From: a virus
Length of the DNA: 64,000 bases
Reading direction: 5' to 3' (one strand)
Virus record (IMG/VR): IMGVR_UViG_3300025545_000003
Coordinates: 32,001-96,000 of that record
In this document: positions 1-64,000 of the stretch, in pieces
Layout of the letters: each line of letters opens with the position of its first letter
How positions within the stretch are numbered: position 1 is the stretch's first letter
Program-made: the position numbers and the translations under genes
The notes under the pieces: generated by a model
What the model was told of the DNA's origin: nothing
Database searches by the model: none
Seen by the model: the letters and a program-made list of their open reading frames with translations, nothing else

Positions 1-29
1 GTAACCAAGCTCCATAAGTGGACTGGTGA

Positions 30-63
30 AAGCCGGGTAACCGAAAGGTTCCCCGGCTTTTTT
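30..63 (+). terminator. Intrinsic terminator (candidate attenuator) heading the + strand tRNA array
   Basis: AAGCCGGG-taaccgaaaggtt-cCCCGGCTT stem followed by a T-run. Confidence 0.8.
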
Positions 64-117
64 GCTTCTTGGGCCTGAGTTGGAACGTAGGGCCTACCCG
101 GTAGCACCGGGAGTTGC

Positions 118-139
118 GGTCTTTGACAACTGAATAGTA
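118..139 (+). promoter_or_regulatory. rrn-type boxA-like antitermination site
   Basis: GGTCTTTGACAACTGAATAGTA; 21/22 identical copy before the second array at 42372-42393 (-). Confidence 0.65.
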
Positions 140-290
140 CGTGAAAACGCACCAACGAGGGCAGGGCGGGTCTAGCCCACTCGTCCTGCCCTCATTTTCA
201 TAATGAACCCGTGCCCCGGTGGGCACGGCCAATCCCCTAACGGGGCAAGGTCAAGCAGGCTCAACACCTGCCACGGGTTCCCATGTTCAT

Positions 291-367
291 GGTGGACGTA
301 GCTCAATAGGTAGAGCCCCGGGTTGTGATCCCGGTGGTTGCGGGTTCGAAGCCCGTCGTTCACCCCA
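291..367 (+). tRNA. tRNA-His(GTG)
   Basis: Cloverleaf with G-1, C73, loop TT-GTG-AT, CCA. Confidence 0.95.
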
Positions 368-380
368 TGAGAGGGGCTAA

Positions 381-463
381 GGTCTGGTGTCCCGCACGGA
401 GACGTGCAAAGGCAGCGTCGTCTAGGGTAGGCCACCCAACGATGACGGCGTTGTACTAGACCA
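381..463 (+). ncRNA. Small structured RNA candidate
   Basis: Closed by GGTCTGGTG/TACTAGACC with internal helices; lies between tRNAs. Confidence 0.4.
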
Positions 464-469
464 CATTAT

Positions 470-503
470 TCCGGCGAAGCTCATCTGGTAGAGCGGGCGG
501 TTG
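470..503 (+). pseudogene. 5' half of split tRNA (Asn-like)
   Basis: TCCGGCG acceptor plus D-arm; pairs with CGCCGGA at 1045-1051. Confidence 0.85.
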
Positions 504-529
504 ACAACCGAAGGGTCTTGCCTTACTTT
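501..529 (+). promoter_or_regulatory. sigma70-type promoter for the endonuclease
   Basis: TTGACA-N17-TACTTT just upstream of ATG 536. Confidence 0.5.
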
Positions 530-535
530 GAGGGC

Positions 536-946
536 ATGAACAAGAGCCCTAAAACTATCGGCGAGCGCAGTGAAGGCATGGTGCTGGCAGCCCTCTTGAG
601 GGCGGGCAAGGTTGTGTTGCAACCCTTCGGGGACAACCAACGGTACGACCTTGTGGTGGATGAGGATGGGAAATTCATCCGGGTCCAGTGCAAGACCGCC
701 CGCTTGAAGAACGGCGCTTTGGCCTTCGATACATGCTCCTCTCAAACCCATCGGGGGAAGGGGAAGCAAGATTACAGGGGGCAAGCGGACTTGTTTGGGG
801 TCTATTCTCCTGACAGGGACGCCGTGTACCTTGTACCCGTTGAGGATGTCGGGGTTACCCAAGCCCGACTCAGGCTGTCCAAACCTCGTAATGGCCAATC
901 CAAAGGCGTCCGCTTTGCGGCGGATTATCTTCTCGATCTGGGGTAG
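536..946 (+). CDS. PD-(D/E)XK homing endonuclease (I-Ssp6803I-like family)
   Basis: G..SE...PFGDNQRYDLVVD...RVQCKT motif; stop TAG = positions 8-10 of the following tRNA. Confidence 0.85.
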   Translation: MNKSPKTIGERSEGMVLAALLRAGKVVLQPFGDNQRYDLVVDEDGKFIRVQCKTARLKNGALAFDTCSSQTHRGKGKQDYRGQADLFGVYSPDRDAVYLVPVEDVGVTQARLRLSKPRNGQSKGVRFAADYLLDLG

Positions 947-1009
947 CTCAATAGGTAGAGCGCCGGTCTGTTAAATCGGTTGTTGAGGGTTCAAGTCCCT
1001 CCCCCAGAG
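937..1009 (+). tRNA. tRNA-Asn(GTT), replacement copy
   Basis: Full cloverleaf, loop CT-GTT-AA. Confidence 0.93.
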
Positions 1010-1013
1010 CTAC

Positions 1014-1052
1014 AAGCTCCTCATGTTGTGGGTTCGAGTCCCACCGCCGGAG
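1014..1052 (+). pseudogene. 3' half of split tRNA (Asn-like)
   Basis: T-arm GTGGG-TTCGAGT-CCCAC then CGCCGGA-G. Confidence 0.85.
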
Positions 1053-1055
1053 CTT

Positions 1056-1557
1056 GAAGGGCTGGCTGTTCCCTTTCGGGGGTTCAGTCTGTGACGGGCC
1101 GTATGGGGTCCGTAGGAAACATCGGAGCAATCCGGTGGAAGGGGAGTCCTTGTCACAGGCCCCCGCCAGTCACCTCTCGGGGTGGTTGGTCCGTCCATGC
1201 AAGCCGTAGGTAGCCCGGTCAGGGCGGGTCGTCCACCAAAGGCGGCTCTAGTCCCGAGTCTGGGGTTGGCCCCACCGACAGGTGGGTGAAGCATGGCCTG
1301 TCAGCGATGGCAGTCATGCGAAGGATAGGCGGGGACGCCTTGAGCCAACCAATCCAACTGGACGAAGGAGGATTCCCAAGCGGCAGTCGGTCAGTTTGAG
1401 GGGTGGGAGCCCTGAAGGCGGTCGGCATGTAGAGGGGCGAAGGGTGAAATCCCCGGAGTCCTGAAGACAGGGTAAAGCCCGCCGGGGCGAATACCAGAGG
1501 ACGTGTTGCATTCCCCTCCTCAAAAGGGAAGGGAACGACTGGCAGGGCACGCCCTTA
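1056..1557 (+). ncRNA. Large structured ncRNA, GOLLD-like
   Basis: ~500 nt without a credible ORF; ends pair (AAGGGC/GCCCTT); GCCAGTC/GACTGGC long-range helix; many tetraloop hairpins; phage tRNA-array context. Confidence 0.55.
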
Positions 1558-1562
1558 TGACA

Positions 1563-1635
1563 TGCGAATTAGCTCAGTTGGTAGAGCGCATCCTTCGTAG
1601 GGATGAGGTCGTTGGTTCAAGTCCAACCCTTGCAA
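1563..1635 (+). tRNA. tRNA-Thr(CGT), acceptor stem with two mismatches (possibly defective)
   Basis: Normal D/anticodon/T arms; TGCGAAT/CCTTGCA acceptor. Confidence 0.65.
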
Positions 1636-1639
1636 ACAA

Positions 1640-1940
1640 AGGAAAGACCCTGCCGGTCTGTGTGGTAAGTGACCTAATCCCGTCCCCGCAAGGGAAGGCG
1701 GGCCGGTGAAGCCCCCAAGGTGGAGCCGGTTGGTGGGAAGCTGAAGCGTAGGGGCGGCCACCCCTGCCGGATGTGGAAAGCCGATGCAGCACAGGCGACG
1801 AGGGAAACGCCACCCTCCAACAAAGGCGGTCACGACTGGCTACCGGGGAGACCCGGTGGACACGGGGAGAACTTGGCGGGGGACCGTCAAGGTAATGCCC
1901 TGAGAGGCCGGTTATGAAAACGGGTAGTCTCACCGTTCCT
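1640..1940 (+). ncRNA. ~300-nt structured ncRNA candidate
   Basis: Closed by AGGAA/TTCCT and AGAC/GTCT; many GNRA-capped hairpins; no credible ORF. Confidence 0.45.
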
Positions 1941-1971
1941 CATTCTCCCCTCCCTTCGGGGCGGGGACTAT

Positions 1972-2048
1972 CGGAGAGTAGCGCAGCCTGGTAGCGCACC
2001 TGGTTCGGGACCAGGGGGTCGGGGGTTCGAATCCCCCCTCTCCGACCA
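1972..2048 (+). tRNA. tRNA-Pro(CGG)
   Basis: Cloverleaf, CCA. Confidence 0.95.
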
Positions 2049-2080
2049 CGACAGAGACAGCCCGGAGAGACGGGCACCAT

Positions 2081-2154
2081 CGGGATGTGGCGCAGTCTGG
2101 CAGCGCACTTGGCTGGGGGCCAAGGGGCCGTCGGTTCGAATCCGACCATCCCGA
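2081..2154 (+). tRNA. tRNA-Pro(GGG)
   Basis: Cloverleaf. Confidence 0.95.
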
Positions 2155-2161
2155 CTTTCAA

Positions 2162-2233
2162 TCCTGACCTAGCTCAATGGCAGAGCGCTCGGCTGTGGAC
2201 CGGGAGATTCGGGTTCAACTCCCGGGGTTAGGA
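2162..2233 (+). tRNA. tRNA with GTG anticodon (His-like, lacks G-1:C73)
   Basis: Loop CT-GTG-GA; acceptor (T)CCTGACC/GGTTAGG(A). Confidence 0.75.
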
Positions 2234-2247
2234 CGGACAAGGGCTAT

Positions 2248-2285
2248 GGGGTAGAGGCCGAAGTTGGACGAGGCACATTAGACTG
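2248..2285 (+). pseudogene. 5' half of split tRNA (Asp-like)
   Basis: GGGGTAG acceptor pairs with CTATCCC at 3028-3034; D-arm GCC..GGC. Confidence 0.75.
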
Positions 2286-2315
2286 GCTATACTCTCCTCA
2301 TTAGTAGGAGGTAGC

Positions 2316-2936
2316 ATGTACAAGGAAGCCACGAAGCAAGAGGCCCTCCGCCTTCGCCAACAGCAGCGCCTTTCCCTTCGAGAGATCCAAGCCCAAACAG
2401 GGGTCTCTAAAGGAACCCTCTCCAAGTGGTTGCAGGGGATGCCGTTAGACAGGGAAGAGGTGCGGGCAAAACTCCGCCTCAATGGAACCAGCAAGGGACG
2501 AGCAAAAGCTGACCGGGTTGAATCTGCCTTACACCGCCGTTTCGGTGTTCCCATGAACAGCCACTACAAGGCTAAGATTGCAGAAGCAGCGATCCTTCTT
2601 CGGGCTGGCTTGTTGGGGGTGGATACCTACCAGAGCCCCTTTGATGGAGACAAGGCCGACTGGGTGTTTGATGTGAAGGGACGCCTCCTTAAGGTGCAGG
2701 TGAAATGGGCGGCCACACCAGCCAAACATGGGGCACCACAAGTGAAAGTACGATGTGCCGGGGGCCGTTCTGGACTCCGGTGCTACACGGAGGGGGAATT
2801 CGACATTCTTGTAGGATATGACCTTTACACCGACACTGCCTATGTGTGGACGTGGGATGAGGTGAAGGATTTCACCAGCACTGTTTCCTGTTGGGATGAA
2901 GCAGAGGAACGCTGGGACAAGATCACGGTCTCATAG
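2316..2936 (+). CDS. HTH + PD-(D/E)XK homing endonuclease
   Basis: N-terminal HTH (LSLREIQAQTGVSKGTLSKWL); SPFDGDKADWVFD..LKVQVK; stop inside tRNA-Asp. Confidence 0.85.
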   Translation: MYKEATKQEALRLRQQQRLSLREIQAQTGVSKGTLSKWLQGMPLDREEVRAKLRLNGTSKGRAKADRVESALHRRFGVPMNSHYKAKIAEAAILLRAGLLGVDTYQSPFDGDKADWVFDVKGRLLKVQVKWAATPAKHGAPQVKVRCAGGRSGLRCYTEGEFDILVGYDLYTDTAYVWTWDEVKDFTSTVSCWDEAEERWDKITVS

Positions 2937-3001
2937 GGGAGTCAGGAGTCCCCACCTGCCTGTCACGCAGGAGATCCCGGGTTCAAATCCCGGTGGGACC
3001 G
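2927..3001 (+). tRNA. tRNA-Asp(GTC), replacement copy
   Basis: Cloverleaf, CCTGC-CTGTCAC-GCAGG. Confidence 0.93.
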
Positions 3002-3003
3002 CC

Positions 3004-3035
3004 GGAGGAAGTGGGTTCGAGTCCCATCTATCCCG
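3004..3035 (+). pseudogene. 3' half of split tRNA (Asp-like)
   Basis: T-arm plus CTATCCC-G. Confidence 0.8.
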
Positions 3036-3037
3036 CT

Positions 3038-3299
3038 AATCGCCGGGGGTGAAACCCGGAGGAACACAGTGGAAGCAGCAGGCTCCCCCTCGGGGGAGGC
3101 CGTGCAAGCGTAACTCCTGCCGTGGAAGCTGTGGAAAACCGGGCGAATCCCCACTTGGGACCTTGTGGACACGCAGGCTGGGTAGCTCCAATCGGCAGAG
3201 CGCTGGGCAACGCTTGCACGGCTTTGGGCCCAGAGGTAGGGGGTTCGAGTCCTTCCCTGGGTACACAAGAAGCGGGATGTCCAAGTTCCAACGGCGATT
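3038..3299 (+). ncRNA. ~260-nt RNA with an embedded tRNA-like domain (3176-3263)
   Basis: AATCGCCG/CGGCGATT closure; internal D-arm and T-arm; ~20-nt loop at the anticodon position. Confidence 0.55.
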
Positions 3300-3304
3300 T
3301 TCAT

Positions 3305-3377
3305 GGGGGTGAGGTCTGCTGGGCGGACGCTGGCTTGTCAGGTCAGAACGGGGAGGGTTCGATTCCCTTCACTCCCG
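3305..3377 (+). tRNA. tRNA-Asp(GTC)
   Basis: Cloverleaf, G73. Confidence 0.8.
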
Positions 3378-3381
3378 CTTT

Positions 3382-3454
3382 GGGTCCGTAGTGTTAATGT
3401 AGCATCCCTGGCTCTTAACCAGGCGGGTGGCGGGTTCAAGTCCCCCCGGACTCA
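3382..3454 (+). tRNA. tRNA-Lys(CTT)
   Basis: Cloverleaf. Confidence 0.85.
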
Positions 3455-3469
3455 CTGAAGTGTTTTCAT

Positions 3470-3542
3470 CCCTCCGTGGCGCAATTGGTAGCGCAAACGG
3501 CTCTTAACCGTGAGGTTGAAGGTTCGATTCCTTCCGGGGGGA
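3470..3542 (+). tRNA. tRNA-Lys(CTT)
   Basis: Cloverleaf. Confidence 0.92.
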
Positions 3543-3560
3543 CTAGCGTTTGTACTTTGT

Positions 3561-3637
3561 GACCCCGTCGTCTAGTTGGCTAGGACACCAGACTCTCAAT
3601 CTGGAGATCGCCGGTTCAAACCCGGTCGGGGTTACCA
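3561..3637 (+). tRNA. tRNA-Glu(CTC)
   Basis: Cloverleaf, CCA. Confidence 0.93.
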
Positions 3638-3638
3638 T

Positions 3639-3712
3639 CCTCCCGTAGCTCAGTAGGTAGAGCGGCGGCCCGATAAGCCGTGACAGCGAAGGTTCAATTC
3701 CTTTCGGGAGGA
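3639..3712 (+). tRNA. tRNA-Ile(GAT)
   Basis: Cloverleaf; unusual C33. Confidence 0.85.
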
Positions 3713-3739
3713 CTAGCAGAGGACTGTGGTGCTGGTTCA

Positions 3740-3813
3740 GCATAGATAGCTCAATTGGTTGAGCATCGGTCATTCAAACCGACGGTTACAGGTTCGATCC
3801 CTGTTCGTTTGCA
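3740..3813 (+). pseudogene. Degenerate tRNA (loop CATTCAA)
   Basis: D and T arms intact; bulged acceptor; A33. Confidence 0.55.
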
Positions 3814-3846
3814 ACAGCCCGACACCCGACCTTCCTCTGCTTCCCT

Positions 3847-3966
3847 CGAACAGTAGCTCAGTGTTGATGTACCCCCGCCAAGTTGCCGGTTGATGAAGCG
3901 GAAGGGCATCGATAGGGAGAGCGCCGGGACACTCGGAGGCCGCTGGTTCAAACCCAGCCTGTTCGA
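3847..3966 (+). ncRNA. tRNA-like RNA with a ~50-nt D-loop hairpin and no anticodon loop
   Basis: CGAACAG/CTGTTCG acceptor; GCTC/GAGC D-stem; CCGGG-ACA-CTCGG; T-arm. Confidence 0.7.
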
Positions 3967-3970
3967 CTTT

Positions 3971-4042
3971 GCGGGCGTAGCTCAGTGGTAGAGCATCGGG
4001 TTGCCAATCCGAAGGTCGTGGGTTCGAATCCCATCGCCCGCT
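3971..4042 (+). tRNA. tRNA-Gly(GCC)
   Basis: Cloverleaf. Confidence 0.95.
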
Positions 4043-4046
4043 CTAT

Positions 4047-4120
4047 GGTGTGGTCTTCTAATTGGCTAGGAAATCGGCCTTTCAAGCCGGGGAATGCGGG
4101 TTCGAATCCCGTCCACACTA
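4047..4120 (+). tRNA. tRNA-Glu(TTC)
   Basis: Cloverleaf. Confidence 0.93.
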
Positions 4121-4125
4121 CAAGA

Positions 4126-4292
4126 AGTCCGGTAGCCACCGGACGCGGCCGGAGACACCCCCGGTCGTCAGTCAGGTTGGCATCTGACGAACAGGGTAGC
4201 CGATCCCCGGTAATGGGGCGTCGTCAGGGAGGCGAAAGTAGGGCAACCGAAGGACGGTCTGAAATACATCGTCCGGGTCTTACCCCTGATCA
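4126..4292 (+). ncRNA. Structured RNA candidate
   Basis: Multiple hairpins; shares ATCTGAC..GTCAGGG..GAAAG..TAGGGCAAC with 9255-9397. Confidence 0.4.
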
Positions 4293-4293
4293 T

Positions 4294-4369
4294 GGGGCCT
4301 TAGCTCACTTGGGAGAGCGTCGGGATGGCATTCCGAAGGTAGCGGGTTCGATCCCCGCAGGCTCCACCA
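4294..4369 (+). tRNA. tRNA-Ala(GGC)
   Basis: G3:U70, CCA. Confidence 0.95.
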
Positions 4370-4398
4370 GGGCTTAGTTGCAGATCTATCTGCGTTGA

Positions 4399-4472
4399 TG
4401 GGGCGTCGTCCAAAGGCAGGACCCTGGGTTTTGGTCCCAGTGATGAGGGTTCGAATCCTTCCGCCTCAGCCA
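4399..4472 (+). tRNA. tRNA-Gln(TTG)
   Basis: Cloverleaf, CCA. Confidence 0.95.
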
Positions 4473-4486
4473 TTCAAGGAGGTGTC

Positions 4487-5287
4487 ATGAGCAAGATAGT
4501 AAAAGGCACCTCCCGGAGCGGTGTAGGAACTACGTTGGTGGTTCCGCAGCACCGGCTGGTGTTCGACATGGGGGCTCCCCTGGTGGAGTCCTTGGGCGTC
4601 CGTAAGGTGTTCATCACCCACGGGCACATGGATCACGCAGGGGCTCTGGTGTTCCACGCCAGCACACGGGGAATGATGGGAATGGGGCCGCCCCTGTTCC
4701 ACGTCCCGGCCTGGATGGAAGCCGACCTTCGGGTGATACTGAAGGCCGCCGCCCGCCTCAACGGTGGGGGAGTCCAGTTCGACATGGTCCCCATGGAAGC
4801 GGGCAAGAGTCACGATCTGGGAGGGCCTCGCAGAGTGGTGCCCTTCTACACCGACCACCGGCTACCGTGCCTCGGCTACAAGGTCTACCAGACCCGAAAC
4901 AAGCTCCGGGATGAGTTCATAGGACTTCCCGGAGAGGAGATCGGGCGGCTTCGGAAGGGTGGAACGGAAGTCACCCGTGAGGTAGAAGCCTTGGCACACA
5001 CGCACGTAGGGGACAGCCGGGTGACCGTGCTGGACAAACACCCCGAGGTGTTCCAGTCAGATGTGCTGGTGCTTGAGTGTACGTTCGTGGGCGACTACTC
5101 CTTGGAGGAAACGCACAAGCGGGGGCACACGCACCTGTCCGAACTGGCAGAGCGTGCGGAATTATTCAAGGACGTGAAGGCCGTTGTCCTGACACACTTC
5201 TCGATGCGACACAGCGAGAAGGAGGTCAAGGCGGAGGTCGCCAAGCTCCCCGAGTCCCTTCGGGACAAGATCCACCTCGTTTTCTAG
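4487..5287 (+). CDS. rnz: Ribonuclease Z (Thermotoga-type tRNase Z, MBL fold)
   Basis: THGHMDH, KL..EF.GLPG.EI exosite, GDS, ECTF, HTH, THFS.RH motifs. Confidence 0.85.
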   Translation: MSKIVKGTSRSGVGTTLVVPQHRLVFDMGAPLVESLGVRKVFITHGHMDHAGALVFHASTRGMMGMGPPLFHVPAWMEADLRVILKAAARLNGGGVQFDMVPMEAGKSHDLGGPRRVVPFYTDHRLPCLGYKVYQTRNKLRDEFIGLPGEEIGRLRKGGTEVTREVEALAHTHVGDSRVTVLDKHPEVFQSDVLVLECTFVGDYSLEETHKRGHTHLSELAERAELFKDVKAVVLTHFSMRHSEKEVKAEVAKLPESLRDKIHLVF

Positions 5288-5307
5288 CCCCCTCTCGGGG
5301 GCATCAT

Positions 5308-5346
5308 TGGGGCATAGCTCAATTGGTAGAGTACCGTTGAACTTTG
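5308..5346 (+). pseudogene. 5' half of split tRNA (Gln-like)
   Basis: TGGGGCA pairs with TGCCCCA at 6044-6050. Confidence 0.85.
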
Positions 5347-5371
5347 TGCGCTTTACCCTTACACTAGAAGC

Positions 5372-5953
5372 ATGGGACGAAAGAGCCACATCTGGGACAC
5401 ACCCCCGGAACGCTTCCGCCAACTGGTACACACCCACACCACATGGAAAGGGCTCGCATTAGCCCTTGGGATGTCGATCTGTGGGGGGACATTCAAGACC
5501 ATCCGTAAAAGGATCCAGCAAGATGGGTTGGACGATCATCATTTGCGAGAGGGGGCCTCAAAACGAGGTGGCCTTTTGGCCGCTAAGAAACAGGAGCAGC
5601 CCCTTTCAGAGATCATGGTGAAAGATTCTTCCTACTCACGGTACCACCTAAAGGCCCGTCTACTGCGAGACAGGGTGTTGGAAAACAAGTGTGCCATGTG
5701 CGGTCTCGATCCTGTTTGGGAAGGAGATCCCCTCGTGATGGTTCTTGACCACATAAACGGGGAACCCCAAGACCACCGGGCAGGGAATCTGAGGTTGGTC
5801 TGCCCCAACTGCAACTCACAGCTTCCAACCTTTGCAGGTCGGAAAACGAAAAAGGGCGAGGTTCTTTGTGTGGACTGCGGGACACCCATCCACACAAGAA
5901 GTACCAGATGTCGTTCATGTAGCGGCAGGCATCGTTATTTTACTGGGGAGTAA
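5372..5953 (+). CDS. HNH homing endonuclease
   Basis: CAMCG..LDHING..DHR..NLRLVCPNCNSQ; stop TAA = tRNA positions 8-10. Confidence 0.9.
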   Translation: MGRKSHIWDTPPERFRQLVHTHTTWKGLALALGMSICGGTFKTIRKRIQQDGLDDHHLREGASKRGGLLAAKKQEQPLSEIMVKDSSYSRYHLKARLLRDRVLENKCAMCGLDPVWEGDPLVMVLDHINGEPQDHRAGNLRLVCPNCNSQLPTFAGRKTKKGEVLCVDCGTPIHTRSTRCRSCSGRHRYFTGE

Positions 5954-6016
5954 CTCAACTGGCAGAGTGCCGTCCTCTGAAGGCGGATGTTGTGGGTTCG
6001 AGTCCCACCTCCCCAG
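5944..6016 (+). tRNA. tRNA-Gln(CTG), replacement copy
   Basis: Cloverleaf. Confidence 0.93.
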
Positions 6017-6018
6017 CC

Positions 6019-6051
6019 CATAGGTTGAAGGTTCAAGTCCTTCTGCCCCAG
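6019..6051 (+). pseudogene. 3' half of split tRNA (Gln-like)
   Basis: T-arm plus TGCCCCA-G. Confidence 0.85.
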
Positions 6052-6087
6052 CTATGGCGGGACGCACAGGCAGTGCAGGCCGTCTAA

Positions 6088-6160
6088 CGCAGTGTAGCTC
6101 AACAGGTAGAGCGCTGGTCTCATAAGCCGGAGGTTCCCGGTTCAATTCCGGGCACTGCGA
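6088..6160 (+). tRNA. tRNA-Met(CAT), probably elongator
   Basis: Cloverleaf with paired C1-G72. Confidence 0.9.
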
Positions 6161-6175
6161 CTACAGCGGTACTAG

Positions 6176-6249
6176 GGCGACGTAGCCAAGTTGGTTAAAG
6201 CACTGGTCTGCAAAACCAGAGATCCCCGGTTCGAATCCGGGCGTCGCCT
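6176..6249 (+). tRNA. tRNA-Cys(GCA)
   Basis: Cloverleaf, U73. Confidence 0.95.
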
Positions 6250-6254
6250 CTTTT

Positions 6255-6288
6255 CGGACGGTAGCTCAGTGGTAGAGCTTCGGTAGCT
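6255..6288 (+). pseudogene. 5' half of split tRNA (Ile/Met-like)
   Basis: CGGACGG pairs with TCGTCCG; GGTAG pairs with CTACC at 6740. Confidence 0.85.
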
Positions 6289-6322
6289 CTCCTATCAGGA
6301 GTCTCATGGTAGGAGGTGGGCT

Positions 6323-6670
6323 GTGACAACCATCGTGAAATGTGAGCAGTGCGGCAGGGAGTACGTCCCGGACAGGAAAAAGGGACACCGTGGAACCCTT
6401 TGCAACTCTTGTGTGGTCAACACCAGGAGAGCAAGCGTAAAGGAAAAGGCAGTCTCCTACAAAGGAGGGGCGTGCGCCATCTGCGGTTACGACCGGTGTG
6501 CGAGAGCCTTGGGGTTCCACCATAAGGACCCTGCCAAGAAGGATTTTCCTCTTGGGGCCAACTACACGAGGTCGTGGGACAAACTGAAGGTGGAGTTGGA
6601 TAAGTGCATCCTCCTCTGCGCCAACTGTCACGCTGAAGTTCATGATGGGATGGTTGAACTCGGGGGGTAG
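6323..6670 (+). CDS. HNH homing endonuclease
   Basis: YKGGACAICGY..FHHKDP..ELDKCILLCANCHAEVH; stop TAG = tRNA positions 8-10. Confidence 0.9.
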   Translation: MTTIVKCEQCGREYVPDRKKGHRGTLCNSCVVNTRRASVKEKAVSYKGGACAICGYDRCARALGFHHKDPAKKDFPLGANYTRSWDKLKVELDKCILLCANCHAEVHDGMVELGG

Positions 6671-6733
6671 CTCAGTGGCTAGAGCGAACGGCTGATAACC
6701 GTTAGGGCGAGGGTTCGAGTCCCTCTCTCCCGA
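6661..6733 (+). tRNA. tRNA-Ile(GAT), replacement copy
   Basis: Cloverleaf. Confidence 0.93.
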
Positions 6734-6739
6734 CTTTTA

Positions 6740-6780
6740 CTACCGTGGGGCCGGAGGTTCGAATCCTCCTCGTCCGACCA
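6740..6780 (+). pseudogene. 3' half of split tRNA (Ile/Met-like)
   Basis: Anticodon 3' strand, T-arm, TCGTCCG-ACCA. Confidence 0.85.
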
Positions 6781-6877
6781 GTAGGGAAAGGTGGCGGTCT
6801 GAGAGCCTGCCGGGTTCTGCAAGGCCCAATGGTTCAACGTCTGTTGCAGCAGGCCCCGTGCGCCGCCCTGCGTTCAT

Positions 6878-6947
6878 GCCCTCGCCCGTGGATCGGGGCT
6901 TTGGTCTTCTAAACCGGAGGTCGAGGGTTCGATTCCTTCCGGGGGCG
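6878..6947 (+). tRNA. tRNA-Arg(TCT) with atypical short D-arm
   Basis: Acceptor, anticodon and T arms intact. Confidence 0.7.
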
Positions 6948-7006
6948 CTAGTTTGTCTATGGGCAGGGGATGGTAGAGTGGATCGACTCCACGAGGAGAT
7001 ACCGTC

Positions 7007-8179
7007 ATGGGCTACAACGTCCCCGAACCTTACGCCTCGCTCCTTGCCACGTACCCCGACGTAGCGAACGTCAAGTACGTGTCCCCACCGGATGCTAACC
7101 ATCTGGAGGGAACGGGGGACGGCTCATTGGTCAACCCGTACAGGGGCATCCAGACGGCCATCGATGCTTTTCCGCCCACAGAGATGCCTCCGCCTGACCC
7201 GGCGGACATGGGCCCAGAGGATCTGGTCAACCTGTTCCGGTTCATCGTCGTCAATTCGGGTGTGTACGACGAGAGCCCCATTATCACAGAGGCAGGGCTC
7301 TGGTCCTTTCAATCAGCAGGGCAGGTCCTGCTGATCTCCCCTGTGGCTTTCGCTTACCTGTGGGATCCTGAGCACGAGCCGCCCCCGTCCATTGACGACA
7401 TGCGGTTCTTCCACCTGAACCCGGATGAAACCAAGCTTGACGCTTGGGGCATGTTCATCTTGGACATTCAGCCCCTCTACGGTGCCCCGAAAGACAAGAT
7501 GATCGGCGGCATCGGCAGGAACGGCAGCACCGGGGGTCTGCAGATGTGGACCCTTATGGGCGGGATCGTCTACGAGGTGGAAGCACCCCTCGGTGGCTGG
7601 ACGCACACCCCGTCGCCGTCCATTAGCTTGAAAGATGTCTACGGCCTGGTACTCGTCCCTGGAGAGAACGGGGATTGGGAAGCCGACATCAACATCGACT
7701 GTGACCGAGTCTCGTTCAACTACTTCGAAGTCCTGGGGCTGGAGAAGTACGACGTCGAGATCCTCAACTCCGCCTTCAGTGGCCTTGAGCAGTACTCTGG
7801 ACCTGGTGCCCCTATCTACACGCAGACCTGCCGGTTCTGGGCCAGCAACTGCAACATCACGGGCGACGTGTTCGTGGCAGACGCCGACATCGTGTTCGAC
7901 CACGTTTCCATGAGCGGTGGAGACCTGATTTTCAGGACCTACTGGTCCATCCTGGACTGCAACCTGGACGTCAACGAGTGGGAACACACACAGTCCCCGT
8001 CGGGATCGGTCATCATCAACACCTACTTCGACGTGAACTCGTGGGGTGCGGCCCTTCCCCTGAACGCCCTGAACGTCTGCGCCACCACCTGTGCGATGAG
8101 CAGTTCGGCCCTGTCCAGCTTGCCCGTCCCACATAGCAACTACGCATCAGTCACGAACAGCGTCGTGATCCCCCCGTAA
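7007..8179 (+). CDS. Acidic hypothetical protein, possible beta-helix/virion protein
   Basis: GTGDGSLVNPYRGIQTAID N-terminal motif typical of pectin-lyase-like proteins; RBS GAGGAG. Confidence 0.7.
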   Translation: MGYNVPEPYASLLATYPDVANVKYVSPPDANHLEGTGDGSLVNPYRGIQTAIDAFPPTEMPPPDPADMGPEDLVNLFRFIVVNSGVYDESPIITEAGLWSFQSAGQVLLISPVAFAYLWDPEHEPPPSIDDMRFFHLNPDETKLDAWGMFILDIQPLYGAPKDKMIGGIGRNGSTGGLQMWTLMGGIVYEVEAPLGGWTHTPSPSISLKDVYGLVLVPGENGDWEADINIDCDRVSFNYFEVLGLEKYDVEILNSAFSGLEQYSGPGAPIYTQTCRFWASNCNITGDVFVADADIVFDHVSMSGGDLIFRTYWSILDCNLDVNEWEHTQSPSGSVIINTYFDVNSWGAALPLNALNVCATTCAMSSSALSSLPVPHSNYASVTNSVVIPP

Positions 8180-8182
8180 CCT

Positions 8183-8255
8183 GCCCCAGTAGCTCAGTGG
8201 ATAGAGCATCGGTCTCCTAAACCGAGGGCCGCAGGTTCGATTCCTGCTTGGGGCA
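8183..8255 (+). tRNA. tRNA-Arg(CCT)
   Basis: Cloverleaf, A20. Confidence 0.95.
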
Positions 8256-8333
8256 CTCCCTTCAACAGCACCGCAACAAGGAGAACACCATGGTACTTCG
8301 TCTCAAACAGCCGCCGACCCCCATTCGTTTACT

Positions 8334-8409
8334 GGGCCGGTAGCTCAACTGGATAGTCAGCAAGCGGCTTTTAACCGCTAGGTTCCGGGTTCAAGTCCCG
8401 GTCGGCCCA
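8334..8409 (+). tRNA. tRNA-Lys(TTT)
   Basis: Cloverleaf. Confidence 0.92.
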
Positions 8410-8414
8410 CTATT

Positions 8415-8488
8415 GCGGACGTAGCCAAGAGGTAAGGCATCGGGCTTCCACCCCGTGAGCGCCGGTTCGATTCCGGTCGTCCGCTCCA
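8415..8488 (+). tRNA. tRNA-Gly(TCC)
   Basis: Cloverleaf, CCA. Confidence 0.93.
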
Positions 8489-8499
8489 CCAACAGGGCT

Positions 8500-8895
8500 T
8501 AGGTAGTTCCTCTATTGCGTAGACACCCATGGGTAGGATGTCAGCCTCGGTGAAGCTGGGTACGCAGTGGAGGGGCACAAAACGACGCCTGCACCGCCCG
8601 TGAGATAGGCCCAAACGGGGAACCGTCAACCGGGGAGGGGGTGGAAGTCCTCTTGACCCGCCCGGAAGGGTCCTGCGTTGAGCCGTCATCTTGAGGGCGG
8701 CCTTGAAGGGCAGCGTAGGTACACCCCCTGAAGGACGCCCTTTGGCTGGTGCTTGGACTGGCCCCTGTGGATGAGGGTTTGTATCAACCAAGCTGGAAGC
8801 GGAGTACTCGTCCCCATTGTTGAATCCCACCTTCGGGTGCGGTACTGGACGAGCCGGAAGTACCCCATGGCACGGCGTACTTCCGGCTGTGGGCG
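8500..8895 (+). ncRNA. ~400-nt structured ncRNA candidate
   Basis: Long hairpins (AGCCGGAAGTAC/GTACTTCCGGCT; CTCGTCC/GGACGAG); phage promoter motif at 8497. Confidence 0.45.
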
Positions 8896-8898
8896 TGA

Positions 8899-8970
8899 GG
8901 GCGTATAACTCAGCGGAAGAGTGCCGTCTTGACAAGGCGGAAGTCCCTGGTTCAATCCCAGGTACGCCCA
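8899..8970 (+). tRNA. tRNA-Val(GAC)
   Basis: Cloverleaf. Confidence 0.93.
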
Positions 8971-8987
8971 CTGAATCGGAGGGCTAG

Positions 8988-9173
8988 GTGACGAACAAGG
9001 ACAAGTGGTTCGCAACCTGTATGGTGTTGATGCTTGTGACAGGCTTCGGTCTTGTGGGGCTTGGCCTCGACTCAACGCTGGCATCGATCTTTGAGGTGGC
9101 CGCAGCCGCCATCTGGCTCTTTGGAGTTCCGAAAGTCAGCCGTAGAGCACACCAGTACATCTACGGCAGGTAG
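8988..9173 (+). CDS. Small membrane protein
   Basis: RBS GGAGGG; two hydrophobic segments. Confidence 0.6.
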   Translation: MTNKDKWFATCMVLMLVTGFGLVGLGLDSTLASIFEVAAAAIWLFGVPKVSRRAHQYIYGR

Positions 9174-9179
9174 TTTTGG

Positions 9180-9251
9180 CGCGGGGTAGGGAAGTGGCAT
9201 CCTCCTTGGCTCATAACCAAGGGATCGGCGGTTCAAGTCCGCCCCCCGCAA
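9180..9251 (+). tRNA. tRNA-fMet(CAT)
   Basis: C1:A72 mismatch, CGCGGGG acceptor. Confidence 0.88.
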
Positions 9252-9254
9252 CCT

Positions 9255-9397
9255 CTCGGGCAATCTGACTCGGCCCGTAAGCCCGCCCCACGTCCCCGTC
9301 AGGGTGACGAGCACCCGAAAGGGTAGGGCAACAGGAGCAGACCGTGGGAAGACGCTTTGTACAGCGTCGGAATGCGTCCCGGAGGGACGCCCCACCG
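9255..9397 (+). ncRNA. Structured RNA candidate
   Basis: Motif shared with 4126-4292; several hairpins. Confidence 0.4.
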
Positions 9398-9398
9398 T

Positions 9399-9470
9399 GC
9401 GGGTGTAGTTCAGGGGTAGAACGTCAGCTTCCCAAGCTGGATGTCGTGGGTTCGAATCCCATCACCCGCT
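9399..9470 (+). tRNA. tRNA-Gly(CCC)
   Basis: Cloverleaf. Confidence 0.95.
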
Positions 9471-9474
9471 CTAT

Positions 9475-9547
9475 GGGGCCTTAGCTCACTTGGGAGAGCG
9501 CCGCTTTTGCAAGGCGGAGGTAGCCGGTTCGATCCCGGCAGGCTCCA
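9475..9547 (+). tRNA. tRNA-Ala(TGC)
   Basis: Cloverleaf, G3:U70. Confidence 0.95.
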
Positions 9548-9550
9548 CTA

Positions 9551-9608
9551 TGGGGAGGGCGGGGTGGTCAGGCCCGAAAGGGAGCAGCCATCCTGACCCT
9601 ACCCACCA
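9551..9608 (+). ncRNA. ffs: Minimal SRP (4.5S-like) RNA
   Basis: Hairpin with TCAGG-CCC-GAAA-GGG-AGCAG domain IV signature. Confidence 0.75.
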
Positions 9609-9659
9609 GGCTTAGCCTCCCGTTCACCTGTGTTGAAGAGGTGGACGACGGAGGACGAC

Positions 9660-10106
9660 ATGAGCGTTACATTTTGGTGCCCCGAAGCTCCCCGAGAGGC
9701 CATCGAGACCCCTTGCTGGGGCGAGTGCGACGAAACCTGCCCCATGTGTCACGGCACCAACGTGACCACGGAACAGGTCAGCCCGCACGAGATGAACCTC
9801 GCCAACGCCAACGCCTACAACATCCTCCTCGCCTTGGGTGTCCAGAGTGACGAATCCATGTGCGGCGGGTGGGAGACCCCCGAGGACATCCGCACCATCA
9901 GGGCGGCGATCCTCAAGGCCCGCAACGTGACAGGCCGCAGGGAAGGGGCACACCGAGACGCCGAATCCTACGGCGGGCCGGGAACTGGAACCTGCCGGGT
10001 CGTTTCGCAGGGCTACACCGACGAGCAGGTACTCGACCGGCTGACCCGGTTGGACAAGCTCCTCGCCTACGCTTTGGAGAACAGTCACCGGGTGGTTTGG
10101 GGATGA
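9660..10106 (+). CDS. Hypothetical protein (Cys-rich N-terminus)
   Basis: RBS GGAGGA; phage codon usage. Confidence 0.75.
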   Translation: MSVTFWCPEAPREAIETPCWGECDETCPMCHGTNVTTEQVSPHEMNLANANAYNILLALGVQSDESMCGGWETPEDIRTIRAAILKARNVTGRREGAHRDAESYGGPGTGTCRVVSQGYTDEQVLDRLTRLDKLLAYALENSHRVVWG

Positions 10107-10681
10107 GTGCTCACCGTGAGCGTGTGAAAATGCTCAAGCGGGTCAACGCCCACCAGCAAGTCAACGACCCCTTCTGGTTGTCCGGCTACACCGACGGAAG
10201 CCACCATCCCGACACAGGGAAGGGCGGCGTGGGCCTGTGGGTACGGGACAACGAGACCCGAATCCTCAAGGCTATACCGACCCCTCCGTGGGCTGTGAAC
10301 TCCAACCTCGTGGAACTGTTCGGGGTCTGCGCCGCCATTGAGACGGCCCTGACGGAACTCACACAGGAAGCCAACATCCTCGTCATCAAGACGGACAGCC
10401 AGAGCACGGCCAACTGGTTCGGCTGGCAGGGCAACAAGTCCGTACCGAAGCAGCCTGAAGCCCTCGAGATGATGCAGCACGTCCTAGAGCTTGCCACCGA
10501 CCGCCGAGTGAAGGTGGTCGTCAAGTGGGTGAAGGGACACCAAGGCACGGGCAGCGTCGTGGGCTACTTGAACAACCGGGTCGACAAGATGGCCCGTGAT
10601 GCACGACTGAAAGGTGTACCCTCTCGCTGGTCCTGCCGGGTCAACGAGGAACGCAAGCAAGGGCCTGTAGCTCAACGGTAG
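10103..10681 (+). CDS. rnhA: Ribonuclease HI
   Basis: YTDGS, VELFG, TDSQ, WVKGH, NNRVDKMA motifs. Confidence 0.9.
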   Translation: MSAHRERVKMLKRVNAHQQVNDPFWLSGYTDGSHHPDTGKGGVGLWVRDNETRILKAIPTPPWAVNSNLVELFGVCAAIETALTELTQEANILVIKTDSQSTANWFGWQGNKSVPKQPEALEMMQHVLELATDRRVKVVVKWVKGHQGTGSVVGYLNNRVDKMARDARLKGVPSRWSCRVNEERKQGPVAQR

Positions 10682-10733
10682 AGCCTCCCGCTCATAACGG
10701 GACGGTCGACGGGTTCGACTCCCTCCGGGCCCA
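10661..10733 (+). tRNA. tRNA(CAT), probably Ile2 (lysidine type)
   Basis: GGGCCTG acceptor, A73. Confidence 0.85.
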
Positions 10734-10783
10734 CTAGCCCCTAAACAGCAAGCAGCAGGGTAGGATAAGGCAGGAGGTGCCTC

Positions 10784-11023
10784 ATGCCGGATCTACCCTA
10801 CGTGATGCTCACTGGACTCATCCTCATGCTGGTCGGTGTTCCCCTCTGGATGTACCGCTCAGAGAAGAAGAAGGTGGAGGCCGGGTGTTGCGGGAAGCCG
10901 TGGATCTCCTACTGCCGTGACTCACAGGGCGGCATCGGCTTGAACTGTCAGGAGTGCGACAACGGCACTTGGGTATCCTACTACCGCAAGGGCTTCGTTG
11001 AGGGCGAACAGCAACCATTCTAG
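10784..11023 (+). CDS. Small membrane-anchored Cys-containing protein
   Basis: RBS AGGAGGT; N-terminal TM segment. Confidence 0.7.
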   Translation: MPDLPYVMLTGLILMLVGVPLWMYRSEKKKVEAGCCGKPWISYCRDSQGGIGLNCQECDNGTWVSYYRKGFVEGEQQPF

Positions 11024-11093
11024 GCTCGTAGCTCAGTGGGAGAGCGCCTGCTTCACACGCAGGAAGTCCCCGGTTCAAAACCGGGCGGGCCTA
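11022..11093 (+). tRNA. tRNA-Val(CAC)
   Basis: Cloverleaf. Confidence 0.93.
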
Positions 11094-11111
11094 CTTTGAA
11101 GGAGGGCTAAC

Positions 11112-11639
11112 ATGGAAAGCACACGCAGAGGGTTCCTTGCAGGAGCCGCTGGAGTCACAGGTTGGCTCCTGTTCGGCAAGGGTGCCGAAGCCGCAGCGAA
11201 GGCCGAGGGCAACCGTGTCCTGCGGGAGTTCGATGAGGACGTTGAGGGGTTTCCGCATCACGTCATCGAGATGCAGTTGACCTACGACAACCCGATGCTC
11301 CAGTTCGACGTGCCACTGCCGGACTCGGACTTCGATGGCCTACAGATCAGCATCCCAAGGCGTCAGACGGTGGGCCGCCACACGGCGACGGAGCTTGTGG
11401 ACTACCACAAGCGGAGCCAACCCGACGGTGACATCTGGGGGATCATCCGCCAGCGTGTACCCCAGATGGCACAGGCGAGGGTGAAGAATCCCGCCTACGG
11501 CGACCACAAGATGCACATCGCCACGGTGGTGTGCCACTGCCCGAGCGGGATCGAGGTGGGCATGACGGTGTTGCCCGTAGGCGTGACCGTCGAGGACATG
11601 CACCTGACCATCCCGGCAACGCTGTTGCCGCAGTCCTGA
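11112..11639 (+). CDS. Hypothetical protein with twin-arginine (Tat) signal
   Basis: STRRGFLAGAAG...AEA. Confidence 0.75.
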   Translation: MESTRRGFLAGAAGVTGWLLFGKGAEAAAKAEGNRVLREFDEDVEGFPHHVIEMQLTYDNPMLQFDVPLPDSDFDGLQISIPRRQTVGRHTATELVDYHKRSQPDGDIWGIIRQRVPQMAQARVKNPAYGDHKMHIATVVCHCPSGIEVGMTVLPVGVTVEDMHLTIPATLLPQS

Positions 11640-11657
11640 CAACGCACAAGGCTCCAA

Positions 11658-11733
11658 GGGCGAGTAGCGCAGTGGAAGTAGCACCGGCTTTACAAGCCGT
11701 AGGTCGTGGGTTCAATCCCCACCTCGCCCACCA
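11658..11733 (+). tRNA. tRNA-Val(TAC)
   Basis: Cloverleaf, CCA. Confidence 0.9.
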
Positions 11734-11772
11734 TTCAGGCTTAGCCGGACGCCCGTCCGTGTAGAGAACCTC

Positions 11773-12078
11773 ATGAAGCAGGAAACCCAAGAGTGCCCCC
11801 TGTGCCACCGTGACTGCCCACAGGCGATCATGACGGAGCACCACTTGAAGACCCGCAGGGTGGACAAGGACGACACGGCGATGCTGTGCCGGGAGTGCCA
11901 CAAGACGGTACACGGGCTCTTTGACAACAAGGAACTACGGGACTCGTCCAGAGGGCTGGACACGGTCGAGGGGCTGCTTGCAGACCCCTTGATCCGAAAG
12001 GCCCTCTCCCACATCAGGAAGCTCCCGCCCGGTCAGTTCATGCGGATGTATCGGGCCGGACGCCGCAAGAAGCGCTAG
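11773..12078 (+). CDS. Small HNH-family protein
   Basis: CPLC..TEHHL..LCRECHKTVH. Confidence 0.8.
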   Translation: MKQETQECPLCHRDCPQAIMTEHHLKTRRVDKDDTAMLCRECHKTVHGLFDNKELRDSSRGLDTVEGLLADPLIRKALSHIRKLPPGQFMRMYRAGRRKKR

Positions 12079-12094
12079 ACACCAATCCAAACAT

Positions 12095-12168
12095 GCCCCG
12101 GTAGCTCAGTGGATTAGAGCACACCCCTGCGGAGGGTGGGGTCGGAGGTTCGAATCCTCTCCGGGGTA
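12095..12168 (+). tRNA. tRNA-Arg(GCG)
   Basis: CACCC-CT-GCG-GA-GGGTG, A20. Confidence 0.9.
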
Positions 12169-12173
12169 CTTGT

Positions 12174-12185
12174 GCGCCCGTAGCT
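12174..12185 (+). pseudogene. 5' stub of split tRNA (Arg-like)
   Basis: GCGCCCGTAGCT; pairs with CGGGCGT at 12829-12835. Confidence 0.7.
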
Positions 12186-12228
12186 TTATGGTTTCTCCTC
12201 CGGTATTATCCGGGCAACAGGAGGAACC

Positions 12229-12741
12229 ATGCCAACCTGCAAGAAATGTGGTGTCTCATTCCCCAACAGGATAACGGTTGAGGGGGGCAGGCGAAACATC
12301 TCCAGACGGAAATTCTGCCTGACATGTTCCCCTTGGGGGTCTCGAAACCGAAAAGACCTGAGTGCCCCCTCGATTACCAGCGGAGTGAAAACCTGCCCTC
12401 GGTGTGGGGACGTGAAGGAACTCACTGAGTTCTACACCAGACGGAGAGGTAAGGAGTCCGAGCCTTCCTCCTACTGTAAGGCATGCGCCGCAGAGGAAGC
12501 ACGGGGACGTATGCGGGCATTGAAAGCCCGTTGCGTTGAGTACAAGGGAGGCGGGTGCCGGGTTTGTGGGTACTCGAAAAGCCTCGCTGCGTTGGATTTC
12601 CATCACAGGGATCCCAAGGAGAAAGGTTACGGGATTTCGCAGATCCGAGGTTGGAAATTCGAACGGGTAAAGGAAGAATTAGATAAATGTGACCTTCTGT
12701 GTCGGAATTGCCACTCAGAGGTTCATGACGAGGCCCTGTAA
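12229..12741 (+). CDS. HNH homing endonuclease
   Basis: Zn fingers plus YKGGGCRVCGY..FHHRDP..LLCRNCHSEVH; stop TAA = tRNA positions 8-10. Confidence 0.9.
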   Translation: MPTCKKCGVSFPNRITVEGGRRNISRRKFCLTCSPWGSRNRKDLSAPSITSGVKTCPRCGDVKELTEFYTRRRGKESEPSSYCKACAAEEARGRMRALKARCVEYKGGGCRVCGYSKSLAALDFHHRDPKEKGYGISQIRGWKFERVKEELDKCDLLCRNCHSEVHDEAL

Positions 12742-12804
12742 CCCAGTGGATAGGGTGCCTGACTTCGAATCAGGTTGTCGCAGGTTCGAGTCCTGCCAGG
12801 GCCA
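12732..12804 (+). tRNA. tRNA-Arg(TCG), replacement copy
   Basis: Cloverleaf. Confidence 0.93.
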
Positions 12805-12806
12805 TC

Positions 12807-12836
12807 AGGTTGGGAGTTCGAATCTCCCCGGGCGTT
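12807..12836 (+). pseudogene. 3' part of split tRNA (Arg-like)
   Basis: T-arm plus CGGGCGT. Confidence 0.8.
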
Positions 12837-12841
12837 CTTTT

Positions 12842-12918
12842 CAGGGGGTAGCTCAGTCTGGCAGAGTCCCGGCCTTGGACGCCGGTTGTCGCGGGTTCGA
12901 ATCCCGCCTCCCTGACCA
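12842..12918 (+). tRNA. tRNA-Pro(TGG)
   Basis: Cloverleaf, CCA. Confidence 0.95.
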
Positions 12919-13018
12919 GCCGTAGGAAAAGCGTTGATCACGTATTGTTCAGATAGGAGTATGAGGGGGAGTGCCATGACCGGCATGTCGTAATCAACAA
13001 CCCTCCGAGGAGGCGGAG

Positions 13019-13564
13019 ATGGAAACCTTGGTTTTGAGTCAGAGTTACACGCCGATAAGCCGAGTCCCGTGGCAGAAGGCCATCACATGGGTCGTGCTGG
13101 ATCGTGCCGAAGTCGTAGAAGAGTACGACGAGGCCCAGATCCGCTCCGCCTACAAGGTCTTCCCGATGCCGTCGGTTATCCGTCTGCTCCACAACGTGAC
13201 TGGCTTGTTCCGCAAGGGTGCGAAGTTCAACCGCAAGAACGTATGGCTCCGTGACAAGGGGAAGTGCCAGTACTGCGGGACCAAGGTCTCCATGTCTGAC
13301 TTCACGTTCGACCACGTCGTGCCCCAGTCCAAGGGCGGGCGCACCAAGTGGGAGAACATCGTCGTGGCCTGCTACAAGTGCAACCAGCGGAAGGGTGACC
13401 TCACCTTGGAGAAGGCACGGATGCGCCTGCGTGTCCCGCCGGTAAAGCCGAGGTCGCTGCCCGGTATGGCGTTCCCGACGTTGACGTGGGGAGACAAGAT
13501 GCCGGAGACGTGGAAGGACTACCTCGGCTCCTACAGCTACTGGAACCAGTCCCTCAAGGAATGA
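13019..13564 (+). CDS. HNH endonuclease (McrA-like family)
   Basis: RDKGKCQYCG..TFDHVVPQSKGG..WENIVVAC..CNQRKG. Confidence 0.9.
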   Translation: METLVLSQSYTPISRVPWQKAITWVVLDRAEVVEEYDEAQIRSAYKVFPMPSVIRLLHNVTGLFRKGAKFNRKNVWLRDKGKCQYCGTKVSMSDFTFDHVVPQSKGGRTKWENIVVACYKCNQRKGDLTLEKARMRLRVPPVKPRSLPGMAFPTLTWGDKMPETWKDYLGSYSYWNQSLKE

Positions 13565-13616
13565 CCTGGCCGGGGTCGGATTCGTCCGACCCCGGTTTCT
13601 TTCCTCTACTACCATC

Positions 13617-13644
13617 GGCTTAGCCGCCCTACTTCTAGGGTAGA
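13617..13644 (+). promoter_or_regulatory. Phage promoter motif GGCTTAG-N14-GGGTAGA (one of at least 14 copies)
   Basis: Recurs with fixed spacing upstream of genes on both strands. Confidence 0.75.
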
Positions 13645-13664
13645 GTCCCATGAGGAGGTGCTGC

Positions 13665-14240
13665 ATGGCCGGACACGATCAACTAGAACTCGACGTCGCC
13701 TATCACGGCGGACAGATCATCAACCTGACCCCCGACGCTGATTGGGTTTCTCTTCGCAAGATCGAGATCCCCTCCAAGAACATCGGATACGACTACGCCC
13801 ACGAGGAGAAGTCCCGTGGACACATCATCGCCGTGCTCCCCTTCAGGGTGTCCTACGTGAGTGGGAACCGTGAGTATCTCATCCGCTCCGAAGTGATCCC
13901 GCCGTGGGGCCTCGCTCCGCAAACGTGTGCCGTCACAGGCTCATGGGACAAGGAAGGCGAAACCTTCGATGAGGTAGCCGTTCGGGAGATGCTGGAGGAG
14001 ACCGGGTTCACCGTGACCCTCGGCGAACTGATCGACTTGGGAACCTGCCGGGGCACCAAGGCGCTGGACACCGTCTACCACCTCTACGCCGTGGACACGT
14101 CCGGGAAGATCCCGGAGGAACCGACAGGTGATGGTTCAGAGATGGAAGCCCTCGCCGGGATGCTTTGGGTAGAGTCGTTGGTGGACGTGGAGGATCCCCT
14201 GGTCCCCACGATGTTCCTTCGTCTTCAGTCCAAGGGGTAG
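13665..14240 (+). CDS. NUDIX hydrolase
   Basis: G...EGETFDEVAVREMLEETG Nudix box. Confidence 0.88.
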   Translation: MAGHDQLELDVAYHGGQIINLTPDADWVSLRKIEIPSKNIGYDYAHEEKSRGHIIAVLPFRVSYVSGNREYLIRSEVIPPWGLAPQTCAVTGSWDKEGETFDEVAVREMLEETGFTVTLGELIDLGTCRGTKALDTVYHLYAVDTSGKIPEEPTGDGSEMEALAGMLWVESLVDVEDPLVPTMFLRLQSKG

Positions 14241-14243
14241 CGG

Positions 14244-14870
14244 ATGGCTCACAAGATCAAGCCCACAGATATCACCCTCGCCCACAGACGCCCTCCAACG
14301 TGGAAGGGCTGGATCCCAACCTTCACCGGAGACGGGTTCAACGTCCTGAAACCCGAGGTAGACCAGATCCGATTGGAGGACCTGGCCCACGGCCTCGCCT
14401 TCAAGTTCCGGTACGCTGGACAGACGACGCCCGTGACGGTCGCCGAGCACTCCATCATGGTTTCAAGGGTGATCGGGATTCTGTGGCCCGAGTCCAAAGA
14501 GATGGCGGGCGGCCTACTCCATGACTCCTGCCAAGCGTACCTGCACGACATCCAGAGTCCCGTCCGGCGATACGCCCGCATGGATCTCCCCCACGGAGAG
14601 AGCATCCCGTGGGACAAGCTAGAGGCCAAGGTCAACGGGATCATCGCCAAGGCGTTGGGGCTGGAGCCCCGATTCTGGGCCACCGCTACGGTGAAGGCTG
14701 CGAACCTGCTGGCAGTAGTGATCGAACGCAGGGACTGTGCGGTCCTCTCAAGGCAGACCCGCAAGGGCCTCCCCAAGCTGCCGGAGGAGATCGACCACCT
14801 GCATCTGTCCTACTTGTCGCCGGAGGATGCACAGGAAGCGTTCTTGGCCGAGTACAGCAGCCTGACCTAG
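14244..14870 (+). CDS. HD-domain hydrolase (YfdR-like nucleotidase)
   Basis: EDLAHGLA..RYAG..TVAEHS..LLHD. Confidence 0.85.
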   Translation: MAHKIKPTDITLAHRRPPTWKGWIPTFTGDGFNVLKPEVDQIRLEDLAHGLAFKFRYAGQTTPVTVAEHSIMVSRVIGILWPESKEMAGGLLHDSCQAYLHDIQSPVRRYARMDLPHGESIPWDKLEAKVNGIIAKALGLEPRFWATATVKAANLLAVVIERRDCAVLSRQTRKGLPKLPEEIDHLHLSYLSPEDAQEAFLAEYSSLT

Positions 14871-15079
14871 TCCTCTTCCTCTGCCACGTCGACGGTGATC
14901 TCCTTCTCAGGGACCAACTCCAACAGGTCTTCCGCAATATCGCCGATCAGGTCAGCGTTCTCTGCCAGTTGTACCCGCTGAACCACGACGGTCTCTTCCG
15001 TCCCTGCGGTAGCGGCCTTCAACAAGGCCGAGAACTCTTTGAGGAGTGAGATCCTCTTGGCAAGCGCACGCTGGTTCAT
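14867..15079 (-). CDS. Hypothetical protein
   Basis: Overlapping operon structure. Confidence 0.6.
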   Translation of the reverse strand: MNQRALAKRISLLKEFSALLKAATAGTEETVVVQRVQLAENADLIGDIAEDLLELVPEKEITVDVAEEED

Positions 15080-15534
15080 GGTTCCCCCGTAATGGCTCTG
15101 CACGCCGCCCTGAGTGCCCCCTGGAGCGTTTGCTCTGCGATGTGGGCATCGTCGGGCAGGAACGGCCCCTTGCAGCCCCAGCAGTCATTCTCGGGGCAAT
15201 CAGGGTCCGTGTAGAACACAGGCTCGAGACTGAAGGCGTTGGCGTTGTCCAACAGGGCCTCTGCGTCGTTCGCCTCTACGAACAGGTCGGCGTAGGACTG
15301 GAGGAGCGTGGCCTTCAGGACAGGGTCCATGGTGAAGCCCGTCTCACAACACCCCGTGCGGAGGATGCCGAGGCGGCTGTCCCCGTTGTGCTTGCCGTGG
15401 ATGTAGGAGTGCCGAGTGCAACGACCCCACAGGGCGTGCAGGGACGGGAACTCTCCCCGCTTGCACAGGCCGCAGTGAGGCTTGATCTGGTAGCCTACAT
15501 CCCGAAGGGTCTGGAACTTCATCTCGTCGGGCAT
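15076..15534 (-). CDS. Hypothetical Cys-rich protein
   Basis: RBS GAGGAG; operon. Confidence 0.65.
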   Translation of the reverse strand: MPDEMKFQTLRDVGYQIKPHCGLCKRGEFPSLHALWGRCTRHSYIHGKHNGDSRLGILRTGCCETGFTMDPVLKATLLQSYADLFVEANDAEALLDNANAFSLEPVFYTDPDCPENDCWGCKGPFLPDDAHIAEQTLQGALRAACRAITGEP

Positions 15535-15544
15535 GTTCTCCTCC

Positions 15545-16030
15545 TCAGTACAGGGCGAGCACCACGATAGGCCAGAGGAAGGCCAGATGCCATAGTTGGT
15601 CAATGACCAGCACGAGGGACGGGCGGAACAGGAGCGGGGTCGTGATGAATTCATAGTTGGGGAATATGTCGGTCGGGACTTGGACATCAGTGCCCGTGAA
15701 GCTGCCGTCGTCCTCCGGTATCCGCATCGAAGTCATGCGGCGGAGGTACTTCGCCCACAGGAACACCACGAGGTAGGTGTCCCCGATGAAGTGGCTGACG
15801 TACAGGAGCAGGAAGCCCAACACCATCTCCCACGACTCCAGCCCGTACAGGTAGAAAGCCGGGATGAACATCACGGAGTAAATCAGGCAGTGGAGCGCCA
15901 GAATCCCGAACTTGTGGGACTTGGCCTCCGCCATCTTCTCGGTCTGGGTCAGCCAGTCGGCCACGAAATGCCAGAACACGAGGGGGACGAACAGGCCACC
16001 CGCTAGTGCGATGGTTTCAAGGGTGATCAT
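15545..16030 (-). CDS. DUF3307-like membrane protein
   Basis: HFVADWLTQ..H..SHFIGD..IDQLWH. Confidence 0.8.
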   Translation of the reverse strand: MITLETIALAGGLFVPLVFWHFVADWLTQTEKMAEAKSHKFGILALHCLIYSVMFIPAFYLYGLESWEMVLGFLLLYVSHFIGDTYLVVFLWAKYLRRMTSMRIPEDDGSFTGTDVQVPTDIFPNYEFITTPLLFRPSLVLVIDQLWHLAFLWPIVVLALY

Positions 16031-16371
16031 GGTTTCTCCCTTGGGTGTTCCTCAACGACCACCCCGATGACAGACCCGCAGTAGGATGAGAACACACGCT
16101 TGACGTCGCCGTTCCCGAACTGCATCAGGCCGTCCTTCAGGAAGATGGCAGGGCCCTGGTAGTGGGTGTCTTGGACGTAGCAGACGGAGGATTGCTCGAA
16201 CCAGTCTACCCGAGGGTGGCTGGCGAACCGGACACGCAGGGTCTCCCCGGTGTTCGGGTGTTGGATAGTGGCCCACACATCCTCATCTGCCCGGAGCGCT
16301 CGTACCTTGTCCTGCGGCAGGGGGAAACACTGAGGTTTCTTGTGTCTCTTGTCGTGTCCGGGTTTGGGCAT
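16027..16371 (-). CDS. Hypothetical protein
   Basis: Operon context. Confidence 0.6.
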   Translation of the reverse strand: MPKPGHDKRHKKPQCFPLPQDKVRALRADEDVWATIQHPNTGETLRVRFASHPRVDWFEQSSVCYVQDTHYQGPAIFLKDGLMQFGNGDVKRVFSSYCGSVIGVVVEEHPREKP

Positions 16372-16372
16372 G

Positions 16373-17101
16373 TCAGCCTCGTAGCTTGGCGAGGATGCCT
16401 GGTAGGTCACTCATGGGTCGGAAAGAGGGCTTCCCCATGCGGTGAGCCATGTAGTTGCAGCCGGGGTGGATCGGATTCGGCCCCACGGCAGGCTTGTCGT
16501 CCACGAACTGCCCCGTCCACCCGCACTTGGTGCAGATGTACACGTCCAGGTCGGGACAGGCCAACAGGTCGCCCCTGTGGATGAAGTTCTCCGGGGTCTC
16601 TCCGTTCTCGAACAGCTTGGTCGCTGCCAGCACGGCCCAAGCCTTGTCGCTGGAGTGGATCTCCCCGTAGAAGGTCAGGAGGACGTCGGGCCGCACGACC
16701 TTCGAACCGTCAGGCAACTCCAGCGTGGGGTAGTCCCCGACGAAGAAGTCGATGGTCAGGCGGTACTCCGGGTGCTTCTTGTCGTCCACGACCCGCTCGT
16801 ACCGGCGGAAGTCCTCTGCGCTGGGCAGGCGGTCGTACTTCGTATTGACCTTCTTGTACCCCAGGACGCTCAGGAGGCCCATGACGGTGCCTACTGCCTC
16901 CTTCGGGCAGTGTATGTCCACGTCCTTGTGATCGTGGGCGTGCTTGCGTTCAGCGTGGCCTGGGGGCGAGAGCAGGTGCCAAGCCCAACCGCCAGAGAAC
17001 ACGACGAAGGGCTTGAGAGGTTCCATGTCCGTTGCATAGGCGTCGATCTTGTACTGGTGCCAGCACTCGCCGTACCGCTCAGGGTTGTGTGGATCAGCCA
17101 T
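16373..17101 (-). CDS. Nucleotidyltransferase-like protein
   Basis: SGGWAW...HKDVD Pol-beta-type motif. Confidence 0.7.
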   Translation of the reverse strand: MADPHNPERYGECWHQYKIDAYATDMEPLKPFVVFSGGWAWHLLSPPGHAERKHAHDHKDVDIHCPKEAVGTVMGLLSVLGYKKVNTKYDRLPSAEDFRRYERVVDDKKHPEYRLTIDFFVGDYPTLELPDGSKVVRPDVLLTFYGEIHSSDKAWAVLAATKLFENGETPENFIHRGDLLACPDLDVYICTKCGWTGQFVDDKPAVGPNPIHPGCNYMAHRMGKPSFRPMSDLPGILAKLRG

Positions 17102-17104
17102 CTG

Positions 17105-17365
17105 TCAATCCTTATCAAACATGCGGTCGAGCGACCGGCTCATTGAATCCAAGGACTTCGACATCTCCGCCATGGACTCGTCGAACGCTGCGAGGGCCTT
17201 CTTGCCCTCCGGGCTCTCCGGGTCGATGTCCTTGCCGTTGACACGCAGGACAGTCACCTCGCCGTTCTCTCGAACGACCTTGGTGGAGGTGGACTCGAAA
17301 ACCTCCCGGTCGATGGGGTTTATGACCCTCTTCAGGCGGCGGAAGGCTCGTCCAAGGGCACTCAT
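17105..17365 (-). CDS. Hypothetical protein
   Basis: Operon context. Confidence 0.65.
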   Translation of the reverse strand: MSALGRAFRRLKRVINPIDREVFESTSTKVVRENGEVTVLRVNGKDIDPESPEGKKALAAFDESMAEMSKSLDSMSRSLDRMFDKD

Positions 17366-18297
17366 TTCAGGGCATCTCCGATCTCTTCCCAAAGGCCGTC
17401 GTCGTCCATCGAGGTGCCCGAAAGGGCGTCCCTCGTGTCCGAGATGACCTCAAGGTCGTCAATGACGGACACGTCTACGAGGTTGTCCACCGTGGTGTCG
17501 AGCAGCTTGCTGGACACGTCGGCCATACCCGCCGACCGAACCTGCTGGTTCACCTTCTCGATGTGGTGGGCGATGCCTTCGGCCTGTGCCACGGCCAGCC
17601 CCTCACGGCGTTCCAGCTTGGGGATCGACTCCACCTTGGACTTCAGGGTACGGAGGCGCTCGCTGATCACGATCCGGGTGCTGGGGTCGGCCTCTGCGGC
17701 CTGTTCCCGTAGACGCCCGAACTCCGTCCGCAGGCTGTCCTTGTCCATACGGAGGAGGGCGGCCTTGGCATCCTTGGCCGTGTTGTGCAGGGCCAGCCAG
17801 TTGTTGATCATCTCGTCCAGCTTCCTGATCTGGCTGGTGGAGATCGAACTCTTGCGAACGTCATGCAGCTTGCGGAGTTCGTGGACGACCTCGCACATCC
17901 GCAGGAACGTCCGCTTGTGCTCCATCGTGCTGTCTTGGTTACGGACTCGCCGGTAACCGCTGTCCGGGTTCAGGTCTAGCTGGTGCCATGCCACGTCTAC
18001 ACCGAACACGGCACCGAGGAACCCAAGGGATTGATCAGGCTCCAACCCCCACAGGGAGCGGAGGTAGTACCAGCGCTGCTCATCCACGTCCTCGGTCTTG
18101 GCGGTCACCGTGAGGAACCGCTGGACGAGGGCTAGGTCGGGAAGGATCCACAGGAAGGCGACCTCAATCCCGAGCACCACGAACAACCCCGTCATGCCAC
18201 CCGAGGCGAGTCCGATGACAATGCCTCCTGCGAGGAATGACAGGTTGAGCCAATGCGTCAGGAAGGCCATCCGGTAGTTGGGGGTTTTATCGGACAC
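17362..18297 (-). CDS. Membrane-anchored coiled-coil protein
   Basis: Two N-terminal TM helices plus helical C-terminus. Confidence 0.75.
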   Translation of the reverse strand: MSDKTPNYRMAFLTHWLNLSFLAGGIVIGLASGGMTGLFVVLGIEVAFLWILPDLALVQRFLTVTAKTEDVDEQRWYYLRSLWGLEPDQSLGFLGAVFGVDVAWHQLDLNPDSGYRRVRNQDSTMEHKRTFLRMCEVVHELRKLHDVRKSSISTSQIRKLDEMINNWLALHNTAKDAKAALLRMDKDSLRTEFGRLREQAAEADPSTRIVISERLRTLKSKVESIPKLERREGLAVAQAEGIAHHIEKVNQQVRSAGMADVSSKLLDTTVDNLVDVSVIDDLEVISDTRDALSGTSMDDDGLWEEIGDALK

Positions 18298-18306
18298 GGG
18301 GGCCTC

Positions 18307-19338
18307 CTAAACGCTGATGGTCAACTCACCGCCACTGTCAGAAGCCTCTGAGGCGTCACTGATCAGGTGCAGGATCTTGGCTTCCAGACCGGCATACTCC
18401 GGCGTGTGCTTCCAGTCCTCCGGCCTGTTCGCAGGCAGTCGGATGTCGCCAGCGATGGTAGCCGGTCGGGTGGAGAGCACGATGATGCGGTCGGCCAGAT
18501 CGAGGGCACGGCGCACGTTGTGCGTCACGAACAGGATAAGGCAGGGGTACTTGTCCCGCAAGCGCACGATGATCTCTTGCATCGCCTTGCTGGACGTCGG
18601 GTCGAGGGCGCTGAACGGCTCGTCCATGCACAGGATCTTGGGCTCAACGACCAGCGAGGTAGCGAGGCTACACCGCTGCTTCATCCCACCCGAAAGCTGA
18701 TGCGGGAACTGGTGAAGGGAGTCACCCAACCCGACCTCTTTCAGCAGGGTGATGGCCTTGGCCTCGATCTCCTTGTAGGGATCCGAACACGGGATCTTCA
18801 GGCGGGTGGCCTCAAAGCGGTCACCGATGGCCGCTACGAAGTCCTGCGCCACCTCCCAGGGCCAACGGGGCCGGGGGCCGAACAGGAACGGCTTGAAGGA
18901 GAGCATGACGTTGCCCAACACGGACAGCCACGGGACCAGCACAGGGCTCTGGAACACCGTGACGACGTCGTCGTGCGGGGTCAGCACGGCCTCTCCGTTG
19001 ATGCAGCACTCGCCCACCGTCGGCATCCGAATGCCTCTGGGGTGCATGCCGGACACCATCCGCAGGAGGGTGGACTTGCCGCAGCCGGACGGCCCGAGGA
19101 TGGCGATGGTCTGGTTGCCCTCCACCGTGAAGGTGATGTCCTTGACCACCTCGACCAGTTCGCCGTCGTTCCTGAAGGTCTGCCCGCAGCCCTTGAAGTC
19201 CAGCTTCAGGTCGCTGCCCTTGGCCGCCACGGGGGCGGGAACGGGAGCCGGGGTAGCCGCCACAGGGGCAGCGGGTGCGGCGAAAGCCTCGTCGATGGAG
19301 ACGTGTCCGTCTCCGGTGTTGTCCGCTGTGCCGCTCAT
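18307..19338 (-). CDS. ABC transporter ATP-binding protein (TauB/SsuB-like)
   Basis: GPSGCGKST, LSGGMKQR, MDEPFSALD, VTH. Confidence 0.93.
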   Translation of the reverse strand: MSGTADNTGDGHVSIDEAFAAPAAPVAATPAPVPAPVAAKGSDLKLDFKGCGQTFRNDGELVEVVKDITFTVEGNQTIAILGPSGCGKSTLLRMVSGMHPRGIRMPTVGECCINGEAVLTPHDDVVTVFQSPVLVPWLSVLGNVMLSFKPFLFGPRPRWPWEVAQDFVAAIGDRFEATRLKIPCSDPYKEIEAKAITLLKEVGLGDSLHQFPHQLSGGMKQRCSLATSLVVEPKILCMDEPFSALDPTSSKAMQEIIVRLRDKYPCLILFVTHNVRRALDLADRIIVLSTRPATIAGDIRLPANRPEDWKHTPEYAGLEAKILHLISDASEASDSGGELTISV

Positions 19339-20213
19339 GCTTCGCTCCCTTGGTTCAACATCGGGACGACCTTCTTGATGACCCGGAACAGGTAGTCGGA
19401 AAGCACCCCGAGGATCAGGATAATGAGGATCGCAGCGTAGACCCTCGGTGTATTTTGGAACCGCTGTGCGTTGGCTTCCATAGCCCCGAGGCCGGTGGTG
19501 ACGTTCATCACCTCCGCTGCTACGAGGTACGTCCACGCTACGCCCGTACACAGGCGGATGCCGTCCCACAGACGGGGCAGCGCTGACGGCAGGACGTAGT
19601 ACCAGAGCGTTCCCATGGGGCGGAACCCCATGTCGACCGCCTTGTCGATGATCAGGGGCGGCACGTTCCTCACGGCGTCAAACGCCGCAGGGATAATGAA
19701 CACGATGGTGCCGAAGGCGAGGAAGCTGATCTTCATCTGCTCCTCGATCCCGTAGATCAGGATGAACAGCGGGGCGAAGGCCATGATCGGGGCGTTCCGC
19801 ATGGGCATCACGAGGGCCTGTAGCAGACTCTCAAACCACCCGAAGGCCCCCATGAAGATCCCGATGGGGATCCCGAACAGGCACGCCCAAAACAACGCCA
19901 AGAAGATGCGCTTCAAGCTGAAGCCCGCCCCTTGGATTGCGCTGGAGTGGACGAAGGTGTCCCACCCCGGCTGGATGTCCCGCCATTCGCCCTTGGTCCC
20001 CTCCACGAGTGTCTGCGGGGGTGCGTCCACGAACGCTTCCGCCAGCGCCCCGAAGGTTGCCTTGGGGGAAGGGAGGAAGTTGGGATTCACCAGTTCAAGC
20101 TTGGTCACGGCTACCCATGCCAGCAGGAACAGGACAAGCCCCGCGACCGGGAGCACATAGCGCATGCTCCCGGTCGTAGGCGTGCAGATGTACTTCGCAG
20201 AGTGGGCCGACAT
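19335..20213 (-). CDS. ABC transporter permease (TauC/SsuC-like)
   Basis: FLPSP, TM helices, LPSALP..AWTYLVAAE. Confidence 0.92.
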   Translation of the reverse strand: MSAHSAKYICTPTTGSMRYVLPVAGLVLFLLAWVAVTKLELVNPNFLPSPKATFGALAEAFVDAPPQTLVEGTKGEWRDIQPGWDTFVHSSAIQGAGFSLKRIFLALFWACLFGIPIGIFMGAFGWFESLLQALVMPMRNAPIMAFAPLFILIYGIEEQMKISFLAFGTIVFIIPAAFDAVRNVPPLIIDKAVDMGFRPMGTLWYYVLPSALPRLWDGIRLCTGVAWTYLVAAEVMNVTTGLGAMEANAQRFQNTPRVYAAILIILILGVLSDYLFRVIKKVVPMLNQGSEA

Positions 20214-20223
20214 GATCGCCCTC

Positions 20224-21909
20224 CTAGTTGGCCGAAACGAACAGGATCTCGGTGCGGCGGTTCCGTGAACGGCAGTCGGGGGTCTTCAGGTCGCAGAGCG
20301 GGTTGTCCTCGCCGTTGCCCTGTGCCGCAATACGGGCCGGGTCGATGCCCTGCGAGATCAGGTAGTCAACGACCGCCTGCGCCCGCTTGCCCGAGAGGGT
20401 CTTGTTGCCGCTGTCACTGCCCACGTCGTCGGTGTTGCCCTCGACACGGATGCTCATGGCCGTCGCCAGCATCAACTGCGGCAACACCTGACGCTTCAGG
20501 ATCGAGCGGGACTGCGTGTCGATGGCGTAGGCACCCGTGTCGAAGTGGATGCTCACCGGCTTGACCAGCTTGGGTGCCGCCGTCTTGGCGACCTGCGGGT
20601 TGTAGACCGGCTTCGCCGCTGCCACGGGAACCGCTGCCACACCGGACGAGGCGGCGACCTGCTGGCGTCGGGCCATCTCAGCGTCGTACAGGGGCTTCAC
20701 GATGGCTGCGGTACGCAGACCGTGGGCGCTGAAGCGCTGCGAGAGGACCGGGGTGCCGTCAGGCTCCGTGTACTCCGACCAGATGCTGTCCGCCTGCTTG
20801 TAGACCGTGTCGAAGAGGGGCGCAGTCCCGCCGAGGCCGAAGAAGGACGTGTTGTCGCCGAGATCGTTCCAGCGGACCCAGTTGAGCGCCTTGAGGGTGC
20901 CCTCGTACTTGAGTTCGTCACGGAAACGGGGCACGACCGTCGAGATCAGGCGGGCCGCTGCGGGCTTGTCCGCCGTACCTAGCTTGGCACCTTCCATGAA
21001 GATCTTCGCCACCTTGCGGGCGATCTCGGGCTGCTGCTGGAGGAAGTCCTTCTTACCGAGCAGCACGTCGGCGACCAGCGTGTCGGCGTCCTTGGTGCTG
21101 AACACACGGTGGGCACCGGGGCGGCACTCAAGGGCGAGCGTCACGTCAGGCTCCCACAGGCATGCCACGTCGACCTGCTTCTGACAGAACAGGTTGCGCC
21201 CGAACTCCCATGAGTCCATCGAGAACTTGGTCTGCTGGCGAAGCTGCCGCACTTCCTGCGGGTTCAGGTCGCTGTTGTTGATCCAGAACTCGTAGACCGT
21301 GTGGTCGGGGCTGAACTTCATCATGGCTGCGCCACGGCTGGCCAGCAGATCACGGGGCGTCTTCACGTTGGCCGCTGCCACACAGGCGTCACCGCCACGG
21401 GACCAGTCGATCTGGACGAACGCCTGCGCTTCGACGCCGGAGCGTGCGTAACCGGGCATGTTCAGGGGCATCTCGTCGACCACCTGCCAAGTGAAGTCGA
21501 CCTCGCCGGACTGGAGGGCAGCGTTCTTCTTGTCCGGCTCCTCGATGAAGACGAACTCAAGCTGGATCCCCTCCTTGGCACAGATGGAACCCGGCTGCGT
21601 CGTCAGGCCGCCGCAGGCGATGATGCCCGCCATGTGACCGGGCCACTGCGACAGGGCCACCTTGTAGTGGGTCTTGGGCTGGACGCCGGTCGGCTTGATC
21701 GCCGCAGGGGCCTGGACACCCGCCACCGCACCGGGGGTCGTCGTGGGGGTCACAGCCGCAGGCTGCGTCGTGGTGGCGGTCGCCGTCGCCGGAGCGGTGG
21801 CGGTCGCCGTCTCGGTCGTGGACTCGTGGAAGAACCCGAAGTACGCACCCGCCGCCGCTCCCGCGACGACTAGGACGAGCAGGATCTTTCCCATCGGCTT
21901 GAGCTTCAT
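20224..21909 (-). CDS. ABC substrate-binding protein fused to OmpA-like peptidoglycan-binding domain
   Basis: DWSRGGD binding-domain motif; FDTG..EGNTD..LS.KRA.AV..L..NRRTE. Confidence 0.9.
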   Translation of the reverse strand: MKLKPMGKILLVLVVAGAAAGAYFGFFHESTTETATATAPATATATTTQPAAVTPTTTPGAVAGVQAPAAIKPTGVQPKTHYKVALSQWPGHMAGIIACGGLTTQPGSICAKEGIQLEFVFIEEPDKKNAALQSGEVDFTWQVVDEMPLNMPGYARSGVEAQAFVQIDWSRGGDACVAAANVKTPRDLLASRGAAMMKFSPDHTVYEFWINNSDLNPQEVRQLRQQTKFSMDSWEFGRNLFCQKQVDVACLWEPDVTLALECRPGAHRVFSTKDADTLVADVLLGKKDFLQQQPEIARKVAKIFMEGAKLGTADKPAAARLISTVVPRFRDELKYEGTLKALNWVRWNDLGDNTSFFGLGGTAPLFDTVYKQADSIWSEYTEPDGTPVLSQRFSAHGLRTAAIVKPLYDAEMARRQQVAASSGVAAVPVAAAKPVYNPQVAKTAAPKLVKPVSIHFDTGAYAIDTQSRSILKRQVLPQLMLATAMSIRVEGNTDDVGSDSGNKTLSGKRAQAVVDYLISQGIDPARIAAQGNGEDNPLCDLKTPDCRSRNRRTEILFVSAN

Positions 21910-21975
21910 CTCGAACCTCCCTTGCGAATTGTCTGTCTCACCGTACCGGGGTCATTCCCGGCAGGCACCTTCGGC

Positions 21976-22692
21976 CTAGCCCTTCTGCTGGCCGAAGAAA
22001 GTCACGAGCTTGGTGTAACGGACGCCTTCCTTGGCCGCTGCGGCCTTGGCATCCTCGCCACGCTTGGTCACCGCTGCCGCCCTGTCCTTGGCCGAAACCT
22101 GAGACTCGGAGATGTCCTGCATCACCTGCTCACGTTCGGACTGGAGGGCGGCGATCTGCGCCTCAAGCGCCTTGATGCGGTCATCGCTGCTGGTCTTCAG
22201 GCCCTCGAACTGGCTCTGGATCGCCGTACAGCGGGTGGCTACGTCCTTGTCGATGAAGGATCCGTACTGGCGCAGGACGTTGACACGCTTCTCAGCGTCC
22301 GCCTTGACCGTGGGCTCGTCCCATGCGTCGTCGGCGGCGTCCATCGCCCGGATCATGGCGAGGCGCTGCGGTTCGGGGAACTGTGCGAGGTTGTCCAGCA
22401 GGGTGAGGACGGTGTGGGCCGAGTTCGCCCCGGTGCCTACCTTGCCTGCGGCGAAGACCTCGTCGAGCGTCCAGTCCAACGCTGTCCGCTTGGGGGCCGG
22501 AGGCGCTGCCGGGGCGGCGGGTGCCGCCTCTACGGGTGCCGTTGGGGTAGCCGTGAAGGCTGCCAGCGGGTCATCGGACACCGCAGGAGCGGCGACCTCG
22601 GTCACGTCGGTCGCATCGTCGGGGGTCTCTTCCGTGTCGTAGTCCACGAACATGGACAGGAACCCGCCCTTCTTTTTCTCTTCACCGGCCAT
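21976..22692 (-). CDS. Coiled-coil hypothetical protein of the ABC/OmpA cluster
   Basis: RBS GGAGGT; follows phage promoter motif. Confidence 0.75.
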   Translation of the reverse strand: MAGEEKKKGGFLSMFVDYDTEETPDDATDVTEVAAPAVSDDPLAAFTATPTAPVEAAPAAPAAPPAPKRTALDWTLDEVFAAGKVGTGANSAHTVLTLLDNLAQFPEPQRLAMIRAMDAADDAWDEPTVKADAEKRVNVLRQYGSFIDKDVATRCTAIQSQFEGLKTSSDDRIKALEAQIAALQSEREQVMQDISESQVSAKDRAAAVTKRGEDAKAAAAKEGVRYTKLVTFFGQQKG

Positions 22693-22752
22693 CAGGCACC
22701 TCCTCTTGCTCTATCTCTACCCGAACCACGAAAGGGCTAAGCCCCCCGAGGG

Positions 22753-23754
22753 TCAGGCATCTTCACTTTTGTCTTCATCAGGGGTGCTCTCGTGCCACCC
22801 CATGACATACCCACACGTCTTGCAGAACCCGTCCCCGTCGTCCTCACAGGCCGAGATCCAGTCCCCATTCATGGCATCATCGTTCTCGAAGGAGCCCTCG
22901 CACTTCTCGGGGGCCTCTGCCCTCTCGGTGCCGTCGTCGTGGTAGAAGAACCGGACGAGGCGGGCGAGTTCCATCAGAGCCGTTTCCCAGTCCGGGCCGC
23001 CACAGTCGAGGCGGATGTCGTGACAGGACTGCCAGCGGTTGTACTTGTTCCACCCCTCCTCCGGGATCATCTCGTTGTCGTCCTCGGAGCGGTCGTACCA
23101 GCCTCCGGCTTCGACCCAGACACGGGACGCATTGTTGCGGGGGTCGTCCACGCCGTCGGAAAGCTCGTCGTGGATGCGCTCCGCCAGCGGGTCGACGTGG
23201 TGGAAGGTGGTCTCAACGGACTCGTAGAACCCGCCGCCGATCCGGTGTACCTCGTCCTGCCAGTCCGGGCCGTCGAACAGCATGGGGACGGCCTTGAGCA
23301 CGCCCTCCGAGTCCGGCTCCGCCGAAACGACCTTGTGGCCGGACTTGTCGACGTCCCCGATCTCAATGGGGTCCCCGAAGTAGCTGCCTCCCTCGGGCGG
23401 GCAGCGCATCTCGACAGGGTACGTCCACAGGGGGTGCTCCATCAGCCACTCGACCTCTGCCTTGCGGAGAGGGGCGTCCACGGGGAGCGGGGGAGCCGTC
23501 CGGTGGAACGGGAGTTCCTTGAACTGGAGGTGGGACAGGATGGTCTTCGCCAGACGTTCGGCGTCGTCCGACCGGAGGCCGAACCCCCGAACGGACTCGT
23601 CGAAGGACACCATGACGGAGCCCAACGCAGGGTTCCATCCAATGGTCAGGTTGAACTGTTGCGGGGCGGCCTGTTTCGGAGCGCCGCCCATCTCAGGGAA
23701 CAGGGTGATGATCTTGCCGTTCCCGTTCCCGTTCCCGTTACCCTTGTCCGTCAT
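22753..23754 (-). CDS. Hypothetical protein
   Basis: 333-aa ORF with phage codon bias. Confidence 0.75.
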   Translation of the reverse strand: MTDKGNGNGNGNGKIITLFPEMGGAPKQAAPQQFNLTIGWNPALGSVMVSFDESVRGFGLRSDDAERLAKTILSHLQFKELPFHRTAPPLPVDAPLRKAEVEWLMEHPLWTYPVEMRCPPEGGSYFGDPIEIGDVDKSGHKVVSAEPDSEGVLKAVPMLFDGPDWQDEVHRIGGGFYESVETTFHHVDPLAERIHDELSDGVDDPRNNASRVWVEAGGWYDRSEDDNEMIPEEGWNKYNRWQSCHDIRLDCGGPDWETALMELARLVRFFYHDDGTERAEAPEKCEGSFENDDAMNGDWISACEDDGDGFCKTCGYVMGWHESTPDEDKSEDA

Positions 23755-23755
23755 G

Positions 23756-24016
23756 CTAGTCTCCGTTTCGGATCCATCTCAGGAGCCGGGGTTCCACTAA
23801 ACGCCACCAGAGGGTCATGGCTACGATACCGAACAGGATGCCTCGGGCGTAATAGTACCGGGCCTCAAGGTTCTCGGACGCCATGTTGGTGTTCATGGTG
23901 ATCTCGATCCCGGCCTCCGCACCAGCCATGAAGCCGGTGACGATCATGGCCAGCACCACACCGCACACAACTAGCCCGAACAGACAGGCGCAGGCCGTCC
24001 TTTGGAGTTTCGTCAT
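23756..24016 (-). CDS. Small membrane protein
   Basis: Two TM segments. Confidence 0.65.
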   Translation of the reverse strand: MTKLQRTACACLFGLVVCGVVLAMIVTGFMAGAEAGIEITMNTNMASENLEARYYYARGILFGIVAMTLWWRLVEPRLLRWIRNGD

Positions 24017-24019
24017 CCG

Positions 24020-24220
24020 TCACCTCTGCTTGAAGGCTCTGCCCTTACCGCACAGGAACAGGAAGGTGTCCCCGTCCCGTTCTTGGATCATCAGGTCGAA
24101 GTGCAGAGCCAACTCCTCGATCTCGTGGTACTCAAAGCTCACGTACCCCTCACGGGGCGGAGCCTTCGGGTGGCCCTTCACCTCGGGCCACATCACGACT
24201 TTCAGACTGATGTCGTTCAT
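24020..24220 (-). CDS. Hypothetical protein
   Basis: Overlaps the rtcB stop codon. Confidence 0.55.
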   Translation of the reverse strand: MNDISLKVVMWPEVKGHPKAPPREGYVSFEYHEIEELALHFDLMIQERDGDTFLFLCGKGRAFKQR

Positions 24221-25632
24221 TACTCCAGCCCCTTGAGGTTGGCGACCGGGAACAGGCGCAGGGTCATCTTGGCGATGCCCTCGTCCTCCAACACCCGGAG
24301 CACAGCGTTGAGATCCTTGTAGGCGTGGCCGCACTCGTCCAGCGGCGTCCGCTCCGAGTTCATGACGATGCCCTCGACGATGGTTCCGTCCGCGCAGACG
24401 ACACGGGCGTCCCGCATCTCCTCGTCGATCTCATCGTGGATTGCCCGAAGCTCACGCTTGGCCTCCCCACGTCCCATGAGCCGTCCGGCCCCGTGGTTGA
24501 CGGAGCAGCCCGTCTTCCTCGTCCCGGAGAGCGGGAACAGGATCGCAGCCCCGTCCTTCATGGAACCGGGGATCAAGCACGGGTGGCCCGTCTCAGCCCA
24601 CTTCGTGCGGGCGAGATCCGGGTGTCCAGCCGGGAAGGCACGGGTCGCCCCCTTGCGGTGAACGAAGCCCTCCGTCAGCGAACCGTCCGGCAGGTAGATG
24701 CGCTCCTGCTGGATCAGGTTGTGGCTGATCTCGTACAGGGTCTCAGACTCAGCCCCTCCGAACACCGTCGCCGTGGCGTCCGCCAGCCCTCTGGCTATGA
24801 CGTGCCTGTTGGCGATGGCGTAGTTGGCCGCCGAGTTGTGGTGCGCCCAATACTCCTTCCCGAGATCCTCGTCCATGCGGAGGTAGGACTCCTCCCGTCG
24901 CTTGGACTGGAGGCACCGCAATCGGGCACCCTCGTAGAAGTAGTGGTTGGCCGTGTGCCACCCGTACCCACGGGAGCCGCAGTGCAGCATCAGCCAGACA
25001 GAGGAGTCCGTCGGGTCTACCTGCATCTCGATGAAGTGGTTCCCACCACCGAGGGATCCCATCTGCGGGACGGCCTTCGGCCACGCCCGGTCGATGCGGT
25101 TGGCCTTGAAGTGCGCCGTGTCCACACGCATGAAGACACGCTCGCACTCGTCCGCCGTGACACCCACCGGCTCTCCGCCGTGGGCAAGCATCTCCTGCAC
25201 GTCCGTCCACCCGTAGGTCGGCATCTTGACCGGACGGTGCGAACCGAGGCCCGTGGCTACACGCTCCTCAACCGCATGAATCCACTCCAGCCGCTTGGCC
25301 GGATCGACGATGTCCGCCGCCTTGAGGCTCGTCTTCATGTAGAGGACGCCGCACGAGATGTCGTAGCCGGAGCCTGACTGGACCAGCGTGTCGTCGGTCA
25401 CGATGACGCTGCCGATGGGAACCCCGAACCCGAAGTGGGTGTCCGGCATCAGGAAGGCGTGAGTCACACCCTTGTAGGATGCGGCCTGTACAGCCTGTGC
25501 CCAGAGCCCCTCTTCGGTGGCCTCCCATAGTTCCTTGGTGAGGAAAGCTGTGACGTCGCACCGCATCCCGGCCCGTGCGGGCAGGACACAGCAGTTGTCA
25601 GTCAGCCAGTGGATGTCGTACTTGTGAGACAT
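24220..25632 (-). CDS. rtcB: RNA ligase RtcB
   Basis: MPDTH.G.G.PIG, DISCG, GSLGGGNHF.E, HCGSRG, HN, HRKGATRA, PGSM, HGAGR. Confidence 0.95.
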   Translation of the reverse strand: MSHKYDIHWLTDNCCVLPARAGMRCDVTAFLTKELWEATEEGLWAQAVQAASYKGVTHAFLMPDTHFGFGVPIGSVIVTDDTLVQSGSGYDISCGVLYMKTSLKAADIVDPAKRLEWIHAVEERVATGLGSHRPVKMPTYGWTDVQEMLAHGGEPVGVTADECERVFMRVDTAHFKANRIDRAWPKAVPQMGSLGGGNHFIEMQVDPTDSSVWLMLHCGSRGYGWHTANHYFYEGARLRCLQSKRREESYLRMDEDLGKEYWAHHNSAANYAIANRHVIARGLADATATVFGGAESETLYEISHNLIQQERIYLPDGSLTEGFVHRKGATRAFPAGHPDLARTKWAETGHPCLIPGSMKDGAAILFPLSGTRKTGCSVNHGAGRLMGRGEAKRELRAIHDEIDEEMRDARVVCADGTIVEGIVMNSERTPLDECGHAYKDLNAVLRVLEDEGIAKMTLRLFPVANLKGLE

Positions 25633-25681
25633 GAGTCCCTCCTCGGGTCATCTACACGGAAGCGGAGGGCACTAAGCCCGC

Positions 25682-26692
25682 TCAGGGCTCGACAGGCAAG
25701 AACTCAAGGGCAGCGAGGAGGTATTCGATCAGCTTGTCACGGCCCCATGCGTGGATCGTCATGGACTTGGCGTGGTCTTCGGGGCCCTGCCAGCGACCAC
25801 TGGATTCGTAGGTCACCTTGTCCCGCTTCCCGAGATCCCGGAGGTGGTCCACGGCGAACAGGCGTTCCGACTTCATGGACAGGCTGATTACCCGCTTGCG
25901 GGGGCCGACCGTGAACTCGGTCTCGGCGTAGACGAACGTGTACCACGGCTCCGACTTCGTGCTGTCCCCGTAGTACTGGTTGGGGATCACGGTGGGTTCG
26001 AAGGTGCGGCCCGACTTGTCCTGCACCTCCTTGAACACCCCGGCCCAGAACTCGTCGTGGTTGCGGCGGATCGGGTCAATGATCTCTTCGGTGCGGGCCT
26101 CTTCTCGGGGGACGTGCTTCCAGCCGCCCTCCGTCCCGAGGTAGACACGGAAGATCATTTCCGGCCAGAGCGGCGGGTTCTCGGGGGCGAGGAGCGTCCG
26201 GGGGTTGTACTGGACGTACCCGGCACGGAACGCTTCGATCAGGGCCTTGCCGTCCACGGGGAGGCGGTTCCCCTCGTCGTCCTCGTACCACTCGCCCACC
26301 AGCTTGTGGTCGTCGTTGTACTCGGACTTGTAGTGGTAGCCCTTGGCCGGGTCGAGGCCGAATGTCCCAGCGATGGCGTCGGCGTCTTCGTTCTCCTTGG
26401 CCTTCTTGAGGGGCATCCAGCCGTCCATCTCGTAGGCACGGGAAGCGGTGGCCAGCTTGGTGTTGAACCAATCGAACACCGGCTGGAGGAACGTCTCGGT
26501 AAAGTCGTCGGGGACGCCCTTCGGACCATCCGGGAAGATGGAGAACGTGCTGTAGCCGTTGTTGCTGATCTCCAAGGCACGGAGGCCGCAGGGGCAGAAG
26601 TGATGGGCCGAGTAACCGGCTCCCATCGTGCAGCCACCTTGTCGCCACTCGTTGCGGCCACAGGTGCAGTTGGGGAGTACTCGTTCAGTCAT
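25682..26692 (-). CDS. Hypothetical protein
   Basis: RBS AGGAGG; promoter motif upstream. Confidence 0.75.
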   Translation of the reverse strand: MTERVLPNCTCGRNEWRQGGCTMGAGYSAHHFCPCGLRALEISNNGYSTFSIFPDGPKGVPDDFTETFLQPVFDWFNTKLATASRAYEMDGWMPLKKAKENEDADAIAGTFGLDPAKGYHYKSEYNDDHKLVGEWYEDDEGNRLPVDGKALIEAFRAGYVQYNPRTLLAPENPPLWPEMIFRVYLGTEGGWKHVPREEARTEEIIDPIRRNHDEFWAGVFKEVQDKSGRTFEPTVIPNQYYGDSTKSEPWYTFVYAETEFTVGPRKRVISLSMKSERLFAVDHLRDLGKRDKVTYESSGRWQGPEDHAKSMTIHAWGRDKLIEYLLAALEFLPVEP

Positions 26693-26748
26693 GGGCTCCT
26701 CCTATTCAGGGATCCCACACGGAACAGGAAGGGGCTAAGCCGGATCCG

Positions 26749-27234
26749 CTACTTGAAGTACACCCGAGGGGTGCCCTCTTTCACGTCCACCGCTTCAAGG
26801 ACGGCATCCCGCTTGGCTTGATCAGCCCCGGCGACACGGGTAGCGAGGGTATCACGGGCCTTGTAGGTCACGACCGTGTCGAAGAAGCGGTCGAAGTCAT
26901 CTCCCAGAATCCCCTTCAAGCCGTCCATGTCGGCGTCCTTGCGAACGACCGTGTTGGGCTTGGGGATCGAGACCGTACAGCGGGAGCCGTCGTTCCCATC
27001 GAAGTGCTCTGCGCCGGGATCTCCCGCACGGGCCTGTACGGCCAGTTCACGCAGCTTGCCCTTGATGGGTTCCAAGGCTTCCCCGGCCTCTTTGGAGATG
27101 CCCGCCAGCTTGTGCCCCAAGGCCACAGCCTCCTCGTCCGGCATGGCGGTGAGGAGGCTGGGCAGGGCACGGCGGAGGTCTTCGATGGTACGGATAACCG
27201 TGATCAGGTCGGCAGTTTTCGGCGTGGGCATCAA
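26749..27234 (-). CDS. Hypothetical protein
   Basis: Operon context. Confidence 0.7.
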   Translation of the reverse strand: MMPTPKTADLITVIRTIEDLRRALPSLLTAMPDEEAVALGHKLAGISKEAGEALEPIKGKLRELAVQARAGDPGAEHFDGNDGSRCTVSIPKPNTVVRKDADMDGLKGILGDDFDRFFDTVVTYKARDTLATRVAGADQAKRDAVLEAVDVKEGTPRVYFK

Positions 27235-28073
27235 TCTTCCTCGTAGCAGTGAACGTGGTAGATGCCGGGTGGGCCTTGTGACGCATTCGCCGAGCGAATC
27301 CAGACAGCATCCTCACCCTTCGACACCACGTTACCGCACTTCTTGCAGATGGCCTTCTGCTGACAGGTGATTCGTTGCGTTTCACCCGACATGCTCGTGG
27401 CACCACTCGTCGCCGGTCGGGCGGCGGGCTTTGAGGGCTTCACGGCAGGCCCCACGACGGTCGAGGGCTGTACCTGCTTGGCGGCAGCGGCGTCGATGTC
27501 CTCTTTGGCCAACAGGGTGGACAGCCGGGACAGGTGAGCCGCCATGGCGTTGAGGCAGCGGTTCTTCACCGCACAGTCGGTGCATACGTCCGACTTGTCC
27601 GAGTACGCCCCGTAACAGGGCGTCTGCTCGATGGCCAGCCCCCGAATGTAGGCGTCGTCGTGGTAATCGTTGCCCTCGTCGTGTCCGGGGGACACCGGCA
27701 AGGGCATCGAGGCTACCTGAGTTTTGTCACCGTCCACGCTGTCCTCCGAGGACTTGGCATCCCGTAGGGACTGTGCCTTGATTACTCCATCCGGGGTCAG
27801 CTTCCACGTACCCCGGCCTTCACGGGCGGCCCAACCCTCTGCGATGAGGGTCTTGAACGCCGCCTGCATCCAACGCACGGTGCTGAAAGCGTTGACCCCT
27901 GCGGGCTTTCCGAACTGGTCGATGGTGATGCCCATGTCCACACAGGTCGGATCGTAGGTGGCCTCGCTTTGGACGGGGACGTCCGGCTTGAACCCGGAGA
28001 GCTTCCCCAGAGTCAGGAGCAGCGGGCTAACGAAGCTCTTGGCGCTAACGGTGTGCTTGGGTGTGCCTCTCAT
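27231..28073 (-). CDS. Winged-helix (Mrr N-terminal-like) and Zn-binding protein
   Basis: A...L...G.....GRGTWKLT..G motif; CxxC clusters. Confidence 0.6.
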   Translation of the reverse strand: MRGTPKHTVSAKSFVSPLLLTLGKLSGFKPDVPVQSEATYDPTCVDMGITIDQFGKPAGVNAFSTVRWMQAAFKTLIAEGWAAREGRGTWKLTPDGVIKAQSLRDAKSSEDSVDGDKTQVASMPLPVSPGHDEGNDYHDDAYIRGLAIEQTPCYGAYSDKSDVCTDCAVKNRCLNAMAAHLSRLSTLLAKEDIDAAAAKQVQPSTVVGPAVKPSKPAARPATSGATSMSGETQRITCQQKAICKKCGNVVSKGEDAVWIRSANASQGPPGIYHVHCYEED

Positions 28074-28074
28074 C

Positions 28075-29313
28075 CTATCGGCCCCCCTTGAACCCGCCGA
28101 CAGTGGATCCCGGAGGAGCCTTGCCAACGTCCAGCATGGAGATGTGGGGATCCATGATCTTGATCGCCGATTCCCGGTTCTCCTCGTCGGGTAGCCGGTC
28201 GAGCCACGAACGGGAGGCCAGCTTCAACAGGTTCTTCGGCACCTTGGCAGAGCCGTTGCACTCCAGCATGTCCTCTGCGTGCATCAGGATCGAGCACAGG
28301 CCACGGTGGGAGAACTCGCCGTACAGTTCGCCGTCGAGGATGGCCTCACGGAGCGACTTCGTCACCTTGCCCATCTTCTCGAACAGGGTGTCTCCGACCC
28401 GCTGTGCCAGCACCGGGAACTTGGCCCGGACAATGGACTCCTCGTCCCGCCAGTCCATCCAGCGGAACTGGAAGACCTTCTCAAAGCGGTCGAGCAGGGA
28501 GGCGTCGATGGGGTTGGCCGAGATCATACGCCCACGTTCGTCGCCCGAACCCGCCGTGTTGCCTGTAGCGGCGACCAGCGTGCCGGGGAGTACCGGGTAG
28601 ACCTTGCCAGCGGGGCCGTCGATGCGGCCTTGGATGGAGTCCGTGATGAGGCGGAGGTGTTCGGCCTGTTCCCGGTCGGCCCGGTCGAAGTCAGTGACCA
28701 GCATCATGTAAGGGATGCGTCGTCCGGTAGGGGTGACGAACCCGTCACGCAGGGCCTTGAGGGCCTCGCCCTCTTCCCAATGCGTGCCCGCCTCTGTGAA
28801 CCCACGGCTGAAGAACCACGCCTCGATGTCCGTGCCCGGTTTCACCTGCCGGATCATCGCCGGGGTGCGGGTCAGGTTGCTCCAAGCGTGGAACAGGGCG
28901 TCCTTCCCGCTACCGGGAAGCCCCCACACGTAGATCGACCGCTTGAAGAACAGGGACACGACAGCGTGCTCCACGTCCTCCCCGAGCAGTCCGTACCGGG
29001 GGATCCGGTAATGGTCCGGCATGGGGAGGCAGTTTTCCACTGGCACGTCCACGTTAACCGGGAACTCGATCCGCCCAAACTTCACCTTCAGGGAGGTGGG
29101 CTTGGGCGGGTGCGCCCGCTTGCGGGGGTTCACAGTCTGCTGGAAGCGGGCATGGAGCCGCTGGCTGACGGTGCCCGCATCCGGGTACGTGTCGAGGTAC
29201 TTTGATGCTGTCATGCCGTGGGCTTCCAAGAGGTGGTCCCCCAGGAAGTCCTGCTCTACGTGACCGCAGATCCGGCACTTGAGCCCATCAGGCTTGGTCT
29301 TGCTATCCGTCAC
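28075..29313 (-). CDS. MoxR/CobS-like AAA+ ATPase
   Basis: N-terminal C2H2 motif, GLPGSGKD, ATGNT.G.GD, LDRF. Confidence 0.88.
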   Translation of the reverse strand: MTDSKTKPDGLKCRICGHVEQDFLGDHLLEAHGMTASKYLDTYPDAGTVSQRLHARFQQTVNPRKRAHPPKPTSLKVKFGRIEFPVNVDVPVENCLPMPDHYRIPRYGLLGEDVEHAVVSLFFKRSIYVWGLPGSGKDALFHAWSNLTRTPAMIRQVKPGTDIEAWFFSRGFTEAGTHWEEGEALKALRDGFVTPTGRRIPYMMLVTDFDRADREQAEHLRLITDSIQGRIDGPAGKVYPVLPGTLVAATGNTAGSGDERGRMISANPIDASLLDRFEKVFQFRWMDWRDEESIVRAKFPVLAQRVGDTLFEKMGKVTKSLREAILDGELYGEFSHRGLCSILMHAEDMLECNGSAKVPKNLLKLASRSWLDRLPDEENRESAIKIMDPHISMLDVGKAPPGSTVGGFKGGR

Positions 29314-29461
29314 TTGCCCCTCTCGGTGAGTAGGGTTTCTCGTCCGTCTGCCCCTTCTACCCGTTGCCCCCTTTCGCTAAGCCCCCCGAAGCGTGGGCTT
29401 AGGCTTTTCTCGTTCCGGGTAGAATGGTCACCGGGTGGTAACTTGCGCCCCGTGAGGTGAC

Positions 29462-32125
29462 ATGGCCAAGCCAGCAGCGAAACAGGAACTCACCCCCGTT
29501 GTAAGGGGAGACCGCTACCGACGAACCCACAGGGCCTCCGTGATCGGTGTCCTGGGCCGTCAGGCTCCTCCCGTTCTCAGCCGGGGATCCATGTTCTACA
29601 ACCTTGACCGCTGGACTGCACGGGCGCTCGTGTCCGAGATGTGCCAGTGGGCCGGGAAGAACAGGGGCTGCACCCCCACAGCGAAGGACGTAGCCGACTG
29701 GGTCTCCAAGGCCAACAACATGACCGCCCCGGAGCGGTGCATCGTCATTGCCAACACACCCGACAAGCTGCCCCTCAAGGTAGCCCTTGGCCTGACCGGC
29801 GGGGCGTACCACGAGGCGTTCCACACGAAGTACTCCTGCCGCAGACCACTACAGGTGAAGGAGTGCGTGAACTTCATCCTGCCCCGTTGGGCGCTGGTGA
29901 AGGACTGGAGTGGGCTCCACAAGGCCCTCCAAGAGTGGAACAACATCATCGAGGACATACGCATCGAGCGCCGGGGCCGTGAGGACTACGAGGGTTCGCA
30001 CACGAAGCTGGCCGACTTGCAGGACTTCATCCTCGACAAGGAGGCCGCAGGCGTCGAACAGGTGCGCTCCCACGGGGGCAAGCCGGGAGCCTTGTCTGTG
30101 ATCGTCCGGGCGTTCCGTGACGTGGGTCTTGGGTACAACACCGAGCGCCAGCGTGAAGCCTTCGCCGAGTACAAGACGGACAACCCGGATGCCGTCGACC
30201 TTGTGATGACCGGCCCGCTGACCCCGATGCTTCAGGACACCATCGATCTGTCCGCCAAGGACGATCTCGGGTGCATCCGACTGGCGATGGACGTCGTTGC
30301 CAAGATCGGGGAGTTGGGCGGTATGGACGAGTCCGACGACAAGGCCCAGGACGGGCAGCACGGCGACGGGATGCAAACGTGCCCCGGTTGTGGCGCACCC
30401 GCCTCCAAGATCGTTGTACGGCCCCTCTCAGACGGCAAGGGAGGCAAGGTTCGGGGCAAGGGCCTCGCTACCTGCACGGCCTGTGGCCATCAGGAAGAGG
30501 TCGACGTCAAGAAGAAGTCTGCCGCCGATAAGGCCAAGGACAAGAAGGACAAGCAGGCGGGCAAGAAGTCCGCACCCGGCCCCAAGTTCGAAGGCTTCGA
30601 CGAGGACGACTTCGACGATGAAGGCGACGGTGGGGGCGAAGGTGAGGCCGGTGACGGTCAGGGTGGCTCCGGTTCGTCCGGTGGCAAGTCTGACGGGGAC
30701 GAGGACGGCGACGGTTCGTCCGGCTCCGGTGGAGACGAAGACGGCGATGACGACGGGGACGGCTCCGGGTCTGGGAAAGACGGCGATGAGGGTGACGAAG
30801 ACGGCGACGGTTCCAAGGACGGCAGCGACAAGGATGGCGATGCTGCCGGTGGCGATGGTGGTGACGGAGACGGGGACGGGGACGACGAGGGCAAGGACGG
30901 CAAGGCCGGACAGGGAGCCAATCAGGGAAGCGCCAGCCAGCACCAAGGCATCGACCAGCCGGACATAGGCCCGGACGGGAGCGACCAGTCGGGCGGGGCC
31001 GGGGGGCACCACCACGCCCAAGGCCCCCACGCAGGCAACGATCACAAGTGGGAGGACGTCGCCGAGCAGGCGTTGAACGACGCACAGTCCGGCAAGGACA
31101 CCCACGCCCTCGACAACAACAAGGCGCTGGAGAATGCGGTCAACGCTGCCGAGGACAAGGAAGACTCGGACACGGAGACCGGCGAGGCCCCGTGGAAGCC
31201 CTACAATCCGGGCCTCGATGAAGCGCTGCTGGTTCCTCATTCGGGCCGGGGCCGGGAACACGACATGGCCGAAGCCACGAAGCTGGTCAAGTCCGTTACG
31301 TCCGAGTCCGCCTACACGAGAGCCCGCCTGCGGAACATCGTCCGGGCACTGGAGATGACCAGCACTGTTCATGGCGTACAGCACGGGCGCAACCTGTCCA
31401 CCCGCTACCTCGTGGACTCCAAGGCGTGCCTGCGGGGCGGGGAGATGCCGAAGCGTCCCTACTACCGCAAGGGCTTGCAGACGGACATGTCGATGGCGGC
31501 AGCGGTTGTCGTGGACGAGTCCGGTTCGATGAGCGGGTGGCTGGCCGACGCCGCCCGGATCATGATCGCCATCACGGAGCCTCTGGACGCCCTCAACTGC
31601 CCGACACTGGCCTTGGGATTCAGGGACGGGCGTCGGGGAGGGCGGTACAACGACTACCGGACTGACCCGGACGAGGACGTCAAGAACCGCCTGTACCACC
31701 GCCATGAGGGCGTCATCTACGACATCTTCAAGCAGTGGCACGAAGGATTCCGCACCGTGAAGTGGCGCTTCGCCAACACGAGGGCCACTGGCGGCACCCC
31801 GATGTCCGACGGGATCCAGTACGCCCTCAACGCCATCTCCCTGCGGAGCGAAGCTCACCGCTTCGTGTTCGTAGTCACGGACGGTTGCCCCAACTACGGG
31901 CACGAGGCCGTGATCAAGCGGCAGATCCGCCTCGCCAAGCAGGCCAACATCCACGTCGTCGGGGTTGGGATGGGCTACGGAGCCAAGTACGTCGAGGCCC
32001 TGTTCGTGGACTCGGTCTACTCCGACAAGATCCCCGAGATCCCCAAGGGGCTCGTCGCCAAGATGAACGAACTGGTCGATGCCCGCACGGGACGCCGGGG
32101 CATGGTCTACAAAGACAAGGGCTAG
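29462..32125 (+). CDS. CobT-like vWA-domain protein with Asp/Gly-rich linker
   Basis: HEAFH, NIIEDIRIE, DESGSM MIDAS, GGTP, VTDG. Confidence 0.88.
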   Translation: MAKPAAKQELTPVVRGDRYRRTHRASVIGVLGRQAPPVLSRGSMFYNLDRWTARALVSEMCQWAGKNRGCTPTAKDVADWVSKANNMTAPERCIVIANTPDKLPLKVALGLTGGAYHEAFHTKYSCRRPLQVKECVNFILPRWALVKDWSGLHKALQEWNNIIEDIRIERRGREDYEGSHTKLADLQDFILDKEAAGVEQVRSHGGKPGALSVIVRAFRDVGLGYNTERQREAFAEYKTDNPDAVDLVMTGPLTPMLQDTIDLSAKDDLGCIRLAMDVVAKIGELGGMDESDDKAQDGQHGDGMQTCPGCGAPASKIVVRPLSDGKGGKVRGKGLATCTACGHQEEVDVKKKSAADKAKDKKDKQAGKKSAPGPKFEGFDEDDFDDEGDGGGEGEAGDGQGGSGSSGGKSDGDEDGDGSSGSGGDEDGDDDGDGSGSGKDGDEGDEDGDGSKDGSDKDGDAAGGDGGDGDGDGDDEGKDGKAGQGANQGSASQHQGIDQPDIGPDGSDQSGGAGGHHHAQGPHAGNDHKWEDVAEQALNDAQSGKDTHALDNNKALENAVNAAEDKEDSDTETGEAPWKPYNPGLDEALLVPHSGRGREHDMAEATKLVKSVTSESAYTRARLRNIVRALEMTSTVHGVQHGRNLSTRYLVDSKACLRGGEMPKRPYYRKGLQTDMSMAAAVVVDESGSMSGWLADAARIMIAITEPLDALNCPTLALGFRDGRRGGRYNDYRTDPDEDVKNRLYHRHEGVIYDIFKQWHEGFRTVKWRFANTRATGGTPMSDGIQYALNAISLRSEAHRFVFVVTDGCPNYGHEAVIKRQIRLAKQANIHVVGVGMGYGAKYVEALFVDSVYSDKIPEIPKGLVAKMNELVDARTGRRGMVYKDKG

Positions 32126-32159
32126 GGCTTAGCCCTTCTTCCAGACGGGTTGGGTATGT

Positions 32160-33380
32160 ATGGAAGCTGACACCCACATCCTGATCCAGTCCGTCTCCAA
32201 GGACCCAGTCGTACAGGCCCTGATCCGGGAGCACCTTGCCAAGAAGGTGAAGTCCCTCATGGGGATCCGTGAGAACTCGGACGACTTCGTTCGGGATCTC
32301 AAGGTGTACCTCGGCCCGCAAACCCTCGTGACGAAGGGCAAGGGTCGCTGGTGGGTATGGGAACTGGAGGGCCTCCGTGTCCGTGCCCGCAAGCAGGCGT
32401 GTGAGTTCCTCGTCCCCAAGGGTTCCAGCGTAGAGGAAGCCTTCAAGGCTTTGGAGGACATCCCTGTCCTCTGGCCCGACCACGACAAGGAACTGCTGAC
32501 GTGGGATGAGAAGCTGGCCCTCCGCAAGTTAGGCCACAAGGCTCTCGGACGGTTCCGCCTGCGGATCGGATCTTACCCACAGGACGAACTGAAAGCGTTT
32601 GTCATGGGAGTCTGCAACCGGCAGATCTGGACGGACAAGGACGTCCGTTCCGCACAGGACATGAGCCTCTGCTTCCCCCTGCTTGCGATGGGGGCACTCA
32701 GCATCTCCGACAAGAAGCGGGCGAAGATTGAGGCCCGTGGATTCCTGCCGCCCGAACCGGGCAAGGAGCCGGAGGAGCCTGAGAGTGACCCGCCCAAGAT
32801 GCCAAAGCTGCCGACCGACCCTCCGAAGCCCGAACCACCGGAGCTTCAGGAAGAGGTGATCCTCGACCCGGAGGCCATGTCCGACATCGAACAGCGGATC
32901 GGCTGGCAACAGGCCCCGGACAACGCACGGGCCGAGTACGAGGGCAAGATCAAGCGGCAGAACGAGGTCATCCGGCACGCCAACGACAAGCTGATGCAGG
33001 CGTACAAGGAAGAGACCCTCGCTGCTTGGGAGGCGGCTTGTGCGGGTGTGTTCGACCAGATCAAACAGATCACGGCGGACCACGATAAAGCGGTCGCCGA
33101 CTACCACACCAGCCGGGAACCTTTGATGGCCGAGTACAAGGCCAAGCTGGCCAAGTGGGAACTGGTCAACGCCCGCAGGAGCGAGGCCGAGGGTGCCGCA
33201 AACATGCGGTACGCCGAGGACATCGGCTGCGTCTGGGATTGGTTCGACAAGTGCGCTCCCCGCTCCGTGAACGGGATGCCCATGTTCTTTTCCTTGCGGC
33301 TGATGAACCGGGCGGATTGGGAACGGGCACACAAGGCAATCATGGCTGAAATCAAGAGGCGGCAGTCGTTTACCGTTTGA
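32160..33380 (+). CDS. Hypothetical protein
   Basis: 406-aa ORF after promoter motif. Confidence 0.75.
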   Translation: MEADTHILIQSVSKDPVVQALIREHLAKKVKSLMGIRENSDDFVRDLKVYLGPQTLVTKGKGRWWVWELEGLRVRARKQACEFLVPKGSSVEEAFKALEDIPVLWPDHDKELLTWDEKLALRKLGHKALGRFRLRIGSYPQDELKAFVMGVCNRQIWTDKDVRSAQDMSLCFPLLAMGALSISDKKRAKIEARGFLPPEPGKEPEEPESDPPKMPKLPTDPPKPEPPELQEEVILDPEAMSDIEQRIGWQQAPDNARAEYEGKIKRQNEVIRHANDKLMQAYKEETLAAWEAACAGVFDQIKQITADHDKAVADYHTSREPLMAEYKAKLAKWELVNARRSEAEGAANMRYAEDIGCVWDWFDKCAPRSVNGMPMFFSLRLMNRADWERAHKAIMAEIKRRQSFTV

Positions 33381-33463
33381 GGTGGGCTTAGGGCTGGCCG
33401 TTCTTGTGTAGAGAAGGTGAACGGGCCGAAAGGCCCCTGAAGGACGCTTACAAGGAGCACGAA

Positions 33464-33943
33464 ATGGACACCATCCTCACCCCCGAAGTTCGGCTGGCCA
33501 TCGAGACCGGCATCAAGGACGGCCTCAAGCAGGTCGCCAAGGCCCAGGGCGACGCCAAGGACTCGGCCTCCCCCGACACGAAGACGAAGGGTCTCGTGAT
33601 CAACCTCACGCTGGAAGTGGACGAGTTGGCCGTGGGCCACGACACCGACCGAGCGCCGACGTGCTCGATCCCCCTCCTGCCGACGCTGGCCCTCCTGACC
33701 AAGCGCATGGGTGCGACCCGCAAGGACGCCCTCGCCATGATCAAGGACGCCATGACCGAGGCCCTCACGCTGGACAAGCCCGCCGCCGCCATCCTGCTCG
33801 AAGAGTTCGGCGTGGCCGAGGCCGAGGAAGCCATCAAGACGCAGGTCATCAACGAACTGCCCCGCACCCCGGTCAAGAAGACCGCCAAGGCCAAGGGCGT
33901 GACGATGACCGTGACCGGCGTGGCAACCCGCCCGACGGAGTAG
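33464..33943 (+). CDS. Hypothetical protein
   Basis: RBS AAGGAG. Confidence 0.75.
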   Translation: MDTILTPEVRLAIETGIKDGLKQVAKAQGDAKDSASPDTKTKGLVINLTLEVDELAVGHDTDRAPTCSIPLLPTLALLTKRMGATRKDALAMIKDAMTEALTLDKPAAAILLEEFGVAEAEEAIKTQVINELPRTPVKKTAKAKGVTMTVTGVATRPTE

Positions 33944-33946
33944 TTG

Positions 33947-34222
33947 ATGCGAGCCACCTACGAACGGGCGGCAGACAAGCGACGACTGATCCGGGTCATG
34001 TTCGAACGCCAGACGCCTGATGCCAGTGCGCCCGTCATCGAGGCGGTGTACGAGGTAAAGTACCCGGAGGACAACTTCATCTGTGATGACACGGCGGTCT
34101 TGATCCCCTTGTCCGTCACCCGGACGGACACGAAGGAAACCGTTGTGCTCACCGACGAAGAACGGGACGATTGCCATCAGGCGGCAACCGAGAAGGCCGC
34201 AGCGATGGCCAACGAGGGGTAA
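33947..34222 (+). CDS. Hypothetical protein
   Basis: Operon context. Confidence 0.65.
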   Translation: MRATYERAADKRRLIRVMFERQTPDASAPVIEAVYEVKYPEDNFICDDTAVLIPLSVTRTDTKETVVLTDEERDDCHQAATEKAAAMANEG

Positions 34223-34707
34223 TGGGCGACGGGCTCAAAAGGGTAGCCAAGAACTGCGGCGGCCTCATCGTGAACGACCCGGACGGCAACGTCACCCGGT
34301 ACGACGCCCAAGGCCGTCTCTACGTGCGGGGATCCAAGCTCCGCCACATGATGGACAAACCCTCGACCCCCCTCTGGAACCTCACCTCTTACAGCACCGA
34401 ACTACTGGCCTGCATGGACATTGTGATGAGGGCACGGCACGCCTCCGGGCTGTCCAGCGTAGCCTTCCACAAGGAGCGCCTCGGCAAGCAGGACTTCTGT
34501 TGGACAAGCTCCAAGCGCCTGTACGTGTGGGAGTACATCGCCGCCGACGGGACGTTCCTCGGGCGTGTGTTCGCCTCCAAGGAGGGCACCTCACCGGAGG
34601 CCGCTACCGTACAGGGTGTGCCTTGGCCGTCCTTCACCCTTGAACGGGGCAGGCAATTCATGAGAGTCTACATGACCGCCCTTGGGCTGGAGTACCCTGA
34701 TGCTTGA
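34222..34707 (+). CDS. Hypothetical protein
   Basis: TAATG overlap. Confidence 0.65.
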   Translation: MGDGLKRVAKNCGGLIVNDPDGNVTRYDAQGRLYVRGSKLRHMMDKPSTPLWNLTSYSTELLACMDIVMRARHASGLSSVAFHKERLGKQDFCWTSSKRLYVWEYIAADGTFLGRVFASKEGTSPEAATVQGVPWPSFTLERGRQFMRVYMTALGLEYPDA

Positions 34708-34978
34708 GTTCCCGATGAACAAGTTCCCCAAGCTCTCTCAGGCCGAACTGATGATGGGGCTGCGGAACTGGGAGGATCTGGACGGGGCCGCCTACCTGTT
34801 GGGCAGGTCGATGGGGATGTTTGATCCCGACGCCAGCTTCCAGACCGACCTGAAGTGGGTCTTCTGGTCCGCCAACCCGACCGGCGACTTCCTGTACCAC
34901 ATGATCTGTGGCCTTGTTGCGATGGGGATCTGGGAGCAGGACGAGGAAGGGGACAAGGTACGGTGGCACCATGACTGA
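34700..34978 (+). CDS. Hypothetical protein
   Basis: Operon context. Confidence 0.65.
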   Translation: MLEFPMNKFPKLSQAELMMGLRNWEDLDGAAYLLGRSMGMFDPDASFQTDLKWVFWSANPTGDFLYHMICGLVAMGIWEQDEEGDKVRWHHD

Positions 34979-35384
34979 TCGAGGCTGGCCGAAACAGATC
35001 ATCATCCTCCGCACCGACCTCGGCATGCGGAAGGGCAAGATGGTCGCACAGGGAGCGCACGCCTCCTTGGGCGGGATTCTGGATCACTGCACAGAGGTCG
35101 GGGACGGCACCTTCGTGATCGGCCCCGGACACACAGGGTGGAATTGGGAAGCCGTCAAGCTGTGGCTCTCCGGCAAGTTCACCAAGATCGTGGTCGGGGT
35201 GGAGACCGAGCAGGAACTCCTCGACCTATACGGTACGGCCCTGCGGGCCGGGATCGCCTGTTTCCTCTGCACCGACGCCGGGGACACTGAGTTCCACGGC
35301 GTACCTACGAACACTGCGGTCTGCATCGGGCCGGATTTTCCAGACGTGATCGACCCTATCACCGGCCACTTGAGGCTCCTCTAA
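34971..35384 (+). CDS. pth2: Peptidyl-tRNA hydrolase, Pth2 type
   Basis: KQIIILRTDLGMRKGKMVAQGAHAS..KIVV..DAGDTEF..T...IGP..IDPITGHLRLL. Confidence 0.93.
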   Translation: MTDRGWPKQIIILRTDLGMRKGKMVAQGAHASLGGILDHCTEVGDGTFVIGPGHTGWNWEAVKLWLSGKFTKIVVGVETEQELLDLYGTALRAGIACFLCTDAGDTEFHGVPTNTAVCIGPDFPDVIDPITGHLRLL

Positions 35385-35388
35385 CGAG

Positions 35389-35416
35389 GAAAGCCGGACA
35401 TCGCTGTCCGGCTTTC
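35389..35416. terminator. Hairpin between convergent pth2 and ssrA
   Basis: GAAAGCCGGACA-TCGC-TGTCCGGCTTTC. Confidence 0.7.
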
Positions 35417-35423
35417 AAGCACT

Positions 35424-35789
35424 TGGTGGAGGTGCGGGGAATCGAACCCCGGTCCTAAGATGCCTACGCCAACGCACTACGCTCATTTCCCGTGTTTATC
35501 CCGCACGGGCAAGGTGCTTCGATCCTCAACGCACATGCTGCTGTTAGTCATCGCCTTCAGGTAGCCGCCTGCCCGCTATCCTGAACGCCAACCCGTTTCT
35601 GCTGTAACCTCACGCCCCGAATCGGGTGCTCTGACGTGAGAATGAAGCACCAGCACAGTCTTTCGACTACGCTGCCGCCTGCATCGGAAGGGTCTCGTTG
35701 GCAATTAAGCCTTTGCCGTCTGTAACGCCCGACAGCACTCGGAACGAACGTTTAGCCTCGTACACCCCAGTCGAAACCAGTACACCCCC
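35424..35789 (-). ncRNA. ssrA: tmRNA, tag ANETLPMQAAA*
   Basis: GGGGGTG..TTCGAC 5' end; Ala-type acceptor with T-arm and ACCA; tag frame GCC AAC GAG...GCG TAG. Confidence 0.93.
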
Positions 35790-35790
35790 A

Positions 35791-35804
35791 AGTTTTCAAA
35801 GAAC
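35791..35804 (-). promoter_or_regulatory. boxA-like site upstream of ssrA
   Basis: GTTCTTTGAAAACT. Confidence 0.55.
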
Positions 35805-35909
35805 AGCGTGTCCTTCTATACCATCAACCCAATAGAAGGATCCTCTAAGCCTACTTCGTGTAGGTGCATGGCGTAGGCTCACGGGGTAGAGTGGATGAGG
35901 AGGACGCAC

Positions 35910-36908
35910 ATGAAGATCACATGCTTCGGTTCCCGAGGTTCGCTTCCGGCCCCGTCCCGTAAGGACTTCAGCACCGTGGAGTTTGGCGGCAACACCAACT
36001 GCTTCTTCATCGAGGCAGGGCCTTTCAAGATCATCGTCGGGTGCGGTTCTGGGGTTTCCATCCTGGGGGACGAACTGATGAAGCGTTGGGTGGAACAGGA
36101 GTTCCCCCATCAGCACTTCATCGTCCTGTTGACGCACTACCACTGGGACCACATCCAAGGGCTCCCGTTCTGCACCCCGTTCTACTTGGCCCACAACACG
36201 TTCCACTTCCACGGTCTCCGGCCTTCCGGTCACGAGGGCGGGGAACGGCTGGCGGACGGCTCGCACCCCAAGACGGTCGTGGAGACGATGCTGTCCCATC
36301 AGCAGTCCAACCCGCACTTCCCGGTGGCCCACGAGTCTCTCCCGGCCCACAAGGAGTACCAGAGCCATGACCGCCAGTTCAGCGAGGCGTTCTGGTACGC
36401 CCACGAATGGCACAGGGGTCAGGAGCAAGACGAGGCCACCCTGTTCCCCCACGGCCCCAGTACGGTGGGCGACAGGCCCGTTGGCGGCCCGGAGAACTGG
36501 ATCAAGATCACGACCGTCCCGCTGGAGCACCCGAACGGCTGCCTCGGCTGGGTCATCGAGTACGAGGGCAAGAAGGCGGCGTTCTGCTACGACATGGAAC
36601 CCTTGCGGTTCCCGAACCAGAAGGTCTCCAAGCTGGGCCACAACGCCGACCTGATGGTTCTGGACGGTGCCTACACGGAGCAGCAGCTTCAGGGCATGCA
36701 GCAAGGCTTCGGCCACGGTTCCCCTGAATCCTGCATCGAACAGGCCAAGGACTCCGACGCCAAGTTCTGCCTCATCCACCACCACGACCCCAAGCACGAC
36801 GACGACAAGCTCCGGGAGATGGAAGCCCACGCACAGGACTATGCCCTTGGGGCGATGTTCCGGGGCCGGGTCGACTTCGCCCGTGAAGGCAACGTCTACG
36901 ATCTCTGA
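35910..36908 (+). CDS. MBL-fold metallo-hydrolase
   Basis: GSRGS.P, GGNT.C, THYHWDHIQGLPF, HPNG, GHG, HHDP. Confidence 0.9.
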   Translation: MKITCFGSRGSLPAPSRKDFSTVEFGGNTNCFFIEAGPFKIIVGCGSGVSILGDELMKRWVEQEFPHQHFIVLLTHYHWDHIQGLPFCTPFYLAHNTFHFHGLRPSGHEGGERLADGSHPKTVVETMLSHQQSNPHFPVAHESLPAHKEYQSHDRQFSEAFWYAHEWHRGQEQDEATLFPHGPSTVGDRPVGGPENWIKITTVPLEHPNGCLGWVIEYEGKKAAFCYDMEPLRFPNQKVSKLGHNADLMVLDGAYTEQQLQGMQQGFGHGSPESCIEQAKDSDAKFCLIHHHDPKHDDDKLREMEAHAQDYALGAMFRGRVDFAREGNVYDL

Positions 36909-37445
36909 TCCCCTCACTTTTTAGAGGTTCACCACCATCACCACCACAACTACGGCAACACCTACGGCAACCCGTGGGGCACCCGCAGCCTCCTGGGTAG
37001 TAACAACACCCTCAGTAGCCACAGCCGCAGCCGTAGCGCCTCCAAGGGCATCGGCAGCGCCACGAAGGGTGCAGGCGGCCAGTCCGTAGACTACGGGTGT
37101 AACACCATCGGTGAGAGGAGCATGGACTTCGTCGAGGACAGCCTCTGCTCCACCGAGTGTTCGGTGGCAGCGGCGTCGGCCAGCTTCGAGGACGAGGCAC
37201 CCAGCAGGGGCATCCTCCGGGACGTCGGCACGAAGTACGGCCACGAGGTCTCTTTCCACACGACCGAGACCACGTTCACCAAGGCCACGGACGCCCCGGT
37301 ACTCGTCTGCACGCTGCGCTACGCCACCCGTGAGCGGCTGGAGACGTGGGGCGTGCCCCTCAAGCCCAAGTCGGGACCGGAAGCGCCCCAGGCGTTCCCT
37401 GCGTCCATGGACGGTTGCCCCGCCCCGAGCGGCTGGAACGGATAA
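36909..37445 (+). pseudogene. 5'-truncated gene (His6 plus low-complexity stretch in frame with ORF 37122-37445)
   Basis: Open frame with phage codon usage and no start codon before 37122. Confidence 0.45.
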
Positions 37446-37498
37446 TCCCATCCTTCTCCCTCTTGCCCCCGGTACAATGGGGGTAGGAGGGAGCCCAC

Positions 37499-37822
37499 AT
37501 GTCCAAGTTCACCGTCGACTGTTTCACCGAGAAGTCACTCCCGGAGCCGGGGTTCCCTGAGAACACCTACGAGGCGGCCACCGTGCTGGAGGCTGCGGCT
37601 GTTGTCCATAACTGCACCCGCAAGCAGGCCGGGATCAGGATGGTTCAGATCTGGATCGAAGAGCCGGACGACCGAGAGGCCGTCGACACGCTCAAGACGT
37701 GCCGGTGTGGGACGAAGGGATGCGATACAAAGCGCATTGACCCTGACGAGGTAGCGAAGGCGCTGGGGGCGGAGAAGGCCGTGAAGCCGAAGAACCTGCC
37801 CCGCAGGCCGGGGACACGGTAG
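37499..37822 (+). CDS. Hypothetical protein
   Basis: RBS AGGAGG. Confidence 0.7.
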   Translation: MSKFTVDCFTEKSLPEPGFPENTYEAATVLEAAAVVHNCTRKQAGIRMVQIWIEEPDDREAVDTLKTCRCGTKGCDTKRIDPDEVAKALGAEKAVKPKNLPRRPGTR

Positions 37823-37823
37823 G

Positions 37824-37909
37824 CGGAAGCGGAGGGAGTCGAACCCTCAAGGCCGTAAAGCTCGCCTGTTTTCAAGACAGGTGCCGTCGCCACGTCGGCT
37901 GGCGCTTCC
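37824..37909 (-). tRNA. tRNA-Ser(TGA)
   Basis: Long variable arm, G73. Confidence 0.92.
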
Positions 37910-37931
37910 AAGTTGAACAGTAGGTCTTCGT

Positions 37932-38022
37932 TGGCGGAAGGAGGGGGAGTCGAACCCCCAAGGCGCTCATCACGCTCGACCACTTTCCAAGCGGCTGCCA
38001 TCACCAATTGGCTTGCCCTTCC
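37932..38022 (-). tRNA. tRNA-Ser(GGA)
   Basis: Cloverleaf, CCA. Confidence 0.93.
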
Positions 38023-38026
38023 AAAG

Positions 38027-38113
38027 TGCGACCGGAGGGATTCGAACCCTCACGCCAGTCATTGTTGACACTGGCCCCTCAAGCCAGCGCGTCTACCATT
38101 CCGCCACGGTCGC
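38027..38113 (-). tRNA. tRNA-Leu(GAG)
   Basis: Cloverleaf. Confidence 0.93.
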
Positions 38114-38118
38114 ATGAG

Positions 38119-38200
38119 TGCTGCCGGTGGGACTCGAACCCACACACCTCAAGGGCACGGGCCTCTCAGACCCGCATGTCTACCATTCCATCACGACAGC
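38119..38200 (-). tRNA. tRNA-Leu(GAG)
   Basis: Cloverleaf. Confidence 0.93.
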
Positions 38201-38207
38201 ATAGAAA

Positions 38208-38322
38208 GCACCCCAGCACGTAGGGAACCACGGGTTGGTTACCGCTGGCCGCCCACTCCTCCCAGAAGTGCTGCTTCTCTGTGGTCTTGGACACCCCTGA
38301 TCTACAGCCCCGGCTGGGGTGC
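38208..38322 (-). ncRNA. Small structured RNA candidate
   Basis: 10-bp closure GCACCCCAGC/GCTGGGGTGC. Confidence 0.45.
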
Positions 38323-38325
38323 CTT

Positions 38326-38415
38326 TGGCGGAAGGACGGGGAGTCGAACCCCGAAGGCCGGTTAAGGCTCGCTGGTTTTCGAAACCAGTGCAGTCGCCCA
38401 TCTGCTTGCCCTTCC
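38326..38415 (-). tRNA. tRNA-Ser(CGA)
   Basis: Cloverleaf, CCA. Confidence 0.93.
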
Positions 38416-38416
38416 A

Positions 38417-38492
38417 TGGAGCGCTCGCCCGGACTTGAACCGGGGACCACCGGCTTCGGAGGCCGGGACTCTATCCACTGAGCTACGAGCGC
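38417..38492 (-). tRNA. tRNA-Arg(CCG)
   Basis: Cloverleaf, CCA. Confidence 0.94.
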
Positions 38493-38497
38493 AAAGG

Positions 38498-38648
38498 TGG
38501 GGGAGGTAGGAATCGAACCTACAATGCCCTCTCGGGCGGTCTGCTTTACAGGCAGATGTCTATACCTTGCTGAAGTCGCAACAGAGTTCCCGACCGGGGT
38601 CAGGATAAGGTCGTCACAACGAGTAGCGTGACTTTTGACCACTCCCCC
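38498..38648 (-). tRNA. tRNA-Tyr(GTA) with ~65-nt structured D-loop insertion
   Basis: Perfect acceptor, anticodon, variable and T arms; D-loop expanded. Confidence 0.8.
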
Positions 38649-38652
38649 ATAG

Positions 38653-38725
38653 AGCCAACGACGGGAATCGAACCCGTAACCCCTTGCTTACCATGCAAGT
38701 GCTCTACCGTTGGAGCTACGTTGGC
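38653..38725 (-). tRNA. tRNA-Thr(GGT)
   Basis: Cloverleaf. Confidence 0.93.
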
Positions 38726-38743
38726 ATGCTTGAATCAGACAAG

Positions 38744-38815
38744 AGCCCAGTACCGGAGTCGAACCGATGTCAGCGGGTTACAAATCCGCTGCTCTGCCAC
38801 TTGAGCTAACTGGGC
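38744..38815 (-). tRNA. tRNA-Thr(TGT)
   Basis: Cloverleaf. Confidence 0.92.
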
Positions 38816-38848
38816 AAATCAGGTGCTCTACCGTTGAGCCACGCTAGC
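38816..38848 (-). pseudogene. Orphan 5' half of a tRNA (Thr-like)
   Basis: GCTAGCG-TG-GCTCAACGGTAGAGC-A-CCTGA-TTT, abutting tRNA-Thr(TGT). Confidence 0.75.
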
Positions 38849-38852
38849 AAAG

Positions 38853-38924
38853 AGCCGAAGGTCGGAATCGAACCGACAACCTGCCGCTTACGAAACGGCT
38901 GCTCTACCATTGAGCTACATCGGC
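38853..38924 (-). tRNA. tRNA-Thr(CGT)
   Basis: Cloverleaf. Confidence 0.92.
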
Positions 38925-38928
38925 AAAG

Positions 38929-38979
38929 TGCGACCGGGGGGAGTCGAACCCCCACGCCTCAAAGGCACCGGATTCTAAG
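38929..38979 (-). pseudogene. 3' half of split tRNA-Leu(TAG)
   Basis: CTTAGAA-TCCGG, variable arm, T-arm, CGGTCGC-A. Confidence 0.88.
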
Positions 38980-39059
38980 TGGCTGAGGTGGGAGTCGAAC
39001 CCACACGCCCTAAGCGCCCGCCTCTAAAACGGGTGCGTCTACCGTTCCGCCACTCAGCC
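38980..39059 (-). tRNA. tRNA-Leu(TAG), replacement copy
   Basis: Cloverleaf; HNH stop lies within its acceptor stem. Confidence 0.92.
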
Positions 39060-39554
39060 TTTTTCTTGTTTGGTCACGGAGGTCAACCCTTTGCTATTAC
39101 ACCACCCAGGTTGTTGGGAGTGGCAGTTAGGGCACAGGAATCGTAAGTTTTCAGGGCGGTTGTCTAACCAGTCTCGGTTGATGTGGTCCACCTGTAGCAT
39201 GAGGGGTTTCCCGACCCACACTCCCTCGATCCCACAAGATTCGCACGCATAGGGCCGCCCACTGTCAAGGAGAGCCCTCCGTAAGCGGTACGCTGCGGTA
39301 CGCCTCCCTGTGTCCTTCTTTGACAGGGTAGTTAGCCACGGAGTCTTTCCCGGGCCTCCCTTATGGGCTGTTCCCTTGTTGGATCCTTGACCGTGGAAAT
39401 GGACTGTGTCGAGTCCGTATTCCCGTACCTTACGGGTGATGTGCGTTTGTGTCCCGCCCGCCTGTTTCACCCCCAAATCTCGAAGCACGCCCGCCATGGA
39501 AGTGTTCTGTTGAACAAGTGGGGCTAGGATCTCTTTTGTGTAACGTCGTCCCAT
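39054..39554 (-). CDS. HNH homing endonuclease
   Basis: CESCG..LQVDHINRDWLDNRPENLRFLCPNCHSQ. Confidence 0.9.
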   Translation of the reverse strand: MGRRYTKEILAPLVQQNTSMAGVLRDLGVKQAGGTQTHITRKVREYGLDTVHFHGQGSNKGTAHKGGPGKTPWLTTLSKKDTGRRTAAYRLRRALLDSGRPYACESCGIEGVWVGKPLMLQVDHINRDWLDNRPENLRFLCPNCHSQQPGWCNSKGLTSVTKQEKG

Positions 39555-39586
39555 ACACAGCTTACGGTATAGGCTAGCAACCGGAA

Positions 39587-39616
39587 CCGGCGTGTCTACC
39601 GTTTCACCACGGTCGC
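39587..39616 (-). pseudogene. 5' half of split tRNA-Leu(TAG)
   Basis: GCGACCG-TGGTGAAACGGTAGACAC-GCCGG. Confidence 0.88.
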
Positions 39617-39621
39617 AAAGG

Positions 39622-40465
39622 ATGACCACCCGTAGCCGGGATCCTGTTTTATGGACACATTCATCTAGTGGCCCCTACCCGTCCGCATAGCGCTGCTCAC
39701 CCGCTCTTGGCCCAACCCCGATGCCGAGAGCGTTGCCCTGAAAAGAGCTTCTGCATTCCTTGGCGTGTAAGGCCGTGACGTTGGCAGAACAGATTGAGGG
39801 ACGGGGTCACTTCGTGTTCAGCCCCGTCAGGAGAACGGACTTTGGGGTAGGGCTGCTTCTTCTTAGTGCGGCTGATCGCCGCCTTTTCCGCTTCCGTTGG
39901 GGAAGCCTTCCGACCACCCGATCCCACAGCGTTCTTATTGCCCCGCTGCAAAAGTGACAGGGCTTGCTTCGTTTCTTCTGTATGCTTGTAACCCAGGCTG
40001 TTGCCTGCTTCTGGGAGGATGTTGTACTTCTTGGCTTTCGGGGTCTTGTCCAACCACTCCTGTTCCTTCTCCAAGAGCTTGTCGTGGGCCGCCTGAACAA
40101 GCACAAAGAAGCAAATGTCCTCTTCACCCCTCTTGGCAAAGGCTCGTTGTAAGGGGGTGTTATGGTGGGTGCCTTTTCGAAGAAGCCTCCCATGTGCTGA
40201 GAACCTCTTGTAGAGATCCACTGCGGACCCGATGTAGAGCTTCCCCGAAGCCCTACTTCTGATGGCATAGACACCGCTCTTACCGTGTAGCGCAGAATAA
40301 GGGGTACCTTTCATGGAAGGGTCCAATTTCATAGGCCAAAGATACCACGTTCCTGTTTGGGTTGCACCCTCGGAAGTGCGAACGGCCTACGGCCTCCTTC
40401 CTTCAGCAGTGGTGTCCCGAGCTTCCTCACATCCCTTGCGGGGTAGTGCGTGCCCTCAGTGGTCA
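39622..40465 (-). ncRNA. rnpB: Minimal RNase P RNA interrupted by a GIY-YIG ORF
   Basis: P1 TGACCAC/GTGGTCA; GAGGAAGCTCGGG..CACC; GGGTGCAACCCAAA; GGGTAGG..CTAGATGAATG..ACAGGATCCCGGCTAC. Confidence 0.8.
39697..40332 (-). CDS. GIY-YIG homing endonuclease
   Basis: SGVYAI..LYIGSA..R...H..HHN..LQ..EQEWLD..YN; NUMOD3-like KHTEETK. Confidence 0.93.
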   Translation of the reverse strand: MKLDPSMKGTPYSALHGKSGVYAIRSRASGKLYIGSAVDLYKRFSAHGRLLRKGTHHNTPLQRAFAKRGEEDICFFVLVQAAHDKLLEKEQEWLDKTPKAKKYNILPEAGNSLGYKHTEETKQALSLLQRGNKNAVGSGGRKASPTEAEKAAISRTKKKQPYPKVRSPDGAEHEVTPSLNLFCQRHGLTRQGMQKLFSGQRSRHRGWAKSG

Positions 40466-40550
40466 TGGTGCCAGAGGGGGGACTCGAACCCCCACGCCTC
40501 AAGGACAGACGGTTTTGAACCGACCGCGTCTACCATTCCGCCACTCTGGC
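40466..40550 (-). tRNA. tRNA-Leu(CAA)
   Basis: Cloverleaf, CCA. Confidence 0.93.
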
Positions 40551-40558
40551 AAGTAAGT

Positions 40559-40647
40559 TGGTGGAGGAGGTGGGATTCGAACCCACTCACCGCAACGCGG
40601 ACCAGATTTACAGTCTGGCGTGACTCTCCAACTTCAACCGCTCCTCC
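40559..40647 (-). tRNA. tRNA-Tyr(GTA)
   Basis: Cloverleaf, CCA. Confidence 0.92.
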
Positions 40648-40651
40648 AAAG

Positions 40652-40723
40652 TGGAAAGGGGTGGAATCGAACCACCGACACGGGGATTTTCAGTCCCCTG
40701 CTCTACCTCTGAGCTACCCCTCC
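40652..40723 (-). tRNA. tRNA-Phe(GAA)
   Basis: Cloverleaf. Confidence 0.95.
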
Positions 40724-41124
40724 ATGCGTTTCCAGTCCCCGAACTCCTCCTTGCCGCCCCTGCACCCCCAGTCCGAGTCGATGACCAGGCGGGACGAGAT
40801 CCCGCCACGGGGCCGGAGGTCCGCTACGAGGCGCAACCGGGCCGGTTCATAGACCGCCACGAGATCCTCGTAGATGACGTTGATGAGGCGTTCGTAGGAG
40901 ATCACCTTGGACCTGAAGGCCACCACGTACTCCTTGAGTGCCTTCAGTTCGATGATCCAGTCCGCCGGGTAGAAGACCAACGTCAGGTGACCGAAGTCCG
41001 GTTGCTGTTTGACGCCCATGAACGTCAACTCCGGGATCTCCATCCTGATCTCGTACCCGTCTGGGTCGGGGTTCGGCAGCCTCTTCAGCTTGTCCTTCTC
41101 CGACCACTTGTCATGCTTGCCCAT
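40714..41124 (-). CDS. QueF-like T-fold protein lacking the catalytic Cys
   Basis: PE.T.....QPDF..IELKALKEY..FR...ISYE..N.I..DL...PRGGI. Confidence 0.85.
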   Translation of the reverse strand: MGKHDKWSEKDKLKRLPNPDPDGYEIRMEIPELTFMGVKQQPDFGHLTLVFYPADWIIELKALKEYVVAFRSKVISYERLINVIYEDLVAVYEPARLRLVADLRPRGGISSRLVIDSDWGCRGGKEEFGDWKRMEG

Positions 41125-41163
41125 GTCGTTCCCCCTTGTTGTCCGGGGAACTATACCGATCAG

Positions 41164-41237
41164 TGCCAAGGGGCGGGATCGAACCGCCGACACCCCGGAT
41201 TTCACCCGAGTGCTCTACCTACCTGAGCTACCTTGGC
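41164..41237 (-). tRNA. tRNA-Phe(GAA)
   Basis: Cloverleaf. Confidence 0.88.
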
Positions 41238-41243
41238 AGAAGG

Positions 41244-41315
41244 CAGAGGTAGTGGGAATCGAACCCACCCGACGGTCGGTTTTGGAGACCAACCCGCTTA
41301 CCCAGAGCCACCTCT
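41244..41315 (-). tRNA. tRNA-Trp(CCA) with atypical D-arm
   Basis: Loop CT-CCA-AA, G73. Confidence 0.75.
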
Positions 41316-41349
41316 ACAAGAATGTGCGGGGAATCGAACCGGGGCTTTG

Positions 41350-41805
41350 CTAGCGAATGAACTTGAGGGCTTGGGCGTTGACCATCTTCAGGATGTCACG
41401 GGGGGACATGGAGGCGAAGGAGGTCATCGACATGGAGTGCGTGCTGGTTTCCTCGTCCTCGATCCCCTTTTCCTCTACATAGACGAACACCCACCACTGT
41501 ACCTGGTTGCGTTGGAAGTCGGGGGTGAAGTACGCGATGACGTGGTCCTCACCCGGAGTCGAGGACTGGCTGGGGGAGGGGAGATTCGGGAAAGCGATCT
41601 CCACAGTCATCCCCTTCCTGTAAATCTCGCCCACATGGTCGGCCTGCGTGGCCTTGCCGACCTTCTTCATCCACTGGAAGAATGCCTTGTGGAACAGACC
41701 GATAAGGTCACCCGTTGCCGCCTCTTTCCGCAGAAGGGGCAGGATGTGCTTGCGGGTTTCAGGTACTTCATGGGCCAGTCTGACCAGTTCGCTTTTAAGA
41801 TCCAT
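41350..41805 (-). CDS. Hypothetical (possibly virion) protein
   Basis: RBS AGGAGG; MDLKSELVRLAH..RKHILPLL. Confidence 0.7.
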   Translation of the reverse strand: MDLKSELVRLAHEVPETRKHILPLLRKEAATGDLIGLFHKAFFQWMKKVGKATQADHVGEIYRKGMTVEIAFPNLPSPSQSSTPGEDHVIAYFTPDFQRNQVQWWVFVYVEEKGIEDEETSTHSMSMTSFASMSPRDILKMVNAQALKFIR

Positions 41806-41849
41806 GGGGTCCTCCTGTGTCCCTAATGGAACCTTATAGCCCAAGTAGG

Positions 41850-41932
41850 TGCCAGAGGGGGGACTCGAACCCCCACGCCTCAAGGATATCCGGGCTTAAA
41901 CCGGATGCGGCTACCAGTTACGCCATCCCGGC
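41850..41932 (-). tRNA. tRNA-Leu(TAA)
   Basis: Cloverleaf; 3' part identical to tRNA-Leu(CAA). Confidence 0.85.
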
Positions 41933-41941
41933 GTATGAAAG

Positions 41942-42027
41942 TGGATGATCAAGGAATCGAACCTTGCTGCCGCGTCAGCGGACCGGGGTTACAGCCCAGC
42001 GCAAGCACCAGCTTGACCGTATCATCC
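41942..42027 (-). tRNA. tRNA-Tyr(GTA)
   Basis: Cloverleaf with long variable arm. Confidence 0.85.
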
Positions 42028-42032
42028 AGAGG

Positions 42033-42119
42033 CGGAGGGAGAGGGAGTCGAACCCTCAAGGCCGATTAAGGCTCGTCCGGTTAGCAACCGGGTGCAGTCA
42101 CCGATCTGCTTGCCCCTCC
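42033..42119 (-). tRNA. tRNA-Ser(GCT)
   Basis: Cloverleaf. Confidence 0.93.
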
Positions 42120-42131
42120 GTGAATTGGACC

Positions 42132-42240
42132 GGGTCGCTCTTATCGTCTTCCTGGGGCGTTGCCACCCCGCAGACGTTTATCCACGACCAACCGCTGTAC
42201 AAGCGGCTGCGCTATCCCCCGAGGGGGAGCCCAACGACCC
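42132..42240 (-). ncRNA. Small structured RNA candidate
   Basis: GGGTCGTT/AGCGACCC closure; three internal hairpins. Confidence 0.45.
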
Positions 42241-42244
42241 AAAG

Positions 42245-42327
42245 TGCTGCTGAAAGGAGTCGAACCTTCACGCCCCGAAGGACACTTGGACCTGAACCAA
42301 GCGCGTCTACCATTCCGCCACAGCAGC
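42245..42327 (-). tRNA. tRNA-Leu(CAG)
   Basis: Cloverleaf. Confidence 0.93.
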
Positions 42328-42371
42328 AAAGAACGGTGCTGGAAGCTGGGCAACTCCCAGCACCGAAGACC

Positions 42372-42393
42372 TACTATTCAATTGTCAAAGACC
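42372..42393 (-). promoter_or_regulatory. boxA-like antitermination site
   Basis: GGTCTTTGACAATTGAATAGTA, near-identical to 118-139. Confidence 0.65.
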
Positions 42394-42429
42394 CTCTGGC
42401 CGCCGCCCTGTGGCAGAGGCCCTAAACGC

Positions 42430-42463
42430 AAAAAGCCCGCTCCGGGTGTGTCCGGGCGGGCTT
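42430..42463 (-). terminator. Attenuator terminator
   Basis: AAGCCCGCCCGG-ACACAC-CCGGAGCGGGCTTTTT. Confidence 0.85.
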
Positions 42464-42485
42464 CCAAGGTCAGCAGATGTTGTGC

Positions 42486-42584
42486 TTACCCCGTTACACC
42501 CTCCGGCGCACTCGTGGACAGATACGACCAGCCGGTAAGGCTGACGTGCGTCCGCAAGCTGAAGGTTGTAAATAAGGTCTGCAT
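42486..42584 (-). CDS. Leader peptide MQTLFTTFSLRTHVSLTGWSYLSTSAPEGVTG
   Basis: RBS AGGAG; lies between promoter and terminator; codons mirror the downstream tRNAs. Confidence 0.75.
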   Translation of the reverse strand: MQTLFTTFSLRTHVSLTGWSYLSTSAPEGVTG

Positions 42585-42608
42585 CTCGGTCTCTCCTGTT
42601 CGCCCCTG

Positions 42609-42637
42609 ACGCTAGAGGCCCTTTGGGCTCCTGTCAA
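42609..42637 (-). promoter_or_regulatory. sigma70-type promoter of the tRNA-array leader
   Basis: TTGACA-N17-TAGCGT. Confidence 0.7.
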
Positions 42638-42759
42638 GGCTTTTCTCACGAAGATCCCCACAGGGGGGCTTCACGTCCGTCCACACAGAACAGGAAGGGC
42701 CTAAGCCCCTTGCCGGTAGATTCGTTATGAGGCTACTCCAGTAGGACATGGAGGCCCGC

Positions 42760-43359
42760 ATGAGCAAGCACACGAACCGGGTAGCAGCCCGGTATATTAA
42801 GAGAGCCGCCAGCGAAGACCGCAAACAGTTCGACATGGGCGTCAAGGCCATCGGGACATCGCTCCTGCGGATGAAGGACGTGGTCTTCCTCTGGACAGGG
42901 AGGGGAACACCCCCTCCGGGACACGGGGCAGAGGGCTACGAGTCCCTGGCTGACGTGTACGGCCCTGTGCAGCATGTCGTGAACAAGATCGAGGACCTTG
43001 AGAAAGCCTACATCAGCCTCAAGCGTGTTCGTGTGGCCTCCAAGCGGATGGACCCCAAGTTCAAGCGGGCCGTCATTCCGTTGTTCAAGCGGGCAGGCCT
43101 GGATGGCAACGGGCGGTTCAGGAAGCCCCAACACGGGTACTCCAAGGCGTTGGACATCCTCGCCAAGTTCGAGATCGAACTGGACGACGTCGTGTCGTCC
43201 CACCTGTTCAACGGGGACAGCGGGACGATCCGGGCGGACCTGGCCTATTCGAACTCAGAGGACCCGTTCTCCCCTGAGTCGATTTCCAACTCGGTGCTGG
43301 TCATTTCGTTCACTAAGATGGCCAAGGACAGCTATGAGGTGCTGGCGTATCTGTCATGA
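42760..43359 (+). CDS. Hypothetical (probable virion) protein
   Basis: RBS GGAGG; RVAARY motif. Confidence 0.75.
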   Translation: MSKHTNRVAARYIKRAASEDRKQFDMGVKAIGTSLLRMKDVVFLWTGRGTPPPGHGAEGYESLADVYGPVQHVVNKIEDLEKAYISLKRVRVASKRMDPKFKRAVIPLFKRAGLDGNGRFRKPQHGYSKALDILAKFEIELDDVVSSHLFNGDSGTIRADLAYSNSEDPFSPESISNSVLVISFTKMAKDSYEVLAYLS

Positions 43360-43544
43360 AACGACTGGCCCCGAGGGTACTGGCCGCTATGAAGCAACAC
43401 CCGGAGTTCAGAGAGTACAAGAAAGCCCTCATGGGTTGCTGTAGGGCACCGCAAGACAAGGTGATGCGCCGACGGCTGGTCGCCTTCAGTCTCCAGAATC
43501 CCAAGTTCCAGCCCATCATCACGGGGATCCTGGTCAATGCCTGA
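43356..43544 (+). CDS. Hypothetical protein
   Basis: ATGA overlap. Confidence 0.55.
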   Translation: MKRLAPRVLAAMKQHPEFREYKKALMGCCRAPQDKVMRRRLVAFSLQNPKFQPIITGILVNA

Positions 43545-43710
43545 GCTTCACCTCTATGACTTCGACGGCACCCTGTTCCGGTCCCCAGAGGAACCGAAGT
43601 GGTGGAGCGACGTGTCGAAGAAGAACTGGTGGACCTCCGCACCCTCCCTCGATGAGCCCTGTGTCCCCCGGCAGCCAAAGTTCAAGTACACGGGCAAGAA
43701 CAAGCCCTAG
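43537..43710 (+). pseudogene. Truncated HAD-family phosphatase fragment
   Basis: MPELHLYDFDGTLFRSP..NWW; ends after 57 aa. Confidence 0.6.
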
Positions 43711-43744
43711 CCCTCATGTCCCACGCTATCGGGTAGAATGAGGC

Positions 43745-45313
43745 ATGAAGAGCACGCCGAAACATATCAGGCACGGACTCACCGCCCGCAACCCCCTCCT
43801 CGAAGGAGCCCTCGCACTGGCCCGTGCGGTTGCCGTCACCTACGGTCCACATGGGCGTATCGCCTTGTTAGATAGATTCGCAGGGCTTCTCCCCACGAAA
43901 GATGGGGTCACAGTGGCGAGGGAGATCCAGTTGGAAGGCCCGAGGGCTCTCGGGGCGGACATCCTTAAGTACTCCTGCATAGCCCTGAATGATAAGTGCG
44001 GGGACGGAACAACCACCGCCGCCATCGTCAGCGCCGCCCTCCTTCGGGAAGGCCACAAGCGGATCGTGGCCGGGGTGGAACCGAGGACGGTTTGCAACGA
44101 GTTGCAAACCGCCTCCGAGAGAGCCATCGAGGCCATCCGTGAGATGTCCGTCCGGGCCGACAACCAGAAGGACCTGGATCACGTAGCCCGCATCGCCAGC
44201 AACGGAGACGATGACGTGGCCCGGTGCCTCGCTGAAGGTGCCATGGCCGTCGGCAAGGACGGGACGATCTCCATCGAGGACGGCTATGGCACGGAGACCG
44301 TGTTGGAGTACAAGGACGGCTTCGAGTGTGACGCCCGCCTAGCCTCCCACCACTTCCAAGGCCCAGAGGGTGCCCTCAAGTTGGAAGGTGCCCTCGTGGC
44401 GGTGGTCAACCAGCCCATCCACCAGGTGACAGACGTGGTCTCCCTGTTGGAGGAAGCCTCCCAGTGGCCCAACAACCCGCTGCTGATCTTCGCCCCCTCG
44501 TTCAGCGGGATGGTCAACATGACCATCGGCATGAACATCAAGGCGTCGAACGTCACGGCTTACCCGGTGCTGGCTCCGGGCGTCCACGTCCAGAAGGTCG
44601 AGTACCTGAAGGACATCGCCGCCATGGCTGGGGCCGTGTTCATTGACCCGGAGGCGGGCCAGAGCGTTAGGAAGTGGCAGCCGGAGTGGTTCGGCTCCTT
44701 GCGCCGTGCGACCGTCGGCATGAAGTCCTCCCTGTTGGAAGGCTATGATGAGCCGGACAAGCAGGCAGCCCGTGACGCACGCATCCGGGAACTGGAGGGC
44801 TTGGAGCGCACTACCACCTCTGAGTTCGACCTGGACAGGATCAAGGAGCGCAAGGCCAAGCTCGCCGACGGCTTCGTGATCCTACGGGTGGGCGGCATCA
44901 CCGAGTCCGCTATGAAGGAACGCCGTGCCCGTGTGGAAGACGCCTTTGGAGCCGTCAGGGCGGCCCTCAGAGAGGGCCTGGTTCCCGGTGGCGGCACAGT
45001 GTACCTCCGGGCCGCCGAAGCGCTCACAGGGGAAGCACGGGGCACAGGGGGCGACATTCTCCGCAAAGCCCTCCAGGCCCCCGCACTGATGTTAGCTGGT
45101 AACGCGGGCCTCGACCCTCACGCTGTCCTGCACCAGATCGCTGAACACGATTCTCCGTGGGGCGGACTAGACGCCCGCACCGGACAAGTAAGGGACCTGT
45201 CACAGGACCCCAAGATAGTAGACCCCACAGCAGTAGCGGTTGAGGTGGTACGTGCCGCCGTGTCCGTTGCTGTAACTCTGCTGACGGTCGAGTGCTCCGT
45301 TGGCAAGGCTTAG
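43745..45313 (+). CDS. groEL: Phage chaperonin GroEL-like protein
   Basis: TYGPHGR, TKDGVTVARE, GDGTTTA, EGLVPGGG, IVDP. Confidence 0.93.
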   Translation: MKSTPKHIRHGLTARNPLLEGALALARAVAVTYGPHGRIALLDRFAGLLPTKDGVTVAREIQLEGPRALGADILKYSCIALNDKCGDGTTTAAIVSAALLREGHKRIVAGVEPRTVCNELQTASERAIEAIREMSVRADNQKDLDHVARIASNGDDDVARCLAEGAMAVGKDGTISIEDGYGTETVLEYKDGFECDARLASHHFQGPEGALKLEGALVAVVNQPIHQVTDVVSLLEEASQWPNNPLLIFAPSFSGMVNMTIGMNIKASNVTAYPVLAPGVHVQKVEYLKDIAAMAGAVFIDPEAGQSVRKWQPEWFGSLRRATVGMKSSLLEGYDEPDKQAARDARIRELEGLERTTTSEFDLDRIKERKAKLADGFVILRVGGITESAMKERRARVEDAFGAVRAALREGLVPGGGTVYLRAAEALTGEARGTGGDILRKALQAPALMLAGNAGLDPHAVLHQIAEHDSPWGGLDARTGQVRDLSQDPKIVDPTAVAVEVVRAAVSVAVTLLTVECSVGKA

Positions 45314-45352
45314 CCCAGTGTTTTCACGGGTTGAAGAAGTAGGAGGTGGGAA

Positions 45353-45526
45353 ATGGAAGCACTTGGTTTGACACTCGGAGCCCTTGTCATATTCGGCAAG
45401 GCTATCGGCCTGTTCCTGCTCATCTTCCTCCCCTGTTGGGTGCTGGCACGCCTCGGGAAGGGTTACAAGAGGTGGGAGCGCCGACAGAGGGAGAGCGAAT
45501 GGTCGATCAAGCTGATCCCGGACTGA
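45353..45526 (+). CDS. Small membrane protein (57 aa)
   Basis: Promoter motif, RBS AGGAGG, hydrophobic N-terminus. Confidence 0.55.
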   Translation: MEALGLTLGALVIFGKAIGLFLLIFLPCWVLARLGKGYKRWERRQRESEWSIKLIPD

Positions 45527-45939
45527 CACCGCCCGCAGAACTGAAGCTCAAGGGCACGAACAACGAACACAAAACCATCGTGGTTGAGGTACGGATCTGC
45601 CAGAACCCGAACGGGATGATCTACTCCTCCCACAACCTACAGGACGCCGGGGACGAACGGGTGTCGAAGGGCATGCTGGGGCATGGCACACAGGCCATCG
45701 CTTACGGACTGCTGATCGAAGCCCTGCGCCGTGAGGCGTACCTGTCCACGCTGGCACAGTTGACCGGGGACAAGGATTTCCTCACCAAGTACAAGGATGG
45801 GGACGAGAAAACCCGTGAGGCGTTGGAGCGCAAGGTGGCCGAAACCCTCCGTCATGTCGTCAACTCCATCATCGAGAAGAACGGCACGGACATGTCGAAG
45901 GAAGTCCTGCACATGGCCCTGAAACAGATCGGTCGCTAG
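45499..45939 (+). CDS. Hypothetical protein
   Basis: Phage codon usage. Confidence 0.7.
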   Translation: MVDQADPGLTPPAELKLKGTNNEHKTIVVEVRICQNPNGMIYSSHNLQDAGDERVSKGMLGHGTQAIAYGLLIEALRREAYLSTLAQLTGDKDFLTKYKDGDEKTREALERKVAETLRHVVNSIIEKNGTDMSKEVLHMALKQIGR

Positions 45940-45987
45940 GTGCTCGCCCGTCAAGTTTCGGGTATCCTATGCAGGAGAGGTGATGTG

Positions 45988-46236
45988 ATGACCAAGTCGA
46001 GTGCTGCACTGGCGATCAAACGCCCGGTCCTGTTCAGGAAGTTCCGGGGCCTCAACGATGAGGATCCGCCTGACGTAGAGACCCCCACAGACCCGCAGGA
46101 GGCCATGGAGTTGGGCTACAAGCTCGGACTCAAGCGTGGGTGGGGCGAGGGACTAGCGGACGGCGTGGACGTTGGGTTGGATGTTGGCGTCGAGGTAGCA
46201 GCGGAAGCCGCAGAAGAACCCTTCGACGTCAATTAG
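45988..46236 (+). CDS. Hypothetical protein
   Basis: RBS GAGGT. Confidence 0.6.
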   Translation: MTKSSAALAIKRPVLFRKFRGLNDEDPPDVETPTDPQEAMELGYKLGLKRGWGEGLADGVDVGLDVGVEVAAEAAEEPFDVN

Positions 46237-46499
46237 CCTTTCCTCAACCGTACTCCCCCCTTCAAACGAATAACCAACGACGACGGCACGACGACTCCGT
46301 CTTCCGGTCGGCCCATCGGCGGGACAACTACTCGAGACTTCGTGCGGTGTGTTCGGAACACGCCCAAGGGGGTTCGGACGGAATCATCCTCTTCCAAGGA
46401 CAGGAGTGCGTCTGGCAGGCAGAACATGACTGCCCGTACCTGTTCAGCGGGGACACCCGAAAACCGGGCGATCTTCTGTATCAAAAAATCGTATCTCAT
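46233..46499 (-). CDS. HU/IHF-like DNA-binding protein
   Basis: LIQKIARFSGV..V......L..VRTPLGVF..R....P pattern. Confidence 0.65.
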   Translation of the reverse strand: MRYDFLIQKIARFSGVPAEQVRAVMFCLPDALLSLEEDDSVRTPLGVFRTHRTKSRVVVPPMGRPEDGVVVPSSLVIRLKGGVRLRKG

Positions 46500-46610
46500 C
46501 TGCACCCTTCCGTAGAGCCCGAGGGACTCTCCTACCATACCCTTGGGTTCAATGATCGTCCTATGACGAGGCATAGGTAGAGCGCTCTACGGGACTCTCT
46601 GGAGGTCACT

Positions 46611-47060
46611 ATGCCCCAAGGCAAACTGTTCAAGATGGCGAGTACGCTCGACGACGCCGTTCTTCGGACTGCCGCACAGGACGAAGATGCACGACGTTTC
46701 CTGCTTGCTCTCCACCGGCAGGCCAAGGGCTGGGACAAGCTCCCGAAGGGCTGGACGCAGGAGAGCGTCAAGAAGTTCTGGTCGTCCCTGACCGGGGACG
46801 TGAAGCACAAGGTTACGAAGTGCATCAAGGAGATGGACGGGAAGTTCGACGACCCTGGTGCCTTCTGCGCTTCCCTGGCCGACATGGTGACCCCCGGCTG
46901 GCGCACCAAGAAGACCGCCTTCAACAAGTACAACGCCCCCGAGGTGCTGGCCCAACTGTTCAAGGCCCTTTCCGCCGCCGGGTTGGATGACGCTGTGGCG
47001 AACCTCCGGCAACGGAAGGTCCCGCAGATCGTGGACAAGGCATGGAGGGATCGAGGGTGA
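46611..47060 (+). CDS. Hypothetical (probable virion) protein
   Basis: RBS GGAGGT. Confidence 0.75.
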   Translation: MPQGKLFKMASTLDDAVLRTAAQDEDARRFLLALHRQAKGWDKLPKGWTQESVKKFWSSLTGDVKHKVTKCIKEMDGKFDDPGAFCASLADMVTPGWRTKKTAFNKYNAPEVLAQLFKALSAAGLDDAVANLRQRKVPQIVDKAWRDRG

Positions 47061-47980
47061 ACAAGCAAGCCGCAGCAGCCGTAGACCCCGTCCGCCAGCG
47101 GACTCAGTACACCTGCACTAAAGGGATCAACTGGGACGATGCCCCTTTGGGCAAATTGTCTGATGGTGATGTGGCTCGCATGTATAAGGTCGCCCGTCCT
47201 GTGGTCTGTAATGCCCGCAATCGAAGAGGCATCCCGCCCTTCACGTCACGGTATGTAAATGTGGTGTGGGATGATGTTCCTCTTGGTGGTTTTCCAGATG
47301 CTGTGCTGGCAAAGGAGCTTGGAGTGTCCGAGCCCACGGTTTCACGGCATCGTAACCAGAAAGGCATATGCCCCTTCCAGTCAAGGTTCATCACCACTGA
47401 GGGGGAGGCTGCACAAAGCTACCCAGAAGCCCTCATCGATCTTTTTTGGCATGAACAGGACATTGCACATCAATTCCAAGTCCCAATCGGCCCCTACGTG
47501 GCTGATTGGGTGGTGGGAAACACCGTAGTTGAGTACGCAGGGTTCATCGAAAGCCGAACTTTTGGGGACAGGTACCGGGAGAGGCTCGCTGTCAAGGTCT
47601 CCTTCTACAAGTCGCAGGGGTGGCATGTGCAGGTCATCTACCCCAATGACCTGGAATCTTTCAAGCCCAAAGGTTCGCCTGAAATGACACGGGACATCAT
47701 CTCAGGAGGTGTTAATTGGTCAGGACAACCTCTCGGGAAAATGACGGACATGGATCTTGCATCTCGTCTGGGTGTCGGACAGACGACGGTGTCCCGATGG
47801 AGAAACATCTTTGGGATTGCCCCCTACAAGAAAAAGAAGCGGGACTGGACTCATGAGCCTCTCGGAAAGATGCCCGACCCGGCACTTGCAGCTCGTTTAG
47901 GGGTGAGCAAAGAAACTGTCCGACGTGCTCGTGTCATGTTCGGGATCCCGTCTTACAGGAGTGTCTGTCATGCAGCGTGA
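47057..47980 (+). CDS. Putative homing endonuclease (PD-(D/E)XK/Vsr-like core, four HTH repeats) fused to the N-terminus of its target gene
   Basis: SYPE..YVADW..VEYAG core; W...PLG..D..LA..LGV repeats; lower GC. Confidence 0.75.
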   Translation: MNKQAAAAVDPVRQRTQYTCTKGINWDDAPLGKLSDGDVARMYKVARPVVCNARNRRGIPPFTSRYVNVVWDDVPLGGFPDAVLAKELGVSEPTVSRHRNQKGICPFQSRFITTEGEAAQSYPEALIDLFWHEQDIAHQFQVPIGPYVADWVVGNTVVEYAGFIESRTFGDRYRERLAVKVSFYKSQGWHVQVIYPNDLESFKPKGSPEMTRDIISGGVNWSGQPLGKMTDMDLASRLGVGQTTVSRWRNIFGIAPYKKKKRDWTHEPLGKMPDPALAARLGVSKETVRRARVMFGIPSYRSVCHAA

Positions 47981-49568
47981 GGCCAAAGCAAACGTGACCC
48001 CTGTAAGGCAACGCACTCAATTTTCGTGCATGAGTTGCTCCATGATGATGTGCCTCAAGGCCAACGGGGTCGACACGAACGAGGACGAGGTGAACCGGGT
48101 CATGGGTGCCAAGCCCATGCAGGGTGCCGCCTGGGAGGAAGCCCTGGCCGCGGCCCAGCACTACGGCATGCGGGCTACCCTCACCGTTCCAGCTACCGTC
48201 CAGCAGTTGAAGAAGTGGACTGACCGGGGCGTCCCCGTGATGATCGCTTGGAACCCCGAAGGCCGGGACTGGTCCCACGCCTCTGTGGTGTTCGACGTGG
48301 ACGAGGACCTCAACGTCTACGTGGCCGACCCCAACATCCCGGACCCCGATGAGACCGTCCGCATCGTTCCCAAGGCCGAGTTCTACGGCAAGTGGTACGA
48401 GAAGTGGCCGAACTACCTCGTGCGTCGGCCCGCGATGGCCGTCGAGCGTGAGGTGTCCCCCGAGGGTCGCCAGATGGTCGCCAGCAAGGTGCCCGCCGAC
48501 GCTGAGCCCGTGAAGGGCACCAAGTTCTTCGTCTCGAAGAAGCCCTCGAAGAGCCCCTACCGTGGCCAGCCTGAGCAGTTCAAAATCTTCAACGAGCACG
48601 GCGGCGTGGTCGGGGGATATCCCGACCGGGGTGAAGCCATCGCCAAGGCCAAGAAGATGAAGACGGCCAAGACCCTCATGCAGGTCAAAGTGAAAAACAA
48701 GGCCCCTCGTGACCCCGGCGCTGCACGCCACGGGAAGCCGGGCGGAGCCGCAGGCGCTCACCACAACCGCGACCGCGACGTGTCCAAAGGGCGGAGCCGC
48801 AAGCCCAAGCACAAGAAGCCGATGGTGGAGCGTGAGGCGTCCCTGTTGGAGAAGCTGGCCCGGATCGACGAGAAGGACATGAACCGGGCCGCCCAACTCC
48901 TCCAGTACATGACTGAGAAGGAAGCGATGAAGCACCTCGTGAAGCAGGGGATGCATCGTCAAAACGCTTTCTTGGCGCTTAAGGCGGGCAAGATCCTCAA
49001 CAAGGACCATAAGGGGCGCCTCGCCGCTTCCAAAGAGGCAGGCTACAAGGGGAACCCAGATGGCAAGGACATCTACCCAAACGAGATCGAACACGGGTAC
49101 GGTGAGCCCATCGCTGGAGGAACTGACGTGATGCGACAACTACAGAACAAGCTCATCCATGAACAGGGTGATGCAGTACCACAGCGGCCCGAGAGCCCCC
49201 GGATGGCCAGTCAGCTTTCCCTCTCCTCTGGTAAACCAGACCCCAAGATGACGGCTGCATTGAAGCAACGAGCCGAAAGGAAATTGCTCCGTTCCCGTAG
49301 CAAAGGTGATTTTGAGGGGGCATTGATGTCGGCTGGTTTCCACGCGAGGAAACACAGCACGACCGCCTTCGTCTATGCAGGCAACAGCTACGGGGCCGGT
49401 GTGTGGCGTGTCTCTTTCAAGGCAGGGGAATACCTGAACCCCATCAACAACACAGGGGTCCGGGTACTGTCAGTGACCCCAGACCTCGACGTGACGGTCT
49501 TCCAAATCAAACAACGCCCCAGGATGGCCGCCCGTGTGGCCCACCTGTACCTCAAGAGGAGCCAGTAA
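47970..49568 (+). CDS. C39-like cysteine peptidase domain protein
   Basis: Q..QFSC...HASVVFD..VYVADPN. Confidence 0.75.
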   Translation: MQREAKANVTPVRQRTQFSCMSCSMMMCLKANGVDTNEDEVNRVMGAKPMQGAAWEEALAAAQHYGMRATLTVPATVQQLKKWTDRGVPVMIAWNPEGRDWSHASVVFDVDEDLNVYVADPNIPDPDETVRIVPKAEFYGKWYEKWPNYLVRRPAMAVEREVSPEGRQMVASKVPADAEPVKGTKFFVSKKPSKSPYRGQPEQFKIFNEHGGVVGGYPDRGEAIAKAKKMKTAKTLMQVKVKNKAPRDPGAARHGKPGGAAGAHHNRDRDVSKGRSRKPKHKKPMVEREASLLEKLARIDEKDMNRAAQLLQYMTEKEAMKHLVKQGMHRQNAFLALKAGKILNKDHKGRLAASKEAGYKGNPDGKDIYPNEIEHGYGEPIAGGTDVMRQLQNKLIHEQGDAVPQRPESPRMASQLSLSSGKPDPKMTAALKQRAERKLLRSRSKGDFEGALMSAGFHARKHSTTAFVYAGNSYGAGVWRVSFKAGEYLNPINNTGVRVLSVTPDLDVTVFQIKQRPRMAARVAHLYLKRSQ

Positions 49569-51835
49569 TGGCCGTCAAGCCCCTCACATGGTCCGTAAGC
49601 TGGCGGGAGATCGCCGAACGCATCCTGCTCACCTACGACCTGACCCCCACAGGGAACGGATTGTACCGGGTGAACCTTGATGGCCATTGTTACGGGTCAG
49701 CCACCAAAGACAAGGCGGTGGCATGGGCGCTGGCCGATTTCACGAAGAAGTTGGAGACGGTGATGAAGTCCGTCGCCAAGTCTGCAAGGAGTGATCAGAT
49801 GAAGAACGCGATGCAGGAACTCCGGGATCTCGCCGCCAGGTTCACTGAGGGCGAGTCTGTAGACGTGGCCAAGTACCTCCGTGACCACGGCAACCCCGAG
49901 GCCGCCGACAAGTGGGAAGCCATGAACGAAGAGTACGGCGACCTGCTCAAGAAGGCCGCTAAGAAGCCCCGCCCGGAAGAATACGGCATCGACCCCAGGA
50001 AGCATTACGTCTGGGCTGTGGATGAGGGCGATGCATATGGCCCCTTCAACCCGAAGGATGCCCGGACATTTTTGGACAAGGTCCAGTCGCTGGGGTACAG
50101 CGTCCTGATCAAGACCGGCAAGGAACTCTTCGACTCCCTGGTGTTCCACAACCGCCTCGACCAAACGACGATCTACCCTCTCCGGGAAGCCCTGAAGAAG
50201 TACCGCATCAGGCTCGCTACCGCCTCTCTAGAGAAGATGGCCTCCTCGATGGAAGAGGGTAAGCTCTACCACTCCACGAAGGTGTCCAGTGACATCGAGG
50301 GGTCGTGGTTCTACGCCATCGAGCGGATGAAGAACGGCAAAATGAAAGGCGTCGTTGTCCACCAAGATGCGGGCCGCAAAGTACCCAACAAGGCGAAGAG
50401 CTACATCATCGACAGCCAGTGGGCGAGCACCGCATGGAAAGAGACCGCCTCCTCCAAGGTCCCTTCCAATGTCATATCCAAGCTCAAGGGTTCGGGCAAG
50501 ATGGCCTCCGACGTCACCGTCATGTTAGCGGAGAAGGACGGCAAGCATGTGATGCACAACCTTGCGATGGAAACCCTGGGGAAAATGGCTGCTCTGCTCA
50601 CAGCCGCCAAGAACACCGAGGGTGAGTACTGGGGCCGCCGTGCGAAGGACAGTAAGCACGTCAAGATGAAGCCCGCAGAGGCCAAGAAGGTCATCAAGCA
50701 GAAGAAAGGGGACGGGAAAGACTGGCTCGCCGTTTGGTTGGTGCCTCCCGAGTACGTAGACGCCAAGGAGCAGGATTACCGTATCAAGCAGGGTTGGATC
50801 AATCCTGTCTGGGAATGGAACCTCGGTCCTCAGAAGGGTGGGGTCAAGGGACGCACAGCAGCAGCGTCCAACCCACTTCGATGGTCCGTAGACTGGCAAG
50901 AGATCGTTGACCGCATCATGGACACGTATCCCATTCATCTCACAGGACCGCGTTCCTACGCTGTAGAGAGCCCGTTTGGGTCCGGTGTTCATACACCAGA
51001 CCTGAATGGAGCTAAGATGTGGGCCGTAGAAGACTTCGTGAAGCACCTGATGCAAGTGGCCAAGCGAACTCGTGTCAAGCTGGGTAGCACGGCGATGAAG
51101 GAACTGGAGAGGATGGCCGACTGGAAGCCCGGTGAGGTCGACCCTGAAGGTTCGTGGACCGAAGGCGAAGTGTTCACCGACGAAGAGGAGCCCAAACCCG
51201 AAGGTTCTATGATCCCCGGTCTGGAAGAGCGCATGGCCGCCCTGGTCAAGACAGCAGCGGCCCCGTCTGGCCTTTACGGCTACACCAAGCGGGTTCAGGC
51301 CGACTGTGAGTCCGCAACCCGCAAGATCGCCAAGCGTGCCCTCCTCATCGCCAAGAACGCCTACCGCAAGGATGAGAGGGTGGCGCAGTTCCTGGCCATG
51401 CACGCCAAGCGGGCCAAAAGCTCCTCCGCCCGCATCATCCTGACCGCCCTCAAGGAAATGGCCCCCAAGGTCGCCTCCTACAACGACGACGAAGCCTCGT
51501 GGCCCCACATCGCAACGGACAGCCGGGACGTGATCCTTCAGGCCAAGCGGGCCGGGGTGAGGTCCTACGGGCTGTACGGGTTCCCCACGAAGACTGCCAG
51601 CCTCGGCCTGTCCGCCTGCACGCAACTCCGTGAGGCCGCAGGGCACGTAGCCTCCGACATGCACGTCCGCCGTGCGGCCAAGCACGCCCTCTACACGGGC
51701 TTCCTCAAGCAGCACAGCAAGGAGGCCAAGTGTCATTACGCACGGCTCCTCCACGCCAGCTACCCGGAGGCCAACACGAAGGTCGCCGCAACCGCACCTT
51801 CGACCGTGGCCGGTTGGCTGTCCCACGACGAGTAG
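49568..51835 (+). CDS. Modular probable virion protein with internal duplications
   Basis: Two PL.WSV.W.EI..RI..TY domains; two GLYG repeats. Confidence 0.75.
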   Translation: MAVKPLTWSVSWREIAERILLTYDLTPTGNGLYRVNLDGHCYGSATKDKAVAWALADFTKKLETVMKSVAKSARSDQMKNAMQELRDLAARFTEGESVDVAKYLRDHGNPEAADKWEAMNEEYGDLLKKAAKKPRPEEYGIDPRKHYVWAVDEGDAYGPFNPKDARTFLDKVQSLGYSVLIKTGKELFDSLVFHNRLDQTTIYPLREALKKYRIRLATASLEKMASSMEEGKLYHSTKVSSDIEGSWFYAIERMKNGKMKGVVVHQDAGRKVPNKAKSYIIDSQWASTAWKETASSKVPSNVISKLKGSGKMASDVTVMLAEKDGKHVMHNLAMETLGKMAALLTAAKNTEGEYWGRRAKDSKHVKMKPAEAKKVIKQKKGDGKDWLAVWLVPPEYVDAKEQDYRIKQGWINPVWEWNLGPQKGGVKGRTAAASNPLRWSVDWQEIVDRIMDTYPIHLTGPRSYAVESPFGSGVHTPDLNGAKMWAVEDFVKHLMQVAKRTRVKLGSTAMKELERMADWKPGEVDPEGSWTEGEVFTDEEEPKPEGSMIPGLEERMAALVKTAAAPSGLYGYTKRVQADCESATRKIAKRALLIAKNAYRKDERVAQFLAMHAKRAKSSSARIILTALKEMAPKVASYNDDEASWPHIATDSRDVILQAKRAGVRSYGLYGFPTKTASLGLSACTQLREAAGHVASDMHVRRAAKHALYTGFLKQHSKEAKCHYARLLHASYPEANTKVAATAPSTVAGWLSHDE

Positions 51836-51843
51836 GAGGTGCC

Positions 51844-54800
51844 GTGACAGCGACAGATCAGATCCTCCGGCGGGCGGTTGAAGAAGCCGTTGACCTGGAG
51901 AAAGAACTCAAGAAAGCGGAGTCCCTGGTCCCTCAGTCCGTGTGGCTGAAGCTCCGCAAGGCGTTTACCCCCAGGGGTTTGCCGTTCTTCGAGTTCTACA
52001 TCCTCCTCAAGAGGATCGAGATGGGCGAAGATGTCCCGGACGACATCCGCAGGATGTTCATGCGGGCCGCCAACCGGCTCCTTCAGATCACCTCCCCCGT
52101 AGACGGACGCAACGTCTCTCCGGCCATCGCCAATCAGATCGCTGAGATCCGCCCGGAGATGAACATGCTCCTCGGGCGGCTCCTAATGGGCCGGACAGAG
52201 GACAACACGACCTGGCGCAAGATCACGGAGTTGTTCGTCCCGCTGTTCGTCGCCGTGGCACGGGACAAAGAGGTCTACATCAAGGCCCGCCCCTACGGCC
52301 CGAGGCGTTGGGGGATCATCCGCAGGATGACAGGGAAGCAGGAGAGCGTAGAGAAGCTGCGGGACAACGATCCCGAAGCCTACGCCCTAACCAAAAAGTA
52401 CAATGCCACGCTGGCCGAGATCGATGAGGGCGTCAAAGTACTCATCACCCGTCAGGGCCTGGAACCTGAGACGGGCTTCATCATGGGCCGCCCCGTCCAG
52501 TACGGGATCAACCAGGAGACTGGCGAGAAGCTCATATTCGACCGGGATGGCGACGTCCTGACTCAGGATGAGTATGTCACCAAGCGCCGGGAGAACGCAG
52601 AGGCCCGCAAGAAGATGGCGCTCATCCCCACCCGCACGGAGGTCCCTGTTCGGGATCTCCTCCGGTTGGACCCCAACGACACTGACCAGCTTCTGGGTGA
52701 GATGGAGTGGGTGTCCCTTACAGATGACAAGGCCAAACAGGGACGTCTAACCCGCATCTTCCCGGTCAAGCAGAAGCCCACCTTCATCGTGGACGAGGAC
52801 GGTGACACAGAGGCTCAGTACCACCCGGTCATCGTGTCCGGGCGGTTCAAGGGCGTCTACCTCGACGACATGGTGAACTCACAGGGCCGCCTCATTGAAG
52901 GCACGGCCTACACGTACAGCGCCACCACGGGGCACGGCGGTAAGGTCCCCGTCCGCATCGATCCCGCTGACAGGGAGCCCTACGTGACTGTGGCCGACGT
53001 GACCACGGTGCGGACGTTCAAAGGCCGCAAGCTCCGCCAGAAGTCACAGAAGCTCTTCTTGAAGGTGCCCGGGTCCAAGGACTACACGGTGCTCAGGAAC
53101 GCCCTCAAGGAACTGGCCTGCAACGTGGGCCGCAAGCGAGGGTGCATCCCAAGCATCACCCACGAGAAGGTGGAGGGCAGCCGTGCGGCAGCCTTCTACC
53201 TCGACCCCAAGGACTTCGGCGTCGTCATGGAGACCCTCCAAGGGATGTCGCTGTCAGCGTCCGCCCTGGAACTGGTCAAGTCCTACTACAAGGACCTCTC
53301 CAACGCAGAGGCGGCCACGGCGGAGGATAACCTTACCAATTACACTGCGGGCAACCTTGGCGGCTTCGTGACCCGCAAGACGGACAGGGAGACGGGCCTC
53401 ATCAAGCCCTTCGACCTGAACGTGATCCAGAAGCAGGCACTGGCCTGGATGGACGCCAACGGCGGGAACGGGGTTCTGGCACCGGAGACGGGCGTGGGTA
53501 AGACCCTCATCGCCATCGCAGGGATGCAGAAGCTCATCCGGGACGGGCTGGCCGACGAGGATGCCTCCTACACCCGGCCCGACGGCAAAGAGATCCAGAC
53601 TAACGGACGGTTCCTCTTCGTGTGCCCGCCTGCCCTCAAGGGCAACCTCCCGAAAGAGATCCGGGCGTTCATCTCGGACTCCAAGGAACTCCGGGCACGG
53701 GTAGACATCATCTCGTACTCAGAGTTCTCCGGGTCGTCCAAGACAGGCAAGCCGCCCTCCCACATCGCTAAGTACTGGAAGCGTCGTCGGTGGAACACGG
53801 CCCTCTACGTGGCCATCTACTTCGACGAGGCCCACAAGATGCGGAACAGGGAGGCAGGCGCTGCGTCGGCAGCCCTGGACCTGTGGCACCCCCGCAAGAT
53901 CTGCCTGACCGCCAGCCCTATGGACAAGCGCCCCATGGACGCCTACGTCCTGACAGCGATCACGAACAACACGCCCCTGAACGGCCCCTCCATTGAGGCC
54001 AAGGACAACCGCAAGGAGATGCGGCGGTTCAAGGAGCGGTTCTGTGAGACCATCGGTGGCCGCATCGTTGGGGTGAAGACCGACCCCCTCGTCCGCAGGG
54101 ACCTGCACACATGGGTAAAGCGGAACATCTACTACGCCGATAAGCGGAACACAGGGGACGAGCTACCCCCCCTCCAGGCTGAGAACATGGTCGCCGTGAT
54201 GCCGCCCCAGGTGGAAGACGCCTACAGGGCGGTCACCGACCAGTTCGCCTACATGATGAAAGGGCTCGCCACCAGGTTCAAAGACAGGGAGAAAGCGGGG
54301 ATCTCAGGCCGCCATCCCGACGTAGAGCGCATCTTCGGCAAGGCGTTCAAGCCCGTCGTCAAGCTGCTCAACGACCTGGCGAACCACCCCGAGATCGCCC
54401 TGACGGACATCGCCCACATGATGCGGACGGAGACGCTCCCCTACCCGGACAAGTTGGGGGACCCGATCCCGCTCCCGCACCAGTTCAAGAGGGCACTCAA
54501 GGTCTGGGCTACCAGGTTCTCCCCGGAGGAGTTGGAGGCGGAGGCCGAACACATCCAGAGTCCGAAGCTCCTGGTGGCCGAAGAGGTCATCCGGGACAAG
54601 GTCGATGCCACGGACGGAGCCAGCCGTGCCCTCCTGTTCACGGACGACACCAGGCTCATCTGGTCGGCGGCCCGTCACATGGCGAAGAAGATCACCGGCT
54701 GGCACGCTGTAGCCCTCAAAGACGAGATCCACTTCATGGACGGGGACGCCCCTATCCAGAAGATCACGTTTGAGATGCCGAGGGACCTCCTGGCCAAGAT

Positions 54801-55404
54801 GAAGCCGGAGAAGCGTGACCAGGTACTCGCCGAGACAGGGGGCGTAACAACGCACACGCTGCCTTTCCATAAGAAGACGTACCGTAGGCACCCCCTGCTC
54901 CCTGCGGGCCCCGACAACGTCCATTACAAGGCCGACAACTGGCAACAGTTCGTCCTCAAGGAGATCATCACGCCCGACAGGCGGATCAGGACGTTGGCGT
55001 TGTACGGCCCGACCTATCAGTACGGGCACAACCTCCAGGCCTTCGACACGGTCATTCACCTCGACCGGGACGGTTGGAACTCTGAGTCCATGAAGCAGCG
55101 GACAGCGAGGGCGTGGCGTCAGGGGCAAGACCAGCCGGTCGACGAGATCACCATCGACGCAGTCTACGACCCGAACACCCCGGAGGCTCAGACGGAACTT
55201 GATGGCACGCTGGACGAGATCCGCAGGTACTTCCAGGAGATGGACGCTGACGTGTTCAACGCCATCATGCGGGAGGCACAGGGACTGGACCTGGGCGGTG
55301 AGTGGGAGGGCCTTGCCCGTCACGAGTCCTCCAAGACCAGGCTGAACCAGGACATCATGGAACTCATGACTTCGCCCTACGTGGGCCGGGTGAGGGGAGT
55401 CTAA
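51844..55404 (+). CDS. SNF2-family (SF2) helicase
   Basis: ETGVGKT, FDEAH, TASP, GHNLQ..QRTARAWRQGQ. Confidence 0.9.
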   Translation: MTATDQILRRAVEEAVDLEKELKKAESLVPQSVWLKLRKAFTPRGLPFFEFYILLKRIEMGEDVPDDIRRMFMRAANRLLQITSPVDGRNVSPAIANQIAEIRPEMNMLLGRLLMGRTEDNTTWRKITELFVPLFVAVARDKEVYIKARPYGPRRWGIIRRMTGKQESVEKLRDNDPEAYALTKKYNATLAEIDEGVKVLITRQGLEPETGFIMGRPVQYGINQETGEKLIFDRDGDVLTQDEYVTKRRENAEARKKMALIPTRTEVPVRDLLRLDPNDTDQLLGEMEWVSLTDDKAKQGRLTRIFPVKQKPTFIVDEDGDTEAQYHPVIVSGRFKGVYLDDMVNSQGRLIEGTAYTYSATTGHGGKVPVRIDPADREPYVTVADVTTVRTFKGRKLRQKSQKLFLKVPGSKDYTVLRNALKELACNVGRKRGCIPSITHEKVEGSRAAAFYLDPKDFGVVMETLQGMSLSASALELVKSYYKDLSNAEAATAEDNLTNYTAGNLGGFVTRKTDRETGLIKPFDLNVIQKQALAWMDANGGNGVLAPETGVGKTLIAIAGMQKLIRDGLADEDASYTRPDGKEIQTNGRFLFVCPPALKGNLPKEIRAFISDSKELRARVDIISYSEFSGSSKTGKPPSHIAKYWKRRRWNTALYVAIYFDEAHKMRNREAGAASAALDLWHPRKICLTASPMDKRPMDAYVLTAITNNTPLNGPSIEAKDNRKEMRRFKERFCETIGGRIVGVKTDPLVRRDLHTWVKRNIYYADKRNTGDELPPLQAENMVAVMPPQVEDAYRAVTDQFAYMMKGLATRFKDREKAGISGRHPDVERIFGKAFKPVVKLLNDLANHPEIALTDIAHMMRTETLPYPDKLGDPIPLPHQFKRALKVWATRFSPEELEAEAEHIQSPKLLVAEEVIRDKVDATDGASRALLFTDDTRLIWSAARHMAKKITGWHAVALKDEIHFMDGDAPIQKITFEMPRDLLAKMKPEKRDQVLAETGGVTTHTLPFHKKTYRRHPLLPAGPDNVHYKADNWQQFVLKEIITPDRRIRTLALYGPTYQYGHNLQAFDTVIHLDRDGWNSESMKQRTARAWRQGQDQPVDEITIDAVYDPNTPEAQTELDGTLDEIRRYFQEMDADVFNAIMREAQGLDLGGEWEGLARHESSKTRLNQDIMELMTSPYVGRVRGV

Positions 55405-55646
55405 TGGGCGACCGCTTACCCGAAACCATGGCCGAGTGGCAGGAATACATCGATGGGCTACGGGGAGCCGCCTTGTGGTCCAAGGCGGTCAACGCCAACA
55501 CGCAACTCTTCGCCGACATCTTGCTGGCGGAAGGTTTCAAGATGGATGACGTGAGGGGCATCGTCACGATGTTCGCCGAACGTCTACTGGTCGATGACCA
55601 GCGCCTCCCCGAACACGGGGCCTACGACATGCGGTCCCTCGTCTAG
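55404..55646 (+). CDS. Hypothetical protein
   Basis: TAATG overlap. Confidence 0.65.
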   Translation: MGDRLPETMAEWQEYIDGLRGAALWSKAVNANTQLFADILLAEGFKMDDVRGIVTMFAERLLVDDQRLPEHGAYDMRSLV

Positions 55647-57007
55647 CACATCAACAGGGAATCCGAACCAGCCTCTTTCACACAGCGGCGGGCCTCCGCC
55701 ACGATAGAAGCCGCACGGTGGGGGCTGACGCCCTCCTCGTGAGCGATCTCCTTGACGGTGAACCCACAGACCCGCATGCGGATGATGCCGACGTAGCGCA
55801 TCCACGCCTTCGGCTTCTTCTCCCGCACGATGTCCTCGATCCGCTCCATGATCCCTTCGAACTGGATCCAGTCGTCTACGGCGTTGGGGGCGTCCAAGGG
55901 TTCAGAGGCGATGTCCATCATTTCGCCTGCGTGCCCGTCATCGCCACGCTGCCACACGATCCGGGGGTCGGACATGGGAGCCGTAACGACGCCGTGCTGA
56001 CGCTCCGACTGAGTCCGTGCCCCGTACAGTTCCCGTGCGACGGGGTCTTTCCCCTCGTCCCGGATGTCCGTGTAACCGGCCCGGACAGCGTAGGTGGACA
56101 GCAGGGAGTCGGGGATCTTCTTGCCTGCCAGAATCCGCTCTCTCAGGCTGTCACGCTGGATCAACCGCAGGAGACAGTTCTGGACGTGGTCCTCGACCCG
56201 GTTCGTGCGGGCTGAGATAGGGAGCTTCTTCGCCACGGCACCGGCCATCATCTTCATCAGGTCGCCCTGGTGGCCGCCGGTCTCCTTGATCCGCTGACCC
56301 AGGAACTCGCCCGTGAGGTTGGCCTTCTTGGCTCCGGTGAGGCGGCGGGCCTCCTCGATCCCTGCGGTGGTCAGCCGCCACTTGCCGTGTCCGGCCTTTT
56401 CCACGTAGGGGATGGCCCGGTCACAGAGGTTCTTCATGGCCCAACGGGCACGCTCCGGGGCCAGCAGGGTGCCATTGGAAGTCTTCACGTCCCAGCCACG
56501 AGGGAGGGCCGCCAAGTCGTACCCCAGAACCTGGAACACGTCCGGGAGAATCTCCTTGAAACTCAAGGGGTCAGGCTCGTAGTCGGTGGCCTGACCCAGC
56601 GCCTTGAGGATGGGTTCGTGGAATAGGGCGGGGGACGGAGCGGGGAGGGGACGGGGGCACAGCTTCTCGGCGAGGGCTACCCCTGCATCGGTGAGTCCCC
56701 ACTTGCCACGGTGGCCGGTCAAGACCATCGGATTCTGGGAACGCCAGTGGAGGCGACGGTACGAGTACCAGATGCGCCGGTCGAAGCCGTTGGGCTTGTC
56801 CCGACCGGGGCGCTGCCAGCCGTCCTTCGGGTCGCCGTACTGACTGAGGTTGTCCGGGTCGTACCCGGCGTCACGGATCACGTCGGGGAGGATGTCCGCA
56901 CTAGAGACCAGAATCCCGCTTTTGAAGTCGGTGGCCTTGCCTAGCTGCTTGATCAGGTGGGGCGTGAACTGTTGGGGAGACGGGAGACAGGGATTCACAT
57001 TGGTCAT
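55643..57007 (-). CDS. Tandem winged-helix plus sigma-factor-like protein
   Basis: Two G..GKW.LT.AG repeats; region-2-like VEDHVQNCLLRL; region-4 HTH GFTVKEIAHEEGVS. Confidence 0.65.
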   Translation of the reverse strand: MTNVNPCLPSPQQFTPHLIKQLGKATDFKSGILVSSADILPDVIRDAGYDPDNLSQYGDPKDGWQRPGRDKPNGFDRRIWYSYRRLHWRSQNPMVLTGHRGKWGLTDAGVALAEKLCPRPLPAPSPALFHEPILKALGQATDYEPDPLSFKEILPDVFQVLGYDLAALPRGWDVKTSNGTLLAPERARWAMKNLCDRAIPYVEKAGHGKWRLTTAGIEEARRLTGAKKANLTGEFLGQRIKETGGHQGDLMKMMAGAVAKKLPISARTNRVEDHVQNCLLRLIQRDSLRERILAGKKIPDSLLSTYAVRAGYTDIRDEGKDPVARELYGARTQSERQHGVVTAPMSDPRIVWQRGDDGHAGEMMDIASEPLDAPNAVDDWIQFEGIMERIEDIVREKKPKAWMRYVGIIRMRVCGFTVKEIAHEEGVSPHRAASIVAEARRCVKEAGSDSLLMC

Positions 57008-57120
57008 CCGGGGTTCCTCCTTAGGCAATCGCTCTTTCGAGCATGAGCCTTGGCTGGGTTTCGACCACCAACTTGAACGGGCTTTCTTACGAGCAGGTTG
57101 CGGTGGTGGCCTGTGCCTTG

Positions 57121-57148
57121 AATGTACCACGCTCCTGTTGCCTGTCAA
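57121..57148 (-). promoter_or_regulatory. sigma70-type promoter
   Basis: TTGACA-N16-TACATT with extended -10 TG. Confidence 0.6.
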
Positions 57149-57252
57149 GGAAAACGCCATCCTAGATTCTGGAATGATAACAAGAACTTGCACGTCGCTC
57201 GGTGTTCGTTCTATACTGGTGTCGTGGTAGACAGTGCTGAAAGGAAGCCAGC

Positions 57253-58437
57253 ATGACGCTGAACACATTGAAAAGAGACCTGGTGGCCCTCAACCGTGTT
57301 GCCCGGGATCTAGCATCCCGTGAGGCCGCTGCGGTCACCGATACGGACAAGCTGACACACAGGGTGGCCTCCCGCTGGGTGTCCGGTGCGTCCGGTGCCA
57401 TGCGCCGTGAGTACGACATCATGCTTCGCCTCCAGACGCTAGAGGGTGCGGCCAACGTCAAGGACGGCATCTGGTGGAAGAAGGGCAAGCGCGGCCTTCC
57501 TCTGGCACAGGCGGCGTTTGAGAAGGCCACAGTAGACCCCGAGTGGTTCTCCACCGGCTACACCCGCATGTATGAGGCGGTCGAGGCCAACGTGGCCCGT
57601 ACCATCTCGTCGATGGGCCTGCCGGTCGAGGCGGACGAACTCATCAATCTGACCCTGATGGGCCAGTCGTTGACGAAGGAGGACAAGGCGGCCACGCCGA
57701 TCCCCCGGTCAGCAGGCAAGACCTTGAAGAGCGGGATCCTGTCCGGCAAGGAGTCCCCTGTCATGGTCGGCAAGGGTGTCATCGCCTCGTGGATCAAGCA
57801 GAAGCTCATTACCCTCAAGCGTGACGCCCCTCCCGAACAGGAGATGCCCACGGACGAGGACGGCAAGGACTACGAGTTCGCTGCCCCGAGTGATGAGCCG
57901 GAGCCCGAATACAGCACCCCGCATGAGTTCCTGTCAGCCATCACCTACCGTAAGATGGGTGACCCGTTGGGCAAGAAGTTCCGTGCCTTGATGAAGAAGG
58001 CGTTTACCAACAACCGGGACTGGTCCCCCGCCATGCTGTACTGGCTGGAGCAGGCCGAGAAGGGCCGCTTCGTGCAGAGGAACCAGATGGCCGATTGGGC
58101 GAACATCTCACCCGGCAGCTTCTCCGTGAACTACTGGAAGGCCGCTTGGGCGGCGTTCTTCAAGGAACTGTGGGCCGACAAGAGCCTCCTCAAGGAGATC
58201 AAGAAGCGCCTACAGGCCGAGGAATTGTTCGACGAGATCGTCAAGCCCGACCTGACCAAGCTCAAGGACGGCAACCCGCTGTCCATCATCCTCCCCCGCA
58301 ACCGGAACCGTAAAAAGAAGAAGGCCGACAGGGACATGGTCGAGCACGTCACCACCCGGTGGATGGACGGCAGCATCATCGAGAAAGTCGTCCACCGTCA
58401 TGTCGCCGAAAGGCCCGACAGCGTCCCGGTTTCCTGA
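57253..58437 (+). CDS. Hypothetical (probable virion) protein
   Basis: 394 aa; RVASRW motif. Confidence 0.75.
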   Translation: MTLNTLKRDLVALNRVARDLASREAAAVTDTDKLTHRVASRWVSGASGAMRREYDIMLRLQTLEGAANVKDGIWWKKGKRGLPLAQAAFEKATVDPEWFSTGYTRMYEAVEANVARTISSMGLPVEADELINLTLMGQSLTKEDKAATPIPRSAGKTLKSGILSGKESPVMVGKGVIASWIKQKLITLKRDAPPEQEMPTDEDGKDYEFAAPSDEPEPEYSTPHEFLSAITYRKMGDPLGKKFRALMKKAFTNNRDWSPAMLYWLEQAEKGRFVQRNQMADWANISPGSFSVNYWKAAWAAFFKELWADKSLLKEIKKRLQAEELFDEIVKPDLTKLKDGNPLSIILPRNRNRKKKKADRDMVEHVTTRWMDGSIIEKVVHRHVAERPDSVPVS

Positions 58438-59160
58438 ACCCCACTCATCCTGCCCCCTTACAGCCCCCTCTGTTTCCTTGACGTCGTGCCCTAACGGCGA
58501 CTACCCTTTGTACTTGGTTCGACCGACCGACCTGATCTCTGAAAATGAGACGTACTGTTGCCGCTCCGGTGCCGTTGAGTACTGGTCCCCTTGGGGATCG
58601 TGGAAAGCCACTGGAGGCAGAGAGTCATAGTCCTAATGACTTGGCAGGTATCCGGGTAACCGGAGGGGAAGCCATTGAGCTTTGAGAGCGCCCCCACAGG
58701 ACGGTCTGTTCTTTGAACATGTCGAACCTCGTCATCTGCGGGACTCCTTGGTCCCCTCGATGGTGAAGGTGATTTGAGGTTTGCCCTTTCCGTATGGGAG
58801 AGGGCCTGGATGGGAGCCTTCAGGTGTAACGAGGAACGCACCTGACCCCGGGTAGCCCATCACGGACTGCGGTAGAATGACCCTGACTCTCAGGACCATG
58901 ATGAGAGAAAAGGGCGTCCGTAGGACGACCGGATGATGAGTAGGGATAGCGGTTAAGATTCCAGTGCTTGTTCTCGTCAACGTAGTAGCGACTGCAACGG
59001 CAGCCGGAAAATCCAGCGCAGGTTACCCCTAGTGGGGCTTGGGCGACGTGTATTAAAAACTCCCAAGTTTGCCTCTCCGCCAAAGTTCCACCCCAATAGT
59101 TTCAAGTTTAGACCCCGGCCTCGGTATTCTGTGTCTACGGGACCTCTGTAGGAGGGTGCT

Positions 59161-59718
59161 GTGACGATCAGGACATCAGAGTACGAACGCTTCGACACCC
59201 GCAAGATGGCTGTGGGCTGCCTGCATATCCTGTTAAGCCGTGCTCATGCGGACTTCCCTGGGACTACAAGGGCTGCTCCTGCACGTTGGGTGGTTGTTCA
59301 GTTGGCCCCTGGAGGGCCTCTAGCTCCCGCCTACAAGGGCTACTTCCCCTACAAGGTCATCTGGTACGTCTGGCAAAACGTGGTCGTTCCTGTGCTGGAA
59401 GACCCGACCTACCAGATCGTGACAGAGGACACGACGTCCCTGCGTGTGTCGTTGAACCAAGCCCTGATTGAGGAGGGTGACTACAAGGGGGTGACCGACA
59501 AGATCGAAGCAGCCCTGATCGTCCGTCTCAAGGAACAGGGTATGGTACAACCGGATGCAGAACCGGAGTCGTCCAGCACGCTGGTTGATCCTGTTGCACC
59601 CGGGGAGCCTATCGTCCTGCCTGACACAGACCCCATGGACACGGGGGACTCCCTTGTGTGGCCGGAGGGGCACCCCAAGTTGACGTACCCCGAAGTGGAT
59701 GGAGGCCCCAATGGCTGA
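59161..59718 (+). CDS. Hypothetical protein
   Basis: RBS AGGAGG. Confidence 0.7.
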   Translation: MTIRTSEYERFDTRKMAVGCLHILLSRAHADFPGTTRAAPARWVVVQLAPGGPLAPAYKGYFPYKVIWYVWQNVVVPVLEDPTYQIVTEDTTSLRVSLNQALIEEGDYKGVTDKIEAALIVRLKEQGMVQPDAEPESSSTLVDPVAPGEPIVLPDTDPMDTGDSLVWPEGHPKLTYPEVDGGPNG

Positions 59719-59929
59719 CGAGAAGAAAAAGGTTCCTGTCCCCAAGACGCTCTGGATCAAGTGCCGTGCGAGTGAGAAGTGTGAGGGCAACCAGGCCGAG
59801 ATCATCATGCAGCGGGCACAGAAGCCCATGGGTCGTGCTGGGGGAGCCTTCAACCTGGCGGAGCGGGCCGGAAAGCTCATCAGATATCGCTGTACGACCT
59901 GCAAGGGCATCTTCCAGATCGGTCAGTAG
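59711..59929 (+). CDS. Small Zn-ribbon protein
   Basis: C....C...CTTC. Confidence 0.65.
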   Translation: MADEKKKVPVPKTLWIKCRASEKCEGNQAEIIMQRAQKPMGRAGGAFNLAERAGKLIRYRCTTCKGIFQIGQ

Positions 59930-59977
59930 GCTCCTCGCCCGCTTTCCTCGGGTAAGATTCCCTTACAGGAGGTAAGC

Positions 59978-60640
59978 GTGGCATCCTGCATATTGCTCCA
60001 CGGGCCTGGTGCCCGACAAGCCGCATACAGCAAGGCCATCGAGGTCGGTCACCTGTCAGGTGATTTCGGAGACACAGAGGAGAAGCGGGCCAAGCCCAAG
60101 AAGGACCAGACCCTCTTCTCCCTGAATGTCGCCGAAGCCCGTGAAGCGATGGCCCTACTGTTGGACACCCCCCTCTATGACTCCGTCGGTTGCGTCGTCA
60201 TAGGCCCCGTGGACGAGGCACAAGCCAAGGCGACCGACGTCCTGCTCAAAGGGATCGAGGAGTTCGCTGAAGGCGTCGTGCAGCCGATCCTGTGGGCCTA
60301 CGACTATGGCTCAGTGTCCGCTACCGTGCGCTCCCGGTGCATGGAACAGTGGGTGCCGGGAGCGGGCGAGTCCGACGAGGATGAAGACCTTGTGGCCACG
60401 GCGTGGGTCGCGGTGGACAACGCCCTGTCCGGTGACGTCCACCTAATCCCGTCTGATGTCCAGAAGTTCGCCAAGAAGACCCGGGATGTGCTGTCCTTCT
60501 TGAAGGCGTCGGCTGATGCGGTCAGTACAGACCTGGACTGCCCCAAGAGACGGGCGCTGTGGGAACGGCTACGCAAGGTGGCCTCGCACTACAACCCGAC
60601 GCCGACGGAGTTGATCTCCGCCTTGATGGGGGTGGGCTGA
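59978..60640 (+). CDS. Clamp loader delta'-like subunit (HolB-like)
   Basis: LLHGP, A.DVLLKGIEE, TVRSRC. Confidence 0.7.
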   Translation: MASCILLHGPGARQAAYSKAIEVGHLSGDFGDTEEKRAKPKKDQTLFSLNVAEAREAMALLLDTPLYDSVGCVVIGPVDEAQAKATDVLLKGIEEFAEGVVQPILWAYDYGSVSATVRSRCMEQWVPGAGESDEDEDLVATAWVAVDNALSGDVHLIPSDVQKFAKKTRDVLSFLKASADAVSTDLDCPKRRALWERLRKVASHYNPTPTELISALMGVG

Positions 60641-61635
60641 TGGCCAAAGAGAAGAAGGCACCCCCGAAGCTGGTTGCCATCGCAGGCACTGACGGGTTCA
60701 ACCGTCGCCGTGCCCTCCGTAAGACCATCCTCGATCAGGAGAAGGTCGGGTGGCGTGTGTCCTACGCTGACGCCACCGACCCTATGTCCATTTGGGACGC
60801 CGCTGCGGCGGACGTGATGTTCGAAGCCCCGGTGCTGGTGGTCGTAGAGAAGCCCCACAAGGGGAAGCTCGATCTGTACCGTGAGTTCATGAAGCGGGAT
60901 GAGGGCGAGTCCGTCCTGTTGCTGTACGTGGACGGGAAGCTGGACACACGGACCAAGGCGGGCAAAGCGTTCGCCGAGTTCCTGAAGAAAGAGGTGAAGG
61001 CCAAACAGATATACGACGAGGCCGAGTCCCCGTGGAAGCGTGAGGAACTGGCCGTCGAGTTCGTGATCATGGAGGCCAAGGACACCTTCGATAAGAAGAT
61101 CTCGTTCCCCCTCGCCAGTGGGATCGTCCAGAGGGTCGGGACAGACAAGGGGCTCATCCACTACGAGTTGCTCAAGATGGCCGAACTGGCCTCCCTGGAC
61201 GGGTCCACCACCATAGACGGCACGCACGTCAAAGGTGGCCTCGCACCTCTAGGGGTGGCCCTCACTACGCCCCTGACGAACGCCCTGTCCCGCAAGGATG
61301 GCGTGAAGGTGGCCAAGGTCCTGGACCGCATCAAGAAGACGAACAAGGGTGACCCCACGATCTACATCTGCCGGTTGCTGGCCTCCACAGTCTACAGGTG
61401 GCTGGGTCCGCTCAGGATGAAGGCGGAGGGGATCGGGTTCAAGGAGGCCGCCCTCCGGCTGAACATCAACGAGTGGTACTACAAGAACAAGCTCGCCCCA
61501 CAATCCGCCATGTGGACTCAAGGCGACGTGCAGGCTCTGATCGGCAAGCTGGCCCTCACCGAAAGAGACCTTTTGACCGGTGCCTTGAACCCCTGGATGA
61601 GTCTGACTGCTCGGCTTCTGGCCTTCTGTGGGTAG
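60640..61635 (+). CDS. Clamp loader delta-like subunit (HolA-like)
   Basis: IAGTDGF..., KLDTR.K, VG.D...ELLK. Confidence 0.7.
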   Translation: MAKEKKAPPKLVAIAGTDGFNRRRALRKTILDQEKVGWRVSYADATDPMSIWDAAAADVMFEAPVLVVVEKPHKGKLDLYREFMKRDEGESVLLLYVDGKLDTRTKAGKAFAEFLKKEVKAKQIYDEAESPWKREELAVEFVIMEAKDTFDKKISFPLASGIVQRVGTDKGLIHYELLKMAELASLDGSTTIDGTHVKGGLAPLGVALTTPLTNALSRKDGVKVAKVLDRIKKTNKGDPTIYICRLLASTVYRWLGPLRMKAEGIGFKEAALRLNINEWYYKNKLAPQSAMWTQGDVQALIGKLALTERDLLTGALNPWMSLTARLLAFCG

Positions 61636-61773
61636 GGTGATGCGGAGGGGGTTCGTTTTCCCTTCTATGAGCCCTACTCTGATGGAGTCCATGATGAAAA
61701 CCCACCCCTCTAATACAGGGTGGTGCTCGTGCCACCCCCTTGCCCGAGGCGTCTTCGTAGGAGTAGTCACACA

Positions 61774-64000
61774 ATGATTTTCAGTCAGGCTGCCGGTGAC
61801 CGAAAGGTCCGTGCTTTTTCCTTGTCCAGTTCGTTCCTTGAGGAGTTCCACGGCAAGCAGCCCAACTGGGGTCCGGTAGGCTATTTCACGTTCAAGCGAA
61901 CCTACGCCCGTGAGCTACCCGAGGGTGGCACGGAGGAGTTCTGGCAGACGTGTAAGCGGGTCGTCGAGGGTTGCTTCCAGATCCAGAAGATCCACTGCCG
62001 CCGGATGGCCCTCCCGTGGAATGAGGCCAAGGGCCAGAACTCGGCGCAGGAGATGTTCCGCCGCATGTTCGATTTCAAGTTCACGCCACCGGGGCGTGGC
62101 CTGTGGATGATGGGCACGGACGTCGTGTATAGCCGGGGCTCCGCCGCCCTCCAGAACTGCGCCTTCGTGTCCACGGACAAGCTCGCTGAAGATTTCTCCG
62201 GCCCGTTCACCTTCCTGATGGACCTCTCGATGCTCGGCGTGGGTGTCGGTGGAGACACCAGAGGGAAAGGGGCTGTCCGTATCCAGCGCCCCGACATGTC
62301 CGTCACGCCCTACGTGGTGGATGACAGCCGGGAGGGCTGGGTGGACCTGGTCCGTACCTTGCTGGAGTCGTTCGTGGGCAAGGCCCAGTACCCGAGGGTC
62401 ATCGACTACTCGCCGGTGCGGGGCCGTGGGGCAGCCATCAGCACTTTCGGGGGCGTAGCCTCCGGGCCACTCCCACTCCAGAAACTGGTCGAGGGCATCA
62501 CGAAGATCCTGCTCCCCAAGGGCGTCCGGGCTGAGTTCGACGTGGACTACGACGAGGCCACGGGCAAGATCGGGAACGTGATCGTGACGTTCAAGGGCAA
62601 GAAGGCTCCCACGCCGTACCGTATCGGGTCAGCCCAGATCGTCGATGTGTTCAACTACATCGGCAAGTGCGTCGTGGCCGGTGGCGTCCGCCGGACGGCA
62701 GAGATCATGTTCGGAGAGCCCGACGACGAGGATTTCGTGACCCTCAAGCAGGACGAGGAGGCCCTCAACGACCGCCGTTGGGCGTCCAACAACTCCGTGT
62801 TCGGGTACGTGGGCATGGACTACACGGACATCGTGGATTCCATCGCCAAGAACGGGGAGCCTGGTATCTGCTGGCTGGAGAATGCCCGTGCATACAGCCG
62901 CATGGGACACCCTGCGGACAACAAGGACTGGCGGGTCGTGGGTACGAACCCCTGCGGTGAGCAATCCCTTGAGTCCTTTGAGCTTTGCAACCTCGTGGAG
63001 ACCTACCCGGCCCACCACGATGACTACGACGACTACGAGCGCACCCTCAAGATGGCGTACCTCTACGCCAAGACCGTGACCCTCGTTCCTACACACATCC
63101 CAAGGGCCAACGCTGTCATGCAGCGCAACCGCCGCATCGGCTGTTCCATGTCTGGGATCACACAGGCGATGGCCAAGCTGGGGAGACGCTCGTTCCTGAA
63201 CTGGTGCGATGAGGGCTATGACTACGTGCAGCGCCTCGACCGCATCTACTCTGAGTGGCTGGGCTGTGGCCTCTCGGTCAAGACGACGACCGTGAAGCCT
63301 TCTGGGTGCCAAGTACAGGGCACTCTCATAAACACAGAAAAGGGTATTTTCAGGCTGTCCGAGTTGGGGGATGTGCAAGGAGAGATGTGGCAGGATATTT
63401 CTGGGTGGACTTCCCTTGGGAAAAACATCACTAAGTTCTTTGTGAATGGGGATGGTCCTACTAAGCAGTTACGGACAGAGGATGGAAATCTTCTTGAGGG
63501 CTCTTTGCCTCATCAGTACCAGGTGGTGGTTGATGGCGATGTTGTTTGGAAGAAGGTTGCTGATATTGTGGTAGGTGACCAACTTTTGGTTTCTTTGGGG
63601 GACTACCAGAACAAGACAGAGCCTTCTCTTTTTCAGGTCCCTGCCCCATACCACAATACCAAGAGCATTCTGCAACCGAAGGAGATGAGTCCTGCGTTAG
63701 CATGGTTTCTCGGGATGTTGTATGGGGATGGTTCTGTCCATAAGAAGGGGTTGCGGATATCTTTCAATCGGAAAGAGGCTTCCCTTGTCCATTTCATTTC
63801 CCAGACGGTGAAGAGTTTGTTTGGGTTGGATGCTCTTGTGGACGATGATCACAGTATATACATCAACTCGACCCACCTTTTGGCTTACCTAGAAGCCAAC
63901 CATATGCTGAAGGACTTTTCACACTCCTTGGAGATGCCTTTGGCCATACGCAGCGCAGGGGTAGACAGCATCAAAGCGTTCATCACGGGTTTGTGGCGGG
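61774..64000 (+). CDS. nrdJ: Class II (AdoCbl) ribonucleotide reductase, runs off the window, intein-containing
   Basis: FKRTYAR, PPGRGLW, LQNC, VVAGGVRRTA, TNPCGE, CNL, TVKPSG. Confidence 0.93.
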   Translation, partial: MIFSQAAGDRKVRAFSLSSSFLEEFHGKQPNWGPVGYFTFKRTYARELPEGGTEEFWQTCKRVVEGCFQIQKIHCRRMALPWNEAKGQNSAQEMFRRMFDFKFTPPGRGLWMMGTDVVYSRGSAALQNCAFVSTDKLAEDFSGPFTFLMDLSMLGVGVGGDTRGKGAVRIQRPDMSVTPYVVDDSREGWVDLVRTLLESFVGKAQYPRVIDYSPVRGRGAAISTFGGVASGPLPLQKLVEGITKILLPKGVRAEFDVDYDEATGKIGNVIVTFKGKKAPTPYRIGSAQIVDVFNYIGKCVVAGGVRRTAEIMFGEPDDEDFVTLKQDEEALNDRRWASNNSVFGYVGMDYTDIVDSIAKNGEPGICWLENARAYSRMGHPADNKDWRVVGTNPCGEQSLESFELCNLVETYPAHHDDYDDYERTLKMAYLYAKTVTLVPTHIPRANAVMQRNRRIGCSMSGITQAMAKLGRRSFLNWCDEGYDYVQRLDRIYSEWLGCGLSVKTTTVKPSGCQVQGTLINTEKGIFRLSELGDVQGEMWQDISGWTSLGKNITKFFVNGDGPTKQLRTEDGNLLEGSLPHQYQVVVDGDVVWKKVADIVVGDQLLVSLGDYQNKTEPSLFQVPAPYHNTKSILQPKEMSPALAWFLGMLYGDGSVHKKGLRISFNRKEASLVHFISQTVKSLFGLDALVDDDHSIYINSTHLLAYLEANHMLKDFSHSLEMPLAIRSAGVDSIKAFITGLWR
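63307..64000 (+). mobile_element. Intein with LAGLIDADG endonuclease in nrdJ
   Basis: KPSG|CQVQGTLINTEKG N-terminal splice junction; LAWFLGMLYGDG; GC drop. Confidence 0.88.

Follow-up and report, generated by a model that had tools for sequence, protein, structure and literature searches.

A leader open reading frame matching the codons of its own tRNA array: a candidate ribosome-mediated attenuator in a huge phage

In front of a tRNA array of a huge uncultured phage (record length 106.8 kb) lies a short open reading frame written largely in codons that the tRNAs of that array read. This region, leader 2, is on the minus strand of the window, the 64,000-nt stretch analysed here, and consists of a promoter, an AGGAG sequence, a 32-codon ORF, an intrinsic terminator and a boxA, followed by the tRNA-like genes (Table 1). 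Leader 2 is likely to be a ribosome-mediated transcription attenuator that gates array 2 and reports how fast the array's own codons are decoded. A second leader module precedes array 1, and the two modules, one per array, divide the genetic code between the arrays. The phage probably makes the tRNAs of each array only when ribosomes read the codons of its leader slowly.

Table 1. Features of the two leaders, their tRNA arrays and the leader-2 homologues (window positions unless a locus is named)
Feature	Position	Strand	Remarks
Promoter, leader 2	42609..42637	-	-35 TTGACA 42637-42632, 17-nt spacer, -10 TAGCGT 42614-42609; read directly
Shine-Dalgarno-like AGGAG	42593..42597	-	8 nt upstream of ATG 42584
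Leader ORF 2	42486..42584	-	32 codons + TAA; ATG at 42584
Candidate antiterminator strand	42489..42513	-	last ORF codons; complementary to terminator 5' arm and loop (constrained folds, duplex energies)
Intrinsic terminator	42424..42462	-	11-bp G/C-rich stem with one bulge (42462-42434), then UUUUUGCGUUU; U run 42434-42430; -22.0 kcal/mol
rRNA-type boxA 18-mer	42374..42391	-	preceded by short hairpin (~42419-42394)
14-bp hairpin, U-rich tail	42334..42365	-	between boxA and first tRNA
tRNA array 2	37822..42327	-	20 tRNA-like genes: Leu x7, Ser x4, Thr x3, Phe x2, Tyr x2-3, Trp, Arg-CCG; first tRNA starts 42327
Tyr-GTA	42027-41943	-	array 2; sub-threshold Rfam hit
Trp-CCA	41316-41244	-	array 2; sub-threshold Rfam hit
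Odd tRNA-like gene, 154 nt	38648-38495	-	array 2; sub-threshold Rfam hit
tmRNA gene	35789-35424	-	downstream of array 2
Leader 1 ORF	L002:1229-1387:+	+	52 codons; starts 154 nt before window; stop codon at window 2-4
Leader 1 terminator	stem 32-57, U run 58-63	+	inside window
boxA 18-mer, second copy	120..137	+	then hairpin 157-193 and array 1
tRNA array 1	292-12918	+	34 tRNAs
Leader-2 ORF homologue	L274:1001-1099:-	-	distant relative
Leader-2 ORF homologue	L308:2686-2781:-	-	distant relative
Leader-2 ORF homologue	L242:4699-4785:-	-	distant relative

The elements of leader 2 named in a preliminary description of this DNA (promoter, AGGAG, ORF, terminator and boxA-like site) were each found on the minus strand at the coordinates given there. 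An A-rich stretch lies directly upstream of the promoter, whose -10 hexamer is weak, and a consensus promoter scan made no call at this site. Eight leaders with a recognisable promoter have a -35 of TTGACA or TTGACT, a 16-18 nt spacer and a TAnnnT-like -10; none was recognised for the L185 leader. A Shine-Dalgarno-like site lies 8-10 nt 5' of the ATG in seven of nine leaders, the G003 leader being apparently leaderless and that of L185 having no such site. Within leader ORF 2, codons 2-25 (42581-42510) make up the sampling part, and the G/C-rich codons 26-32 form the candidate antiterminator strand.

Array 2 is about 4.6 kb long, highly structured, and interrupted by QueF, HNH and GIY-YIG genes and one unnamed ORF. 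Of the 20 tRNAs claimed for it, 17 are called by ARAGORN and the other three rest on sub-threshold Rfam hits; the array has 16 anticodon types once Trp is counted. The claimed codon match was reproduced: tRNAs of array 2 read 20 of the 24 codons of the sampling part, which cover 14 of the 16 anticodon types. Stop-free 24-codon segments taken from all six frames of the whole record (n = 127,682) had a mean match of 7.4 (sd 3.0). Only two reached 20 matches, and both lie inside leader ORF 2, as do all eight with at least 13 anticodon types. None of 20,000 dinucleotide shuffles reached 20 matches, the other two reading frames of the ORF gave 6 and 8, and the binomial probability under the codon usage of the phage's own long ORFs was 4e-8. 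Rare codons are used as described, with TTA making up 1% of Leu codons, AGT 8% of Ser, TAT 12% of Tyr, and TTT and ACA 14% each. Each tRNA species is sampled by one or two codons, without runs, so sensitivity to loss of a single species may be low.

Leader 1 has the same order of parts as leader 2, and its ORF is unrelated in sequence. It covers 23 of the 28 anticodon types of array 1, which places it in the top 1% of 79,467 segments, and it is written in a codon set complementary to that of leader 2 (leader-by-array Fisher test, p = 1.3e-4). Enrichment for its own array was marginal for leader 1 (p = 0.05), as it was for G001 (p = 0.03), because the arrays of these leaders serve about 75% of all codons.

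Homologues of leader ORF 2 were present in three distant relatives, L274, L308 and L242, which were reached through alignment of the neighbour-protein family. Start, frame, length (28-32 codons) and stop position were all retained in these genomes, in which the neighbouring protein is just 38-59% identical and GC content runs from 0.46 to 0.62. Among 173 aligned codon pairs, 51 were identical, 39 were synonymous and 28 were changes inside the Leu/Ser/Thr/Phe/Tyr/Trp set, third positions being the most variable.

Leader codons were also found to co-vary with array content in related phages, a check that the preliminary description had proposed. Gains in the L242 array are one tRNA with a GCA anticodon and two for Glu, and two codons for Cys and three for Glu are present in the leader; 14 of 15 anticodon types are covered in 22 codons, and CGG and ATA occur there without a tRNA in the visible array. 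In G000, Arg-CCG is in array 2 and CGG is in leader 2 only, while in G001 Arg-CCG is in the other array and CGG is in the leader of that array. The G003 array consists of five tRNAs, for Ile, Ser and Thr, and the leader in front of it is rich in these same amino acids (p = 0.001). The leader of G002, which has a single array, includes all 20 amino acids in 47 codons (P ~0.01); own-array enrichment was not significant for this phage (p = 0.4) or for L185 (p = 0.3). Taken over seven leader-array pairs, the true pairing was matched by 2 of 5,040 permutations, and over the five non-homologous pairs by 1 of 120.

The end of each ORF is related to its terminator as well. The terminator 5' arm of leader 2 begins 24 nt past the stop codon, and the distance from stop codon to terminator is 23-30 nt in all nine leaders. 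Each ORF 3' end has its best pairing partner in the arm of its own terminator (diagonal sum -183 kcal/mol versus -136 expected over nine leaders; permutation p = 5e-5). The antiterminator proposed earlier, 42501-42490 with 42456-42444, is feasible at -17.2 kcal/mol but weaker than the terminator. In folds of RNA truncated before the 3' arm exists, an early ribosome stall left the terminator 5' arm sequestered with a predicted probability of 0.80-0.99 (0.80 in leader 2), and a ribosome at the stop codon lowered this to 0.15-0.70 across leaders (in leader 2 just to 0.26-0.33); in L185 and leader 1 it scarcely did so. At equilibrium, however, the terminator prevailed wherever the ribosome was placed (0.86-1.0), and the switch would therefore have to be kinetic. 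No protector (1:2) or pause hairpin was found by folding, the unconstrained truncated fold still sequestering the 5' arm at 0.80-0.99 in all leaders, and an untranslated leader is therefore predicted to read through, unlike trp.

Leader 2 thus combines an ORF with a ribosome binding site, array-related codons, an intrinsic terminator and an antiterminator that can be masked in silico. The trp/his/thr-type geometry claimed for it holds for ORF, terminator and antiterminator but not for the protector hairpin, whose absence from the predicted folds departs from the trp paradigm but would be compatible with the class of leader-peptide attenuators. The attenuator reading itself has gained a second leader, conserved ORFs and the covariation of leaders with arrays and of ORF ends with terminators, and has lost the full trp/his geometry.

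Downstream of the terminator, the boxA 18-mer occurs twice in the window, once upstream of each array, where 0.01 copies are expected by chance. It resembles the boxA of rRNA operons, reading UCUUUGACAA where the rrn boxA of E. coli is UCUUUAACAA. Of 125 bacterial occurrences of the identical 18-mer, 28, from many phyla, stand 53-306 nt upstream of a 16S 5' end. Among the viral loci fetched, about 12 carry it 23-110 nt upstream of tRNA arrays, and it is also found inside tRNA arrays. The antitermination leader of rRNA operons has the arrangement boxB-boxA-boxC and acts with NusB, NusE, NusA and NusG, and related nut sites are known from lambda (PMC2800207, PMC3177189, PMC10250234). A hairpin precedes the phage boxA as boxB does in rrn leaders; unlike rrn and nut elements, the phage boxA serves tRNA arrays and stands behind a conditional terminator. 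By this analogy it would function as an antitermination site. In all eight leaders whose boxA is recognisable (L274 has a diverged look-alike only), the terminator is upstream of it, as a conditional stop has to be. The 14-bp hairpin between boxA and the first tRNA has counterparts in leader 1, G001, L242 and L308.

We propose that transcription starts from the TTGACA promoter and that a ribosome loads on the 32-codon leader, where almost all tRNA species of array 2 would each be represented by about one of codons 2-25. If decoding is fast, the ribosome would keep near RNA polymerase and cover codons 26-32 and the stop codon as the terminator is made; the terminator hairpin would form and the transcript would stop upstream of the tRNAs. 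If any sampled codon is slow, owing to scarcity of its charged tRNA, the ribosome would lag and leave the G-rich ORF end bare, which would pair with the emerging C-rich 5' arm and let the polymerase read on. On meeting the boxB-like hairpin and the rRNA-type boxA, the polymerase would probably become termination-resistant and able to cross array 2. The tRNAs produced would restore decoding and close the switch, a negative feedback on the tRNA pool. Plain supply-and-demand feedback of this kind fits the data equally well as a role in counter-defence. It is possible, though we would not yet bet on it, that large phages hold a class of such attenuators in which every leader is a checklist for one block of tRNAs with about one codon per species. 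Loss of a species through host anticodon nucleases, phage-driven decay of host tRNAs or codon-usage mismatch would then open exactly the replacement block, the array split and the wording of the leaders would co-evolve, and the whole would be a multiplexed, self-closing sensor and counter-defence switch.

The leader might instead be a general sensor of translation and coupling, or a timing device, that reports whether ribosomes keep pace with RNA polymerase (global capacity, infection stage) and for which the codon match is a by-product. Any ribosome lag would yield the same output, as the predicted read-through of an untranslated leader illustrates, and single codons per tRNA species give weak specificity. 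In L085 and L053, moreover, boxA lies directly behind a strong promoter with no leader, which suggests that the leader is an optional modulator. Such a device requires no particular codons, yet leader codons track array content in the permutations described above, leader 2 includes rare codons, and the two leaders of one genome split the code as its arrays do. We therefore regard a general sensor as unlikely.

It is quite improbable that the region is a separate small gene, comprising the promoter, a 32-residue micropeptide (or a small RNA of ~175 nt) and its own terminator, with the array transcribed from another start. The peptide is partly conserved in four phages, so a peptide-level role may exist, the terminator is strong and thermodynamically dominant, and the TTGACA within boxA could pass for a -35 hexamer. 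As a second promoter, however, boxA was rejected, since neither copy has a -10 hexamer 16-18 nt past its TTGACA and the same 18-mer is found in transcribed rRNA leaders and within tRNA arrays. A free-standing micropeptide also leaves unexplained a composition that tracks the array, the unrelated peptides at the same place before other arrays, and the matching of each ORF end to its own terminator arm; the ORF has no Pfam or Rfam match. Chance, that is, a pyrimidine-rich stretch noticed after the fact and reading in one frame as Leu, Ser, Thr and Phe, which share U or C at the second codon position, can practically be dismissed given the shuffles and alternative frames, the record-wide extreme, the absence from codons 2-25 of Pro and Ala (also C at the second position, and served by array 1) and the recurrence of the pattern in three relatives and in non-homologous leaders.

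An attenuator at leader 2 would have its closest counterparts in the multivalent attenuators of enterobacteria, in which the ilvGMEDA leader samples Ile, Leu and Val and the thr leader Thr and Ile. As proposed here, their promoter is separated from the structural genes by a short translated ORF in which several amino acids are represented, the terminator 5' arm has an alternative upstream partner, and the position of the ribosome picks the fold. Those attenuators govern biosynthetic enzymes and use runs of codons for one to three amino acids, whereas the regulated genes here would be phage tRNA genes, sampled by one or two codons for each of up to 14-23 tRNA species. Further differences are that in leader 2 the final codons of the ORF themselves form the candidate antiterminator strand, that folding revealed no protector hairpin and that the terminator is followed by an rRNA-type boxA. 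The trpL leader of E. coli consists of segments 1-4, of which 1:2 pairing leads to termination when the leader is untranslated, the opposite of the read-through predicted here. The logic is otherwise the same, a stall at hungry codons giving the antiterminator and arrival at the stop codon the terminator, and since the antiterminator is the less stable of the two folds in both systems, the choice is kinetic. In E. coli, pheM is a leader attenuator that controls pheST, which encodes phenylalanyl-tRNA synthetase. Like the present candidate it sets a translation-apparatus gene under a leader peptide with feedback through charged tRNA, but it responds to a single amino acid and regulates a synthetase, and here the products are the tRNAs themselves. 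T-box riboswitches also report tRNA status through a terminator/antiterminator choice in leader RNA and control translation-related genes, but they bind uncharged tRNA directly without translation. No hit to a T-box or other Rfam family was obtained in 42200-42800 up to E = 10, nor in six related loci at E <= 0.01.

In the literature searched, no description of tRNA genes controlled by a leader peptide was found. The role of phage tRNA genes has been debated for decades, with compensation for codon usage, substitution for degraded host tRNAs and evasion of anticodon nucleases as proposals (PMC10264068, PMC11464382). If the attenuator reading is correct, the phage measures the decoding of array codons and makes tRNAs on demand, and this debate would become a testable circuit, in which each array could be matched to the depletions that open it. 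Leader-peptide attenuation, known from amino-acid operons and a small number of translation genes, would extend to tRNA genes and to viruses in a highly multiplexed form, with 14-23 tRNA species per leader. The leader part is compact and portable and might act as a reporter of individual tRNA supply.

Searches of viral contigs through the 203-aa neighbour alone, the Cpn60 gene and the NadD-like gene returned no further relatives. In a collection of cultured phages, similarity was of tRNA to tRNA only, with no leader homologue, and a 30-nt boxA query found no phage with the element upstream of tRNAs. L253/L351 and L297 have the neighbour family and boxA-like cores before tRNAs and were set aside as having no ORF and terminator. 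L165/L240, for want of a convincing ORF, were left out of the count of leader-peptide cases. These two carry a promoter, a structured leader, a terminator and a boxA before a Gly/Thr array, with compensatory changes in a hairpin.

The window comprises bases 32001-96000 of a 106,830-b IMG/VR virus record with a GC content of 0.62 and a CheckV completeness of 20%, which implies a phage genome of several hundred kb. Reading of the minus strand recovered the order of parts in the preliminary description, which had proposed a leader-peptide attenuator in front of its own tRNA array: a promoter, an AGGAG site, a 32-codon ORF (leader 2), a terminator and a boxA-like site, lying between divergent genes. 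When leader 2 was used to search the whole record, the boxA element was found again at window 120-137, directly before a plus-strand array (array 1), and upstream of it the same order of parts recurs, mostly outside the window (leader 1, on locus L002). Both leader promoters are preceded by the same small stem-loop, about 60 nt before the -35 hexamer; it may serve as an insulating terminator or as a site for a protein. The U-tailed hairpin that follows boxA, present also in the related phage G001 and in loci L242 and L308, may act as a second terminator, a processing stem or an element resembling nut boxB. An NrtR-like gene (assigned by eye) and a NadD-type cytidylyltransferase gene (Pfam) are directly upstream of leader 1 (G000:C1:29684-31654).

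Features of the leader modules, tRNA arrays and related loci (positions without a locus name are those of the window)
Feature	Position	Strand	Remark
Stem-loop, GGGC stem, TTAG loop	42710-42695	-	leader 2 module
Promoter	TTGACA 42637-42632, 17-nt spacer, TAGCGT 42614-42609	-	read from sequence
Ribosome-binding site AGGAG	42597-42593	-	read from sequence
Leader 2 ORF	42584-42486	-	ATG start, 32 codons, TAA end
Terminator	42462-42430	-	11-bp G/C-rich hairpin and U run, 24 nt past leader 2 stop
Short hairpin		-	between leader 2 terminator and boxA
boxA-like element, 18 nt	42391-42374	-
Hairpin with U-rich tail	42365-42334	-	14 bp; boxA to first tRNA
tRNA-Leu(CAG)	at 42327	-	first gene of array 2
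Second Tyr-GTA	42027-41943	-	permissive Rfam search
Trp-CCA	41316-41244	-	permissive Rfam search
154-nt tRNA-like gene	38648-38495	-	GTA anticodon loop; permissive Rfam search
tmRNA	35424-35789	-	behind array 2 in G000, the phage of the window
203-aa protein, then Cpn60 chaperonin gene	right of leader 2 region	+	203-aa protein of unknown family
Stem-loop, GGGC/GCCC stem, TTAG loop	L002 about 1083-1100	+	leader 1 module
A-rich stretch and TTGACA		+	leader 1 module
GGAGG site		+	leader 1 module
Leader 1 ORF	L002:1229-1387	+	52 codons; peptide unrelated to leader 2
Leader 1 terminator		+	27 nt past stop codon
Hairpin, boxA, further hairpin, tRNA-His	after leader 1 terminator	+
Hairpin with U-rich tail	157-193 (the further hairpin of the row above)	+	boxA to first tRNA
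Leader 2-type ORF	L242:4699-4785	-
Leader 2-type ORF	L274:1001-1099	-
Leader 2-type ORF	L308:2686-2781	-
tmRNA	L242 1593-1950	-	behind array 2
tmRNA	G001 29528-29896	-	inside array-1-type (His-Asn-Lys) array

ARAGORN found 17 tRNAs in array 2 (42327 to 37822) and a permissive Rfam search added three, giving the 20 genes described earlier, with 16 anticodon types. These types serve every Leu, Ser, Thr, Phe, Tyr and Trp codon plus CGG. The 34 tRNAs of array 1 (292-12918, plus strand) serve the rest of the sense codons, ATA excepted, and both arrays can read ACG and CGG. Array 2 is interrupted by ORFs for QueF, HNH and GIY-YIG. In the 154-nt tRNA-like gene the acceptor and T arms are normal and an insert of ~80 nt is present; its counterpart in L242, a distant relative (3207-3340, minus strand), is 134 nt long and occupies the corresponding position. 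ARAGORN misses both. Array 1 contains a GOLLD RNA (1496-1936, plus strand; 154 bits, above the Rfam gathering score) that encloses tRNA-Thr(CGT) at 1563-1635, as well as a tRNA at 3740-3813 (plus strand) found by Rfam (46.9 bits) and missed by ARAGORN, whose anticodon loop, CATTCAA, has A at position 33. In three related phages a tmRNA lies in or just past a tRNA array.

Codons 2-25 of leader 2 (the sampling codons) match array 2 as claimed: 20 are read by its tRNAs, and of the 16 anticodon types 14 are touched, all but the readers of CTA and TCA. Among every stop-free 24-codon window in the six frames of the whole record (n = 127,682), the mean match was 7.4 (sd 3.0); a score of 20 was reached by two windows, both within the leader 2 ORF. 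At least 13 types were touched by eight windows, all within this ORF, and the runner-up touched 12. The match is above chance, with a binomial p of 4e-8 relative to the phage's long-ORF usage (29% such codons; background tables were drawn from long ORFs, not curated genes). Composition does not explain it, since none of 20,000 dinucleotide-preserving shuffles reached 20 and the remaining two frames of the stretch score only 6 and 8. Codons 2-25 include no Pro or Ala codons, which have C in second position like those for Ser and Thr and are served by the other array. The use of rare codons was also borne out (TTA, 1% of Leu; AGT, 8% of Ser; TAT, 12% of Tyr).

Leader 1 is written in the complementary code: array 1 reads 45 of its 52 codons, and the leader touches 23 of the 28 anticodon types of that array, a type coverage equalled by 0.98% of 79,467 windows of the same length. 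Taken alone, leader 1 gave p = 0.05, a test of low power because array 1 serves ~75% of all codons; the leader-by-array contingency test for both leaders gave p = 1.3e-4.

Neither direct DNA searches nor searches with single proteins gave relatives of leader 2. With aligned homologs of the neighbouring 203-aa protein as query, three loci were recovered, L242 (viral), L274 and L308 (GC 0.46, 0.59 and 0.49, respectively), in which the neighbour gene again faces a minus-strand tRNA array, cut by the contig end in L274 and L308. Each has a TTGACA promoter, a ribosome-binding site, a leader ORF of 28-32 codons and a terminator 24-25 nt past the stop; a recognisable boxA variant is present in L242 and L308 and only a diverged look-alike in L274. 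The neighbour protein is only 38-59% identical among these relatives, and the four leader peptides can be aligned. Of 173 aligned codon pairs, 51 were identical, 39 synonymous and 28 exchanges within Leu/Ser/Thr/Phe/Tyr/Trp. Differences were most frequent at the third codon position (60, 69 and 97 at positions 1, 2 and 3). Because the frame stays open with the same make-up at such distance, comparison of the sequences indicates that the leader 2 ORF is under selection, most simply explained if the leader is translated.

Leader codons also covary with array content across phages, in leader sets picked by eye, not by blind survey, from loci selected on the basis of boxA or an adjacent gene. The L242 array has the six amino-acid families of array 2 plus a GCA-anticodon tRNA and two tRNA-Glu(UUC), and its leader, in contrast to leader 2, contains three codons for Glu and two for Cys. 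Among the 22 sampling codons of this leader, 14 of the 15 anticodon types are represented (P about 1e-5). The tRNA with the GCA (Cys) anticodon, 87 nt long (L242 4230-4315, minus strand), has a long type-II-like variable arm. In G000, where tRNA-Arg(CCG) belongs to array 2, leader 2 contains CGG, whereas none of the four Arg codons in leader 1 is CGG. In G001, a 74-kb record that shares syntenic upstream NrtR-like and NadD-like genes with G000 at about 40% identity, tRNA-Arg(CCG) is one of the genes of the His-Asn-Lys array, and CGG is found in the homologous leader (L115:7889-8041, minus strand). The array region of G001 also holds a group I intron (L041 77-317, minus strand). Further, non-homologous leaders were located through the boxA pattern. 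In phage G003, an ORF of 21 codons, many of them for Ser, Thr or Ile, precedes an array of exactly Ile, Ser, Thr, Ser and Thr (p = 0.001). The 260-kb phage G002 has a single long array and a 47-codon leader with all 20 amino acids, found in about 1% of windows of that length. The match in L185 was weaker (p = 0.3); downstream of the tRNA array on this Bryobacterales-binned contig are two Y RNA-like (YrlA) matches (788-1033, minus strand). Over seven leader/array pairs, the total match of the true pairing was equalled by 2 of 5,040 permutations, and over the five non-homologous pairs by 1 of 120, the smallest possible value.

The terminator 5′ arm begins 23-30 nt past the stop codon in all nine leaders. 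Thermodynamic folds were run to the point before the 3′ arm is made, with the ribosome represented crudely by a masked 30-nt footprint. When the ribosome is stalled early in the ORF, the folds predict that the 5′ arm pairs upstream with the last ORF codons (probability 0.80-0.99); with a ribosome at the stop codon, predicted sequestration drops to 0.15-0.70 (0.26-0.33 for leader 2). In leader 2 the predicted fall starts at ~codons 24-28, at the junction between the sampling codons and the G/C-rich tail. The antiterminator pairing proposed earlier is possible (-17.2 kcal/mol) but is just one among several registers. Complementarity of each ORF end to its own terminator arm is specific: duplex energies of the true pairs sum to -183 kcal/mol versus -136 expected (permutation p = 5e-5), and as terminator sequences vary between relatives each ORF end tracks its own. 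For the full RNA at equilibrium the terminator is predicted to be favoured in every ribosome state (0.86-1.0); the switch therefore has to act kinetically, as the trp leader does. The predicted folds contain no protector hairpin, since the untranslated RNA also sequesters the 5′ arm.

The boxA 18-mer, whose core differs by one base from E. coli rrn boxA, occurs in 106 IMG/VR contigs. In ~12 of the loci retrieved (GC 0.40-0.61) it is found between tRNAs or 23-110 nt ahead of a tRNA array on the same strand, and in L085 and L053/59/65 it directly follows a TTGACA-N17-TATAAT promoter and hairpin, with neither ORF nor terminator. In bacterial genomes of many phyla, the 16S rRNA 5′ end is 53-306 nt past the 18-mer in 28 of 125 occurrences. 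We read it as a putative antitermination site of the rRNA type, co-opted for long, structured tRNA arrays. A conditional terminator would have to lie upstream of boxA, because a modified polymerase would ignore it; this is the order in all eight leader loci with a recognisable boxA (the ninth, L274, has the look-alike). Most of the 106 viral occurrences (L003-L108) do not adjoin tRNA or 16S genes.

The anatomy, statistics, conservation and two kinds of covariation were observed here; we infer leader translation, its coupling to transcription, the direction of the switch and Nus dependence. A ribosome in step with RNA polymerase would cover the ORF end as the terminator is made, and transcription would stop. 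Delay at any sampled codon would leave the ORF-end strand free to hold the terminator 5′ arm; polymerase would then pass, be modified at boxA and transcribe the array, the new tRNAs closing a feedback loop. Candidate natural triggers are anticodon nucleases, host tRNA decay, codon mismatch and amino-acid shortage. The closest known parallels are multivalent leader-peptide attenuators, as in amino-acid operons, and the attenuator of pheM-pheST; the phage module is proposed to work as they do, and four of their defining features were found in it in silico. It differs in having no protector hairpin, in controlling phage tRNA genes and in sampling each of many tRNA species once. The leaders match no Rfam family, T-box included, and no account of tRNA genes under leader-peptide control was found in full-text literature searches.

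On two MAG contigs, L165 (its record labelled Acidimicrobiales) and L240, a leader module lies about 300 nt before the boxA match, in the order promoter, ~125-nt structured leader, terminator, boxA and Gly-Gly-Thr-Thr-Thr(-Ile) tRNAs. This leader has no convincing ORF and no Rfam match; a hairpin in it shows compensatory changes, and it may be a different, RNA-only sensor.
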